Positions 1 through 64,000 of a DNA stretch of 64,000 nucleotides are shown here, one piece after another. The position numbers were made by a program, and so were the translations under genes. How positions within the stretch are numbered: the stretch's first letter is position 1; each line of letters opens with the position of its first letter. The notes under the pieces were generated by a model. It was not told the DNA's origin. It saw only the letters and a list, made by a program, of their open reading frames with translations, and ran no database searches. The stretch comes from Amoebophrya sp. A120 (Eukaryota; Protista; Dinoflagellata), in contig CAJINV010000006.1 in the NCBI GenBank assembly GCA_905178155.1, forward strand, positions 3,409,636 to 3,473,635. Reading direction: 5' to 3'.

Positions 1-188
1 TAATGCTGTAAACAGAATGAGAAATTGGCTTTCTCGTGCGGCTTGCTTAGCTTTCTCGTGCGGCTTGCCTTGCTAAGCACCACTACACTACAGACGGAAA
101 CTTATCATGCACAACTCCCAAAGCTTGGCGGTTTGTGTTGCAGATTTACCAACTTGGCTATGGGTTGGGGTCGTTTTTGCTCCGGATA

Positions 189-3100
189 ATGTGAGGTTTA
201 AAGTCAGCAACCCCTGGGTCATGGTGGTGATGCAGGTAATGGTGATGTTGTCACGAATTCATCATGGTTTTTTGTCATGCGTGAAACTGCATGAGAAGGA
301 CTTTCTGTCATGCATAAAACCACTTTACAAATATTTGTTCATTCTGCCATTCACAACATATTCAGATCATCCGTTGGTCCACGATCGTCTGCATCTATAC
401 CGGCGCATTGATGGTTTTAGTTTCCGTCTGCGTGCTCGAGCACCCGAAAGACCCGGCAAAGACGCCGCCAGTCAGCTCGGCAATGAAGTGTGTGATGATC
501 TTGACGGTACTGTACCTCATTGTCTACTTCGGCCTGTTCCTGATGACCTCGCTCCGCACCTGCTTGGGCAGTCAGTTTGGTTCGTCCGTCCTCCGTGCGT
601 TCGACACGGCTCGCGGCACGGTATTCTTCGCGCCGATGCTGTATCCTGCGTAAAAACGTTCCCACCCCAGAGTTGTCATGCAGAATTACAATCACTGAAA
701 AACTTGTAATGCGCATTTCCATGAGAGGCATTTTCAATCGTGTTATGCAATTTGTGATGCTGTCAAGAGAATACCAGGATGGATTTGTGATGCGGTTGTC
801 CTTGCTAACCCGCACTACAGTACAGAGAAAAACTTGTCATGCGTGACTTCCAAAACTTCTGGATCTGTGTTGCAGAGTCCCCAACTTGACTCTGGGGTGG
901 GGACGTTTTTACACAGGATATGCTCTCCGTCCTCTTCCTCGGGTGCCGACTCCGGGCGTTGCAGCTGACGAAGACCATGGGGTCGCCGCAGGGATATGCC
1001 CAGGACTGGATGTTTCTGGCCACCTGGGCCATCATGGGGCAAGTGCTACTCTGCTTCTTCCTGGGTCTCTTATGCATTGCAAAAGCATCGTACTCGTATA
1101 AAAATAAATGCATTACAAATTTCCTCAGCATGAGAAAGAAAATTTGTAAATGTAATGCGGATTTACCTTACGAAGAAGATTTGTCATGCATATTTGCAAT
1201 TACTACGAGTGCGATACTTTTGCAGTGCATATCGCTTCGCGCCGGGCGATTCCTCCGACCTGAAGCCGGACGAGGACGGCAACCTGCATATCACAGGAAA
1301 AAGGGTTAGCGTTAACGGAACTTGTTCCGATGAGAATTTGTGATGCAGTAATGCATCACAAAACGTCGTGTCCAAATTTGTCATGCATAGCATGCATGCT
1401 CGGCAAAATTTGTCATGCGCGACTGCAAACCGTGAAGAACCATCAAAACCGTTGATGTTATACCTTTTTTGTTTGATACTCCAGCTTCCGGAGTCTGCGG
1501 ACGGCGGGAAACCGGGCATCGCACGGTACTTAATGGAAGGCTTCCGCTACTTGTGCATGTTCAGTACGTACGGCGCGGCCATCGGAATTTGCTACGCGAT
1601 CTATACTATCAAATGTAAAAATGTCTGGGTCTGGAAACTTGTGATGCTGTGTGGCGTATCATGAGGAGGCCACAATTGCTGGCTCAGCATGACAAGGTTC
1701 TGAGCTTCTAGGTGTTGCCTATTCATTCTGCATGACAAACTACGTCTGCTCTGCATGACAGAAAAGTGGGGCTCTTTGGTAATGTGCATGACAGATTTAA
1801 GAGTCATGCCAGACAAGCATGACAAACTTGCATTCTTCCAGAGGACCCAGACACTTTTACACTTGATCTACACCATGACCCCGACCAACGCAAACGGGTC
1901 CGGCTCGCTGTTCCCCTGGGGCCCGATATGACAGTGCACAACTCCCCCTCGTTCTCATTTCTCATGCAAAATCCCAAATCCAGTTGCTTCCTTGTATCAC
2001 TATTATGCATGACAAATTCCGCAAGTGGCCCAAACAGTACCACAGTGCGGGGCACACAAATTTGTCATGCATAGGCTCTACGTGTGCTGGTGTTTGTACT
2101 ATTGCTGTTCATGCTACACAAGTGAGGGGGAGAGGGGGGTGTGCACTCTCATACCCGATCCCCCAGCCCTTCGACCCGGCGGAAGCACTGCAGAACGCCG
2201 GAAAATATGCATTGCAAAAGTACCGTACTCGTATAAATGCATTACAAACAAGGTCCGAGCACGGGGACAGAGTCCCCGTGCGGCGACCTTCCGGCATTTG
2301 CCTGCCTGCGCGGTGGCACTGGGCAGGCAGGTCGCCTGCAGCTAGGTATCTCGGTGCGCCTTGCATTCACTGACCCGCGACGGGCCTGCGGACGCGGCAC
2401 CCTTGCTTGCGCGCACTAGGTCCGTTCACCTGCCGCGCGCAAAGATAATATAAAAGAAAAGAAGAAACAAACTGGCGCCGGGTGCGGATCTGGAGCGAGC
2501 CGGCCCGCAAGTCATGACGCGGCGACAGAATCCCCACACTTCTGCCCTAGGGATTTTCTTCGCCCCGTGCTTTCTTGGCCGCGGGGCGTGGTGTCCGGAG
2601 AGTGTTCGTAGCTAGCCCCTAGGCCATGACGCGGGGACCGAGTCCCCGCGCTTGCCTAGGGCTTTCGCCCCGTGGCCGCACGGTGCCCGGGAAGCACTTG
2701 CAGCTGACCCCTAGGCCATGACGCGGGGACCGAGTCCCCGCGCTGGCCTAGGAAGGGCCTTCGCCCCGTGGCCGCGCGGTGTCCGGGAGACAGTTGCAGC
2801 TGGCCCCTAGGCCATGACGCGGGGACCGAGTCCCCGCGCTGGCCTAGGGCTTTCGCCTCGTGGCCACACGTTGTCCGGGAAGCGCTTGCAGCTGACCCCT
2901 AGGCCATGACGCGGGGACCGAGTCCCCGCGCTGGCCTAGGGCTTTCGCCCCGTGGCCACACGGTGTCCGGGAAGCACTTGCAGCTGACCCCTAGGCCAGG
3001 ACGTGGGGACCGAGCCCCCGCGCTGGCCTAGGGCTTTCGCCCCGTGGCCGCACGGTGTCCGGGAAGCAATTGCTGCTGGCCCCTAGGCCATGACGCGGGG

Positions 3101-4729
3101 ACCGAGTCCCCGCGCTGGCCTAGGGCTTTCGCCCCGTGGCCGCCCGCACGTTGTCCGGGAAGCACTTGCAGCTGACCCCTAGGCCATGACGCGGGGGCCG
3201 AGTCCCCGCGCTGGCCTAGGGCTTTCGCCCCTTGGCCGCACGGTGTCCGGGAACGAAGCGCTTGCTGCTGACCCCTAGGCCATGGCGCGGGGACCGAGTC
3301 CCCGCGCTGGCCTAGGGCTTTCGCCCCGTGGCCTCACGGTGTCCGGGAAGCACTTGCAGCTGGCCCCTAGGCCATGACGCGGGGACCGAGTCCCCGCGCT
3401 GGCCTAGGGCTTTCGCCCCGTGGCCGCACGGTGTCCGGGAAGCACTTGCAGCTGGCCCCTAGGCCATGACGCGGGGACCGAGTCCCCGCGCTGGCCTAGG
3501 GCTTTCGCCCCGTGGCCGCACGGTGTCCGGGAAGCACTTGCTGCTGGCCCCTAAGCCATGACGCGGGGACCGAGTCCCCGCGCTGGCCTAGGGCTTTCGC
3601 CCCGTGGCCGCACGGTGTCCGGGAAGGAAGCACTTGCAGCTGTCCCCTAGGCCATGACGCGGGGACCGAGTCCCCGCGCTGGCCTAGGGTTTTCGCCCCG
3701 TGGCCGCACGGTGTCCGGGAGCGCTTGCTGCTCGTTGGCCCCTAGGCCATGGCGCGGGGACCGAGTCCCCGCGCTGGCCTAGGGCATTCGCCCCGTGGCC
3801 GCCCGCACGGTGTCCGGGAAGCACTCGCAGCTGGCCCCTAGGCCATGACGCGGGGAAAGGGCCCCCGCGCTGGCCTAGGGCTTTCGCCCCGTGGCTGGCC
3901 GCACGGTGTCCGGGAAGCACTTGGTTGCAGCTGGCCCCTAGGCCATGACGCTCGCGGGGACCGAGTCCCCGCGCTGGCCTAGGACTTTCGCCCCGTGGCC
4001 GCACGGTGTCCGGGAAGCGCTTGCAGCTGACCCCTAGGCCATGACGCGGGGACCGAGTCCCCGCGCTGGCCTAGGGCTTTCGCCCCGTGGCCGCACGGTG
4101 TCCGGGAAGCACTTGCAGCTGACCCCTAGGCCATGACGCGGGGACCGAGTCCCCGCGCTGGCCTAGGGCTTTCGCCCCGTGGCCGCACGGTCCGTCTCGC
4201 GACGCGTGACAGACTGGACCTCGGGGCCAAACCTCGCGTGACAAAGTCCGAAAGTTTGGCCGGGGTGTGTCCGAAAGTCTGTCTGGGGTGTGTCCGAAAG
4301 TCTGCCCGGGGTGTGTCCGGGGTGTGTCTGGGGTATGTTCGGACTTTTTGCCTGGGGTGTGTTCGGGGGTATGTCTGGGGTGTGTCTGGGGTGTGTCTGG
4401 GGTATGTTTATACCCCACCTTCTGCTTTTTCGCCAAAAATTTGTATTCAGGTCGTGACTGACTGCCATTTGCATACCCCTGACACACCCCCGAACATACC
4501 CCCGAGCATACCCCTCGCATGCATTTTTGACCAGCTGCTGCAGTTTAGATAGTAATTTCCCCAGCATGAGAAATGAAATTTGTAATGTGGATTTACCTTA
4601 AGAACAAGACTTGTAATGCAAGTCTTGCACTTATACGAATACGATACTTTTGCACAGGATAGAAAACAGCTCACCGTGCCGCCCCCGGCCGCTGCGTCGG
4701 GAAGTGCGGCTGCGGCGGGGTTTTTCTGA
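189..4729 (+). CDS. Multi-pass membrane protein of unknown function, 5'-partial, multi-exon
   Basis: Removing introns 236-365, 642-920, 1071-1231, 1289-1478, 1607-1868, 1927-2153 and 2206-4661 (each TIR intron plus one DR) gives a continuous frame: ...FFAPML|SVLFLGCRLRALQLT...GSPQGYAQDWMFLATWA...MTPTNANGSG...NAGK|QLTVPPP...GFF*, with several hydrophobic helices. Confidence 0.8.
236..365 (+). other. Canonical GT-AG intron carrying introner-like internal motifs
   Basis: tgcag|GTAATG...acatattcAG|atc; splicing gives VMVVMQ|IIRWSTIV in frame. Confidence 0.7.
642..920. mobile_element. Introner, TATCCTG.GTAAAAACGT.CCCACCCCAGAG family
   Basis: 31-bp TIR with 2 mismatches, DR tgctg/tgctc; relatives at 9518-9796, 25782-26069, 30795-31074, 50515-51020, 55102-55359, 62354-62699, and a partial copy ending at 188. 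Confidence 0.9.
1071..1231. mobile_element. Introner, TATGCATTGCAAAAG family (mostly 150-165 bp)
   Basis: TIR plus DR tctct/tcgct; relatives at 7088-7242, 7618-7800, 8208-8324, 9282-9438, 10364-10514, 19703-19866, 23719-23874, 25288-25427, 28679-28844, 28884-29031, 29758-29909, 49984-50131. Confidence 0.9.
1289..1478. mobile_element. Introner, TATCACAGG...GTTAACGG family
   Basis: DR ctgca/ctcca; relatives at 33396-33552, 40371-40534, 47128-47295. Confidence 0.85.
1607..1868. mobile_element. Introner, TATCAAATG.AAAA.TGTCTGGGTCTGGAA family (most abundant, about 18 copies)
   Basis: TIR about 29 bp; relatives at 6790-7032, 8379-8645, 9898-10197, 18972-19236, 22402-22653, 23343-23584, 25466-25717, 27011-27263, 35391-35651, 38288-38548, 52477-52718, 57374-57625, 59366-59617, 60560-60821, 63153-63404. 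Confidence 0.9.
1927..2153. mobile_element. Introner, TATGA(C/G)AGTGCACAACTCCCCC family
   Basis: DR cccga/cccga; relatives at 8843-9065, 31158-31374, 43874-44139. Confidence 0.9.
2616..4190. repeat. GC-rich tandem array, 92-bp unit, about 17 copies, palindrome-rich
   Basis: Unit CCTAGGCCATGACGCGGGGACCGAGTCCCCGCGCTGGCCTAGGGCTTTCGCCCCGTGGCCGCACGGTGTCCGGGAAGCACTTGCAGCTG(A/G)CC. Confidence 0.95.
4260..4516. repeat. Short GGGGT(G/A)TGT repeats followed by inverted CA(C/T)ACCCC copies
   Basis: Direct reading; units of about 11 bp. Confidence 0.8.
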
Positions 4730-5883
4730 AGAACAAAGTGCTGAAGTTGCGACTTTGCTTCGTCCCAGCTGGTATTCATCGTTGTAGCGAGTAACAAAAG
4801 AAAACGCAACATGAGCGCAACTCTCTAGGCTGCAAAAGCAATTGCTATTGCATTTGCTCGCACGGTGCTTTCCTCAAATAGTAAAATGGTTGCCCTTATA
4901 AGAAAGTAGCCTCAACATTTACGATTTTTTCCTTGTCTAGATGGGACGGACTGTGCCAGTGGCGGAAAGAGTTTCCACATGGACGAAAGCGCACGGCAAA
5001 CTTATCTTTTCCAATAACTTTTTGTCACCATCGGTGATACTTAAAAACTGGTACTATATGGCTTCTGACGGGATTCGTCGAAGTGACAAAAAAAACAATT
5101 TTTTTCCCCAGCAGCTCATGGTCATGAGCAGGCTCGAAAGATGAACCATAGCAAGAATATGAATAAGCAAAGCAGGTCTACAACTGCACGACCCCACTCG
5201 CAAGATTTGGGGCGAACAGAAGTGCCTGCAAGAACCTCTTACGCAGAATTCTTGTTGAGTCTCTCTCGGTACAACTCCGCTACTGGGAGCAGCAATGACT
5301 TCTTTTGTTCCTCTTGGGCGGAGGCGTGGTGGCTTTTTACCTCCGCCGGGGTTAGTTGACGATCAGTATCCAAGAAAAAAACACCATCACAATCACATGT
5401 AGGAGGTTTTGCATCAGAAATTTCTCTCGCATGCCAAATATTTCACTCGCACACCCTAAACCCTAAACACAAAGGGAAATCGCCAATAACTCTTGACTGT
5501 GATGCATTTTTGCGCATGACAAAAATTTTTGTATTGCAAAAATGTGCAATTAGTGATTGTGATGGTGTTTTTTTCTTGAATAATCAGGAGATGAAAACTC
5601 TAGCCGCCGGCAGTGAAGATCGAAGTAGATCATGATCCACCGCGTGACCAGGTCATATGATGGCTCACAGGAGAAGATCACAAGCAGACGCCCGAAATTG
5701 ATGGAAATGAAAAACCAGGCACCCATCGTCGTCGTCGCGATCTCTTCAGAAGTTGTTGTACTTCTTAGTACTACATCGAAACTAAGTCTAAGCACAAACA
5801 TGAATGACAACTACAATACCCGGCTTTGATATGATCGCTGATTTCGTTTTTTTTGCAACTTCTACTTGTTGACACGACACATC

Positions 5884-8800
5884 ATGGCAACTGCGAGGAC
5901 TACAAGAACCTCGCAGAAAATTATGTCGTTCTTTAGTCAAGGTCAACGCGCTCGAAGCTTCTGTCTGCTTTTCGTCCTGCTGCAAGCGTGGTGGTGGTGG
6001 TTCCTCCTGCTTCCTTCAGTCCGCGCTGATGTGGAGGCTGTAGGAGCAACTGCTTCCAGCAGTTCAAGTTCTGTGGGACGAGGCACTGCTGTTGCGAATG
6101 AAGATGATGGTCCTGCATCCGCTGCTGCTTCTGGACCACCTGGCGTCGATGTTGAAACAAAGAGCGCTACAAGGAGGAGCGACGTCGATGATATCAAATC
6201 CAAACCGGAAGCACAAGCACAAACTGCAGACGTCGCAGGTGCCACCGAAAACCAAGACGACAACGACGACCTGGAAGGCCCTCTGCCCGACCGGCCGGAG
6301 CCCTGGAACGACCGGGAAACTTGGTACCAAAACGAAGATAAGCTCGATCTAGAAGAGGAACAGCAGGCGTTTAACGAGGACAACGCGATAAACGATATTG
6401 TGGACGACGAGGACGACGTGAGTGCTGCCAACTTGGACCACGACCAGCAGCAGTCACGACAACCAGAACGGGCGACACAACATACTCCTGCGGGCAAGAA
6501 GATAGAAGATGAAGGGCAGGAGGCGCAAAAACATCAAATAGACGGCCAGTCTTCCCTGTTAGAGGTGCAGGAAAAAATAAACAAGCAGCGCTTAAGCAGG
6601 GCAGGTGAAGCAGACAATAGCGAGGTGGGGGCGGGTGACGATGGTACTAGCAGTACGAGGAAAAATATGAAACCCCGTCCGAAAAAAGGCCACCTGGACA
6701 AGATCTTCAGTGACACGATTGACGAGATTTCTGAGCAACTGCCAAAAGACGAGTTTGAACTGGAGAAGCGAGAAAGCGCGCTCATGGATTATCAAATGCA
6801 AAAGTGTCTGGGTCTGGAAGATTGCGAGATTTGTCATGCTTGTGTGGCATGGCCAAAAAGTTTGTGATGCCTGTCCAAGAAGAGACCCTTTTGCCTGTCA
6901 TGCCAAAGCGCAGTTTGTCATGCGAAAAACGCAACACAGATATTTCTCATGCTTGGCTGTGCATTACAGAGCATCTACTATTCCCAACGCAGCATTACAA
7001 GTTTCCAGACCCAGACATATTTGCATTTGATATGGATCTGGTCAGCCTGAAATCCGATCTGGATCGCGACGTGGTGAAGAAAACCTCTATGCATTGCGAA
7101 AGTGTCGCACTCGTATAATGAATGCATTACAAATTTCTTCAGCATGAGAAATAAAATTTGTAATGTGGATTTACCTTATGAGCAAGATTTGTAATGCGTG
7201 TTTGCGATTTTTACTACGAGTGCGATGCTTTTGCATAGGATAACCTCGCTCGTCGAGCAAGACGCACAAAACCTCGACAACGACCTGCATAATCTGAAGG
7301 AAAAACAGGAAAAGGAACTGGTTTTGTCGCTACTCTATCCTGTGAAAAATGAGTATCGTGCGCCTACTAATCGCAATCTTGAATGACAGAAACAGATCTA
7401 GACCCTTACCTCAATCAACAAAAGCATGACAAATTCCCGTTCTGTTTTTGAAAAAGTTGGCTGTCATGCAATTTGTACCACACGCGATGCTTTTGCATTG
7501 CATAAACCCCACGGTGGAATGGACAGCGGACCGGTGGGTCGCAACAGCGGAAGTGGGACGGGTGAAACAGGCAGTGCTGGCGGTGGAACAGGCAGTGGCA
7601 GTGGCAGTGGATCAGCCTATCCCGTGCAAAAGTATCGCACTCGTACTAGTTGCTTTTTTGCATGACGTATCTTCTTCCTTAGGCTTAGCTAAACCCAATA
7701 ATTCAGCTCTAAATATTTCATTTATCACGCTGTCTGTGCAAATAATTTCTGTATGCAACTACTACCGTACCACCGCGATACAATACTTTTGCAATGCATA
7801 CAGGCAGTGGATCAACATTTGTGCAGCTAACAAAGGAAGACATCGAGAACTGGAGGCACCGGTATGGGCACTTCGTGTACCGCACCCTTTCCGCTGCCGA
7901 TCAAGCCAACGCACCGCAGAACGACTTGGAGCAGCGTGTCTTTCGTCTCTGCGAGCACATGGAGATTCGACCGCAGGAGTTTGATAAGCAGAAAACAGCC
8001 AACTTCTACGCAAAAACGGTAGCGCCAGCTGGGAGTGGGAGACAGAACCAGCAGAAATCATCGTCCTACATTCAAGAAAAAGAAAAAGCCGGGCAAATGG
8101 GAGCGAACGCCTTCGGCGAGGATGAGGAGGAGAAAAAGCTGAATAGCTCTCCCCTTGTCGACATTTGGTGCAACTTCAAGGACGCTGAGTTGTTGGACGC
8201 GGATCGGTATCCTGTGCAAAAGTATTGTACTCGTAGTAATTGCTGTCATGCATTACAAATTTTTTTTTCTCATGCTGAGGAAAAATGCACTTTTAGGAGT
8301 ACGAGGATACTTTTGCAATGCATAATCGGGCTGCTGATCCCGAAGCAAGGCGACCGGAAATTGTCCCCATTCCCGCCGTATCAACTGCAAATATCGCTGG
8401 ATGTCTGGAAAAGTGTAAACTTGTCATGGAGGTTTTCCATGACCCATGAGGTCTGGAATGCGGGGCCTAGCATGACAGACTCTGTGAGGTCTTTGCCATG
8501 CCTATCCTGCATGAGAAACTCCCTCCCAACTCGGTCGACAGTGGACAGCTTTTGGCATTCATGCAACACAGATTTTTGCGTGATTCGGATTTAGCATGGC
8601 AAGTTGGCACTCTTCCAGACCTCCCAAACATATTTGCAACGTATACGCCGCGAGCCTGGACGGAACGCGTCTGCTGCATCCCCAGGACGCACTGAAAGAC
8701 GTGAAAGAGCTCCGGTGGGACGGGAAGAAGCGCCTGTACACCATGGTTTCCAAACACGGGAAGCCAATCGCGAAGTTTGAGAAGGTGCACATCCCCTACG

Positions 8801-11800
8801 GTCTGTGGAAGATGGATTTTTCGCAACTCGCGCCCATAGACCTACGACAGTGCACAACTCCCCCTCCCCCTCATTTGTCATGCAAAATACCGAATCCACA
8901 TCTTGCCTTTAAGCACTCGGCGCTTCACAAGTTTTGGACGCCCAAACAGGACTACATTCCATGTGCGGATTTGTCATGCAAAAGCAACATTTACATTTGT
9001 GGCATTGCTTCTGTTACTGCTCATGCTATACAAATGAGGGGGAGGGGGCGTTGTGCACTCTCATAAGACCAGATCAGTAACTACATCGAGAACCGCGGCT
9101 ACGATCTGCGGATGCTCATGCCCGCCGTGTATGAAAAAACGGGACGCACGGACAGCACGGTGTACCAGTACATGGTGACAGAAGCACGAGAGGCCGAAGA
9201 CGACATGAATAATCCTTACCCAAACATGGTAACTGCGCTAGCCAAACTGCAAAAAGAGTGCGAGTACGTCCTCATCCGACCTATCGAATGCAAAAATATA
9301 GCGCTGTACTAGTATGAATTGCATCACAAATTAGCTCAGCATTACAAATGAAACTTGCAATGCTGTTTTACCCTATAGGAAAGAGATTTGTCACGCATAA
9401 CAGCAATTACTACGAGTGCGATACTTTTGCAGTTCATACGCCCTATGCAACAGCAACACGCGGACCTCGAAACCGCATCCGAGGAAGAAGAAAAAAGCGT
9501 ACCTATCTACGCCGGTATATCCTATGTAAAAACGTACCCACCCCAGAGTTGTCATGCAGATTTGCCATGACAGGAACATTTGTGATGCGCAACCCCATAA
9601 CAGGCATTTTCAATCGTGTTTGGGAACTTGTAATGCTGTAAACAGGATCAGAAGGTCGATGTGTGATGCGGCTTTCCTTGCTAACTTGCACTACCTTACG
9701 GACTGAAACTTGTCATGCGTGACTCCTAAAACTCCTAGGTTTGTGTTGCAAAATCCCCATCCTGACTCTGGTGTGGGTACATTTTTACTCAGGATACGGT
9801 AGTACCAGCGGCCCTCCCGCAAGTGGAAGTAGTCGCGCTGTCGGGAATGCGGCCCTGGACGCTGCGTTCAGCCAGGACGTGGCTTACTGTCTCCAGATAT
9901 CGATTGCAAATATCCCTGAATGTCTGGAAGGATGCGAACTTGTAGAAATGCGTGTTCCGAATCAACATGCGACTGTCGCGCAGGACCTGCAAAAGTTGCC
10001 CAGTTCTGGTCATGATGAGAAGCCATTTTTCATTGCAGAATAATACACATCGCCTAGTGCAAGTAGGGGCTGCAGAACCTGTGAAGATCATGCTAGGCCC
10101 TGCATATTCCAGACTTGGCAGAGCTAGAGCTTGGAACAACTGCATGACAATAAATCGCGGAACCTTGTTCCAGACCCAGACACTTTTGCAGTTGATACCA
10201 GAGCGAATTATTTCGGAAGCGGACCAGAATTTTAAACTTCTCCCAGAACAAGCGCGCCGGGGTGGTGTTAGCAGACGTGTCAGTGGATGACATCGGGGCG
10301 GACGCTGGGGAGGGAAAGACATTTAAATTTGATCCAAAACTTCCGATGGCATTTGTGTTGGCGTATGCATTGCAAAAGTCTCGTACTAGTATTACTCGCA
10401 TGACAAATTCATATCAAAAAGAGAACTGAAATTTGTAATGCGGATTGAGATAAGAAACCAGATTTGTCATGCATAACTGCGATTCCTACGAGTACGATAC
10501 TTTTGCACAGGATATGGCGCCGCTACGAGCGATTCCGGACGGGTACGAGCCAACCTGGGTCAGTCGAGACTATCAAAAGTAAAAATGTCTGGGTCTGGAA
10601 GTAGAGCACAACTTTGTCATGCACATTTTCCATGATCCATGATATCTGTGATGTATGCCATAGCATCACAGACTTTTTGAGCGCTTACCTATGCGCATCC
10701 AGCACAACAAATGCCCTCTCCGCGTAGCCAAATTTGAGTCCTCTTGCTGGTCATGCAATACAGGTTTTCTGAGCATCCAACACATATATCGCAAAGTCAT
10801 GCTTGCTGGTCATGCAATACAGGTGGACTGTACAGGCGCGACACATATATCGCAAAGTACAAGGAGGAAGAACGCGCAGCAGTCGTGAAGCAAATGAAAC
10901 CGCTGCTGCAAGAACTAGAAGCGACAGCGAAGCGCGCCGACCTCCGAATTTTCGGCGGCGATATGAATGCCGAATTCTACGAGGGCGCCGACGGCGAATT
11001 TCTATTCGCTCGGGAGAAAGTAGCGCCAGTCATCTACGAGGAAGTTTTAGCGCCCCTCGCTCGCCTAATGTCCCTCTATACCAAGTACCGCTGCCCGGCA
11101 GGCCCGACCTGCTTTCGGACCACACCCAGACGGATTGACTTCGCTCTAGTAGGCGCCGAAGACGCAAACTCGCTCAAGGTGAGGCAGAAGCGGGCTAAGG
11201 TGCCGGCCAATTGGCAGTATGAGTTCGGCAAGAAGCAAACGCGCTGCCAGTGGCTGAAGGACGACGAGACCCCAGATGAAGCCGAGGCGGACCATCTAGC
11301 ACTCCATACAGTAATCCGGTGGAGGCCGACGAAGGACGAAACGGGGCAGGGAACAACCGGGGCAGATCGAAACAACATTGGAACAGCAGGCAAAAAGCCG
11401 ACAGCGTTTAACGCAACATACGCTGATAAAAAACCGGGCGGACCCGCGGCCACGGGCAGAGTCAAGGTCCTGAAGAGCAAGGCGGAATTCGAGAAGTGCG
11501 CCCCCTTCCCCGGCGCCATATCCTGGCCTAGGGGGGCAGCGAAGAAAGAACAACTGGCGCCGGTCCTCGAAGCCGCAGAAATGCCAAGCGCGTGCGAAGT
11601 AGGTCTCGACGGCATACAGAACTGGATCAGGGATCTTCTGAAAACGGAGTGCCCGCTGAAGGCAAAGAATTTAATGACCCAGCAGATGGAAGCATTCTAC
11701 GGCCGGAAGGGGGGAAGGAAGGCGCACCAGAAAAAGACGCAGCAAAGCAATGAACCTGAGCAGACGGGCCCTGCCAGCACGACTGAAACAGCTGACGAGA

Positions 11801-14800
11801 AGGACACGCGCATGAAGAAGGAGAAGGCGCGTGAGCTACTAGAAAAATGGCAAGCAACCTACCCGAAACTTGAAGAAGACGACACCGAGGACAGCATCTA
11901 CAAGAAAGCAAGAAGGGTCAGGAAGCTAGTAACGGGGCAAGCGCGTGGCGAACTTGCAGGCGAGCTCAGCAAGATCAACATAGGCACGAAAGAGCAGCCG
12001 GACTGGGTAGAAGGGACGGAGAAAGTGACAGAGGAGGTCGCTTTCTATCACCTACTCAAAAACGAACTGACTCGGGCTGCCGAAGGCCTCGGGCACACGT
12101 TCAACAAAGTCGAGTTCAACAAAGCTTTCCAGCAATTAACGGACGCGTCGGAACACGTCCCGGAGATCGTCACTACTGGGCCACAGTTACGTAAAACCCT
12201 GGGTAGAATGAATGGCGAAGCCGCCGGCGCCGACGGAATGCGCGTCGAGGGGCTGAAATCCCTCACCGACAGCCAACTGCAGGAAGTTGCTGCAGGAGTG
12301 ACTGACTTCTTGCGGAAAGTCGGCAAGGCGATTAACTCCCCCGGCAACATGAGCCAGCTCATCCCGCACGCGCTTACAGTGCTGCAGGTCGAGATCCTGA
12401 CGAAAGCGTCGGGGCCGATTACGGAGGTCAGCAAATTCCGCGCCGTTATTAAGAACACCCCAGTAATGAAACTCCTAGTAAGCCACCTAACTTACATTGC
12501 GACGCGAGTGGCCGACATCAATGACGTTTTCACCCGGTGCGGCGCAGCTGGGAAGCCGGCAGCCTCCTGCACGCTCCAGCTGCTAGAAGTGCTAGAGAGT
12601 TGCCACGGGGCCGAACTGAGCGACGGCTACGACGGCAAAGACGAGACAAGCAAGAACGACGGCGATCAAGGAGCAAAAGCAGTAGCAACCGAGCCACCGA
12701 CCGCGAACGGGAACACGGGAGGAGAACAGACCACGGAGGAGAGCCAAAAAGAAGGAGCGACGGCAGGCAAGAGTAGTAGCAACCTATCCACAGAAGCAGC
12801 AGAGGCAGCAGTTGAAGTAATCGACTGGATCAAGCTCTTAATGGGCCTCGACGCTAGTAATTTTTACAACTGCCTGACGTTGCCGACAGCCGTGCGGTGT
12901 ATGAGACGCGCTCGCTTGCACCCGACGTTTATCAAGTTGATCATGCTCACTACGTGGTCGAAGAAGATCTTCCTGAGGAACGGGAACCACTACGGCGAGG
13001 TCAAAGCACATCGCGACCTCATCCAAGGCTCCGTAGAGTGCATGCTAATAGGAACAATCGTCTACATGGCCGGGGTGCAGAAGGTGGCCGAATTCTTCGA
13101 AGAGTGCTACGACGAAACAGGTCGAATAGTAGCAGGCAAAATCGACGGCGCGACCCACAAACTGCGAAGGAGTATCAGGGAGCTCTACAAAGGCGACAAC
13201 GACATCGACACGTCCTTCCCAGATTACAGCACGAGCGAAATTGACGAGCTTTGGTTCGATGCGGGATCGCTAGGCGGATCGACAACAGGATACCGGCGGA
13301 CACAGACCTGGAACAAATATCGGAAGGTGTACGTGCAGACACATCAATCCGGAAAGCTCCAGAGCCCGGAAGAGCCAGCGCGGCAGAAAACTTCCTCAGC
13401 GCTTCAATTTGTCGATGATGGGACCCTTTGTCTCAGGTACAAACCTGCAGACCACGCACTAGCGTTGCGACTACTGAGTGCTGTGAAAACGGTCTACGAA
13501 GACATCTACCGAAGTGAAGGTCAGTATCTTGCGCCGTTAAAGTGCGAATACGTTTTTTCCGGAACAGCAGAACAGTCGGAGCAGGTCCGTGAGGTTTTCT
13601 CCCCATTCGGGATCGAGTTCAACGAGAAGAAAGCTGCGAAGATCTTGGGAGTGACAATCAGCCTGAGTAGTATCGACGAGCAGCGCGCGGCACTTAGGAC
13701 GCAAGTCAGAAGAGCGATCGGGACGGCACAACACCACACGGAACAGCTGATGGTCGCGCAGCCCCGGATGGACGGCAAGGAACTTCGAACAGCAGTGCAG
13801 GTCTTCTTCCTCTCCCCGCTGCTTTACCGATTGCCGGCTATGCATTTGATCTTCAAGCCAGAGGACTGGACAGAGCTACTGACAGACATTTCGTTCGGCG
13901 CAGCCAGGTCGCTGGGCTTTAGCTGGGAGGCCATAGCAAAACTAGCGGAGAAGGCAAAGACCGGAGGTGGCGAGTTCTACCGTATCATCTTCAGCGAAAA
14001 CGTTCTGGCTTTGGTCGACCCGTATCTGCTAGGCATCAAGATTCTACGGTCAGCGGCGCAGGCTGGGTACTTGACAGATCCCGACAGATTGATCAAGTGG
14101 GCGACCTTTCCGATTTCTCTTCACGGAGCAACGAGCACAGGTCTGACAGAATCAGACGCGGCTGACATCGACGACAAGAACCAGGCCGATGTCGCGTTGT
14201 TGGACGCAGCGGCAGCAGGCGCGTCAACGAGGTTGCCACCAGCAAGTGATCTACGGTGCACGGGGTTCGTCCCGGATCGTTCCGGGCTCAGTGAGGAACC
14301 CTCACAGAGAACCGCCCACCGCCGCCGCTTCTTTAAAATCGAAGCCAATAATGCCGGTGATGGAATCGCATGCAGTGAGACGGACATCCTCGGGACAGTA
14401 GTAAGGCCGAGCGTTTTGCAGGTGAAGACAGTGCGAACACACCTGAGGACCGAAACCGGCAGGAAGGAACAGCGGGCAGCAGCATACATCAACAACGCCT
14501 TGTATGCGATGCCATTGCTGATCCAGGAACAACAGTCGGATGGAGGAGAAAGCTTCGTAATTTCGCTAGAAAACTACCAGACACTTCACGACGGAACAAA
14601 AGGACCGATCCGGAAAGGCCAAGGGATCGCTTTGGACCTGGTAGAAGCAATCGAGGGACTACAACTTCTAGGCCATCGGGTCCTGCGAAAAAACAGCCAG
14701 AACCGGACGGAGCTAAACGCGGCGCAAGGCGTGCATGAGATCCCCCTCAGGTTCGTCAACATCTCCGGACATGACAAAAACATGGACTGGCCGATCTATG

Positions 14801-17800
14801 AGTTCGGTGAGGAACTATTTGCGTTCGGACCGGTTTCGACCTGGCAACGGATGAGCAAAAAGGAGCGCGGCGCTTTCCTTGCCCAGGCCCTAGGAGTAGA
14901 AACAGACGAGGAGGCGGCAGAGCGGGCACGAAAAGAACGAGAAGCCGAGAGAACACAACCCCAGCCCAAGGCGCCACAGGGGGCGAGTCAGAGTAGCGGG
15001 ACTGCCGGAAAAAAGTCGACTAGCGGCGCAGGACCAAAGAAAAAACAGGCAAAAGCGAAAGCCCCGGGGCCTGCACCACCACAGCCGGTAGGAGAAAAAA
15101 CACCGCCACCAAAACGCAGGAGGGTTTCAGAGCAGTCGGACGACGACGCAGGCGAAAAGAGAAAGCCCAACAGAAAAGCACCACCAGCGCCGGCAGCCGC
15201 GGCAGAAGAGCAACCAACAGCAAAGGCCCCGACACAGAAAAAGACAAAGGGCGCGGCTGGGCCGAAACCGAAGCCACCAGTAGCCACGGCAGCAGGAAAA
15301 GCCCCAGCAAAAGCTCCGGAACAGAAAAAGGCGAAGGGGGCTGCCGGACCGAAGCCGAAGGCAACGGAAGCCAAACCGCCGCAACCCAAGGCGGGCGGAA
15401 AGAAGAGATCTGCAGAGGAGGCGGAGGCGCTCCCGGGTGTGGCAAGCAAAAAACAGAAGCAAACCAGCAAAAAACAGGAGGAAGCCAACCCAGCGAGAAA
15501 AAAGCCACCACCTAAACAGAACGAGGCGCCGCGACAGGCCGCTAATTCCGCAGCGGAAAACACCGCAGAAGCGGCGCCACCGAAGAGCGAGCAAGCCGAG
15601 ACACGGAAGACCCACGGAACAGAGCAACTGGCTACGCAGGGAGATCGGGAGGACGCGAAACCTGCAAACGGGCTCGGCGGGAGGGCCGAAGCAGAAAAGC
15701 AGGAAACAGCGGCAACAGAGAAAAGCAAGGCACAACCGGCGAGGCCGGGTGCCATGTTTACGTCGACGAGCCAGTTCTCGATGGTCGGTGACCTGTTCCG
15801 CGAACTGGAACGCAGCCGGAACAACAGCAACCAGCCAGCCTCTCACTCCTCCTCAGCCTCTTCCTCCTCGTCCGCAAATACGAAAGCCAAGTAAAAAAAA
15901 GAAGAAAAGAAGAACCCCACTCGTCGAACCCCGACGGATACCCCCTCAAGCCCATCCCTCCCCGCATAGTAGTACCCCTTACCTACATGAAGAGCGAGGG
16001 ACCTCGTAGCACCAGGCGGAATGGAAAATAGTAGCTACCCCCAGATGATAGCAAAGTAGCGAACGACGACCCGGAGTGCGCAGAATCGGTTGTAGACATG
16101 GCGGCAAATCGACCGACGAAAAAGAGCGCGCGAGATAACCACACTGAAACCAAGCAGACACCTGACTGACGTTTTGTACATATAGAGCTGCACAAAGATG
16201 AAAAAAAGAGAAAAAGGAAAAAAGCGCAAGCCGTCCGGCGGGGCGGCCGCTCCTATCCATCACACATCGGAGCACTCGATGTTCCTGCTCGGTCCCGGCG
16301 ACGACGAGGGGTAGCGAGAGCCACAGCACGGAGCGACACAGAGGAAAAGAGAGTAATCCAAAAACGCATGGCCTCACGTACGTACACTTCTGCACTTTTG
16401 TCTTTGCTCCCCGAAAGGGGGTTTCCTGTGGGGGGGGGGTGCGGGAAGTCTAAAAGCAAATGGAACGAAAGCCGCCTGCAAGCGAAGCGATCAAAAACCA
16501 CGGCAGAAGCGATGTCATGCGGGTGATGTGGTTCAGGGGCGATTGCGATCCCCCATTAGGCATGGCGATAGCAAGGGCGTTGCACGACGCGAAGATCTGT
16601 CATGCAGTTTGAACGTGCCAGAACCAAGCCCCACAGTCAAGACGACAACAGCGGCAAAGTGATCAGCCTTCGGGCGTGCGCGATGCTCGTTCCATCTACT
16701 TTTTCGACGATTCACTTCCTTCACCAGGGCCTTGCTCAACCCTGGACCAGAACGAGTAGGACCAAGGACCCAAGAGGTAGGCACTGTAGCGGAAAGTTGG
16801 AGCAAAAAAAATTTTTTTTGAAAAAGGACCCAATAGGAGCCGACCTGCGTGGATGGTTATAAAACAGGTAGCCTGACCCCAAATGGCAATGATCATTGGG
16901 AGCAGCAGAGCGCAGCAGGACCCCGGGACTGCAACAGCTCACCCCTGTTTTAACTTAGAATCACGCAGTGCTCCGAGTATGCCACTACCTCGACCCCTCA
17001 AGAAAAGAAGTAGCCCCCCCAACTACAACACCGCCGTCCGCGATCAGGATACGACTTGTACTAACCAACATTGTACCAACCGAGATCCCGCGGGGCGCAG
17101 GGTCTGGGCGGCTCGAAGCAGAACGCGCAGCACAAGCGGGAGACAACACATCCAAAGGTGGGGATGGTCTCAGGTCGTTCAGGTCCGCCAAGGGTTGCGA
17201 CGCGCTATCAGGGTTTCGCCAACTCCGCGGGGGCGTTGCGGGTAACTCCCTAAAACACCAAAACCGGCAGAAATTAGGGCCGGCAGTCCGGGTAATTGCT
17301 CACCAGTCGTTTTGTATGACGAACCAAGAGGTGCAACGCGAACAGATAGGCATGAATTTAGCATCTCCGGCTGGTAGAGCAATCGGCTACCGAGGTACGT
17401 CAGGGGGCGTAGCTACATCAATCAATCCAAATGTAGCATCACAAGTTTGGCTCTTCCAGGCCCAGACACTTTTGCATTTGATAGAGACGCGCCAAGCACG
17501 AAACTGTACCCCAGCGACATTGGCAGCGAGAAACGGGAGCGAATCGACGAGGACGCTCACCGATTGAAAACCATCTTCGCGCTATGGAAGTGTCAGGATC
17601 GAAATCATCAGAGTTGAAATAATTTGTGACGCATAAAACGATTAACCCGTTGGCGCCTTGTTTTCAAGTGGCGCATGATGACAAATTTGGGTAGAACTGA
17701 AATCCAGTTTGTGATGCTGTTTCGGTAAGGAAGACGCCTGCTGTATTTGTCATGCTACTTTAGCAGCTCAATTTCTACCCCTCGACAGGCTTGCAATCTG

Positions 17801-19984
17801 CATCTTCCCTTACGTCCTCTGCATCAATAGAGGCAATTTCTTCGTTGCATTTTATGCATCACAAAGAACTATTTCAACTTTGACGATTTCAATTCTGACG
17901 CTTCCATACGCGCTTCGCCCGACCACGAGCCTCGTCGAGGAAACCAAGAGAGCGTGGGACGAGAGTAATGGCGAAGGGAGTGCTATCGCAAAAAAAAACT
18001 GTTTCACTGTGAACTTGTGATGCATAGAATGGAACACAGAACTATTTGGCTTGCCACACCTGCAAGACATTGGATTTTTTAGCGTGTTTTCCCTTGGGAA
18101 GCGCACATGGCAAACTTTCTGTGTCATGTGTAGCAAACTGGTGATGCGGATCTTGCAAAACCATCACAGTGAAACAGTTTTTTCATGGGATAAGTGCGAC
18201 CGGGGGCCTGAAACATAAGGTCACGTCCTTTAACAAGGAACTGCACGGGGCCGTTGAGGACAAACAGGTAGCACAGCACGGGACCTTTTCAAGCGATTAC
18301 TACACGCCGGAGGTGGACAGGTTAAGCCATCCTGGTGCTGCGACGCTGCATATCATACAAAAAAAGTTCGTCGCGATCACTCATGCGCATTTTTGCAATA
18401 CAGAACCTTCTGTCATGCTTAAAAATGCACCACAGCCAACCCTCGTAGGGGATTGCCCTAGAGTTTCTCCAATACAAGGAATAAGTAGCTGCGATGCTAA
18501 AAAAATTTGTAATGCAAAACCTGCACAGTAGTCGGTGAATTTGACAAAATTTGTTCTGTCCATACCGCAATCCTGTGTGTTACTATTCGACGCAGACCTA
18601 GACTATCAAAATGAAAAATCTTAGCCCCTCCCCATATCAAAACGGATACTTGTGATGCTGATTTGTAGTCACAAATCAGCTTTGTCGTGCACATAAGGTA
18701 ATGGGAGCCATTTGACGCATTCCAGACCAAGTCTCTCATGCGCTTTCGAGTACTGCAAACCTGTTGGCCATGCGCAATTGCTAGCCTTCTGCATAGTACC
18801 CAAACAGGCCTAGAAAATGCCGCCAAGCACTTTCTGCAAGACAACTCTGATTCGTGTACGCAAGTCTAGCATCAGGAACTGCGTTTCGATATGGGGAGGG
18901 ATGATTTTTCCTTACGATATAGACCGCCTCTTCCCCCGCTGCGACATGTACCACCTGCGTGACCAAATGCTTATCAAGTGCCAATATGTCTGGGTCTGGA
19001 AGATTGCGAGACTTGTCATGCAGATTTTCCATGACCCATAAGGTCTGGAATGCGAGACCCAGCATGACAGATTCTTTGCGGTCTCTATCATGCCTCTCCT
19101 GCATGAGAAACTTCCTGTCAATTTGGTCAAAAGTGGACAGCTTTTGCCATGCGTGCAACACACATTTTTGCACGATCCAGAATTTGCATGACAAGTTGCA
19201 GTGTTCGTCCAGACCCAGACATATTTGCATTTGATAATGCTGCGCCGCCTGCAAAACCCGTTCAGCAGCGCCAGCAGCATATCCACAGTAAATTTCCCGT
19301 ACACGTACAAATACAGTCACTGCATCACAAAACTTGCCTTCAATCCTAGTCTAGCATGACAAGTTGGGCACTGCAAGTTAGCGAAATTTGTCATGCATTT
19401 TGTACATCATGTACAGGAAATTTACATTGCATACAGCAGTGCAGCTTCAGCCGCCTCGACAGCAGCAGCAGCAGCCGCCGCAAGTGCTGCTTCTTCAGCA
19501 ACAGAACTTGTCGATAAAAAAACGGCAAAATCCCGTGAGGAAGACAACCACGAGGACGATCACACTGCGAGAGCCACCCGCGCGTCTCCTACTGCCAATC
19601 AAGAAAAGAAGCCAAATGAACTAGCGCCAAACGAGGGAGTAGACCACGCCAGCAGCGCACTTCAGGAGAAGGAAAAAGTCCGAATCAACGACATTCATTG
19701 GGTATGCACTGCAAAAGTACTATCGTACTCGTACTAGTTGCAGACATGCATGACAAACACAAATCGCCTTCCTTAGCTAAAACAGCATTACAAATTTTAT
19801 CTGTCATGCTCAGGAAATTTGTAATGCAATTTATACTAGTACGATGGGATGCTTTTGCACTTCATATTGGGTGGGGTTTCGCTTTCACCGGTGGTCCAGA
19901 TCGATTGGGCTTGGCAATTACGAATCTGAAAAAATAGAAGTAGATTTGGGTCTCATGGAACAAACCTGTCATGCAAATTTGTGA
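5884..19984 (+). CDS. Large putative secreted protein of unknown function, about 19 introner introns
   Basis: Signal-peptide-like FCLLFVLLQAWWWWFLLLPSVRA; frame is continuous across the junctions translated, e.g. ESALMD|LVSLK, YCLQ|SELFRK, TWVSRD|APSTKLY, INDIHW|VGFRF; exact start and stop uncertain. Confidence 0.75.
10744..15894 (+). CDS. APE endonuclease-reverse transcriptase polyprotein with degenerate RNase H-like region and Lys/Ala/Pro-rich tail (N-terminus truncated; first codons derive from the junction)
   Basis: APE motifs GGDMN, PTCF...RRIDFALV, ADH; RT motifs AAGADG, FRAVI, LDASNFYN, LIQGS, QFVDD, KILGV. Confidence 0.9.
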   Translation: MLVMQYRFSEHPTHISQSHACWSCNTGGLYRRDTYIAKYKEEERAAVVKQMKPLLQELEATAKRADLRIFGGDMNAEFYEGADGEFLFAREKVAPVIYEEVLAPLARLMSLYTKYRCPAGPTCFRTTPRRIDFALVGAEDANSLKVRQKRAKVPANWQYEFGKKQTRCQWLKDDETPDEAEADHLALHTVIRWRPTKDETGQGTTGADRNNIGTAGKKPTAFNATYADKKPGGPAATGRVKVLKSKAEFEKCAPFPGAISWPRGAAKKEQLAPVLEAAEMPSACEVGLDGIQNWIRDLLKTECPLKAKNLMTQQMEAFYGRKGGRKAHQKKTQQSNEPEQTGPASTTETADEKDTRMKKEKARELLEKWQATYPKLEEDDTEDSIYKKARRVRKLVTGQARGELAGELSKINIGTKEQPDWVEGTEKVTEEVAFYHLLKNELTRAAEGLGHTFNKVEFNKAFQQLTDASEHVPEIVTTGPQLRKTLGRMNGEAAGADGMRVEGLKSLTDSQLQEVAAGVTDFLRKVGKAINSPGNMSQLIPHALTVLQVEILTKASGPITEVSKFRAVIKNTPVMKLLVSHLTYIATRVADINDVFTRCGAAGKPAASCTLQLLEVLESCHGAELSDGYDGKDETSKNDGDQGAKAVATEPPTANGNTGGEQTTEESQKEGATAGKSSSNLSTEAAEAAVEVIDWIKLLMGLDASNFYNCLTLPTAVRCMRRARLHPTFIKLIMLTTWSKKIFLRNGNHYGEVKAHRDLIQGSVECMLIGTIVYMAGVQKVAEFFEECYDETGRIVAGKIDGATHKLRRSIRELYKGDNDIDTSFPDYSTSEIDELWFDAGSLGGSTTGYRRTQTWNKYRKVYVQTHQSGKLQSPEEPARQKTSSALQFVDDGTLCLRYKPADHALALRLLSAVKTVYEDIYRSEGQYLAPLKCEYVFSGTAEQSEQVREVFSPFGIEFNEKKAAKILGVTISLSSIDEQRAALRTQVRRAIGTAQHHTEQLMVAQPRMDGKELRTAVQVFFLSPLLYRLPAMHLIFKPEDWTELLTDISFGAARSLGFSWEAIAKLAEKAKTGGGEFYRIIFSENVLALVDPYLLGIKILRSAAQAGYLTDPDRLIKWATFPISLHGATSTGLTESDAADIDDKNQADVALLDAAAAGASTRLPPASDLRCTGFVPDRSGLSEEPSQRTAHRRRFFKIEANNAGDGIACSETDILGTVVRPSVLQVKTVRTHLRTETGRKEQRAAAYINNALYAMPLLIQEQQSDGGESFVISLENYQTLHDGTKGPIRKGQGIALDLVEAIEGLQLLGHRVLRKNSQNRTELNAAQGVHEIPLRFVNISGHDKNMDWPIYEFGEELFAFGPVSTWQRMSKKERGAFLAQALGVETDEEAAERARKEREAERTQPQPKAPQGASQSSGTAGKKSTSGAGPKKKQAKAKAPGPAPPQPVGEKTPPPKRRRVSEQSDDDAGEKRKPNRKAPPAPAAAAEEQPTAKAPTQKKTKGAAGPKPKPPVATAAGKAPAKAPEQKKAKGAAGPKPKATEAKPPQPKAGGKKRSAEEAEALPGVASKKQKQTSKKQEEANPARKKPPPKQNEAPRQAANSAAENTAEAAPPKSEQAETRKTHGTEQLATQGDREDAKPANGLGGRAEAEKQETAATEKSKAQPARPGAMFTSTSQFSMVGDLFRELERSRNNSNQPASHSSSASSSSSANTKAK
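10781..17424 (+). mobile_element. 5'-truncated non-LTR (LINE-like) retrotransposon
   Basis: Apparent TSD ATCCAA (10775-10780 and 17425-17430), short (ATCA)n tail, APE-RT ORF, about 1.5 kb of 3' untranslated sequence. Confidence 0.85.
17583..17908. mobile_element. Introner, TATGGAAG(C/T)GTCAGG family (about 305-325 bp)
   Basis: DR cgcgc; relatives at 52825-53140, 56412-56718, 59857-60166; related pair 52126-52430 and 63435-63739 are close copies in opposite orientation. Confidence 0.9.
17984..18192. mobile_element. Introner, TATC.CA.GAAAAAACTGTTTCACTGTGA family
   Basis: DR agtgc; relatives at 39701-39909 and 50232-50458. Confidence 0.85.
18604..18919. mobile_element. Introner, TATCAAAATGAAAAATC...TCCCCATAT family
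   Basis: DR tagac; relatives at 34993-35320 and 56039-56359. Confidence 0.85.
19280..19433. mobile_element. Introner, TATCCACAG.AAATTTCC family
   Basis: DR cagca; relatives at 26762-26944, 28461-28631, 51137-51287. Confidence 0.8.
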
Positions 19985-20399
19985 ATGATGACCTGCCAGC
20001 TCACCGTGCAGAGGACCAACACATGCCAACTCTTCGAAGAAAGAGCTCGACGAGTGGTTATCATGCATACTTACAATATTTTTTGTCCGGTGGTGTGTGC
20101 GCACCACATGCAGCAGGAACGAAAATTGAGTGGCGTTCTAGGCAAGCTAATGCTAGAGCTAGTTGCACGAAAAATATATACAGGATCCTTCCAAATCAAA
20201 TGCAAGAGACCCAAATCGATCTTTACATTCGATGGCAAGAAAACGATTAAAACCACGGGTATCAACATACCCAATTAAGGAAGGGTGGAGGAAATCACGA
20301 CAGGAGATGGTCCCAGGTGGTCGTAAAAATCGCTACGCTTCTCGCCGAAGGATGAGCTCTTGACTCGATCCAGGGCCACCACGGGCCAAAGGCTCTGAT

Positions 20400-22081
20400 G
20401 ATAGATAAAATTTGCGATGACAACAAACCACATGTGCGAAGATGAGTTGCAATTCTACATTACAATTCACTTTTTCCACGCCAACAGATGAAAATCATTT
20501 TCATCCCAGCCACTCTATGGCTATGGGCTCTAAGAAATCCACTCTCACTTCCAGTTTTCGACAATATTCGAGAGCCTATACACGAATCCAATCTGGTGCA
20601 CAACTACAAACAAGAAAATCACATAATTAATTGCTTCTTCGACTCACCACGATATCATCGATAGAGAAGATTCTGATTCATTTGATTGGGAAACATGAAC
20701 TTGAGCACTTCTTTCTTGCGCCACACATTTCTCCTCATCATCCATCCAAAATCATCCATCTAAGTCTATTTCTCTATCCAAATCAATGGAGGTCATATTT
20801 TCTCTTTTGTTTTGATCTGGATCCAAATCCAATGAATCTCTTCCGAAAATGTCATGTTTTCTCTTCTGGGATAAAAATATTTAAAATCTCATCATAGTTC
20901 ATGGTTAGAATGACATTCATTCACATGGAATTTCGAAAATTAGAAATAACCGAAATTGATCTCGAAAAATAAAAATTTGGAAGATATCTTGAAATTTAAA
21001 AGATAAAATTCAATAATTTCGAAATGTAAAGAGAAATTCAGGGGAGATCTAAAGAGAAAAATCAATGGCATTTCTTCAATGAGACCAAAAACACACACAT
21101 CATAACATTCATTCTACACAGATCGAGATTAGATTCATTCATATTTTTTTTTTTTTCGATTCATTATGAAAATTAGGAATTTGATATATTGTGATCCGAT
21201 CATCCCAATCATTACAAACTATAACCAGAAACAGAAACCCAAACATGAAACCCAGATGAACATGAATACATCGACAAAATTTTTTCAAAAAAAATTTCGG
21301 AATTCAAAATATATAATATAAATATTCAGGAATTCCAAGGCATATCCCACCTATGATCCTGTCCCTGTGATATAAATCGACATCAATTTTCCAGGAATTG
21401 AGACAAAAATGAATCAATAGAAGAGATTCTTTCTTTCTTTCAAAAATGAAAGAAATCCGAACATTGAAAGAAAGAAACAAAGAAAGAGATTCAGAATCAG
21501 AAGAAAATCAAAGAATATGATGATGAGATGATCCAAAACCAATTCAAGATCATAAGGCATTGATATCAAAAAAAGAAAACGAGAATCTATCATCCTTCCA
21601 GAATATCGATCGATGGTGTCACAGGATGATTTCAATGACGATGATTTGGATGTAGGAAGCTCAATCGAGATCAGAAATTGTAATTGAATGTGAACATCAG
21701 AAACAATAAGATAGAGTAGAAAATGGCCAGACAAAGAGCTGGTGCTGAAATCAAGAAGGATAAGATTTGTTTTTTTTTTTTTCAGAATTATCCGGCTGGC
21801 AAAGAAATTTTTGGTTTAGATTGACACAGATCGAGACTTTCAATTAGGAACAGGACAGGTTTATATTTGGATTGTTGAAGGGAAAGATAGTTTGTTTATT
21901 TTCTGTAGGACAAGACATTTGTTTATCTTTATTTTCAGTTTCATTTTTCAGAAATAGATGTTTATGAAGTTTTTCAAATTTCTACACCAATAGGTTATAG
22001 ATATCGAGGACAGGACAAGAGAGATCTTCATGAAGGATTTCTTCAGGGCCTTGAACATTTGACGCCATGCCCAGGCACGAC

Positions 22082-22124
<43 letters not shown>

Positions 22125-22340
22125 GAAGCTCAATTTTCTTGTGTTGATAAATATTTGATTTTGGAAAATCGATATCATGAGGAGTGGAACAACATCGAAG
22201 TGCTTATGATCCAGCGTGTATTCTTATGATTCTCTTTCAGACCAGCCGTTTTCTCATCGTTTGTTTGAGAATATGAGGTCTTTTTGTTCATTTTTGTATT
22301 TTCCAGCCAGTTATGGTTCAGTATTGTGTTTTCTTCTCCT
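20400..22340. other. AT-rich, introner-free block at the convergent strand switch
   Basis: Visibly lower GC than flanks; lies between the last + gene and the first - gene. Confidence 0.6.
22082..22123. repeat. (AAGA)n microsatellite
   Basis: Direct reading, about 10 units. Confidence 0.9.
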
Positions 22341-22342
22341 TT

Positions 22343-24144
22343 TCACGCATCAAGTGGCACGATGTGGCATCCAAGCAACCCAGTTCCACTCCAGGAACGT
22401 GTATGCATTGCAAATATGTCTGGGTCTGGAAGATTCTTACATTTGTCATGCATGTCTGACATGACTCGAGCATCTGTGATGCATGGGCACGAAGTGGCTC
22501 TCCTATCTGTCATGTAAAAACGTTGTTTTTCATGCGGAATACGCAACACATAGCAGCTCAAAAATTTTTCATGCTTGGCTGCGTATTGCAATCCGGCTAT
22601 CATCCACTTTTAGCATTACAAGTTTCCAGACCCAGACATTTTTGCATTTGATAACGCGGAATCAACTCCAATTCTCTTTCCTCTCTCCCGCTGAGAGCAT
22701 TAGTTGTCTGCACGGTTGCAAGCACTGGTTGCTGTAGTTCTTGTGCCGTTGTGTTTGTGTTCGTGGTCGCCGCAGCAGCGTCCAGCATCGGTGCTGCGAT
22801 GAGATGTTGATTAGCACTTGTCGGATTACTGCTTAGTGCGCCATTATTTCTCGTCCCTAGTAGGAGTTGTGGCCCATTGGTCATCAGATTCAAGCTGGCC
22901 AGCTCATTACCACCCGACGAAGCATCTGCCTCTTTCCGCTCCATGATATCCCGTTCGACCAACAACACCACGGCCTGTCCGGCGACCACCTGCGTTTTGA
23001 TTTCCCGGAAGCAGTCGGCGACCGTCAGCGTTTTCGGCTGGCCGAGCGTAACAGTTCCGAACCGTTTCACTAAGTCACCAGGGAGAACGCCCGCTTCTTC
23101 CGCCGGGGACCCGGGGAAAACCTTGTCAATCACCGCGAAGGGCGGGCCGCTGCGAAGTTTCAGTTTGTTTGAACTTCCGGCAACATTATTATTGCTGGAC
23201 AAGCCCGACGCAAAAGAGGTAGAGTTTGCTATCGGCACCGAAACACGGGAGAGCGCGTGCAGGGACTGCAACGACTGGTCGATTTTCCGCATCACAGCCT
23301 TGTGGTCGTTCTGGTAGCACGCGATTTTGTTCCGCGCGTCTCTATCAACTGCAAATAGGTCTGGGTCTGGAACAAGACTGCCAGGTTTGTAATGCATGTT
23401 CTGCATAACCGACAAAGCCGGTACTACCTGGCCTAGCATCACAGATTTTTAGAGGGCTTTGCCTTTGCGATGCCTATGTATTCCGCATGAGAAATGCATG
23501 GTCATGCAATACAGATTTTTTTAGAACCCAAAGACAACATCACAAGTTGAATCCTTCCCGGACCAGACATATTTGCAATTCATAGTCTCTAACTTGATAC
23601 AGGTCAATATCCGCGCGTGGGAACCCCTCCGCGTCGAGTAAATTTCCGGTCAACCCCGGCATATTCGGGGCGGTGAGAAACTCGGTCAATATCTCGATAT
23701 TCCGTTCGAGTTTATCTGTATCCTGTGCAAAAGCATCGTACTCGTAGTAATTGCGATTATGCATTACAAATCTTCATCCCAAGGTAAAACAGGATTACAA
23801 ATTCCATTTGTCATGCTGAGGTAATTTGTAATGCAAGTAGAAGTACTACTAGTCCGTTGCTTTTGCAATTTATAATCTTTCTGGGCGATCAAATCTTGCA
23901 ACACCTTCCGCATCACTTGCTCACCGAGAGCGGTTCCTGTTCCTGGATTCGTAGTTCCTGCATTATTCTTTTGCTGCGGCTTGGCGGCGGTGTCGGCCGG
24001 TGCTTTGGTAGTTTCTTGAGAGGTGGTTGTAGTTGAAGCCGTGTTGTCCACCTCGCCGGGGTTTTCTGCAATTGAAGCTGCGAAGGAAGCCGGAGGGGCC
24101 ATGGAGGACGGAGCGTCGACTGGGGGTCGACGAAGGTTCAACAT
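22343..24144 (-). CDS. PSMD9: 26S proteasome assembly chaperone p27/Nas2 (Nas2_N plus PDZ), 4 exons
   Basis: LLDAEGFPRADIDLYQVR|DARNKIACYQNDH; PFAVIDKVFPGSPAEEAGVLPGD; LIPR|SWSGTGLLGCHIVPL; introners 22402-22653, 23343-23584, 23719-23874; start may instead be 24102. Confidence 0.92.
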
Positions 24145-25213
24145 TGTACTCTACTTCGAGCTCCTTGCACTTGCAGTAGCAGTTGAGAAAGAAGCACTAG
24201 GGCACAATTCGAATAAACAATGAATCCACCAGGGGGATGGATCGACAGTGTCAGCTACGCTACAGAATTCCAATTCTCAATCGCATTTTATCGAAGGACT
24301 AAAAGGGAAAACATAAACATGGGGGAAAAAAATGAAATGAACATACTAAAGTCGGAGTCGCTGTGATCATGAGAACGAGGAGCAGATGAAGATGTGTGAC
24401 AGGTACAACAACGTGGAATGAAGATCAGTTTCAAACTAAGACCACACATCCTCCTCTCAAAGACAAACAGGGTAATTGAGTTTGTTGTTGTTCTCAAGAT
24501 CTTCAAATTCAGTAGTCATTTTGGTCGTCCTCGTCATCCAATAATTGTTGAAAACACATGTGTCCTCATGGGGTCCTGTATTGCGATGAGAAACTGCTCC
24601 CAAATGTGTTTTTTGTACAGCAGAAGTGGGTCAAATCGGACGGGAGATTTGTCCAAGCATACACGATGAATATCATTTGGCTCCTTGTTTGTTTCTCTTG
24701 TTTTCCACATTATTTTTTGAAATTCACATTTCTCTACTATCAATCTTGAGACGTCCTCGGGCACCATCAATTCGTGCGCTAGTATCTTTTGTTCTAGAAG
24801 AAGTTGGTAATATATGATAATTGCGACTTTTTTGTCGGTCATCGGCGCGGGGGCGGGACTACAAGTATTTTCTGTCAGACAGAATGACCGCTTCGTTCAT
24901 ATCGGACTGCTGTTCTACGTATTGCTTGAGGCTTGCAGTTTCGACTAGTAGATTAAGTCAGAATACACTTGAGATGTCGGGTCTTTTGCTACAGGGAACG
25001 AGTTTTGAGTTTTCTTTGCTTTCACTACATCTTGATAAAAGTAGTCCTAAGTGTCTGTGTCTATAGTGTACCTACGAGTAGTAAAAAAAGTCGGCGTGGT
25101 TCAGACTTTTTTTTTGTTTGGTGTTCTACTTCAGTAACGAGCGTTGGTTAGGAATCACCAAGAAATTAAAGACCCATCTCCATCTCCATCACCACCTTTC
25201 CTCTTCAAAAAAT

Positions 25214-28200
25214 CTAAATCCGATCCGCGATGCTGCTCCGCGTGCAGCCGCAGCAGTTGGGGTGGTGCTTACCGTCAAACGCGACGCTATCCACTGCAAA
25301 AGTATGTTATTGCATTTATGCATTACAAATCTCTTTCTCAAGGTGAATCAGCATTACAAATCAAATTTGTAGTGCTGGGCTAATTTGTAATGCAGTTTAT
25401 ACTAGTACGATGCTTTTGCAGTTCATACACGTTCTCCTTTGATGACTGTTTCGGGCAGTACAACCTATCAAATGTAAAAGTGTCTGGGTCTGGAAACTTG
25501 TGATGCTGGGTAGCGTTTCATGATGAGCCCACAAATGCTACCTCAGCATGACAAGTTTCTGAGTTTCTAGGTGTTGCCCATGCTGCATGACAAACTGCGT
25601 TTCTGCATCGCAGAAAAGTGGAGCTCTTGGGTAACGTGCATGACAGATTTAAGAGTCATGCCAGACAAGCATGACAAACATGCATTCTTCCAGACCCAGA
25701 CATTTTTGCATTTGATACAACCTCCTGCAGCCCAACAAACAGCACCAGTACTCGTAGCACCCGTAAAACAGTCCCCGGGTGTATCCTGCGTAAAAACGTC
25801 CCCAGCCGCCCAGAGCTGTCATGCAGATTTGCAATCACAGGAACATTTGTCATGCACAGGCCCGTGAGAGGCATTTCCCGGTCGTGTGTTTTGAAATTTG
25901 TAATGCTGTAAACGGGATGAAGCTATGGGTTTGTGATGGGCCTGTCCTTGCTCAACTACCCTACAATACAGAGGGAAACTTGTCATGCGCGACTCCCGAA
26001 ACTTCTGCATCTGTCTTGCAGATTTACCAACTTGTTGACTATGGGGTGGGGACGTTTTTGCTTAGAATAGGGTTGGGCCGGTCAGCTTGTAGGTTTGGTT
26101 GTACTCCAGGTGCAGGGAGTGGATGTTGCGGGTCCGATCCGCGATACCCAGCCGGTCCCAGTAGTCACAGTAGTCGTCCCAGCACATCCAGAAAGAGCCA
26201 TCATCCTTCGCCACATGGATCTTCGCCTTGACCTGTATTGTGATTTCCACATCGACATCCACGCATCACAAACGCTGACTTGCTTGCAGCTCGTGCATGA
26301 CAAGCTTTTTCGAGTTTCTGTGCGACTGGGATATGTAAAACATGATTATCATTATGCACGTTCTGCATGACAGACAAAGCCGACCTGCTAAGTATAGTAC
26401 CGCTGGAAACTCTTCCCATTTCGCCGAGTTGTCGCCCCAGTCACCTTTCCACTCACCCCCGCCCCACGGATTCCGGATTCGCACGAGCCTATCCTTAGAA
26501 AAAAGGGCTACAGTAGGTACACGTTTGTTGGAACTTCAGCAACACAAACTTGCTCGGCATGGCAGAGTAGAAAACTTGCAATGTTGCAAAGATTACAAGC
26601 GAATAAAACACATATGAAACGAGGCATCTACTAAGCATGTCCCGCATGACAGGACTTGTCTGCCTTGCTGGTCCTGCAACACTATGTGTAACTGTGACAC
26701 TTTTTGCTGGGGGTAGAGCTTCAAATGACACGGGCCCGTCCTGGAGGATTCCTTGAATTCTTATCCACAGCAAATAATTTGCCGGACACGTTGTACAAAT
26801 GCAGTTTCTGCATGACAAAACTTTTCTGTAATCCATCCTGTTCAGCACGACAAGTCGATGAATTCTCAACAAAGGTTGATGCCCAATTGCAATTTGTGAT
26901 GCATTTTGTACGTCGTGCACGGGGACGAAAAATTTGTATTGCATAGCTCTTGCGCGTCGAGGATGGAGTACGCGTGCCCGGAAACTAATCCGTCCATCCG
27001 CTGCGCGCCATATGGATTGCAAAAGTGTCTGGGTCTGGAAGAATGCAAGTTTGTCATGCTTGTCTGGCATGACTCATAAATCTGTGATGCAGGAGCAGGA
27101 AAAGGACCTCTTGTCTGTCATGCAGAAACGCAGTTTGCCATGCGGAAAACGAAACACAAGAGCAGCTCAAAAATTTGTCATGCTTGGCTGCGTATTGGAG
27201 TGCGCCCACCAGTCACACTTTAGCATTACAAGTTTCCAGACCCAGACATTTTTGCATTTGATACGCCAGAGGCACAGAGCACCGACCCCCGCCGATTATG
27301 CAAGGCAAAAGAAACGATTGCGATGTGAAACATGCATCACAAAACTATTTCTCACGACGAAAAGTAGGATAAGGAAAAACAAAGAGGATCTGTCATGCAA
27401 ATCCTTGCATTGTCACTTTTGCCGAGGATAGCGGTTGTAGCGAAACAAAGTGTCCCACATCTCGTCCACCGAAAGCGTTTCGTCCGTGCCCTGCAGGGAC
27501 CCGTTGCGCTTGTCCCTGAAAGAACAACAAGTTGTGTTGCAGAGCTACGACGAGGAAGTGGTTTTGACATGCACATCAACCATGATCAGCATCAGCATTT
27601 TCATGAAAAGCGAACGTTTACGTTGATGCTGTTCCTGCTCGTACGTAAGTACTATGTTGGAGTTGGTTTTCGATTATTTATACCTGGCCACCGGTCGCAG
27701 GCAGTGTCGGCACACTGGGTGCTTCGACGGATCTTCTTGATTCACGAAGTTTGGTATGGAGGCGTGACAAAGTTATCAACATCACCCACAGTTGTAGTTG
27801 TCGTGTCTCGGGACCACAAACGGAGCACAATCAAAAACGTCGCACCGTATGTGCTGGACCTTCACTGCCACTGCGCCGGGCTATCTATCTAGCGCGTCAT
27901 GTGAAGCTGGTAGGGGCGCGCGTGTAAATACTATATCTCTTCAACGGGCGGCGGGGACGCGGCGCGGGGGCGAAGCGGCAGACTGCAGCGTAGCAAGGTC
28001 TTGCATTCTCGTAAGCGCGCCTGCGACGCATCAAATAGGCAGTTGCGCGGGCAGTTGCAAGGAAGGGCTGGGAGGGTTAGGCGCCATTCCGAATCGCGGG
28101 GACTTCTCAGGAAGTGCATGTTTAGCCCGACCACGTGCAAGCGAACCAATACCAATGGTGCCCAGTGCTAGGACATAGTGGAAGAGGAGCTACGACTGCA

Positions 28201-31200
28201 AATTCTTCATATGCAAGCTGCAGCTTGCTACTTTTCTGCAAGAATCGAAGTCGAATCTGAGTGAGCAGCTACGGAGGGAGACAGCTAGAACCGTGCGCGG
28301 TGAGGATTCTTGCAACAGCTGCACTTTCGTACCCCACCTCTTCCACCTGGTGCCGCCCGACTTCTCCTTGGAATACCACCGGCAGTGGTCCCCCGTCATC
28401 GCCCGCAGTGCCCAAATCGTGCTTCCCCCCTCCAGGTTCTGGTAGGATCCGCACAGTTTCTATCCAAAACAAATTTATTGCCGTCCACGATGTACAAATG
28501 CAGTTCCTCCATAACAATAGTTGTGCTGCAACCCTATTCAGCATGACAACTTGCATGCTTTGCCTGCTCGAGGAGATTAGATTTGTGATGCATTTCGTAC
28601 ACTGTGCACGGGAATGAATTTATAGTGCATAGTTTTGCAAACGCCTTCTCCAGCAGCAGCACCCACAATTCCTCCCCGTATGCATTGCAAACATATGCAT
28701 ATCGCACTAGTAGTAGGAGTCGCATTACAAATTTTCGCAGTATGACAAATAGAATTCGAATTTGTTGTAATGCTGATTTCGGCTTAGTAAGCACATTTGT
28801 CATGCGGTAGTACCACGAGTGCGATACTCGTCTCTCAGTGGATACTCCGTTCGGCTGCGCAAATTTCGGCTTCGCCACCCCAGTATGCAGCGCAAAAGTA
28901 TCGCACTCGTATAAATTGCATTACAAATTTCCTCAGCATGAGAAATAAAATTTGTTATGCGGATTTACCTTAAGAGAAAGATTTGTAATGCATGGCTGAA
29001 TACGAGTACGATACTACTTTTGCACAGGATACCCAGATCGCTCCCACGCGTCCCGATCGCACGGAATGTAGTCGTCGATGGTAAACACGCGCCATTTAAT
29101 CCTCTAGAAAAGTTGTATCATCATCATGTAGTGGACACCCTCTCCCAGCGCCACAGGTCAAGGATCCCCTCCCCGGGGGGTGGGCGAGGAAGCGCTTTCG
29201 GCAACCTCATCATACAAAAGCCGAGCGCTACCACGGCAAGTCGCCCCAAGAAAAGTGCCAACCAGTCGGGAGCTACCCACCACACCTGATCAGTACAGCC
29301 CGGCCAGCTAGCCGAGCGCGACAGCCCAACATACAGAACGATCCAGGACCCGACCCATTTTACGCCATACGTTTTTGTTCTCACGGAAGAGACGACGCAC
29401 CCCTTTGGGTTAAGGGGCGAGACTCTCCCCTAAGCCGCAGCCCCGCCCAGACTGGGGAGGCTGGACCGTTTGTGCCTTACCTGCGGCACGGGCGAACAGA
29501 GCAAGTGCACGGACCACAGTTGTCAAACCATAGACCAGTAGTAAGTGCGTAGTAAGTGCGTAGTAAGTGCGATATTGCATGACAAACCCATTTTCTATAC
29601 GGTAATTTAGAATGAGAGATTCCATTTGTAGTCATGCTGAGAAATAAATTTGTAATGCGATAACTCCTACCACAGTACGATACTTTTCTATCTTGCGCCA
29701 TACACTGCCCGCGACAGCCATCCGCGGTTCCGTCGAACAGTTGGATTTTGTACTTATTATGCATTGCAAAAGCATCGCACTCGTACTAATTGCATTTATG
29801 CATTACAAATTTCTGTCTCAAGTTAAATCCGCATTGCAAATTTTGTTTCTCATGCTGAGGAAATTTGTCATGCGATTCATACTATAGTACGATAGTTTTG
29901 CAGTGCATAATTACCCCGCGGGTCCAACTCTTTGGTCAGAAACAAATTGTCAATGGCCCCGGGGCGCTCCGCCATGCAGGCCATCGCGGCCATCAGCCAG
30001 CAGTCGCCGATCTGGCCTTGCAGAATGTCCGTGGCGGAGATGCCGTCTTGGTACAGTTGCATGTTCGAGTCCGTGAGTTTCCCCTGGATCAGCGATTGGT
30101 AGAGCCGCTTGGTCATCGACGGTCGTTTCGGTTTCTCTGACTTGCCACCACCGCCAGCGACTTTGGATTTCTGTGGAAAATTTTGTTTTAAGTGGTTCTA
30201 TGCATGACAAACCAATGTGACTTGTCACTCCTGCATGACAAAAGCTCGCTCTGCATGACAAATTCTTCTATACCCCAAACTCCCCCGCTCGGAGCCACAC
30301 CACCTTCTCGTGTATCGTCGCCGCCTGGCCCAGTGTGTCAGGTGCAAAAGTAACGTACACTATGCTATGCAGCAATTGCAATATTGCATGACAGATCTAT
30401 CTGTGTACGCTAATCAGCATAACAAAGTCCTCCATTTCTTATGCCAAGAAAACTTGTAGTAATGCAATTTCTACTATAGGTACGATAGAAGTTTTACGAT
30501 GGATACTGTGCAGCACTGTCGCCTCCCACATTCCCAAGCGAACTCGGACAGGGCGGAAATTTATGGTCGACGTAACTCCAGGCACAGCAGGTCCAGATGA
30601 TCCCGAAGCAGCGGCAGGTCCAATCGCAGGCATGGCAGCAGAAGCAGCAGAACCGGTGGAAGGAACGCTTCAAGTGGATCCCGAGGCAACTGCAGCAGTA
30701 GATCCGGATAGCGTGGTAGCACAGCACGATGGGGGAGAAAATGATGTTGTACAAACAGCACGCGTTGCCCTCCCGCGCGTCAAAGCAGCAGCAGTATTCT
30801 GAGCAAAAACGTTCCCATCCCAGAGTTGTCATGCAAAAACGCATGCTCAAAATGCTTCTCATGCGGATCCCCATGACAGGCATTTTCTCGTCGTGTTTTC
30901 GAATTGTAATGCCCCGATCAGCATGGTGGGTGCGATTTGTGATGCGTCTGAACGAGGTAAACAGGATGACAGTACGAGGTCGAACTTGTCATGCGCAACA
31001 CCCTAGGTGTGTAGATTTGTCTAGCAGATTTCCCATCTTGAATATGGGGGGGGGGGACGTTTTTACTCAGGATAAGCAGCAGTACTTCCGTACCGGGGTG
31101 GGTTCTTTCGTTTTCGGGTCGATGCCCATCTTCTCGACGTAGTCGAAACAGGTTTCCTATGACAGTGCACAACTCCCCCTCCCCGTCATTTGTATTGGAT

Positions 31201-31477
31201 GAACGGCAATTACAAGCATCAGCAAGAATGCCGGTTTTGCATGATAAAGTTGCACTGCAGCGTAGTGCAATTGGGGATGCCAGAACTTGTCATGCAGACA
31301 GTGCCAAGAGGCAAAGGGTAGATTGGGTATTTTGCATGACAAATGCGGGGGAGGGAGCATTGTGCACTGTCATATTTCCCCCCGTGCATACCCCTCCTGG
31401 TAATCAAACTGCCCGCGCTCCTTTTCCGGGTTAGTGGACAGCCCGAGCTGCCGGGCCACCTCGCCCGGGGCGGCCAT
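25214..31477 (-). CDS. Calpain-family cysteine protease (peptidase C2, CysPc) with Cys-rich termini
   Basis: Catalytic triad motifs QGQIGDCWL, GHAYSIL, IRNPWG; also TIDDYIP, ELWVLLLEKAFAK, DDGSFWM; about 17 introner introns. Confidence 0.92.
29119..29537 (-). mobile_element. 5'-truncated retroposon fragment with (ATG)n tail, inside an introner
   Basis: (CAT)3 plus gtagtggacaccc...ggtcaaggatcccctccccgggg, shared with 50725-50801; (gtagtaagtgc)3 at the other junction. Confidence 0.65.
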
Positions 31478-32889
31478 TTTGCGGTTTGTTGTAAGGGCTG
31501 CGCTAGTACCTACTATAACGGTACTTGTTCGGGTCCTGTCTGGCGGTTGTACCGATTACGTTTTTTTGTCGTCCTCCGACGACGCAAATCATACCAGGAA
31601 TCAATAGAACGACCGACCGACCGACGACGACGGGTCCAAGTTTGGACATGAAAGATGCACGATGGTTTCTTAATACGCTGACCTCCCAATATTTACACGG
31701 ATCGATCCTGCTGAAGGTCCGGTCGCTCTACTCTCATATCACTCCATCAATGTGGTTTTTGACACTGACGCACTCACATTACACACCTGAAAGCGCTGTC
31801 GTCGAGTGCTGGTGATCTCGTCTCCTCCGCTACTTCTTGTAGTACCAGGCCTCATGATGAAATTTCTCCAAGAGATGCTCAATTCTCTGATGACTTGGAG
31901 ACGATGACTTTTTCAATTTCGCCCAACGAATAAAGGAATCCACGACTACGAAGATTATTTAAGGCAAGAATCTTCAAACATGTGGAGTAACAAGAAGAGC
32001 TCCATCATGCGCCGTGATCGACTTCGACACAAGCACAACTTCATGTCATCTTTTTTTAGAAGCAAAACTGCTTCAGCGCCGATACTTTCTGCCAGGTCCT
32101 GTCAGCTGGAAGAAGCAGAGAGAAATGGTATGGGTAAAAGCCGCGCATTGATATTTCGTCCTGGTCCTCCTGGAGGGTATTTTCTCTTTCTATGAGTGCA
32201 TTCAAAAATAACGTCACAAGACGTTGATCCGCAAGTGGGGGTTGCATCTGTATCATACTTCGCAGCTATTCCTATTGTGCGTGCTACTGCTGTATTCTCG
32301 AGCGTCAGATTCTGAAACGGTTCTTCGCGTTGTATCATGATCATTTCAGATAAACAAGAATTTCAGGTGCTGGAAGCAGTTGGTAAAAAATACGGGCAGA
32401 AGAAGTAGAAGTCGTGATGTCATCGGTCGTGCAGTAAAACTTAAGGCAGAAATAGGTACAGTTGGCGCAGTTCGGCAAACAGAAGCATGAGAAATTTGTT
32501 TAAAACTCAAATCTACATCGTATGTGACTGGAAATAAAAAGCATTATGGATGAGTTCTTCTCCGCGTTGTTGTGGGTTTCTCTCTCTACCTAACAAGTTC
32601 AACTGGTCGTGAATTCTGCACTAAAACTACTACCTTGACTGCACATGAGTGTTGAAACTACTGCAACCACTGTTCGGCGGTCGTGAAACCGTACGGAATA
32701 AGCTTAAACTTTCACCAGTTTTTATTGTGTTTTTTGCGATGATGTTCTTGACAGCAGGAAAATCATAACAAGAAAGTACATTATCATAAGTTGGACCGCA
32801 AGAAAGAGCCCGATCGCCACCTAGCAGGTACGAGGTACTACCGGAGGTATTCAGGAAGTTGCTGCCTCCGCGAGGAGACTACATGTAGC

Positions 32890-35800
32890 TTAATACTCTG
32901 CTCCTGCAGATGCCGGCCCAAGAACCTCGGCGTTCTCGTCAACTTCCATGTTGGGAATAGAAGAGCTACCATCCTGCTCTCCCGCTCCGCAATTCCTTCG
33001 ATTTATTTTCGCTCCCTCCAAGCACGCATTTTGTGCCACACTGTACTTCACCACCAGATTGGCCACCGCCTCGTAGAAAAGTTCAGCCGCATGCTCGAAC
33101 GTTAGCATCGGGAAGATTGATTGCGCGTTCTGTCCAGGAAGATTTTTGTAGCCGTTATGATCCTTGTCATCTTGCAGGAGCGAAGATTCCTCAAGTAGGA
33201 ATTGGTTCACTAATTTTCGGGTCATGGAGCCCACGTGCACTTCTTCCGTGGTCCTCTCCGCGATCGATGTACTCGCGCCATCCTGATCCGCATCCTGTTG
33301 TGAAGATGCTTGATCAAGTTGTTCCTGCTCCGCTTTTTTAGTTTTACGACCCCCCTTCGCATCTTCCCGCATGAACTTGAGAAAGCTCACCCTTTTATCA
33401 AACAAAAAAGTGTTAAGGTTAACGTTAACGGTAGCAGTCATGCATTACAAATTTTGCCTCCCATGCATGCTACGCAATACAAATTTGGGCACCTTTTCTG
33501 ATGCGTTACCGCATCACGCATTCCGTTAAGGTTAACACTTTTTCGTGTGATATCTTTTCGCCAGCAAATTCGCCTTCATCACGTTGTAGGTTGTATAGAA
33601 GCTCGAATTGTCAAGAATTTCGTCCTTTTCCCTGATTTCCCCTATCTATGCATTGCAAAAGTAGCGTACTAGTATAAACCAGCCATGCTCCGGCTGCCGC
33701 CGGAGCGCAGGGCTGTTGGGCCGGGGCAAGACTGTTTGCCGATCGGACCACATTTCTTTGGTCTAATATGCACAACGAAACATACTGGAGTCCCGCTCTT
33801 TCCGCCTGTTTGCGCCGCGCCAACCCGCAGGACCACTTGCGCGCTTCCCGCGCCTGTGGGCGCTCTGCGCAGGGAGCAGCTGCAAAGAACACCGGGGGCG
33901 AACAGAAGCCGCCAGGCGCGAGAGGGTAGCGCGAGAGGGTGGCGCGGGAGGGTGGTGCGGGAGGGTGGCGCGAGAGGGTTGCGCGAGAGGGTGCGCGAGA
34001 GGGTGGCGCGAGAGGGTGGCGCGGAAAGGCGCCGAACAAAACAAGTCCACGACTGGCCTGCAGTGCCAAATATGGGGACTTCCATGCGGATTCGCGCCCG
34101 CCACTTTGCGTTTTTACCCTCTCGCAGACCTCTCGCAGACCCTCTTTTTGACCTCTTTTGGGGGTCCCCGCTAATAATCCGGCTATACTCGCGGGTAGAG
34201 GTCGACAGAGGTGGCCGAGAGGTGGCCAAGAGGGTCCGCGAGAGGTCGCCCCTTATTCGCGCCACCTCTCTCCACCTCTGTCGACCTCTCGCGCCCCCTC
34301 TTTTTGACCTCTCTGCACCCTCTGAGGCACTTAGGCGCCGCCTTAAGGTGGGGCCTTCGGCGGGCTATACTCGCGCACCCTCTCGCCGACCCTCTCGAAA
34401 GGGGGTCCCGCGCCACCTCTCCACCTCTGTCGACCTCTTTTTTACCTCTTTTGACCTCTTTTTGACCTCTCGGCCACCTCTCGTTTACCCTCTGTCTACC
34501 TCTTTTTTCGCATGAATATAATATATAGTAATTGCATTACAGGAAATTTCGGCAAGAAGATGAAAAGTGGGATTTGTAATGCTGTTTTACCTTAGGAGGA
34601 AGATTTGTCATGCATATTTGCAATTAGTACAACGAGTACGATACTTTTGCACAGCATACGGTCTTGACAAAACTGATTAAAGTTTCCAAATACTTCTTCT
34701 TCACTTTCTCCAGAAAGTACAGCTCAATTTCCGTCGACTTCAGCAACTGCTTCGTGTAATAGAGTTCAGGCTGGTGGGTAGGAGGCGTACCAGGAGGGGT
34801 GGAGCTGTTCGATGTGTAGTAGTTTTCTGGTGGACCTCCAAGAACAGTAGAGCTGGTTCTACTAGTACTCTCGAGCGCTGTACTAGTGCTGCTTTCGCTC
34901 GTTCTTGCGCCGGAGGTCGTTGCGTCACGGCTGCCACCGGTTGTTGGACTATGTTGATCAGCTGCAGCTAGCGCCAAGCCACTCAGTTGTGATATCAAAA
35001 TGAAAAATCCCCCGTCCCCATATTGAAACGGAAATTTCTGTTGCTGGATTTGTGTACACAAATCAGCTCTGTCTTGCAATGAGGCACTGCAGGCAAAGCC
35101 TCAGCCTGCGCAGGGGTGTTTTTGTGTAGCTGCTTAGCATAGCAGAGGCCTTCGATGTAGGCGTAACAGCATGACAAATCTCCGGTATGATTATGAAGCG
35201 GCGGACTCTTTGGATTTGCCTCCTCGCAAGAGAGGCAGGATTTGTGGTCACAAATCAGCATCACAAATTTTTAGCAGCATGCCTTTTCAGTATGGGGAGG
35301 GGGGATTTTTCCTCTCAATATGTGAAGCGAAAAACTCAGTTTGTAAGTTCGTGTCGTACTCTTCCAGCGGTTTTGTGATTTCGGTTTGGATATCAACCGT
35401 AAAAGTGTCGGGTCTGGAAGATTGTGACACTTGTCATGCACGTTTTGCATGAGCCATGATGTCTGTGATGCATACCCTAGCAATGCAGATTTTTTGATGG
35501 CTTCTTGATGCCTATCCCGCATGACAAACGCCTTCTCAGCGTAGCAGAAATTGCATTCCCTTTGGTACTCATGCAATACAGATTTTTGTGGCATCCAAAT
35601 GCAGCATCACAAGTTGCATTCTTCCAGACCCAGACATTTTTGCATTTGGTATTGGAATTTTTGTTGCAGCCACTCTTCGTCGAAGAAGCTGTCAATGGTC
35701 GAAAATTTATGGTTTCTTGACGACGTAGTAGTTTGTGTTGCACTCCTAGCAGGAACTAGAGGATTTATTTTCGTCTCTACTACTGCCCCCAGCTGTGTCT

Positions 35801-38800
35801 GTTCTTCCGGACGAGGACTTCTCAAAGTGCTCGAAGAGGAGGCTCTACTGCTGCTGTCCGGCGCCGTCCTCGCAGTCAGGGCTGCCAAAGCTAAATCAAT
35901 CTCTTCTTCAAAGCTTTTCCAGATTTCCTTTGCGTTGTTTCGCTTGTCGTAGTTGTCCTGCGTACGCCCCCCGAACACCGCTGGAGCCACGCCCTGTAGC
36001 ATGTTCTTGGGATCACCGATGCTGAAGAACGCTTTCACAAAAGATTCGGCTTTCTGGACTAGCTTGGCTCGGTGGAGCTCCGCTTCTTCTTCGTCGAGAT
36101 CTTGGCGGATGAGTTTTGGTATGCGGTGGAAAAATTCAAAGAAAAAAAATCGAATGTGAAGGTCGTGGACTGCAGATTTTTTATCGCATGTATCTACTTT
36201 TGAGTAGGCGTGCGCCTGCGGGCCTAAATTCCGGTGGGTTGGTCGGTTGGTTGGTTGGTTTTGGACAGACGACATTTGACCGAATTTACAAAAGTATGGG
36301 GACACGCCTTCCGGGTAGGTGCGCAGGACGTGTTGCAGCTGCAGGCAGTTGTCCTTCTACAGTCTGTCTAAAGTTTGTCTAAAGTTGCAACATAGGCAAA
36401 TTCGCACACGATTTTGCAAATTTGCAACTTTAGACTTCATTTTAGAAGAAGTGTCTAAGCCGAAAATTACCATGTCGACGTCAGTTGCGGCAGCTGCGAG
36501 GAGCAACTGACGATCAGGTAGAGAGCCAAGAACATGTTCATGATCAGGCTCATGAACATGTTCTTCCCTGGACCAAGCACATTCATCTTCATCATCATAC
36601 ATCCATGATGAAGGTGTCGGCTTATTACACGTTCGTTCCCGACGAACAAAATCTATCGCGGCTTGCATCATGGGCAGGCATGGCCGTGCTTGGCGCCGAT
36701 CAAGAAAAAAAGCACACAACGTGAACAGGAAAAATCTTGCGCCAAAGGACGGAAGATTTTTGCCTGTGCAGAACTCCCTGCCCCATTGCTCGCAGAATAC
36801 GACCAGCAAGAACAACTGCAACCCTAGAGATTGAGACCAAGATCCCCGACACCAAAACCCAAACGAAAAGTGTCTCGACCAATGTAAACACCCGGAGGTC
36901 GTCAAAGGTTTGCGGACTGGACAGCGCCCAACACAATGGCGACAACCCAGATGGCCCCACGGACCAGAACCACCCCAATCCGGCCACGCGATCCCCGAGG
37001 GCCACCAAGAATACGAAGCGAGGAAAATTGAAAAGGCCTCCACTTTAAGCCGTTAGATAGAACAAAAGACCGCCCCCGGGTCTCCCGCTTGACCCCCCCC
37101 CCCAATTGGCAGGTGGGTGGGTAGGTCGGTAGGCGTAGCCAATAGGCAAGACACGCTCGCCCCGCCCCCCCCCCCATCAGGCAGGGGGGGGTAGGTCGGT
37201 AGGCGTGGCCAATAGGCAGCGCGCGCTCCCTCGCCCCACCCACCCACCAGGCTGGTGGGTGGGTAGGTCGGTAGGCGTGGCCAAGGGGCAGCGCACGCTC
37301 GCCCCACCCACTCACCGGCAAGGTGGGTGGGTGGGTCGGTAGGTGTGGCCAATAGGCAGCGCACGCTCGCCCCACCCACCCACCAGGCTGGTGGGTGGGT
37401 AGGTCGGTAGGCGTGGCCAATAGGCAGCGCGCGCTTCCTCGCCCCACCCACCCACCAGGCTGGTGGGTGGGTAGGTCGGTAGGCGTGACCAGTAGGCAGC
37501 TGTCTCTGGATGGAAGCAAAGGGATAGGTAGGTAGGTAGGTCGGTGCAATCGCGGTACTACAATGAAAATGAATCGAAAAGACGCCAGGTAGGCGGGTAG
37601 GTAGGCAGCTTCAACAGTAATAGTAGACGAATCTCAGAAAAACGCAAAACACAACGCAGCGGGTTCGGTCAAATGTCGTCTGTCCAAAACCAACCAACCA
37701 ACCGACCAACCCACCGGAATTTAGGCCCGCAGGCCCACGCCTATTGCTACTTTTGTATTCTCCAAAGTACAACGCTCGTCCTGAATCATCATGCAGACTG
37801 TAGTCCTATTGTGTGCCAATGTCAGCAAATAGGAGTTTGCAATGTAAAGCTGCTCACGGTTCGATTTTACTCCTGATTCCTCCTTCCATACCGATAGCTG
37901 CTGCCTGTAAGGCCACTATTTCTCTCTTCGCTGCAGCTTTACTCAGTTGTGCCACCGTTTTTCTTTCCTTTCCGCAAAAACACTCGTATTCGATTTCGTC
38001 TTGAAAAATCTGCAACAGTTCTTGTTTCTGGTGTTCATCCGTACTTTCATCCGACGAAATTCCTTCCAGCACTTCCTTCTCAAAAAACCAGTCCACACTC
38101 TTCGCGTAGTCCAGAGCGGTTTCTTATCCAGGAAAAAACTACAACCATCCCCATCCATTTCATGCATGACAAACACAGAAATTTATACATGTTTTGCATG
38201 ACAAATTGGATGGGGATGGTTCGTTTTTTTGTGGATACCTCTTTGTCGTCGTAGAACTGTTCCAACAAGATTTTCTTCGCGGTGTTTTATCAACTGCAAA
38301 TATGTCTGGGTCTGGAAGAGTGTAAAATTGTCATGCAGGTTTTCCATGACCACTGAGGTCTGGCATGCGGGACCTAGCACGACAGAGTCTGTGAGGTCTC
38401 TGTCATGCCTATCCTGCGTGAGAAACTCCCTCCCAACTTGGTCGAAAGTGGACAGCTTTTGGCAATCATGCAACACAGATTTTTGCATGATTCGGCTTTA
38501 GCATGACAAGTTGCAATTTTCCAGACCCAGACATTTTTGCAATCCATATGTTCAAATCTTTCTCAATTCTTTTCAATTTCAGCTTCTTCAACGGAAGTTT
38601 ATGCGCCAGAAACCGCGCGTTGAAGACAAAATTTTTCCCCGTGCCCTGGCAATCGATAAAAATAAACAACGCTTTCTGGTGCAGAGATTTGAGCTGGTTT
38701 TCCACTTTGATCAAGTCGCGTTCGATCCAGGAGATTAGATAATCGGAAAAACTGCTGGCGTTTTGTTTCCCGTTGATGAGGCGTTTTCGGTTTTGGAAAA

Positions 38801-41800
38801 TAAATGCAGAGTCGTAGTAGAGAAATTCTGATGTAGTTGGGGCGGCGTGGTCCTCTTCCGATCTTGTTGTGAAGATGCGCCCCCGCTCATTTTCACTGTC
38901 ACTCAATAACATCTTCTGAAACGCCAACGCCCGCTGGACTAGCAAATCCGCGATTTGCATCTCCACGTTGAACTGATCCCCATCTTCATCCGACGCGAGC
39001 AGACTCGGCTATGGGGCTCGCAACTGTTACACTCTCAGCTGGAGCTGTTACATGATTTGTGATGCAAAATTACCACCAGAGTCGACACGATCAAGCTACT
39101 TCGCATGACCAATTCTCAAGGGGCCAAACAGGCTGACAATCTGCGCCAAATCTCAATCTGTCATGCAAGACGCGCTGCAAGTTCCCCTTTCACTTTTGCC
39201 ATTCTTGCATCACAAACTCATGTAGCATTTGAGAGTGTAACAGTTGCGAAGGCCATATCGGCACGCGGTTTTTTTTGTAGGTGAAAAGCAGCCGACGCGA
39301 AATCTGCAGGGCTGTTTGGAGTTTTTGCAGGCCTTGAGAGAGGACCGCGCGGGAGGGAAAAGTAGCCGTGGTGGTTGCGCGGGCGGCTGGAGTTTCGTTT
39401 TTGTGGTCCTCGGTCGTTGTACGTGTGGTCGGCGCACAGGAACTTCTTAGCGCTTGCACATCAGCCAGTTGCAGATCCATCTCTACTTCCTGTCCCTGCG
39501 CTTCTGATAAAGCCTGTGCGTAGTGCTGAGAAGAGTGTTGGCTGGGCTCCGTCGCGGGGTCACGAGGAAAATGAGCGGGCTGGTGCGGTTGCTGTTTTCG
39601 TTCCTCTTGCATCTGCTCGTCTTTCCCTGGTAGGTCTGTGTCGGTCCGCCCACCACGCAAAAAAACTTCACCGGTCGTGGCATGAAAAATGTCCCGCAGC
39701 TATCCCACGAAAAACCTGTTTCACTGTGATGGTTTTGCAATATCTGCATCACAAGTTTGCTACACATGACGCGGAAAACTTGCCATGCGCGCTTCCCAAG
39801 GGAAAACACGCTTCAAAATCCAATGTCTTGCAGGTGTAGCAAGACAAACACTTTGGTGCTTCGTTTTCTGCATCACAAGTTCACAGTGAAACAGTTTTTT
39901 CTTGCGATAACAGCCCTTCTTTGGTCAATCGCTCCACTTTGTCAAACCAGCTCATCGTCGCGCCCGACGGTGCAGATGGACGCACTTGCTCTGTTGGAGG
40001 TGGCACCAGCTCCATAGAATCGAAATCCACCCGATCCTGGATGTTGAGCTGCTTTTTCACAACCAGTGCAGCTACTTGTCGTGCGCTACTAGATGCAGGA
40101 GAGGTGATGGTGGGCGACAAGGAGGTGGAGCAGCAAGGCTCTGCTGTAGTGCCGTCTGCTCGACGTCCGACGCAGTTTCCCGCGGAACGATTTGTGCTGT
40201 CGCTCAAGACGAGCATCCTGGAGGGAGATGAACCTGAAGTGGCTCCGTCAGTCGAGCACATACTGTTCCCCGAGACGCTGCGTCGAAAAGACCCCTGCAC
40301 GTCCACGTCCTGTTCTAAAATCAGCGTTTCTTCTACGTCTTTCTGGAAATCGTAATTCAAGGGCGGGAGGTATCACAGGGAAAAGTGTTCATGTTAACGG
40401 AATCTGTGATGCAGTAGTGCATCACAAAACGTGCCCAAATTTGTCATGCATGGCATGCATATTAAGCAACATTTGTCATGCATGTTTGCAATCTATGAAA
40501 ACCGTTAACGTAGGTAACACTTTTTTGTTTGATAGAAGGGTCCGCTGACTCTTACCCGTAATCGGGTTGTAGAAGTAGCGAAATGGCTTTTTTTATCGCA
40601 AGAAAAAAGTGTTACAGTTACACATTGTGTTGCAAGACCGGCAACACAGACAACCTGTCTCATGCAGGAAATGCTTGGGACGAGCCTCGTTTCCTTTCTG
40701 TTTTCCCTTGTGATCTTCGCATTACAAGTTTTCTCTGCCACGCAGAGAAAATTTGTGATGCAGAAACTCCAACAAATGTGTAACTGTAACACTTTTCTCT
40801 CATGATATCTTTTGGCCAAGATGTTGAACGCTGCCTACCTTTTCACCTACTTGTTCATTCGGTTCTTCTATCACAACTTCCCACGGCACCGGCAAATCCG
40901 CCGTTGTGGCGGTCGCCGAGAGGTAGAGGAGGGGAGAAACGAATTTTATTTCCCCTGCACTACCTTCTGGAACGAGACGTGCGTTTTGGTCCATCGGGAC
41001 GACCGCACCTGGCGCACCACCTCCGATACTAAAGACAGATTGCAGCAATGCCCGTCCGCTGTTGCTCGTGCTTGTAGGAGGTGATATGGACGAGTTCTTG
41101 GAGCGCGGTGTTCCTTGGTGGTGTGCCACGACCTGTCCGCCTCTACTACTTGCCCTGGTACCTCCGACAGCTACGGAACTCGTTGTTCTCATCAGTTCTT
41201 CCACGAGCGGCTTCAGGACTTTTGCGAAGTGATCACGTTGCTTATTTTGCTCCTGCGCAGTTCGATGACCACTGCTACCTCGTGAACCATCGGCGCTGCG
41301 CTGTTCCTGTTTCTGGACAAACAAATCCTGTTGCAACATTTTTACAGCACTGGAACCGAGAAAAATTCTAGGACAAGGTTCTCCTTCTAGAGCAGCGAAG
41401 CGGCCTCGTGGAGGATTTCCAATTCCACCTGCGGCTTCTCTGATTGTACCATTTATTTCCGGCTGCAATTGTTGTTGTTCGCCTAGTGCAGGAGCTTCAT
41501 CTTCATGGCAAGATGTTGAAAAGAACTGGTTTATCGCCGCGGCAGAGAGCGGAAAGACGGTACGTATTTTCATCGTGTTTTTCTGCTCTTTTATCGTGGT
41601 CCCATTCGGAGTTGCGGGGAAAAATGTAGATTCGGACTCCCGCAGCCAAAAGATTTGCTCGATCGGTGGGTGGGTTGCCTTTTCCTTTCGTAGTCCACAC
41701 TGTTGGCGTTGCCCTTGCGATGTTGAAGCCGTTTTGGTAGTTCTTAGTACGTCTTCGTTGTAAAGGAAGAGCTTCGTATTGGTCCAATGCTCCGCCTCGA

Positions 41801-44800
41801 GTTTGTCAGCAAATGCGGCTGCACGACTAACACTTGACTCCTTCTCATCGCTCCCTTGCCATGCGACCAACAGCACCGGGGGCGCGGAGAAGGCGATACA
41901 AGAGACCTCCTTGTCTGCGAACAGCGTGTTCATAAGATGGTTCGTCCCACTACCGCTCGAGGTTGCCAGCAACCTCTTCACCACCAACGCAACTGCTCCG
42001 CCGGTTCCATACCCCGTGAGGAGCAATTTATCGAATCTTGCACGGAACAGCTTTCCACCCAGAAGTTCTAAAGAAAGTTGCTGGATCGCGCGCTGCGCTT
42101 GGGCGTAAAATTCTGGCTTGAAGCGAGTTATAGCCTTCAAGCCGTTTCGCATTTCTGCTTCGGCACCTCCTCCGAGGACCGGGCCTTCTTGCAGCTCTTC
42201 ACCCTTTGACGGTGTTTTATCAGACCCGAAGACAAAATACGCCGTTCTGGTTTGTTCGTGGATGTGAAAGAACCAGGAAGTTTTACTGTGGGGAGCAGAA
42301 AAATTATCCTGACAAGAACGCATCGTCGGTGGTTCAACATCTTCAGCTGACTTTGCTGTCTCGTCGCGGCCGAGCTGCAACTGCTGCATCTTCGCGGAAA
42401 GAGAATTGTGGCCCTCGTCGCGGTCCTCCTGCAAAGATCTTAACTCCTCTTCCACTTTCGCAGTGCGACTTTGGATTCCGGGCAGCTTTCGGCAGAATGT
42501 TTTTGCGTTGATTGTTCTTGTCGAATGAAGTGGAGTGCCGGTCGTGTGTTTGCCATCCGGCAGGGTAGGCTGCTGCTCTTGTTGTGCGACCTGCTGCATC
42601 TTCTTCTGCAACACTTGTTGTATTCCTGGCACGACAGGAGTTGGAGTTGCATTTGCTTCCGGGACGGGGGAATTGTCCCCCATCCCCATGACCACTGGAG
42701 GTCCATTGTAACAAGCAGATGTCTTCTTCAAAATCGAGCGGGGCTGCAATTTAGGCAGGTCTTCAGCACTAGAGGAAGACTCAGACGCACCACCGAGTTC
42801 TTGGCTGATCTTTACGGTTGGATTGCTGCAGGAATTATGGACTTGTTCTGTATGCGAGATAGCGACAGCCTGTTCGACGTCATAATCCATTCCATCATCC
42901 CTATCTTCTTCGTCGTCCACCGAATGCGCGGTATTGACACTTCCTCGCAGGGAAGATTTAGATTCATTCTCGCCTGCATCTTCTTCCTCCCCCTCCTCCT
43001 CAACACTCGACTCCGAGCTAGGAGAAGTTCTTGGCAAGCCTCCCCTAAGATGTTGTCCAGCGGTCGTGCCAAAACGTCGACCTCGGTGCAGATACCGCAT
43101 TTTCGGGTTGCAGCTCTGGAGGTCGTGGATCCCGCTGCTGTACTGCTCGCCAGTTGTGCTGTAGTTGCACACTTGGAAGGGTAGAACGTGGGCTCCTGTA
43201 GTTCGGAGTGGTTCCTGTGCGGCCTGTTGCCCAACTTGTGCTGAACCCCGCGCGTCAAAGGTGTGTTTGTCCTCCCGACGACAACTCGCTGCGGGCCTGC
43301 ACGTCGACAAAGCTTCTGACACGCGAGTTCCCGCTTCGCTTATTTCGCTAGTACTACGACTCGTGTGGTCATTGTGTCCAAACAGCAAAACCTGTTTTTG
43401 TTTCCAAATGGCAAACCCGGCTAAAGCTTCGGCATCCGGACTTTTGGAAAACAACGCGGTCTCGATTTTTTCATCAGACGTTTTTGAGTCGTTGTCCTCG
43501 TTGTGGCTCAAGAACAGGGAGGTGTACTCAACCGCTTTCAAATATGGAGTTCTCGAATGTTACACTCTCAATTGGCACATGAGTTTGTAATGCAAGACTG
43601 GCAAAAGTGAGAGGAGGAAGATTGCGGCTTTTGCATTACAAGTCTGGCGCAGATTTAGGCGCGGCTTAGCTCTTCGCAAATTTGTCATGCGGAGCAGCTT
43701 GATCGTGAGGATGATCATGATGATGGTGCTTTTGCATGACAAATCCGTGTAAAAGTTGAGAATGTAACAGTTGAGAATGCCATATCAGAACCTCCTGCTT
43801 GCTCTTCTCATCCATGTTCAAAATTTCTTCCACTGACGAGTTTTCGGCGAAGGGAGTGAAAAAAACGGTGTCGTATGAGAGTGCACAACTCTCCTTCACT
43901 CACATTTGTCATGCAAATCTGCAATCCCAGCCATTGCCGTGTCGTCGTCGTGGGCTTACCTTCTTGCATAACATGCTCCTACAAGAACACTCCAAACTGC
44001 ACTACATTGTTCCATGTATCAAGTAGATCTTGTCATGCAGAAATTACGTTCCTGCTGCTGTTTCTGTTGCTGCTCATGCCCTCATACCAATGGGGGCATA
44101 AATAAGCGGGAGTTGCTGTGCAGCACTCACACTCTCATATGTCGGGCGTCGTGTCCATTTCCGTCGTCATCTGCTCAAAAACCGCGAAATCTGCGTCGTG
44201 TAGAATTTCTTCTTGTTTCCGCTGAATAACGGATATTTCGCGACTCCTGGTCATAGAGTCGTCGTGTGTGGTGCTTGTAATTATATCGAGTTGTGCTCCT
44301 GCACCTCGTCCGGCAACGTGGTCCGCGATTTTTTCCGCCGCTTTCGTAAGACCCATCTGGAGGTGCGACGTCGAACATGATGCTGAACAATCTTTAATAT
44401 TATCCGGACTCGCACTGCTCCCGAGCTTGGGGCTGTTCTTCGCGCTGCTCGTACTAGGATCTTCATCTCCACCCGCGGGCGCCAATACCGCAGCTGTTGC
44501 GCCGTTCTTCGAGCCCTTTCGACTCGTTCCAGCCTCCCGGCTGTAAGAACGGTCAACGAAGAGGGACTTTTCAAATTCGGTTTCGAAGGGACAAGATTTC
44601 GAAGTTTTATTTTCATCTTCTTCGTCGCTCTTGTAATTCCGCTTCGCAATATCCCTTGGCGTCGGAGAATCCGGGAGACACACGCCGGGGGAATCGGGGA
44701 AAAGGCGAATCGGTAGGGGCGATTGGATTTGGTGCGGCAAAGTTGTAAAAGGCTCGTTAAAAATATTAAAACTAGCGGCCGCACGTTCTTGAGATGATTG

Positions 44801-44980
44801 CTCCACAGCTTGCGAAGCAGCTTTCTCAAGCTTTATCCTCACGGCCGCGCAAGTGGAAATTGTGGCCGTGTGGAGCAAGATTAGCGAGGACACCAGCACC
44901 ACCAGGGCGGGCCCCGACAAAAGAGTGCTGTTCCCCCAGATCATACCGCCGAGAGAAGAAGTAGATCGTAACACGGGCAT
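32890..44980 (-). CDS. Large protein: N-terminal hydrophobic segment, degenerate class-3 lipase-like domain, WW-like domain; about 13 introners
   Basis: LLLTGYGTGGAVA...CIAFSAPP; LPVPWE...|PFRYFYNPITGKSQRTL|P after splicing; only some junctions were translated, so single-gene status is inferred. Confidence 0.65.
33679..34531 (-). mobile_element. Non-autonomous Helitron-like element inside introner 33647-34658
   Basis: A|T insertion with no TSD (tataaa|ttgcattac restored); on - it starts TTACTATATA and ends with hairpin 33687-33706 plus CTGG; internal GCGCGAGAGGGTG and ACCTCT repeats. Confidence 0.7.
36202..37746. mobile_element. Non-autonomous DNA transposon with TIRs of about 83 bp
   Basis: TIRs 36202-36284 and 37664-37746; TSD CTACTTTT(G) at 36194 and 37747. 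Confidence 0.9.
37110..37500. repeat. G/C-skewed tandem repeat, unit about 60-70 bp, with hairpin CCCACCCACCAG-G-CTGGTGGGTGGG
   Basis: About 6 copies of GGTAGGTCGGTAGGCGTGGCCAATAGGCAGC. Confidence 0.85.
39010..39257. mobile_element. Introner, TATGG..(T/C)TC(T/G)CAACTGTTAC family
   Basis: DR tcggc; relatives at 43543-43784, 49078-49346, 49397-49631, 49683-49918. Confidence 0.85.
40594..40807. mobile_element. Introner, TATC.CA.GAAAAAAGTGTTACAG family
   Basis: Relative at 46510-46728 (DR atctc). Confidence 0.8.
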
Positions 44981-45786
44981 AGTTCTTGTGTCCAAGGTTA
45001 AGATATCATGTGCATATGGACCACAAGCTCCACAAAACTGAAAGCAAAACAAAACAAAACCTCTATTAACGGCGATGCAGTTCTTACTTCAAGTCCAACT
45101 AAGTACTTGAGATCATATTCGACAACAACAACTACCTAGGTAATCGAGGGGCTGTAAAAATGATCGGTATATGCAAAATCAAAAAAACTTTTTGTCAGCA
45201 CATCATGCAGCTTGAAGTTAACGAGAGAAGCCTGCTTCGCTTTCGTGGTCACAGATCAGATTCACAAAATGAGCGAGACAGTGAAAATATGAAAATAGTA
45301 GGCTCAAATTCGTAGTACTTACACATACCAACTACCCGGAAATCTGGTCTGGTAAATCGCAATCCATGAAAATAATCAGCAATGCTTGCATGCAAGCAAA
45401 ACAACAAGTCACACAGTTATTTAGGGATCCTCAAATCTGATGTGACGCACGCTGCTGCAACGGAAATTTCAACTTGAACAAAATAGCCTTCACATTGTAC
45501 GAAACGTACTGTCGGAGGTGAGCGATAATCTTTGACACCGAAGCTAGTAGTACTTGCACTTGCTGACGTGATCACTTCAAAAGTTCAAGTGCTGCGGTTA
45601 GTGGAGCCGATGGAAATAAGCAATCAGCTTCCAGTCAGATTGTGAATGCGATTTCTGTTTCGTTTTTCGTGCCTATTCCTAGGTATAAAAATTTCGTAGG
45701 CGTTCTTTTAAAAAGCCTCCAAATTATAGGCACCTTAGAATAAACGTCGAGAAAACGCACGGACACGATCTGAGCAGCATCCTATT

Positions 45787-48700
45787 TCATTCATTATCCC
45801 CCAGCATTCCTTTACAGTTACTGGCTAAAAATTTGGTTACTTTCTTCACCAAGGCTATCACCATTTTGTTCTTCAGAAACCCTTCCTGCAAAACGTGCGC
45901 GGAGACCGTGACCAGGAGCAAGTAGAACAGGAAAAACCGTTTCGGCGTGTTCTTGATGTATTTCAATCGAAACTCTTCCGAGAACAATTTCGTCACGATG
46001 GCCTTCTTGTAAAACAGCTGCCCGATGGGTCCGTGGCACATAAACATCGGAAACGCCAGAGACCCGACGTGTTTCATTTTGCTGGTTGATAGAAACTTGG
46101 TGAAGAGAAAAAGTTCATCGGTTTTTTCTGCTTGTTCGGAATAGTTGTTTTCGGTTGATGTCGCGCCACAACTTCTCTTGCTGTTTTTCACCATCTGTAG
46201 TTGCTGTATTTGCGCAGGCGTCGTCCCTGGAGTGGTCGGTGTAGTCTTCAGCACGGCCGCACTGTGCAGCCTCGCGTGATCCTTGTGCAGCTGCTGCAAA
46301 AACTTTGCGTAAAGCGGCAGGAAGAAAACGGATCTTACCAGCGTTCCGTTTAGCGCGAGCTTGTCTGTCAGGCGGAGCAGTAACGCGGCGTGCGCCGCGA
46401 AGTAGTAGAAAAGCGGGTTCTTTTTGCTGCATTCCTTCTTGAGCAGATGTTTGATTTTTCGGAGAAGTTGTTGCAACATGCTGTTTGTTGATGATTTTTC
46501 TTTCATCTCTATCCCACGAAAAAAGTGTTTAGTTACAGTTACACATTTGTTGGAGTATCTGCATCACAAAGTTGCGCGATATGGTAAAGAAAACCTGTGA
46601 CGCGCAGACTATTGTAAGGGAAAACACGAATGAAAGGAGGCTGGCAAGCATTTCCTGCATGACAAAGGTTGCCTGTCTAGCTTGTTTCGCAATACAATGT
46701 GCAGCTGTAACACTTTTTTCTTCGCATAATCTCCTCCGCCTCAATTACCTTCCTTCGCTCGATCGCATCGATGAAGTCCTCGTCGGCTCTATCGAAAGAA
46801 AAAAAACCCATCCGCAACATCCATTCTTCTGATGACAAACACTGGACTTGATGCATGTTCTTTTGTACTAAACTATGACAGATTGAATGTTGGGGATGGC
46901 TTTTTTTTTCGGGGATAAGCTTGACTCGCGCTACTGTTCGGCGGGGAATGGCCAACGTCTTGCTTGCTCGACGGGGGTGCAACTGCATTGTTAGACGGCT
47001 GCAGCAAACTGCTATTTGAACCAGCACTACTATTATTATCACCGTCCTGGTCCTTTTCGACGTCATCGAGCATCACCTCCCGAGCTGCGACAACCCCGAG
47101 ACAGATTTCCAACAAGGCCCAAATCGGTATCAGATGGAAAACTGTTGACGTGAACGGAATGTGTGATGCAGTGATGCATCAGAAAAGGTGCGGCGTGAAT
47201 TTGTATTGCATAGCATGCATGAAGGCAAAATTTGTAATGCATAACTGCCATCTGTGAAAGAAAACCGTTAATGTTAAACACTTTTTTGTTTGATAATCGG
47301 GTGAAATCGGGTAACGTTCCACAGCATCGGGTTCTGTTCGCGAAGCTGATCCACAGCGGCAGTTTTCTTGCTATGCACTGCAAATGCGTCTGGGTCAGGA
47401 GAATTGCCAGGTTTGTCGTGCATTTTTTGCAGGACCACGACCAACGAGGCCTGCAATGCATGACCGAGCATCGCAAAATTTTCGAGGCCGGCATGATGCC
47501 TATTCCGCATGAGAAACGCCTTCTCCGCGGAGCACAAACCGGGCTCCTCTTGTTGTGGCATGCAACACAAACTTTTTCGGAATGCACAGACAGCATTACA
47601 AGTGAAAACTTCTTCAGATTTTGTGATAACAAAAACGACTTCTACAAAGGAGTGAAGCAAGTCGCAAAAATCTTCTCCGAGAAAAAACTCCGGCGGGACC
47701 AGTGGACGAGAATTGCGAAGAGGTTCGCGGAGAAGCATCACAGATTCCGAAAATATCGCCTGTTCCGCTACAAGTTCGAGAAAGGAATTCGCGACGCTTG
47801 GGAGTAGTTGAGAAGGAAAGGCCAATGAGGTTCGCGAAGGAAAGTAGAAAGCTTTCGAAGGCACTGAAGTAGGGTAGTATATTTTTAGGACGTGACTAGT
47901 TGATTAGATTTATAGCTAGAAGTAGACTAGAAGTAGCTCTGTATTTTATTCATATTTAGTTTACCGGCGTCTATACCCGGAGAGGAGCATGGTTACGCCC
48001 AGCTCCGCTATAGACATGTCAAGGCATCTTGATTCGGAAATTGAAAAGTGACACGTTGTCGCTTTTCAAAGGAACTCAAAATGCTGTCAGCCGGCTAGTA
48101 TAGGTAGTTTTAGTTCTGTGTTGTAGGATGTACTGAGAGGAAATAGGATTACGTGTATGATTTAGCGGGCTCTGGATGGTAATTTTAACTACAAATGCAA
48201 ACCTCAACCACGTCCATCCACCCCGATCAAAAATGAAACATTTTCTCGCGCGAAAAGATATAAAGCTGTATGCCATGCATCTTAGTCTTACATGAGCTAG
48301 TTTTTGGTTACAGCTTGCTCTCTTTTTCCTGCATTACAAATTTCGCATGACAGATCTTTTACCAGTTTGTAAGCCAGCAGACAACTTTTGCACAGAAGTT
48401 GCACAAAAACGAGCATACCCTCGGAGGAGTTTATATTTACGCACGATAGAAAATGTTATCCAACTTTCATAGAATGGTTACAAAGCGGATCGTAAAAAAG
48501 AGCAGTCGGTACAAAATTTGTGATACGAAATAAAATGATCTTCATAGAAAATGCATACTTGTTCCGAACTGCATGACAATTCCGTGTTTCTCAAAATGGA
48601 ATCTGTAATGCGTAACGGCACATGTGGTCGGTTTTACTTGCCAAAAATAAAAAAGATCATTTTAAAGCTTCGCGATGTATGACGAAAGGAAAAAAAACGA

Positions 48701-51700
48701 ACTGAGTGACATCACAAATTTCAACCGGAGACTCTTTTATTGCTGTGGAACTTTTCTGGACGCTGACAGGCAATCGGGTCGCATATCGATAGGCTGGGAC
48801 TTCGGTTCCGGTTTAGGCTAGCGCTCAAGGCCCGTAGCGATAATTATTGCGTGCGAATTGGAAGGAAAAAAGGAAACAAAGAAAAAAGGAAGAAAGGAGA
48901 TTTATTTTGGGATTGAAGTGTGTTCTATTTTGTGTAATTACAAGTAGTTGATACCTTCTAGACCCAGACATATTTGCATTTGATACTTCCCCGAAGACAA
49001 CAATACCCGACCGGTGCTGTAGGCGTAGGCAAATTTCTGTAGGATGTTCACAGAAGTCAGAAACTGCCGCAGTTTCGTATAGAAGCCTGTTCATGTGTTA
49101 CAATCTCAAGCGTTAGCACAGGGTATGGAAATCGGAGTTGCCGCAGCTACACGATCTAGCCTACTCCTAGCACACCATTGCGCATGACAAGTTTCGGAGT
49201 CGTCCGAAAGAAACCGCACTAGAATCATCTGGCGAAATTTGTATTGCAGAAAGTGGAACGCTGTGTGGGTCTGTCATGCTCATCATGCAAGAGAAAATCC
49301 AGTTTCTATTGTAACGCTTGAGATTGTAACGTTTGAGCAGGTCATATTTCGCCAACCCGGATTTTTTCGACAAACTCGCAATCTGAGGGATCACGATATG
49401 GCGTTCTCAACTGTTACGTTCTCAGCTGTTACATGATTTGTAATGCAAAACGAGCATCAACATTCACAAGGTGAAGCTACTTCGCATGAAAAATTTTGGA
49501 AAGGCTAAACAGCGCCTAAATCTGTGCGGAATTTGTAGTGCTACAGGTGCAACCTCCCTGCTTTGACTTTTGCAGTTCTTGCATCACAAATCCATGTGAC
49601 AGTTGAGAATGTAACAGTTGAGAACGCCATACACGAAGCCGGGTAGGGTCAGGTTCGAGAATGTCCAGGCGGACAGAAACCATATGGGAATCTCAAATGT
49701 TACATCCTCAACTGTTACATGGATTTGTCATGCAAAACTACCAAAAGCTGCCAGATGATCAAGCTACTTCGCATGACAAATCTACGGAGGGCCAAACAGC
49801 ATCTAAATCCGTGCCAAATCTGTGATGCGAAAGCAGCAAGCTTGCCACCTTGACTCATTCCGTTCTTGCATTACCAATTCACGTAACACTTGACAATGTA
49901 ACGTTTGAGAACGCCATAAACCAGGTCGGGGGGTTATAAATCTCCGCCGCGGAGGGGAACCAGGCCTGCAGGAGGGCAAAGTTTATGCAATGCAAAAGTA
50001 TCGCAATCGTGTAAATGCATCACAAATTTCCTCAGCATGAGAAATGAAATTTGTAATGCTGATTTACCGCAAGAAAAAAATTTGTGATGCATGATTGCAA
50101 TTATACGAGTGCCATAGTTTTGCAATGCATAAAGTTGAGGAACATTTGAAACAGCGTTTTCCTCCAGCTAATGTTGTACACGTACCGATCCAGGTACAGA
50201 AACATCGGACTAAACATCGTGGTGAGCAGCATATCCCACGAAAAAACTGTTCTTTCACTGTGATGATTTTGCAAGTTGTTTCGCATTACAAGTTTGCTCT
50301 ACACCTCCACAGAGGAAGTTTGTTATGCGAGCTTCCTATGGGAATAAAGTTTGCCTACAAATGCCTTATCTTGCATGTGTAGCAACAGCAAGACAAACAC
50401 AAATGCGATGCATTTTCTGCATCACAAGTTCACGGTGAAGCAGTTTTTTGTTGCGATACAGCAAATGCAGCGGGTAATAGGTCATGACCCGCTGGAAGAA
50501 GTAGGACTCGCGGTTATTCTGAGTAAAAACATCCCCACAACAGAGTCAAGATGCGAAATCTGCTATACAAATCCGCCAGCTTTGTTTGTTTCCCATGACA
50601 AGTTTGTTTTCATAGTGTAATCCTGTTTAGATACTTCAGAAGCATTACAGATCCAGCATATCATGCAGATTCTACCATCACAAGTTCCCAAATACGAATA
50701 GAAAACGCTTCTCACGGGGCTCCGCATCATCATCATCATCATGTAGTGGACACCCGCACCCAGCGCCACAGGTCAAGGATCCCCTCCCCGGGGGGTGGGC
50801 GTTTTTGGCGCGCAAATTTGCATGACAGCTCTGGGGTGTTTATGTGCTGGAAAGACCAAATTAAAGCACAGAGAAACTTCAAATTTTCAGATGAAAAAGA
50901 GGGGAGAACGAACTACGACGAGAAGAGAAGCATAATCTATGTGGCCACTGTGTATGTGAGGTATCTATTGCGATGCGCGTGCTGGCATGGGCTGGGGTGG
51001 GGACGTTTTTACGCAGAATAGCGGTTCTTCAGTTTTTCCACTTCGTGCACGCGCTCGCCCAACTTGCTTCCCGTGTAGCCGCTGACGTAGCCCGACAAGA
51101 GGAAAAAACCGCCGACGATGACATTTTCGTGTGTCATATGCAATACAAATTTCCCGCCCATGTACAAAATGCATCACAAATTTCACCAATTTGGAGCGTA
51201 AAACTTGTCATGCTAAACTAGGATCGAAGCCAAGTTTTGTCATGCGGAGACCGCATTTGTACGTGTACGGGAAATTTGCTGTGGATATGTCAGAAACTTC
51301 AGGAGCGGCAGCGAGATCTGGTTCTGCTTCTCGTGTCGTGCCGTCGCAAGTGCCGCCGGTATAAAGTGGCCGATGATGATGGGTAGAACTAGCAAAAACC
51401 TACACCCATCCAAGGAATCCAAATGCGGTTTGCTTCCCGGCAAAGGCGCGCCCCCCGGCCCCGTGGTGAGTTGGCGACTCGCAGCTCTAGTGCCAGCAGC
51501 AACGGGGGTGAGGGACCGAGGAACAGCAGGAAGATTTTCTGGTTGCTGTTTCCCGGACAGAAAAGTCGTTTCGAACTGCGACTGTTCCGCAGAGGACGGA
51601 GCCTCGACGACGGTGGGGGCGTTTCCGCCGTATATCCCCTTCGACTGGAGAAATTGGATTTTGCTCTGGCGCACCGTGTCCGACCCAATCCCCACGTTGA

Positions 51701-53212
51701 TCGCAGATTCCAAACTCGCAATCGTGCTGTTCGAATGCATTGCAAAAGTATGATGTAGTAATTGCATCTATCGTTCGTTCGTTGTGGATCGGCTCTGCCG
51801 ACCGGGTAACCCATCGCCTCGCATACAAATGACCGACATAGGCGAACCCCGTTGCGGGACATACAAATTGGCCGTGCGGAAGGGCCCTAAGCGCTACATA
51901 CATAGTTCACCCTAAGCGCCTACCACTTCGGTCGGGACTGAGTCTACCTGGTCCTGGGCATCTATGCATTACAAATTTTGCTTTTATGGTAAATCCGCAT
52001 TAGCATTACAAATTTTCTTTGTCATGCTGAGCTAATTTGTAATGCAATTTTTACAAGTAGTACGATACTTTTGCAATTCATAGTTCGAATCTGACCGTCG
52101 GAGGGTGGACGACCCCGGCGCGGGATATGACACCCTCAGAATGGAAATCCTCAAAGTGGAAATAATTTGTGATGCATGTAATGCGACACCAAAAAGTCTG
52201 TATTGCAGAGAACGAAATGGAGGCCGACTACTGTGCTTCTACGGGTTCAGAATTGGGATGCTGATTAGCATGACAGAAGGGCACCCCTTTGCCTACCTAG
52301 CATGACAGACACGTTTTGAGTGCCCGGGAAATTTGTCATGCGCCGACTAGAAATGGTGCTCCAACTGGAGTCGTTTTTTTGCATTACAAATTTTTTTCAC
52401 TTTGAGGATTTCCAACCTGAGGCTTTCATACGGGAAGCCCCAGAGGACCGGTTTGGAGTTGTTGGCCTCCATTATGTATCAAAAGTAAAAGGGTCTGGGT
52501 CTGGAAACTTGTGATGCTGCGTGGCGTCTCATGATGAGGCTACAGATGCTGGCTCAGCATGACAAGTTTCCGAGCTCCTAGGTGTTGCCTATTCTGCATG
52601 ACAAACTGCGCTTCAAAAACGGAGCTCTTGGGTAACGTGCATGACAGATTTAAGAGTCATGCCAGACAAGCATGACAAACATGAATTCTGCCAGACCCAG
52701 ACATTTTCACAGTTGATATTACCACTGTTTGTTCCTAGTTGTTCCCTGCTAATTTGATTAACCTCTCCGCCGGTTGAAGATGCATTCGAGGGGTCGTTGG
52801 AGGTGCCGCTCCCCCGCGCTGGTGTATGGAAGCGTCAGGATTGAAATCGTCAAAGTTGGAGTAATTTGCAATGCATAAAACGGATACCAGTTGGTACCTA
52901 GTTTTCAAGTGGCGCATGACAAATTTGGGTAGAACTACCGGGATCCAGTTTGTAATGCTGTTTGGGTAAGGAAGCCGCCTTCTATCATGCTACTTTAGCA
53001 CCTCTATTTCTACCCCTCAACAGGCTTACCATCTGTCTCCCTTGCCTACTCTGCAAGACCGGCTCTTTGTGGGTTGCATTTTATGCATCACAAACTATCT
53101 CATTCTCAACTTTGTCGATTTCAAACCTGACGCTTCCATATGGTGCCGTTCCATCGTACGCGCTATGGTATTCGCGAGAGCGACGCCGCAGATTCTTGTG
53201 GGTGAGCATCAT
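45787..53212 (-). CDS. Acyltransferase-3 (OafA-like) multi-pass membrane protein, about 15 introners
   Basis: HLDSLDGCRFLLVLPIIIGH; VGGFFLLSGY; FFQRVMTYYPLH; LLQAWF...YNPPTWFLSA; TRFHP; GSLAFPMFMCHGP. Confidence 0.88.
47604..48936. mobile_element. Unclassified 1.3-kb insertion inside introner 47372-48985
   Basis: Flanked by the 9-bp duplication ATTACAAGT; introner TIRs and DR (cttgc/cttcc) intact on either side. Confidence 0.65.
50725..50801 (-). mobile_element. Short 3' fragment of the (ATG)n-tailed retroposon, inside introner 50515-51020
   Basis: (CAT)6 plus about 59 bp nearly identical to the sequence after 29127. Confidence 0.7.
51772..51957 (-). mobile_element. Short retroposon-like insert with (AACG)3 tail, inside introner 51734-52082
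   Basis: 8-bp TSD GCATCTAT. Confidence 0.65.
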
Positions 53213-54942
53213 TTTGGATATTACTGCACTGTAAATTTTTCAAAGACATAAATACCACGTTGCCCCCCTTACGCCGAATGTCTTCTCCTGGGCGCCGGGA
53301 AGAATAAACTAATAATGCTACGAAAATAACTAGAACTACATCATGATCATTTGCCAAAGGACTTGGACTTGTTGCGGCGAGATACAAAAAACACAGCGAG
53401 AGCATGATGAAAAACGAATTTATCGCCCGCCCGGAAGAGACGTGGTTGGACGATGAAGCGAAAACATTTATCAGGTGGTATTTTCTTTTTTCAACGTGAA
53501 GATTATATACGAGCCCGACTTCTGACGAGTAAGTACCTCTTCCCTTGAACGATGAAACACACAATAAACACTGTATTGTCATCACCGAAGAAGTAGTTGT
53601 TTCGGAAAGGTAAAAGAACTTGTTCGCTTCAATAAATTCACAACCGAGTATTTGCATCAAGTCGACCATCAGCTACCCACCCCAATTTTTCAGAACCTCT
53701 TTGCGCAAGTCCTCAAAGAGTCGCGGAATACGAAGAAGCGAGAAGCGTACGAATCAAAAATAGCAGCACTTTATAACTTTTTCGCCCCAGAGCGACGGAG
53801 GTGGCAGCTTGGTACCACCAGCAGCCCCAGGCACCAGCGAAAGAACATCATCGACGCAGGAACTCTACTTGTACATCTTCCACCTCTTTCCCTTTCGCTT
53901 GTTCTGTAGTTTTCATCCTCCTAAGTAAACGCAGCCACCCCTGCAGGCCGCGAGCCTCATTTTCTTGGAAGTTCTTGTTGTTGCCATCGATTCATCTTGC
54001 ATGCCGTGCCACGACAAGTATGCTGCATGTAGATGTTGTACAAGTGGTGCCAAAGCATAATTCCTGTACTCAAGTGCCACAGCATAGATACGTAGTCGTG
54101 TAAAGCTGCTGCTCATCTTCGTGGGAAATAGATCACACGTGGGCAGCAAGGTGGTCGTTGTATAGATGAACCTACGTGGAAGTTGTACAGGAACTTGTTC
54201 GGTTTTTAATATGGCCTCGACGTAGTTTTTCAAGAACATGAATTTGAATTTCAATCATTGTACACGACGGACTTGTCTATATCGTAATCATACATGGGAG
54301 AAGTGAAGTGAAGTCTAATCTTCTCATCATACAGATACAACCAACATGGGATAAAATTAAATAAAACTAAAACTTCTCCTACAAGCACAGTGCATGATCC
54401 TCTCCTACAGGCAGGAGATGATCCACTGATTCCTCCTGCAGGCTGCAATGATTACGAAAAAAGAGCACTATGAACTACACCGCGAGAAGCGCTGCCGTTC
54501 TTTCGGGTGGCACTGTACCTGAAGTGGGTAAGTCGTACCACTTCAGGACGACGCCCTTTGGAGGCCTCGCACTTCTGGCGGGACATAATTACTTAGTACC
54601 TACAAAGCAACTTTTTTAGGCGAAGATGACGCGAAAGACAAAGAAGATGAAATCTCCGGCAACTAACTTTGATCGAGACGGGAAGGAGTCGGATAATTTG
54701 GCACTACTTACCACCCCCACCGGCGGTAGTACATTTTTAGTATTCTTAACCTTATACTATACCAATATACGACTCTATAAGACTCCCATCTACAACTTTG
54801 TCCGAGTGGTCATCTATTGGAAGATCTCCAAGATAAAAATTTGCCTGGTGAGCAGCCGGGTCATCTTCCCCGAATTAAAACTATTTATTCTTAATCGGTT
54901 TGAGATCTCGTCCGCAACATGGCGTAGCTCGGAGTTGTTCTC

Positions 54943-57900
54943 TCAGCTGTCTTTTTGTTTGTTTCTCCGTTTTGTTCCACAACATCGGGCAAAGCGCCGA
55001 CGTAGCCTTTCACCCAAGCCACGGTCCGCCTGGCGCGCGCGCGTTACCTTTTCCCACCCTTCAAAAGACCAGACTTCGTTTCCGCGTTCTACTGGCGCAA
55101 TTATCCTAGGGAAAATACTTAAACGGGGCCCACGCTGTCCCACAGTCAAGATGTTAATTTTGCATACACAAATCCAGAAGCTTCGGGAGTGGTCACGCAT
55201 GACAAGTCTCTAGCGCAACTAGCTGTCGTGGGGTGCAAATTAGCAAGGACAGCATCATGCGCATTACAAATCTTGCTGTAGATGCGAATCCACACGAAAA
55301 GTCTGAAGTGTACTACTTGTTAGAAGTGGGTGTGAGCCTCGTTTTATTTACTCAGGATACCAGAGCGTGTCTCTTCTTCATCTGCTACCCCTCCAAATTC
55401 CTCGTAGGAGCAATCGTACACGTCATAGTTCTTAACCTCCGAGGTAGGTCTAGTACTAGTACTTGGGGTGTGGATATTCAGCTCCGCAATAGGTGTAAGA
55501 AAATGGATGTGTCAGGATCGAAATCGTCAAAGCGGAAAAAATAGTTTGTCATCATAAGACCGAAGATACCAGTGGGAAAGAACCCACTTATGCTTATCAA
55601 GCAGCGCATGACAAATTTTCCGAGCACCGGAATCCAATTTGTAATGCTTTTTAGGCGCAGAGGACTGCTTTTCTTGTAATGCTACTTTAGCAGCTCTATT
55701 TCAATAAACCCCAAACAGCTCACAATTATCGGCCTCACCTGCCATCCCGGCAAGACAGGCACTTCAGCATCAACTTCATGCCTTGCATTTTAGTTTTATG
55801 AACGGCAACTCATTATTCAACCCCTTCGATTTCAAGCCTGACGCTTCCATAAGGTTGAAGCGAAGAAGATAGCCGCTGCGCCGTTGCGTAGCGCAAATAG
55901 CTCACCCCACAAATTTCATTTACCCCGTCTCTTCCTCCAAGTTGGTGCGCTTTTCGGACAATTTCGGGAGATACGATTACCATTCGGGAAGCCCATGACT
56001 GGGTCTGATACCAAGGCCAGCGGTTCACGGGCTCTAACTATCACAAGGAAAAATCCCCCCTCCCCATATCGAAACGAAGTTTCTGATGCTGGATTTGCGT
56101 ACACAAATCAGGCCTGTCTTGCTGGAGAGGACTGCAGGCATATGCCAAGCCTGGGTCGAGAGGTTTTGACGTAGGGGACTAGCGTGACAGACGTCGGCGC
56201 TGTAAGCCCAGCAGCATCACAAACCGCCGGCATAATGCGGCGGATTCTCTGGCTTTGCCTTCTTGCAAGACAGACAGGATTTGTGACCTCAAATCTGCAT
56301 CACAAATTTTCAGACGCATGCGTTTTCGATATGGGGAGAGGGGATTTTTCCTCTCAATACTAACGGCGTGTGGCGAAGCGTGACGGCGACCTTGCGCAGC
56401 TCTGCATAATTTATGGGAGCGTCAGGTTTGAAATCGTCAAAGTTGAAATAATTTGCAATGCATAAAATGCATGACCCGAGGCACGTGTGTTGCAGAGAAG
56501 GCAAGTGAGGCCGATTGTAAGCCTGTTTGGGGTTACAGCTCGAGCTGCTAAAGTAGCATGAGAAAATCGCTCTTCTTTACCTAAACAGCATGACAAACTG
56601 GATTTAGGGAGAGCCGAAATTTGTCATGCGCCACTTGGACACTGGGTTCCAACTGGCATCCATTTTATGCATGGCAAATTATTTCAACTTTGTCGATTTC
56701 AACTCTGACACATCCATATAATTGCGCCCGTGGTTAATATCCGTGTTGAGGGCAAATTCGAATACAGCGGTGAGCTTCGGGCGGCGGCGGCGTTCCACCA
56801 CGCAGTGAGGATCTGGTGGAGCGTCCTCGTGTTCACTGTGCTCTCGGAGCTGGAGCTCGGTGGGTAAGTTCCTGCGCCAGTCAAAGGAATTCTCGATGCG
56901 GTAGTAGATGGCTTCCTGACGGCTCTCTAGACGAAGCCTCATGTGTCGGACAGGTGACGCTTCGTCCGGAGAGTCGTCAGAAACTACAGGAAGCCAGCTC
57001 CAGCCCACAGCGGGCTTCTTCAACTCTCCCAGTGCTAGCAACAAAGATATCCAAGAAAAAAACTTGTCCCTTAGTGTAGGTCTAGGTGTGCTGCTGGTGG
57101 TGTCTTTGATTTTTAGCTGCATGACAAAATTCTTCTGCATCACAGAGAAGTCCTTGTGTCATGCAGCACAGCTAGTACGTCAAAACACGTACGGAAGCAG
57201 AGCATTGATATGGCTGGTACGCGTGACAAGTGTGCCTGCGTTGCATGCTTTCCCTATTTATAGCACAGACAATACTTACACTGCTGCGCTGTTTTTTTCT
57301 TGCATAAAAGACATCGTGCGTTCGACGTCGGCGATCGGCGGAAAACCTTGGCGAGTTGTCTCCGCTGCGTCAGTATCAAATGTAAAAATGTCTGGGTCTG
57401 GAAGAATGCATGTTTGTCATGCTTGTCTGGCATGACTCTTAAATCTGTCATGCGCATTGCCCAAGAGACGTTTTTTTCTGTCATGCGGAGACGCAGTTTG
57501 TCATGCAGAATAGGCAACACCTACAAGCTCAGAAATTTGTCATGCTGAGCCAGCACTTGTGGCCTCCGTATGCTACGCCACTCAGCATCACAAGTTTCCA
57601 GACCCAGACATTTTTCCATTTGATAGTCAGACTCGCGGCGCCCGCCGATCGGCGGAACCGTCAGCAGCGCCTCTCTCGGCGCCATCAAGTGGGACGGCGC
57701 TTGACCACCACGGCGAAGCCCACTGCTGGCGCTACCGCCCTCCTCCCTCCGTACTTCATGTCGAGGCTGGTACGCAAGCAGGCTGCGTAGAAAGTTACGC
57801 GCAAAGACGGTAACCACGCGCGACCGCTGCAGCTGGGCCACCTGGTTTGGGCCCTCAATGCTGGCCCCCAATGCGGTCCGACCCCAACCGCGACCGGCAG

Positions 57901-58474
57901 TGGCTAGGCTTGTCTTTTCTTCCTTGGTTAACAGAGAGCGAGGCTCTCCGTCTAGGGACCCTCCACCTAGGTGCTCGGCAGCGAAAGGTTGCTGGACCGC
58001 ATTCATAGCTGATGAAGATCTTGCATCAACCGCCCCAGCGACCGGCTCTACTTCTCTGCCGCGGGAGAGAACAGTGCTAACAAGCGGGCGCTGGGCAAGG
58101 AGGTTCGCAAAATCTGCGGAATACGCGTGGTTCTTTTCTGTACGTCCTTCTTCGGGAGCAACAGCACCCCCGTCGATCCGGATGGGAGCGAAGTAGTCTT
58201 CCAAGTTGGCAACTGGAAGTACAGCCTCGTCTTTGCTGGTTGTACCACGAGTAGGCGACCGTCCGGCGCCACGACTCCGTCCCGACGAGGAAGGGCTTCT
58301 ACTTGGCCGCCCTCGGCCAGCACCAGAAGAGGACGACACCTGAAGTTCCAGGGCTTGGCACGTATCAACGACACTGCTCGACGTCATACTTTCCGATAAA
58401 AGAAGCAAGGCCGCCGCGGTGCTGCCGGCCAACTTCCACGACACAGACGAGGTTTTGGTAGTTTCCTTCATCAT
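54943..58474 (-). CDS. Putative secreted protein, tandem paralogue A
   Basis: Signal-like WKLAGSTAAALLLLS; blocks RPKLTAVFEFALNT, YAELRKVAV.LRHTP, NRWPWYQTQSW shared with paralogue C; 6 introners. Confidence 0.75.
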
Positions 58475-59128
58475 TATTGTGCAACTTCTACTACTTATTT
58501 GCTAGAAGTGCTGTTTTACTTACAAATGGAAAGGAAATGTCTCCTCCTTTCTTGTCACGAATTTGCAGGTGAAGACAATGGCTTGAAAAACTTCGATATT
58601 ACGGGTGGAAAAATAGTGGGTGTCAAACGTTATAGAGCGATCTATAATCGCTATGGTCAGAGTAACAATTTTTTGTAAAGAATAACAATTCGTCTAACTA
58701 GGATCTTCTGCACAGAGGTTTTTTCGTAACTCAAAGTTGTACTAGGTGAAAGTACGTAGAATTACAAGCTGTTGAACTGTGGGGAAGACCAACATGATTT
58801 GGCAAGTGCATGTTGTCTGTCACAACAGAATATTAGAACGATCTCGGAGGCCAGGCGGGTGCGAGTACGACATACGCCGCGCCTGCGAAATTTTTCATCA
58901 AGTCAGCATCCTGAATTTTATCCACCGAATGTAGGTCTTGTACCGACCCCACCTTCGAGGGGGACTGCTTAGAATTGCGAGTTTTTCGTGACCAGCAGCG
59001 AGAGAGCACAAAAACAAGAAACGACCGCGGATTTTGTCATTTTGATCTTATTGGATGATCCTGTCTATAATTTTGGTCGTGATGTGGATCTGCCGACGCT
59101 TGGCACACGAATCCAAAGAACCGATATG

Positions 59129-59321
59129 NNNNNNNNNNNNNNNNNNNNNNNNNNNNNNNNNNNNNNNNNNNNNNNNNNNNNNNNNNNNNNNNNNNNNNNN
59201 NNNNNNNNNNNNNNNNNNNNNNNNNNNNNNNNNNNNNNNNNNNNNNNNNNNNNNNNNNNNNNNNNNNNNNNNNNNNNNNNNNNNNNNNNNNNNNNNNNNN
59301 NNNNNNNNNNNNNNNNNNNNN
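59129..59321. other. Assembly gap (N run)
   Basis: 193 Ns; the 3' part of paralogue B is missing, so the true gap is probably larger. Confidence 0.99.
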
Positions 59322-61069
59322 GGCGATCGGCGGAAAACCTTGGCGAGTTGTCTCCGCTGCGTCAGTATCAAATGTAAAAATGTCTGGGTCTGGAAGAATG
59401 CATGTTTGTCATGCTTGTCTGGCATGACTCTTAAATCTGTCATGCGCATTGCCCAAGAGACGTTTTTTTCTGTCATGCGGAGACGCAGTTTGTCATGCAG
59501 AATAGGCAACACCTACAAGCTCAGAAATTGGTCATGCTGAGCCAGCACTTGTGGCCTCCGTATGCTACGCCACTCAGCATCACAAGTTTCCAGACCCAGA
59601 CATTTTTCCATTTGATAGTCAGACTCGCGGCGCCCGCCGATCGGCGGAACCGTCAGCAGCGCCTCTCTCGGCGACAACAAGTGGGGCGGCGCTTGACTGC
59701 TGGCGCTGCCGGTTACCTCCCTCCGTGCTTCATGTCGAGGTTGGTACGCCAGCAGGCTGCGCAGAAAGTTGCGCGCAAAGACGGTAATCACGCGCGACCG
59801 CTGCAACTGCGCGACCTGGTCATCTGCCCCGTCCTGAATACTAGCGGGCCCCCATGTATGGATCTGTCAGGATTGAAATCGACAAAGTTGAAATCATTTG
59901 TCATGCATAAAATGGATGCCAGTTGGAACCCAGTTTCTAACAAGTGGCGCATGACAAATTTTGGCGGTGCCTCAATCCAGTTTGTAATGCTGTTTGGGTA
60001 AGGAAGACGCCTTTTGTCATGCTACTTTAGCAGCTTTATTTCGACCCCTTAACAGGCTTACAATCTGCCTCCCTTGCCTAATCTGCAAGACAGGCACTTT
60101 GTGGGTTGCATTTTATGCATCACAAATTGTTTCAACTTTGACGATTTCAGTCCTGACGCTTCCATACCATGCGGTCCGGTCCCAACCGCGACCGGCATTG
60201 GCTAGACTTACCTTTTCTTCCCCGGTCAACAGAGAAGCCAAAGGTTCTCGTCCTCCGCCAAGTCGCTCGGCAACGAAAGGCTGTTGGAGCACATTCGTAG
60301 CAGGTGATCTTGCGACAGCATCCACGTCCGGCTCTCTGCCGCGGGACGAGAGAACAGTGCTAACAAGCGGGCGCTGGGAAAGGAGATTCTTAAAATCTTC
60401 GGAATACAACGACATGGGAGTGGTCTTTTGTTCCATACGTTCGTCAACATGTTCTTGCCGGAGTAGATCATCATCTCCAGCAGTACTACCACCCGGGACG
60501 TCGTCGAGCAGGATGGGGGCGAAGTAGTCTTCCAGTTTGGCAACGCGTTGTAGTTCCGCTATGGATTGCAAAAGTGTCTGGGCCTGGAAGATTCTGAGAC
60601 TTGTCGCGCATGTTTTGCATGACCCAGGATTTCTGTAATGCACGACCTAGGATCGCAGATTTTTAGAGGGCTTCCTGATGCCTACTCCGCATGACAAACG
60701 CCCTCCCCGTGTAGCACAAACTAGACTTCTCTTGCTGGTCATGCAATACAGATTTTTTTAGAGTCCAAATTTAGCATCACAAGTTCGAACATTCGAGACC
60801 CAGACACTTTTGCAATTCATATCCGCTCCGCTGGTACGACCGCCCGACGCCCTCCGCTGAGCAGACCCGGGCCCTCGACGCCCACCACAACAACGCGACC
60901 GCCCTCGGCTATCAGAAGAGGACGACGCCTGAACTTCCAAGGCTTGGCACGTATGGACAACACTGGTCAACACAATATTGCCCGATAAAAGAAGCAAGGC
61001 CGCCGCGGTGCTGCCGGCCAACTTCCACGACACAGGAAAGTAGAACAAGGCTTTCTTCATCCCCATCAT
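59322..61069 (-). CDS. Putative secreted protein, tandem paralogue B (3' part lost in the gap)
   Basis: VSWKLAGSTAAALLLLS, LEDYFAPI, QRPLVSTVLS shared with paralogue A. Confidence 0.75.
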
Positions 61070-62251
61070 GATTTTGCAGCTTCTACTAGCAAGAGCGATC
61101 TACTTCAGACACTGGCGATAGACAATGATGACGTATAGAACAAGTCGTGTAGTTCTTGTGTTTTATTACCAAAAGAAAACAACAATTAATATGCTGAGCG
61201 ATATCTTGTATAGGTGAAGAAAATTGTGGCGTGGAAAAGAATCTCGACAAATAAAATTTTCAAAACAATAGAAGATGCTATTTTTTTAGAGTGCACTATC
61301 CAAAAATTTGAGTTACTTGATGAAGAAGTTCGCCAGTTGTACTTATAATGACTATGACCTACACACTTTTTTCGACATAACTCGATCGGTACTAGATGTT
61401 AGATCACAAAAATCGAACTACAAGCTGTTCGACCGACTGTACTGGATGAAGGAGGATTTTTGCGAACAAAAATACTTATTTGCATGTTCTTGTCCGTCAC
61501 GACAGGAGGGTTATAGAATTAGAGCGCTCTACTTCATCTCGGACGACTACAACAGCCGGGCGCGACATACACCGCGCCTGTGAAATTTCTCATCATCAAG
61601 CCAAGTCAAGATCGTCTGAATTACCTACTGGTAGATCCAGAACTGAGTGGAATCGTAATCGGACCGTCGTGAAGATCTTCTCGATCATTTCTGTGTGTCC
61701 AACGAACCGATCTGGATCTGAGTTCTTGTTGCCTGCGACTTCTGATCTGGTAGAGCTGCTGAGGTGGATCTGGGCCTTCACTGATTTCTCGGACCTGATG
61801 AAGACCTGAGGATGCACATTCGCGAAGATCGCTCGACCTTGAGCTACCAACCCCAAAAATGTTTCTTCAGAGCCTCTTAGTAAGTTGTTTAGTTTCATGA
61901 GCGCAATAGTAAGCCTCTTGGTAAGTTGTTTAGTTTCATTTCTTCCGAGCGCAATAGTAAGTTGTTTGGTTTCATGAATGATTTACCCACCAACTGTGTT
62001 GACAGGATTATCTTTATTTTCATACCTCTCACAAAAGTGCGCGCTCAAACACCGAGCAGCGGCTTACATAGATAGATCAATAGATAACATCTGTGGTTCA
62101 TCTCGTTCGGAAATATAAAACGCATTACAGGTGGCTGATTCTTGCCGTTTGAGATCTCCACAACATGGTCTGGCACTGGCTCTGAGTTCTCTCCGCTGCC
62201 TTTTTGTTTGTTTCTCCGTTTTCCACAACATGGGACAAGACGCCGCAGAAT

Positions 62252-64000
62252 CTATGCCGATGGCCTTTCAACCAAGCCCGCCTGGCGCGAGCGCGTTACC
62301 TTTTCCCGCCCTTCTGGCGTCCAGACAGCGTTTCCGCTCTCTACTGGTGCAATTATCCAAGGGAAAATAAACGGGGCCCACGCCGCCCACGCAGCCCCAC
62401 AGTTAAGATGGGAATTTTGCAATACAAATCCACACACGACAAGTCCTAGTACGCATGACAAGTCTCTAGTAGTGCTACCTGTCGCGTGGTGCAGGTTAGC
62501 AAGGACAGCCAGCACATCTTCAACAACAAGAGCCATCTGCATACGATCCTGTTTATTTATAGTATACAGCACCACACATGCCGCAACACGACTAGGAATG
62601 TCCCTCATGGGGATCATGCGCATTACAAATCTTGCTGTAGATGCGGATCTTCATAGCAACTCTGGGGTGTAGTAGCGCGCCTCGTTTTTCCTCAGGATAC
62701 CAAAAATTGTCATCTCTTCATCCGCCACCCCTCCGTGTTCCTCGTAGGAGCAGTCGCGCACTTCATAGTTTTGGTTCTCCGAGGTAGTTCTAGTACTACT
62801 TGGGCGGGTGTGGATATTAAGCTCCGCCGTAGGTGGAGGTAGCGGCTGCGTTCTGTTCCTCCCCCACCATGGGGCCCCACAAATTTCCAATGCCTGCTCT
62901 TTTCCTCCAAGTTCAAACGCTTTTCGGATAATTTCGGGTGATGCGATTACCACCTGGGAAACCCATGACTGTGTCTGATACCAAGGCCAGCGGTTCACAG
63001 GCTCCAAAGGCGTGTGGCGCAGCTGGACAGCGACCTTACGAAGTTCTGCATAAGAAGTGCGGCCATGGTCGTTATGCGTGTTGAGGGCAAATTCGAACAC
63101 AGCGGTCAGCTTCGGCCTGCGTTCCGCCACGTAATAGTCGCTGACGTTCTGCTATCAACTGTAAAAATGTCTGGGTCTGGAAGCATGTATGTTTGTCATG
63201 CTTGTCTGGCATGACTCTTAAATCTGTCATGCACGTTACCCAAGAGCTCCATTTTTCTGTGATGTAGAAACGCAGTTTGTCATGCACAATAGGCAACACC
63301 GAGAAGCTCAGAAACTTGTCATGCTGCGCCAGCACTTGTGGCCTCATCATGAGACGCCACCCAGCATCACAAGTTTCCAGACCCAGACATTTTTACATTT
63401 GGTATCTGCTCGCCTCCAGCGGCCTGTCGATACATATGAAAGCCTCAGGTTGGAAATCCTCAAAGTAAAAATAATTTGTAATGCAAAAAATCGACTCCAA
63501 ATGGAGCACCATGCATAGTCGGCGCATGACAAATTTCCCGGGCACTCAAAACGGGTCTGTCTTGCTAGTTAGGCAAAGGGGTGCCCTTCTCTCATGCTAA
63601 TCAGCAGCCCAATTCTGAACCCATAGAAGCACAATAGTCGGCCTCCATTGCGTTCTCTGCAATGGAGTCTTTCTGGTGTCGCATTTCATGCATCACAAAT
63701 TATTTCCACTTTGAGGATTTCCATTCTGAGGGTGTCATAATACATCTCGGCCCGTTCCACAGCGTCGTCATCCTCTCTGGGATCCCAGTTGCGGTAGTAG
63801 GTGGCTTCTTTACGGCTTTCCAGACGAAGCGTCACCTGTCCTTCCTGCCGATCCACAGTGGGCTTCTTCAACTCTCCCAGTGCAAGCAACAAAGACGCCG
63901 TGCGTTCGACCTCGGCGATCGGCGGAAAGCCTTCGCGAGTTGTCTCCGCTGCGTCAGACCCGCGGCGCCCCTCCCGCGGCGGAACCGTCAGCAACACCTC
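62252..64000 (-). CDS. Putative secreted protein, tandem paralogue C (5' part outside the window)
   Basis: Homologous to 54943-57700; introners 62354-62699, 63153-63404, 63435-63739. Confidence 0.75.

Follow-up and report, generated by a model that had tools for sequence, protein, structure and literature searches.

The stretch of Amoebophrya sp. A120 DNA analyzed here (64,000 nucleotides; the window) is eukaryotic coding DNA broken up by short elements that begin with TAT and end with ATA. In the text of PMC7789003, the introners of Amoebophrya number in the tens of thousands, have no known mobilizing enzyme and no fixed splice dinucleotides, and occur in an organism without detected U1 snRNA; for strain A120, the same text (Farhat et al. 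2021) reports no transposase. The elements of the window repeatedly carry an internal motif with the consensus (A/G)TTTGT[C/G/A]ATGC (strict form TTGTVATGC/GCATBACAA). The question raised by this locus is what the motif does, that is, whether it is read on the DNA by a mobilizing protein, marks introns for the host, acts in RNA, or persists by descent.

Introner elements and their families

The elements of the window are introners with TAT...ATA inverted repeats, flanked by target duplications of 5 bp. Their features match those of the introner elements described for strain A120 in the text of PMC7789003, where the A120 inverted repeat is given as TAT, seven variable bases, and AAA, with direct repeats of 3 to 5 bp. 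To extend the sample, metagenome contigs were scanned with the motif pattern alone (reverse, forward, and forward sites 15 to 45 bp apart), which returned at least 144 loci, 139 of those listed belonging to a single WGS assembly (JACKZZ01 contigs), in which the element families of the window are also found. Ten loci were dropped for overlap and 6 because they came from elsewhere; the remaining 129 loci and the window formed the dataset of 631,494 bases. Because these loci were seeded on the motif, the groups that match the seed (G0, G10, and G4) were left out of conservation rates unless stated.

A detector of terminal inverted repeats (TIRs) and target site duplications (TSDs) yielded 615 candidates, 585 of them with a score of at least 18; in the long sequences, 372 elements reached this score, compared with 11 in reversed controls. 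The TSD is a perfect 5-bp repeat in 77% of the strong-TIR elements and is 4 or 6 bp long in <1%. Among the 1,170 ends of the 585 elements, T, A, and T are found at 1,156, 1,164, and 1,159, respectively, and A at positions 11 to 13 in 963 to 1,082, although the TAT-N7-AAA end features also counted in the detection score and this logo is hence not independent of it. Element lengths peak near 150, 215, 255 to 265, and 305 to 320 bp; the family lengths of ∼149, 160, 208, 214 to 227, 252 to 261, 278, 305, and 320 bp are as in the Dataset rows of Gozashti 2025. Insertions fall into phases 0, 1, and 2 in the proportions 206:112:141. With TIRs, a TSD of fixed length, a short noncoding interior, and insertion in both orientations, the elements have the anatomy of miniature inverted-repeat (MITE) or nonautonomous TIR DNA transposons.

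Clustering gave 15 components, with 18 groups of three or more copies and 39 singletons, and profile searches merged the 18 groups into nine lineages. A preliminary description of the window had taken the families to be unrelated, with interiors that do not align. This is contradicted by groups G5 and G7, whose TIRs differ and whose interiors are clearly alignable, and by 10 of 139 between-lineage consensus pairs that still align at z > 4 when motifs and 30-bp ends are masked (60 shuffles each); the sharing of the motif is therefore at least partly a matter of inheritance. The common internal motif with its exact spacing suggests, in addition, that the many introner “families” form a single lineage that has diversified and uses the same machinery throughout. 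At TIR positions 14 to 34, the left and right arms covary (205 joint changes versus 142 expected, 147 of them complementary; relatedness uncorrected), which, despite the family-specific TIR sequence, suggests selection for pairing or homogenization of the arms. Among 11 long TIR pairs in the 0.63 Mb, whose inserts were translated in part, neither a transposase nor an autonomous element with matching ends was found.

Several introners contain other DNA. At 10571 to 17483, a G1 introner is split by a 6.6-kb insert with a 1,718-amino-acid ORF (10738 to 15894) that has no Pfam or PDB match, “LINE” being only the label of the preliminary description. At 2206 to 4661, a G0 introner contains a GC-rich tandem array of 2.3 kb. 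Position 2205 is joined in one contig to sequence that lies just past 4661, so the whole 2.4 kb appears to be spliced out. Further nested inserts lie at 47372 to 48985, ∼33645 to 34658, ∼29103 to 29700, 50515 to 51020, and 51734 to 52082. A 426-bp piece of one of them (29117 to 29542) is 96.5% identical to locus L079, and the insert at 47.6 to 48.9 kb has its own motif copies at 48331 to 48604. As for the surrounding genes, a Pfam search of 10 ORFs gave a match in one (Nas2_N/PDZ). This PSMD9-like gene occupies 22653 to 24150 on the minus strand, and one contig extends from this gene as far as the 3′ region of its upstream neighbor, which has its poly(A) near 24630.

An internal motif concentrated in introners

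The enrichment of the motif in introners was confirmed: the strict form occurs 194 times in the window (97 copies on each strand), compared with a mean of 1.5 and a maximum of 5 in 30 base shuffles, and 159 of these copies lie inside 76 first-pass element candidates. At least one strict copy is present in 60 of the 64 catalogued window elements and in 314 of 344 nonseed elements. Across the whole dataset, the strict motif reaches 10.0 per kb in DNA masked as elements versus 0.13 outside, a contrast inflated by the seeding. Its reported near absence from exons and from the “LINE” also stands, with no strict copy in two long coding stretches (5.1 kb) or in the 6.6-kb LINE-like insert, nor in a 2.1-kb satellite or a 2.4-kb AT-rich stretch. 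The earlier figure of three to eight copies per element in both orientations is right as to orientation (both in 53 of 64 window elements under a relaxed pattern) but overstates the number, which is 0 to 5 for the strict form (mode, 2) and mostly 3 to 5 for the relaxed one (range, 0 to 8).

In viral contigs, a scan for tandem motifs found 11 loci of just two to four copies each, taken as chance or tandem repeats. The three-site pattern matched one viral and five other metagenome loci among the matches listed, with no TAT/ATA element seen in them, and a pattern combining the spaced sites with an element end gave six prokaryotic matches without a convincing TIR partner (14 to 17 of 25) and no viral match. 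Three loci (L028:10001-10089, L041:923-1011, and L150:301-389) hold iteron-like arrays of 22-bp direct and inverted repeats with GCATTACAAA; they are unrelated and probably prokaryotic.

One fixed spacing instead of a helical series

The preliminary description derived a possible helical phasing from two elements (Table 1). In the first, all five motif starts that it listed are present, along with an extra forward site, and a 33-bp pair (1753 to 1786) precedes the pair of the recurring cassette; a contig joint (1604>1872) skips 267 nucleotides, that is, the element plus 5. In the second, the sites at 25546, 25585, 25638, and 25669 are exact, but the one at 25605 is degenerate. The two elements are, however, members of the same family, identical at 228 of 261 positions (87%), so their spacings count as one observation, and the differences between them (43 versus 39 and 23 versus 20) are 4- and 3-bp indels. 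Since the second element lies in a minus-strand gene, the same G2 sites read forward in its pre-mRNA.

Table 1. Motif-bearing elements and introns of the window with their sites
Feature	Position	Strand	Remarks
GT-AG intron, no significant TIR; complete cassette F(0)-R(+16)-F(+33)	236..365	+	joint 232>363, GT..AG
G3 element, strict sites all forward on transcript, spliced	642..920	+	joint 635>920
TSD 5′ copy TATAC	1602..1606	+	3′ copy TACAC at 1869-1873
TIR introner, group G2, TAT...ATC end variant	1607..1868	+	TIR 22/30, TSD 4/5; in plus-strand gene
Forward motif TTGTGATGC	1639..1647	+	32 bp in from left end of 1607-1868
Three minus-strand motif copies (1687, 1730, 1753)	1687..1761	-	motif scan
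31-bp same-strand pair (1786, 1817) with degenerate opposite site midway (recurring cassette)	1786..1825	-
G2 element, second example of the preliminary description	25466..25717	-	minus-strand gene; joint 25458>25716
G3 element, only reverse-reading strict sites on transcript, spliced	25782..26069	-	joint 25776>26070
TIR-less GT-AG intron; three copies, all reading forward, the last two at a spacing of 32 nt	26233..26400	-	joint 26230>26399
Predicted GT-AG intron, no significant TIR; three copies, all reading forward, at spacings of 20 and 31 nt	30171..30273	-
G3 element, only reverse-reading strict sites on transcript, spliced	30795..31074	-	joint 30789>31075
Old G3-derived intron common to two gene duplicates	55102..55359	-	partner 62354-62699

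The proposed series of spacings close to multiples of 10 to 11 bp was not recovered. In nine lineage representatives, there are no same-strand pairs at 20 to 22, 41 to 43, or 62 to 64 bp and 14 at 31 to 33 bp, where 1.4 are expected; in 2,000 randomizations, no 3-bp window reached 14 pairs (maximum, 8). At the consensus level, all 18 groups together have 24 such pairs, and the 31- to 33-bp pair is found in all nine lineages and in 17 of the 18 groups (the 17th, G17, at 31 bp), G7 being without it. The absence of pairs at 21, 42, and 63 bp from the representatives points to a single three-turn distance and not to a 10.5-bp series. A residual 10.5-bp phase has a mean cosine of 0.29 (n = 60; standard error, ∼0.09) in the nonindependent 18-group set and of 0.07 (n = 25) in the nine representatives. 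Helical phasing should thus be restated as one fixed spacing of three turns, as would suit a dimer.

The 31- to 33-bp pair and a weaker opposite-facing site at +15 inside it (mean score of −8, compared with ∼−27 for background) make up a cassette that resists changes in length. Length changes of at least 3 bp affect 8.4% of the copies across 18 cassette intervals versus 22.8% across 21 other intervals (p = 0.002), and a pair at 30 to 34 bp is kept in 226 of 344 nonseed copies and 37 of 64 window copies. The outermost inward-facing forward sites cluster 32 to 36 and 40 to 44 bp from the element ends. A rule akin to 12/23, in which a 33-bp end is paired with a 42-bp end, was considered and rejected, as it is true of some groups and fails in G1, G4, G5, and G7.

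Conservation imposed along spreading lineages

In every one of the 18 groups, the motif sites are islands of conservation. In 344 nonseed copies, divergence from the family consensus is 6.9% in the motif cores and 23.7% at the other interior bases, a 3.4-fold difference. Common descent, which the preliminary description had named as a refuting outcome, is partly borne out: it accounts for the sharing of the motif among families but not for its selective retention.

The mismatches between TSD copies serve as a clock. They number 35/777 and 33/712 where the exonic base is at codon position 1 or 2 and 72/806 at position 3; the first two imply a postinsertion clock of ∼4.5% per intronic site. As a proxy for the age of single copies, the TSD mismatch is nearly Poisson and has little resolution, and it was used only as a mean clock. 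When the clock is removed, 2.4% remains for the motif versus 19% for the interior, a ratio of 0.13 (0.12 in G3), so most of the conservation was imposed along the spreading lineages. The invariant G of the motif changes at 2.0%, compared with a clock of 4.3 to 5.8%, and TIR positions 14 to 30 change at about the clock. Conservation of the motif in all 18 groups, spacers that change several-fold faster, and one fixed spacing support the earlier suggestion of a shared cis-code for a trans-acting protein.

Orientation, splicing, and pairing

All 18 element joints among those listed (contigs of runs X3 and X6, taken as RNA; window positions 635 to 2154 and 25283 to 31375) remove the element plus 5 nucleotides. 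A single register fits all of them, with the donor one base before TAT and the acceptor four bases after ATA, at any dinucleotide, in agreement with the noncanonical NT-NN splice types in Table S4 of PMC7789003. At the 5′ end, the terminal T never varies (0/512, versus 10/508 for the 3′ end), and at the 3′ end, the first A of ATA hardly does (1/515 versus 8/515); this A, seven bases before the acceptor, is a candidate branch A.

A codon model gave the gene strand for 544 of the 585 elements and agrees with the RNA-supported genes of the window. Large families occur in both orientations without bias. For example, the six consensus sites of G3 are all on one strand, yet its copies are oriented 19:20 relative to transcription. 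Reverse-oriented G3 copies mostly have no sense-like site (best score of 7.0, compared with 3.9 for shuffled sequence and 15.7 for a typical site), and two of them are spliced (Table 1). In 69 of the 544 strand-called elements, there is no sense copy. An obligatory spliceosomal signal such as a branch site or enhancer, with a sense copy at a set distance in every intron, is therefore not what these introns contain. Among predicted GT-AG introns without a recognized element (boundaries predicted), 16 of 75 have the motif and 59 do not. Together with the two introns spliced without a strict sense copy, these 59 make “the recognition signal of the non-canonical intron system,” as the motif had tentatively been called, too strong a term.

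The motif had also been proposed as a seed for internal RNA pairing. In opposite-facing consensus pairs, however, the degenerate base is complementary in 20 of 61, compared with 37% by chance, and across copies it shows no covariation (near pairs, 145 versus 132 expected; outer pairs, 183 versus 166; others, 621 versus 639). In the predicted fold, it is the 25- to 30-bp TIR stem that joins the intron ends. The balanced orientation of G3 and the lack of covariation indicate that splicing does not depend on the motif as an obligatory signal on the sense strand and that the motif does not seed pairing; combined with the fixed three-turn spacing, they favor a site on duplex DNA.

A proposed binding array for a mobilizing protein

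With a probability of about one-half, the motif is an ancestral double-stranded DNA binding array for a mobilizing protein that has become secondarily useful for splicing. From sequence comparison, this reading is favored by the constraint at the level of lineages, the fixed spacing, the presence of both strands in the cassette, the independence of orientation, and the lack of covariation. It is further favored, in part by analogy, by the many TIR-less GT-AG introns that do not have the motif and by the subterminal arrays of DNA transposons described in the text of PMC11707139. Against it count the failure to find a transposase or an autonomous element, both here and in the A120 work of Farhat et al., and the distribution of the motif sites, which run through the whole element and not just near its ends.

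Under such a mechanism, a single trans-acting transposase or accessory protein would mobilize all families through the motif. It would sit as a dimer or oligomer on sites three helical turns apart, on the same face of the helix, and would help to synapse both element ends, and a DDE-type enzyme would cut at TAT/ATA and integrate with a 5-bp stagger; Tn7 and Mu offer a parallel for the 5-bp TSD. As the terminal sequence beyond TAT-N7-AAA varies among families, the bulk of the specificity would come from the internal array. Once an element is inserted, its splice sites would be set by the TIR stem and the terminal bases, and an extra benefit of sense copies in splicing would explain both their slower decay and the survival of the motif in some GT-AG introns.

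Host-level signals and alternative explanations

The main rival is that the motif serves first of all to mark introns for the host: a host protein bound at the 32-bp pair, on DNA in either orientation or on nascent RNA, would recruit a spliceosome without U1, and introners would keep the motif since it makes them tolerable. Several observations speak for the host and against transposition. At the same sites in the nonseed groups, sense-reading copies (UUUGUVAUGC) have 218 changes in 4,408 positions and reverse-reading copies 253 in 3,820. In 521 copies, the stratified difference is −1.2 points (permutation p = 0.003; post hoc test), and control positions show no base-specific strand bias. When copy age is included in the model, the rate ratio comes to 0.82 (z = −2.8), to 0.85 without G3, and to 0.87 (z = −1.9) without G3 and G11. 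For the sense-specific purifying selection expected of an auxiliary intronic splicing enhancer, z spans −1.9 to −2.9 depending on the families kept, and within copies it is −2.1. The forward-rich orientation is favored 161:118 (p = 0.012), and the invariant G changes below the clock.

The motif is also found where no TIR is recognizable. The predicted TIR-less GT-AG introns contain 26 sites versus 2.4 in shuffled sequence, and 4 of the 10 with at least two same-strand sites have a 31- to 33-bp pair (0.6 expected), three of the four having been added by hand. Three GT-AG introns of the window have mostly forward copies, a 31- to 33-bp pair, and no significant TIR remnant (Table 1); two are RNA supported, and for the third, at 30171 to 30273, RNA evidence is limited to the acceptor side (the contig piece ends at 30171). 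Both motifs are intact in one paralogous intron pair, the old G3-derived intron and its partner, where 0 of 18 motif columns differ versus 45 of 216 others (p ∼0.015, one pair). A search for shared flanks gave no informative diverged pair apart from this one, noticed by eye. The failure to detect U1 snRNA in Amoebophrya, as stated in the text of PMC7789003, also suits a host mark.

The duplicates themselves appear to be diverged genes (55000 to 58400 and 59700 to 63900) with just one common introner position by eye, implying that most insertions postdate the duplication. A near-identical repeat beside an N gap (57310 to 57700 and 59322 to 59700) is a possible assembly duplicate and was excluded from conservation counts.

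Conversely, the lack of the motif in most predicted GT-AG introns speaks against a primary host mark, as does the splicing of G3 without a sense copy and without orientation bias. Reverse-reading sites decay at 6.6%, compatible with neutrality. The strand asymmetry is modest and post hoc; in G3, nonmotif positions are likewise asymmetric and the effect is partly confounded with copy age, and G5, G7, G8, and G10 show the opposite asymmetry (small samples). Orientation in the TIR-less introns is mixed (F16:R10 and, in a further count, F23:R15); a first automatic GT-AG caller (F40:R20) was too noisy and is not relied on. Selection for mobilization and selection for splicing are, moreover, confounded along any introner lineage. 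Taken as the primary role, a host mark is somewhat unlikely. The signals do suggest that the motif plays a real, if modest, role at the host level, with copies that read in sense probably aiding splicing to a modest extent.

A further possibility, which we rate as quite unlikely, is that introns are marked on the DNA: one sequence-specific protein, perhaps a domesticated transposase subunit, would bind the 32-bp pair, mobilize all families, and recruit the spliceosome cotranscriptionally. If this were true, transposition and intron definition would use one code in a lineage without detected U1 snRNA.

Alternatively, the elements might move as excised intron RNA, with the motif as a one-sense packaging or priming signal and the cDNA integrated by a retroviral-type integrase. 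The 5-bp TSD and insertion in either orientation fit an integrase, the one-strand family G3 could spread from a single orientation, and Gozashti 2025 describes homology between TIR introners of A120 and Copia/Gypsy sequences. This route is nevertheless improbable: the exact 31- to 33-bp spacing, with its central reverse site, is better suited to duplex DNA, the intron as excised has 1 + 4 extra TSD bases that would require asymmetric trimming, and the dataset shows no sign of reverse transcription.

That the motif has no function and is simply left over from an ancestor of all the elements has a slim chance and is largely refuted. Homology outside the motif does link the families, but the cores are less diverged overall and in the 96 closest pairs of all groups (3 to 4% versus 15 to 18%), the spacing is preserved against indels, and the low mutability of the motif context that a relic would need is absent in non-CpG controls. 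Pairing of forward and reverse copies in the pre-mRNA to join the intron ends is disfavored to the point of being negligible, since, although the two orientations are complementary and the outermost pair can lengthen the TIR stem in the predicted fold, the degenerate base does not covary, whereas the TIR arms do, and G3 has one orientation only.

Relation to known systems

The closest comparison class for the proposed array is the subterminal transposase-binding repeats of piggyBac/piggyBat, Tol2, Ac, and Tag1 and the TnsB sites of Tn7, as covered in the text of PMC11707139. These too are short motifs that recur within the ends in both orientations, are better conserved than their flanks, and lie at set distances. 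In contrast to them, the array described here fills nonautonomous elements that are spliced introns and is common to families with different TIRs; the likeness is one of arrangement, and the binder is putative. Other TIR/TSD introners and noncanonical introns (Micromonas, Aureococcus, and Polarella; Fritillaria and euglenids) are also MITE-like, with TSD-derived splice sites and, for some classes, insertion in either orientation; they differ in their TSDs and splice rules, and the parts of that literature consulted mention no common internal motif.

The motif also resembles a Sox/Oct composite element. Alveolates are not known to have Sox or POU factors, and the likeness is probably a coincidence, at most a hint, by analogy, that an HMG-type DNA bender might bind the motif. 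The Hoxb1 element (CTTTGTCATGCTAAT; bioRxiv 2022.09.23.509242) contains the 10-mer TTTGTCATGC, but the bases after ATGC are not conserved in the introners.

The elements themselves were already known. The text of PMC7789003, figures S19 to S25 aside, shares with the present account the noncanonical NT-NN splicing but covers terminal inverted- and direct-repeat motifs only, without an internal motif, a 31- to 33-bp cassette, or a strand-resolved splice register. Neither motif nor cassette is described in the consulted parts of PMC7789003, PMC12130899, PMC9860276, PMC11282704, and bioRxiv 2020.10.14.339549; the 10-mer does not occur in 12 of the 14 supplements of PMC12130899, and 21 of its 58 A120 rows contain no motif description. 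We found no description in the literature searched, relative to which the internal motif and the 31- to 33-bp cassette are new, although figures, theses, and subscription papers (the final Roy 2023 article) could hold one.

Significance

A shared internal motif with so exact a spacing offers a concrete bait with which the missing mobilizing protein might be purified and a signature by which the autonomous element, as well as old, decayed introners, could be found. If the host-level signal holds, a transposon binding site would have been co-opted as a splicing aid in Amoebophrya, or introns may be defined from the DNA.

What the first reader, a model, noticed from the sequence alone, without database searches (positions are those of the whole stretch)
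10571..17483. A 6.6-kb RT-encoding LINE sits inside one non-canonical intron, in the host sense orientation
Seen: introner TIRs and DR GAGAC bracket an uninterrupted APE-RT ORF of about 1,700 codons, and the host frame reads TWVSRD|APSTKLY across it. The TSD ATCCAA resembles the (ATCA)n tail. Inference: a recent insertion; the excised intron RNA would contain the whole RT ORF, and the composite (TIRs plus LINE) could be moved as a unit by whatever mobilises introners.
Basis: partly seen in the sequence, partly recalled or inferred. Interest (0 to 1): 0.8.

Follow-up and report, generated by a model that had tools for sequence, protein, structure and literature searches.

The report
Truncated LINE inside a spliced introner
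A 6.6-kb retrotransposon that lacks its front end sits inside one of this marine parasite's small hairpin-ended introns, and likely RNA-derived sequences skip the whole 6.9-kb block cleanly, so it is likely a dead passenger, and the odd intron's two ends are likely enough for its removal.

Summary
Observation mostly confirmed. A TIR introner (10571-17483, 5-bp repeat GAGAC) of Amoebophrya sp. A120 holds a 6,644-bp insert (10781-17424) with target duplication ATCCAA; without it the introner is 263 nt, like its family. A predicted fold places the ORF's polymerase with non-LTR (R2, LINE-1) reverse transcriptases; Pfam and PDB sequence searches miss it, and all 10 relatives found are divergent, 9 named as Amoebophrya. 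Corrections: the element is 5'-truncated inside its endonuclease (first two motifs missing), has a 44-nt patchwork 5' junction, and the (ATCA)n tail is two units. Contigs of two probable RNA runs (one sample) join the host exons across all 6,918 nt, and the spliced host protein equals public model CAD7954096.1 (1066 of 1066). DNA contigs bridge the left junction and show the LINE body at single-copy depth, with depth rising towards the 3' end. Verdict: a nested, probably dead LINE copy, tolerated because the introner ends still define the intron. No support for the composite moving as a unit. Value: a natural test of an unexplained splicing system and an undescribed LINE lineage.

The parts
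5884..19984 (+). Host gene, 1066 aa, no Pfam family; 19 TIR introns between 6790 and 19866; the composite sits at codon phase 0 after residue 796
   Evidence: identical (1066 of 1066) to CAD7954096.1 / GSA120T00014611001 of Amoebophrya sp. A120
10566..10570 (+). Introner direct repeat GAGAC, left copy
10571..10780 (+). Introner 5' part (210 nt) with left TIR 10571-10601; ends in the first ATCCAA (10775-10780)
10781..10824 (+). 44-nt junction filler: 17 nt copied from the LINE (10842-10858), 4 nt CATG, 23 nt copied from the introner (10743-10765)
   Evidence: present without mismatch in a DNA contig 10708-11484
10825..15894 (+). LINE ORF, 1689 codons plus stop, 5'-truncated: C-terminal half of an APE-type endonuclease (GDMN 10957, RIDF 11131, DHLAL 11290), RT (LDASNF 12847, IQGS 13021, FVDD 13408), conserved unassigned domain about 14300-14940, low-complexity tail; first inner Met at 10894
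15895..17424 (+). LINE 3' untranslated region (1530 nt), multi-copy in the genome by contig depth; ends in ATCAATCA (17417-17424)
   Evidence: no Rfam match (48), no unusual fold of 17200-17430, z 0.13 (88)
17425..17483 (+). Second ATCCAA (17425-17430) and introner 3' part (53 nt) with right TIR 17453-17483
17484..17488 (+). Introner direct repeat GAGAC, right copy

Best explanation
A 5'-truncated non-LTR retrotransposon of an Amoebophrya-specific lineage sits inside a 263-nt TIR introner, where it likely arrived by target-primed reverse transcription, and it is likely a dead passenger that is removed together with the intron because the introner's two paired ends likely still define the splice. 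Steps: (1) shown: introner with 5-bp repeat in a coding exon; (2) shown: insert with 6-bp duplication at introner position 210 of 263; (3) inferred: cDNA synthesis was primed at the nick with 3 nt of match (ATC) to the RNA's 3' end, stopped inside the endonuclease domain and was joined by end-joining repair that copied short pieces of LINE and target into the seam; (4) shown in probable RNA contigs: host exons are joined across 6,918 nt at the same kind of junction as the neighbouring 156-331-nt introners; (5) inferred: pairing of the TIRs brings the ends together, so interior length and continuity do not matter, and any 3'-side signal lies in the last 59 nt; (6) inferred: the copy cannot nick DNA by itself and has no promoter of its own.
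For: Anatomy. RT identity: all 14 Foldseek matches at E<=0.001 are R2 or LINE-1 proteins; best VIA-align Z 16.8, rmsd 5.8, 400 aligned, R2, on a model of mean pLDDT 67.7. Endonuclease: 3 of 10 relatives hit Exo_endo_phos families (one above cut-off, E 1.9e-6); 6 of 7 long relatives aligned carry WN- and xET-like motifs 138-198 residues before GDxN, this copy has only 44 LINE codons there (the seventh, P0003, has a SNARE-like N-terminus). Splicing: joint 10565->17484 skipping 6918 in X7 (depth 4.8, 51 letters on the short side) and X8 (2.4); X7 shows 8 of the 10 predicted introner joints in the stretch, X8 2 of 10, X9 0 of 10; one X7 contig carries the exons on both sides and the neighbouring joints. 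Public gene model has the same protein. The 5' arm's best RNA duplex partner in the intron is the true 3' arm, -52.7 kcal/mol against -32.1 for the best other place, mean -16.6. DNA run X1: contig 10708-11484 (depth 24.8, 0 mismatches) runs unbroken through the left junction; 11460-15187 is one contig at depth 21.6, within the 19-29.6 of four unique flanking contigs; depth rises to 30, 39, then about 190-250 near the 3' end, the profile expected from 5'-truncated siblings. 5' truncation with end-joining scars is the usual LINE-1 outcome (PMC10760644, passages seen).
Against: X7-X9 are only guessed to be RNA, are one sample of one study, and are contigs at low depth; a spliced joint looks the same whether the intron was 268 or 6,918 nt long, so the runs do not show that those cells carried the LINE. 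Contig depth is a rough proxy for copy number (tool's own warning). The right junction was not among the listed bridging pieces. RT assignment rests on a predicted model with about 10-12% identity; no sequence search found it. TIR pairing as the splicing signal is a published hypothesis (PMC7789003), not a tested mechanism. The multi-copy 3' 0.6-1 kb could be a separate short element.
Confidence: 0.82

Rival explanations
1. The insertion is real but the spliced RNA came from cells with the empty introner; in carriers the gene is damaged (transcript ends in the LINE or is mis-spliced).
For: RNA and DNA runs are different samples and studies; the joint cannot tell intron length.
Against: The DNA contig runs unbroken through the left junction at single-copy depth, with no sign of a branch to an empty allele; no second near-identical LINE body, hence no source element, is seen in that DNA, so an insertion during culture is unlikely; listed RNA exon pieces have 0 mismatches.
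Confidence: 0.08
2. This intron-resident copy is the source of the shorter 3' siblings: the host promoter transcribes it, the excised intron serves as template and message, and its RT (with an endonuclease lent by a full-length relative, or at existing breaks) copies it.
For: It is the longest copy at 90% identity or more that X1 shows, siblings are about 99% alike, no full-length source is seen; sense orientation; RT frame and DD motif intact; a full-length relative with 25% identity exists in the same organism (P0005).
Against: Endonuclease motifs are missing; no spliced-leader relic in the window beyond chance (motif recalled); loss of a source element by outcrossing or deletion explains the depth profile more simply.
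Confidence: 0.06
3. TIRs plus LINE form one mobile unit moved by the introner machinery.
For: TIRs and 5-bp repeat are intact; a TIR-flanked A120 family with retroelement-like ORFs and several near-identical copies is published (PMC12130899, section seen).
Against: Body and left junction at single-copy depth; the arms are 60-78% identical to 7 family members in the window, an old introner around a young LINE; no transposase of A120 was found by PMC7789003. A cut-and-paste move would leave no second copy, so it is not excluded, only unsupported.
Confidence: 0.03
4. Misassembly that joined a LINE contig into the middle of a repeat.
For: Introners are high-copy repeats; the window has an N gap and a suspicious 2-kb duplication elsewhere.
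Against: 6-bp duplication exactly where family homology stops and resumes; DNA contig across the left junction; matching TIR and repeat at both ends.
Confidence: 0.01

Closest known systems
Introner elements / non-canonical introns of Amoebophrya sp. A120 (PMC7789003; sections 5, 11, 12, 16 and passages seen)
   Same: IR starting TAT and followed by an A-stretch, 3-5-nt direct repeat, repeated family, non-canonical ends, spliced out; the paper also reports non-LTR retrotransposons in the genome and a longest A120 intron of 35,152 bp (median 247).
   Different: The paper describes introners as short and empty; in the sections read it does not describe a LINE inside one or splicing of a split introner. 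Its supplement was not read.
A120 introner families with retroelement homology (PMC12130899; section 6, passages, Dataset S2 rows and SI appendix search seen)
   Same: Dataset S2 lists A120 TIR families of about 230-305 nt with peptide hits to LINE/I-Jockey (fam16), LINE/RTE-BovB (fam6) and, unclassified, LINE/Tad1 (fam2), and boundary coordinates of 7-8 kb, which I read as long members holding nested elements like this one (inference). Family 38 has TIRs around retroelement-like ORFs.
   Different: Family 38 has several near-identical copies and LTR-type homology; this element is single-copy, non-LTR and has its own inner target duplication. 'nested' occurs 0 times in that paper's main text and SI appendix.
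APE-type non-LTR retrotransposons (human LINE-1 ORF2p; single-ORF RTE-like layout recalled) and R2 RT
   Same: Endonuclease-RT order, RT fold with thumb, target duplication, 5' truncation with repair scars, 3'-biased copy profile.
   Different: About 10-12% identity, long insertions inside the RT, no Pfam RVT hit in this or any of 10 relatives, no poly(A) tail, no CCHC knuckle seen by eye, long lysine/alanine/proline-rich tail, 1.5-kb 3' UTR. Clade not assigned.

Membership tests
APE-type non-LTR retrotransposon (LINE) | RT domain of non-LTR type | tested here: met
   14 of 14 Foldseek hits at E<=0.001 are R2 or LINE-1; Z 16.8, rmsd 5.8, 400 aligned; DD invariant in 9 of 9 rows. Sequence searches blank (12, 13, 41).
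APE-type non-LTR retrotransposon (LINE) | APE endonuclease N-terminal to the RT | tested here: met
   GDxN and DH motifs align with relatives, 3 of 10 of which hit Exo_endo_phos families; in this copy only the C-terminal half is present.
APE-type non-LTR retrotransposon (LINE) | Target-site duplication, no long terminal repeats | tested here: met
   ATCCAA on both sides; self-comparison shows no terminal repeat of the insert.
APE-type non-LTR retrotransposon (LINE) | 3' poly(A) or simple-repeat tail | tested here: inconclusive
   Only ATCAATCA, two units; no tandem repeat called there; sibling ends not seen.
APE-type non-LTR retrotransposon (LINE) | Dispersed, mostly 5'-truncated copies | tested here: met
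   Contig depth 21.6 on the body, 30, 39, then about 190-250 towards the 3' end; rough proxy, loci not seen.
Autonomous (full-length) LINE copy | Complete endonuclease and intact 5' end | tested here: not met
   WN- and xET-like motifs of 6 of 7 long relatives absent; 44 codons before GDxN against 138-198 from the WN motif in relatives.
A named LINE clade (L1, RTE, I, Jockey, CR1) | Placement in an RT tree; ORF1, RNase H, CCHC content | not testable with these tools
   No reference RT sequence was returned by any search; profile of the C-terminal domain found nothing meaningful in PDB; Atlas unanswered.
Amoebophrya A120 introner element | IR beginning TAT with A-stretch and 3-5-nt direct repeat | tested here: met
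   definition from PMC7789003 section 11
Amoebophrya A120 introner element | Repeated family | tested here: met
   Empty 263-nt form is 60-78% identical to 7 of 7 window members compared.
Amoebophrya A120 introner element | Removed from the mRNA, non-canonical ends | tested here: met
   Joint skipping 6918 in 2 of 3 probable RNA runs; 0 of 6 registers GT/GC/GA-AG; public protein model agrees.
TIR-flanked composite mobile unit (like A120 family 38) | Several near-identical copies of the whole unit | tested here: not met

The most novel reading that the evidence does not exclude
A promoter-less, endonuclease-dead LINE copy lives on as the source of its family: the host gene transcribes it, non-canonical splicing releases it as a 6.9-kb intron RNA, and that RNA is reverse-transcribed into new sites, at times with the introner's 3' arm attached, which would tie a retroelement to introner RNA in a genome with no known introner transposase.
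Probability: 0.06. Interest if true: 0.85.

Novelty: new member of a known kind. Interest (0 to 1): 0.42.

Why it matters
How Amoebophrya removes introns without GT-AG ends (U1 snRNA was not found, PMC7789003) is open. This locus is a natural insertion mutant: an introner split at 210 of 263 nt and stretched 26-fold still appears to be cut out exactly, which favours end-pairing, limits 3'-side signals to 59 nt, and makes introners safe harbours for retrotransposons in a compact genome. It also exposes a LINE lineage that Pfam misses and whose full-length members are annotated as ordinary unnamed genes. The arrangement itself, a dead LINE nested in an intron, is ordinary.

Tried and rejected
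Pfam and PDB sequence searches of the ORF: nothing; PDB profile searches: only weak unrelated hits or none. Word-indexed protein searches with the ORF and with the alignment: 0 hits among about 8000 candidates each; the exhaustive search found 10. Metagenome scan: 1 locus of 103 candidates, a spurious bacterial match; viral scan: 0 of 11. Raw RNA runs X4-X6 laid only short partial reads on introner-like stretches at 90-95% and next to nothing on exons: another strain, no evidence either way. No RNA holder was listed as such. The LINE body has no cover in X7-X9; contigs cannot show silence. Two of 10 predicted joints were not seen in X7 (9282-9438, 17984-18192). Single-sequence fold of the endonuclease fragment failed, pLDDT 34. 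RNase H in the C-terminal domain was considered from recalled pattern: not supported, left open. Rfam: 0 matches in 10500-17600. Spliced-leader relic: 2 weak matches against 2.9 expected. No inner TIR element or AATAAA in the insert. ESM Atlas gave no answer. Literature searches for a described LINE inside an Amoebophrya introner (listings only) showed none; subscription papers are not searched. PMC11371274 and PMC12005148: passages seen, nothing used.
Full report
Setting. The window is packed with short elements that begin TAT, end ATA and are flanked by 5-bp direct repeats: 61 were kept by my scan after dropping 5 overlapping or chance pairs, 59 of them 117-506 nt long. These match the introner elements described for Amoebophrya sp. 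A120 (PMC7789003, section 11), and the host protein was later returned under that name.

Outer element. 10571-17483 has 32-nt inverted repeats, 88% complementary, and GAGAC on both sides. Removing it and 18 other elements between 6790 and 19866, each with one repeat copy, gives a 1080-codon frame on the + strand; 0 of 5000 random-phase joins reach this (max 865), and shifting this junction alone cuts it to 835 or 858. Two of the 19 elements were added after a relaxed search. From its first Met the protein is 1066 aa and identical to CAD7954096.1, so the public gene model already spans this intron. It has no Pfam family (7 exon pieces). No cut register within the repeat gives GT-AG, GC-AG or GA-AG.

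Inner element. Alignment with family members shows introner homology stopping after ATCCAA at 10780 and resuming with ATCCAA at 17425; the closest member carries the hexamer once. The empty element is 263 nt, 60-78% identical to 7 members. The insert is 10781-17424, 6,644 bp. Its first 44 nt are a patchwork: 17 nt repeated from 10842-10858, four letters, and 23 nt repeated from the introner at 10743-10765. I read this as templated filler from end-joining at a truncated 5' end (inference; 5' truncation with end-joining scars is the common LINE-1 outcome, PMC10760644 passages). The 3' end is ATCAATCA directly before the second ATCCAA: three letters of match to the target, compatible with priming by microhomology but weak, and too short to call a family tail.

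The protein. The frame is 1718 codons stop to stop, 1689 of them LINE-derived; shuffles give at most 488. Pfam and PDB sequence searches find nothing. An exhaustive search of 1.84 billion representatives found 10 relatives, 24-33% identical; 9 are named Amoebophrya (AT5, A120, A25), 1 is unnamed. None hits an RT family in Pfam; 3 of 10 hit endonuclease/exonuclease/phosphatase families. A model of 12160-14100 built on 9 sequences (pLDDT 67.7) matches R2 and LINE-1 proteins in all 14 Foldseek hits at E<=0.001; VIA-align ranks R2 first (Z 16.8, rmsd 5.8, 400 aligned), then LINE-1 (14.3) and group II intron RT (12.6). So it is a non-LTR RT. The endonuclease is cut: 6 of 7 long relatives have WN- and xET-like motifs 138-198 residues before GDxN, whereas this copy has 44 LINE codons there. 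That these motifs hold catalytic residues is recalled from LINE-1 endonuclease. About 95-155 codons, and any 5' UTR, promoter or ORF1, are missing.

DNA evidence (run X1, contigs). One contig covers 10708-11484 without mismatch at depth 24.8, through the left junction and the filler, so these are not assembly products and no empty allele branches off. 11460-15187 is one contig at depth 21.6; four unique flanking contigs lie at 19-29.6. From 15158 depth climbs: 30, 39.3, then about 190-250 at 16873-17276; the two long 3' contigs differ from the window at 2 of 317 and 4 of 990 letters (plus 3 gaps). Taken as a rough copy proxy: one copy of the body, about two of the last 2.3 kb, about ten of the last few hundred bases, all closely related. 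This is the profile of a recently active LINE family with 5'-truncated copies, and it shows neither a second composite nor a full-length source at 90% identity or more. X1 may be the source of the assembly; the right junction was not among the 8 pieces listed.

RNA evidence (runs X7-X9, guessed RNA, one sample, contigs). The joint 10565->17484, skipping 6,918 letters, stands in X7 and X8. X7 shows 8 of the 10 predicted introner joints in 9070-19280, X8 2, X9 none; one 385-nt X7 contig joins the exons at 10203-10358, 10515-10565 and 17484-17577 and goes on across the next introner. Host transcripts thus cross the element and reach downstream exons. Limit: the joint does not reveal the intron's length in those cells. 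Since no source element is seen in the DNA, an insertion during culture is unlikely, so the RNA cells probably carried it (inference).

Mechanism. Order of events: introner first (arms 22-40% diverged from relatives), LINE second (no stops, perfect duplication). The host tolerates it because the intron is still defined by its ends: the 5' arm's best duplex partner in the 6.9 kb is the true 3' arm (-52.7 kcal/mol; best elsewhere -32.1; mean -16.6, sd 3.9), in line with the hairpin model proposed in PMC7789003, which is untested. Confidence 0.82; rivals: RNA from empty-allele cells 0.08, this copy as family source 0.06, unit movement 0.03, misassembly 0.01.

What is known. Non-LTR elements, and introns up to 35 kb, are reported for A120. 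PMC12130899 attributes some A120 introner families to non-LTR elements and describes family 38, TIRs around retroelement-like ORFs in several copies; its Dataset S2 lists short TIR families with LINE peptide hits and 7-8-kb coordinates (10 of 18 'LINE' places seen), which suggests that nesting like this is already in that data, though the word 'nested' is absent from text and appendix. The supplement of PMC7789003 was not read and may describe the repeat classes further. I found no description of this locus or of this RT lineage in six literature searches (listings only).

Verdict. Real and well supported; a new member of a known kind (truncated LINE nested in an intron), in an unusual host intron and from a deeply divergent lineage. 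Interest 0.42.

Noticed in passing
window 2206-4661: A second stretched introner (TIRs, GAAAA repeat, 2,456 nt) holds a GC-rich 92-bp tandem array of about 17 copies (2610-4191) and short GT-rich arrays (4246-4520): another case of cargo inside introner ends. Splicing not tested.
   Followed up: partly
window 57330-59621: About 2-kb tandem duplication with an identical introner copy and paralogous ORFs around an N gap (59129-59321); may be an assembly duplicate or a very young gene duplication.
   Followed up: no
P0002, P0004, P0005, P0006, P0012: Full-length APE-RT relatives in Amoebophrya AT5 and A120 are annotated as ordinary unnamed genes (P0005 = CAD7924442.1); none of the 10 scanned hits a Pfam RT family.
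   Followed up: partly
window 16803-16820: Perfect 18-nt A/T palindrome in the LINE 3' UTR, at the start of the most repeated part.
   Followed up: no
window 14300-14940: A conserved domain after the RT thumb, shared with 4 relatives at 13-22% identity, without any family match.
   Followed up: partly
window 37093-37500: Array of 68-72-bp repeats, about 6 copies.
   Followed up: no
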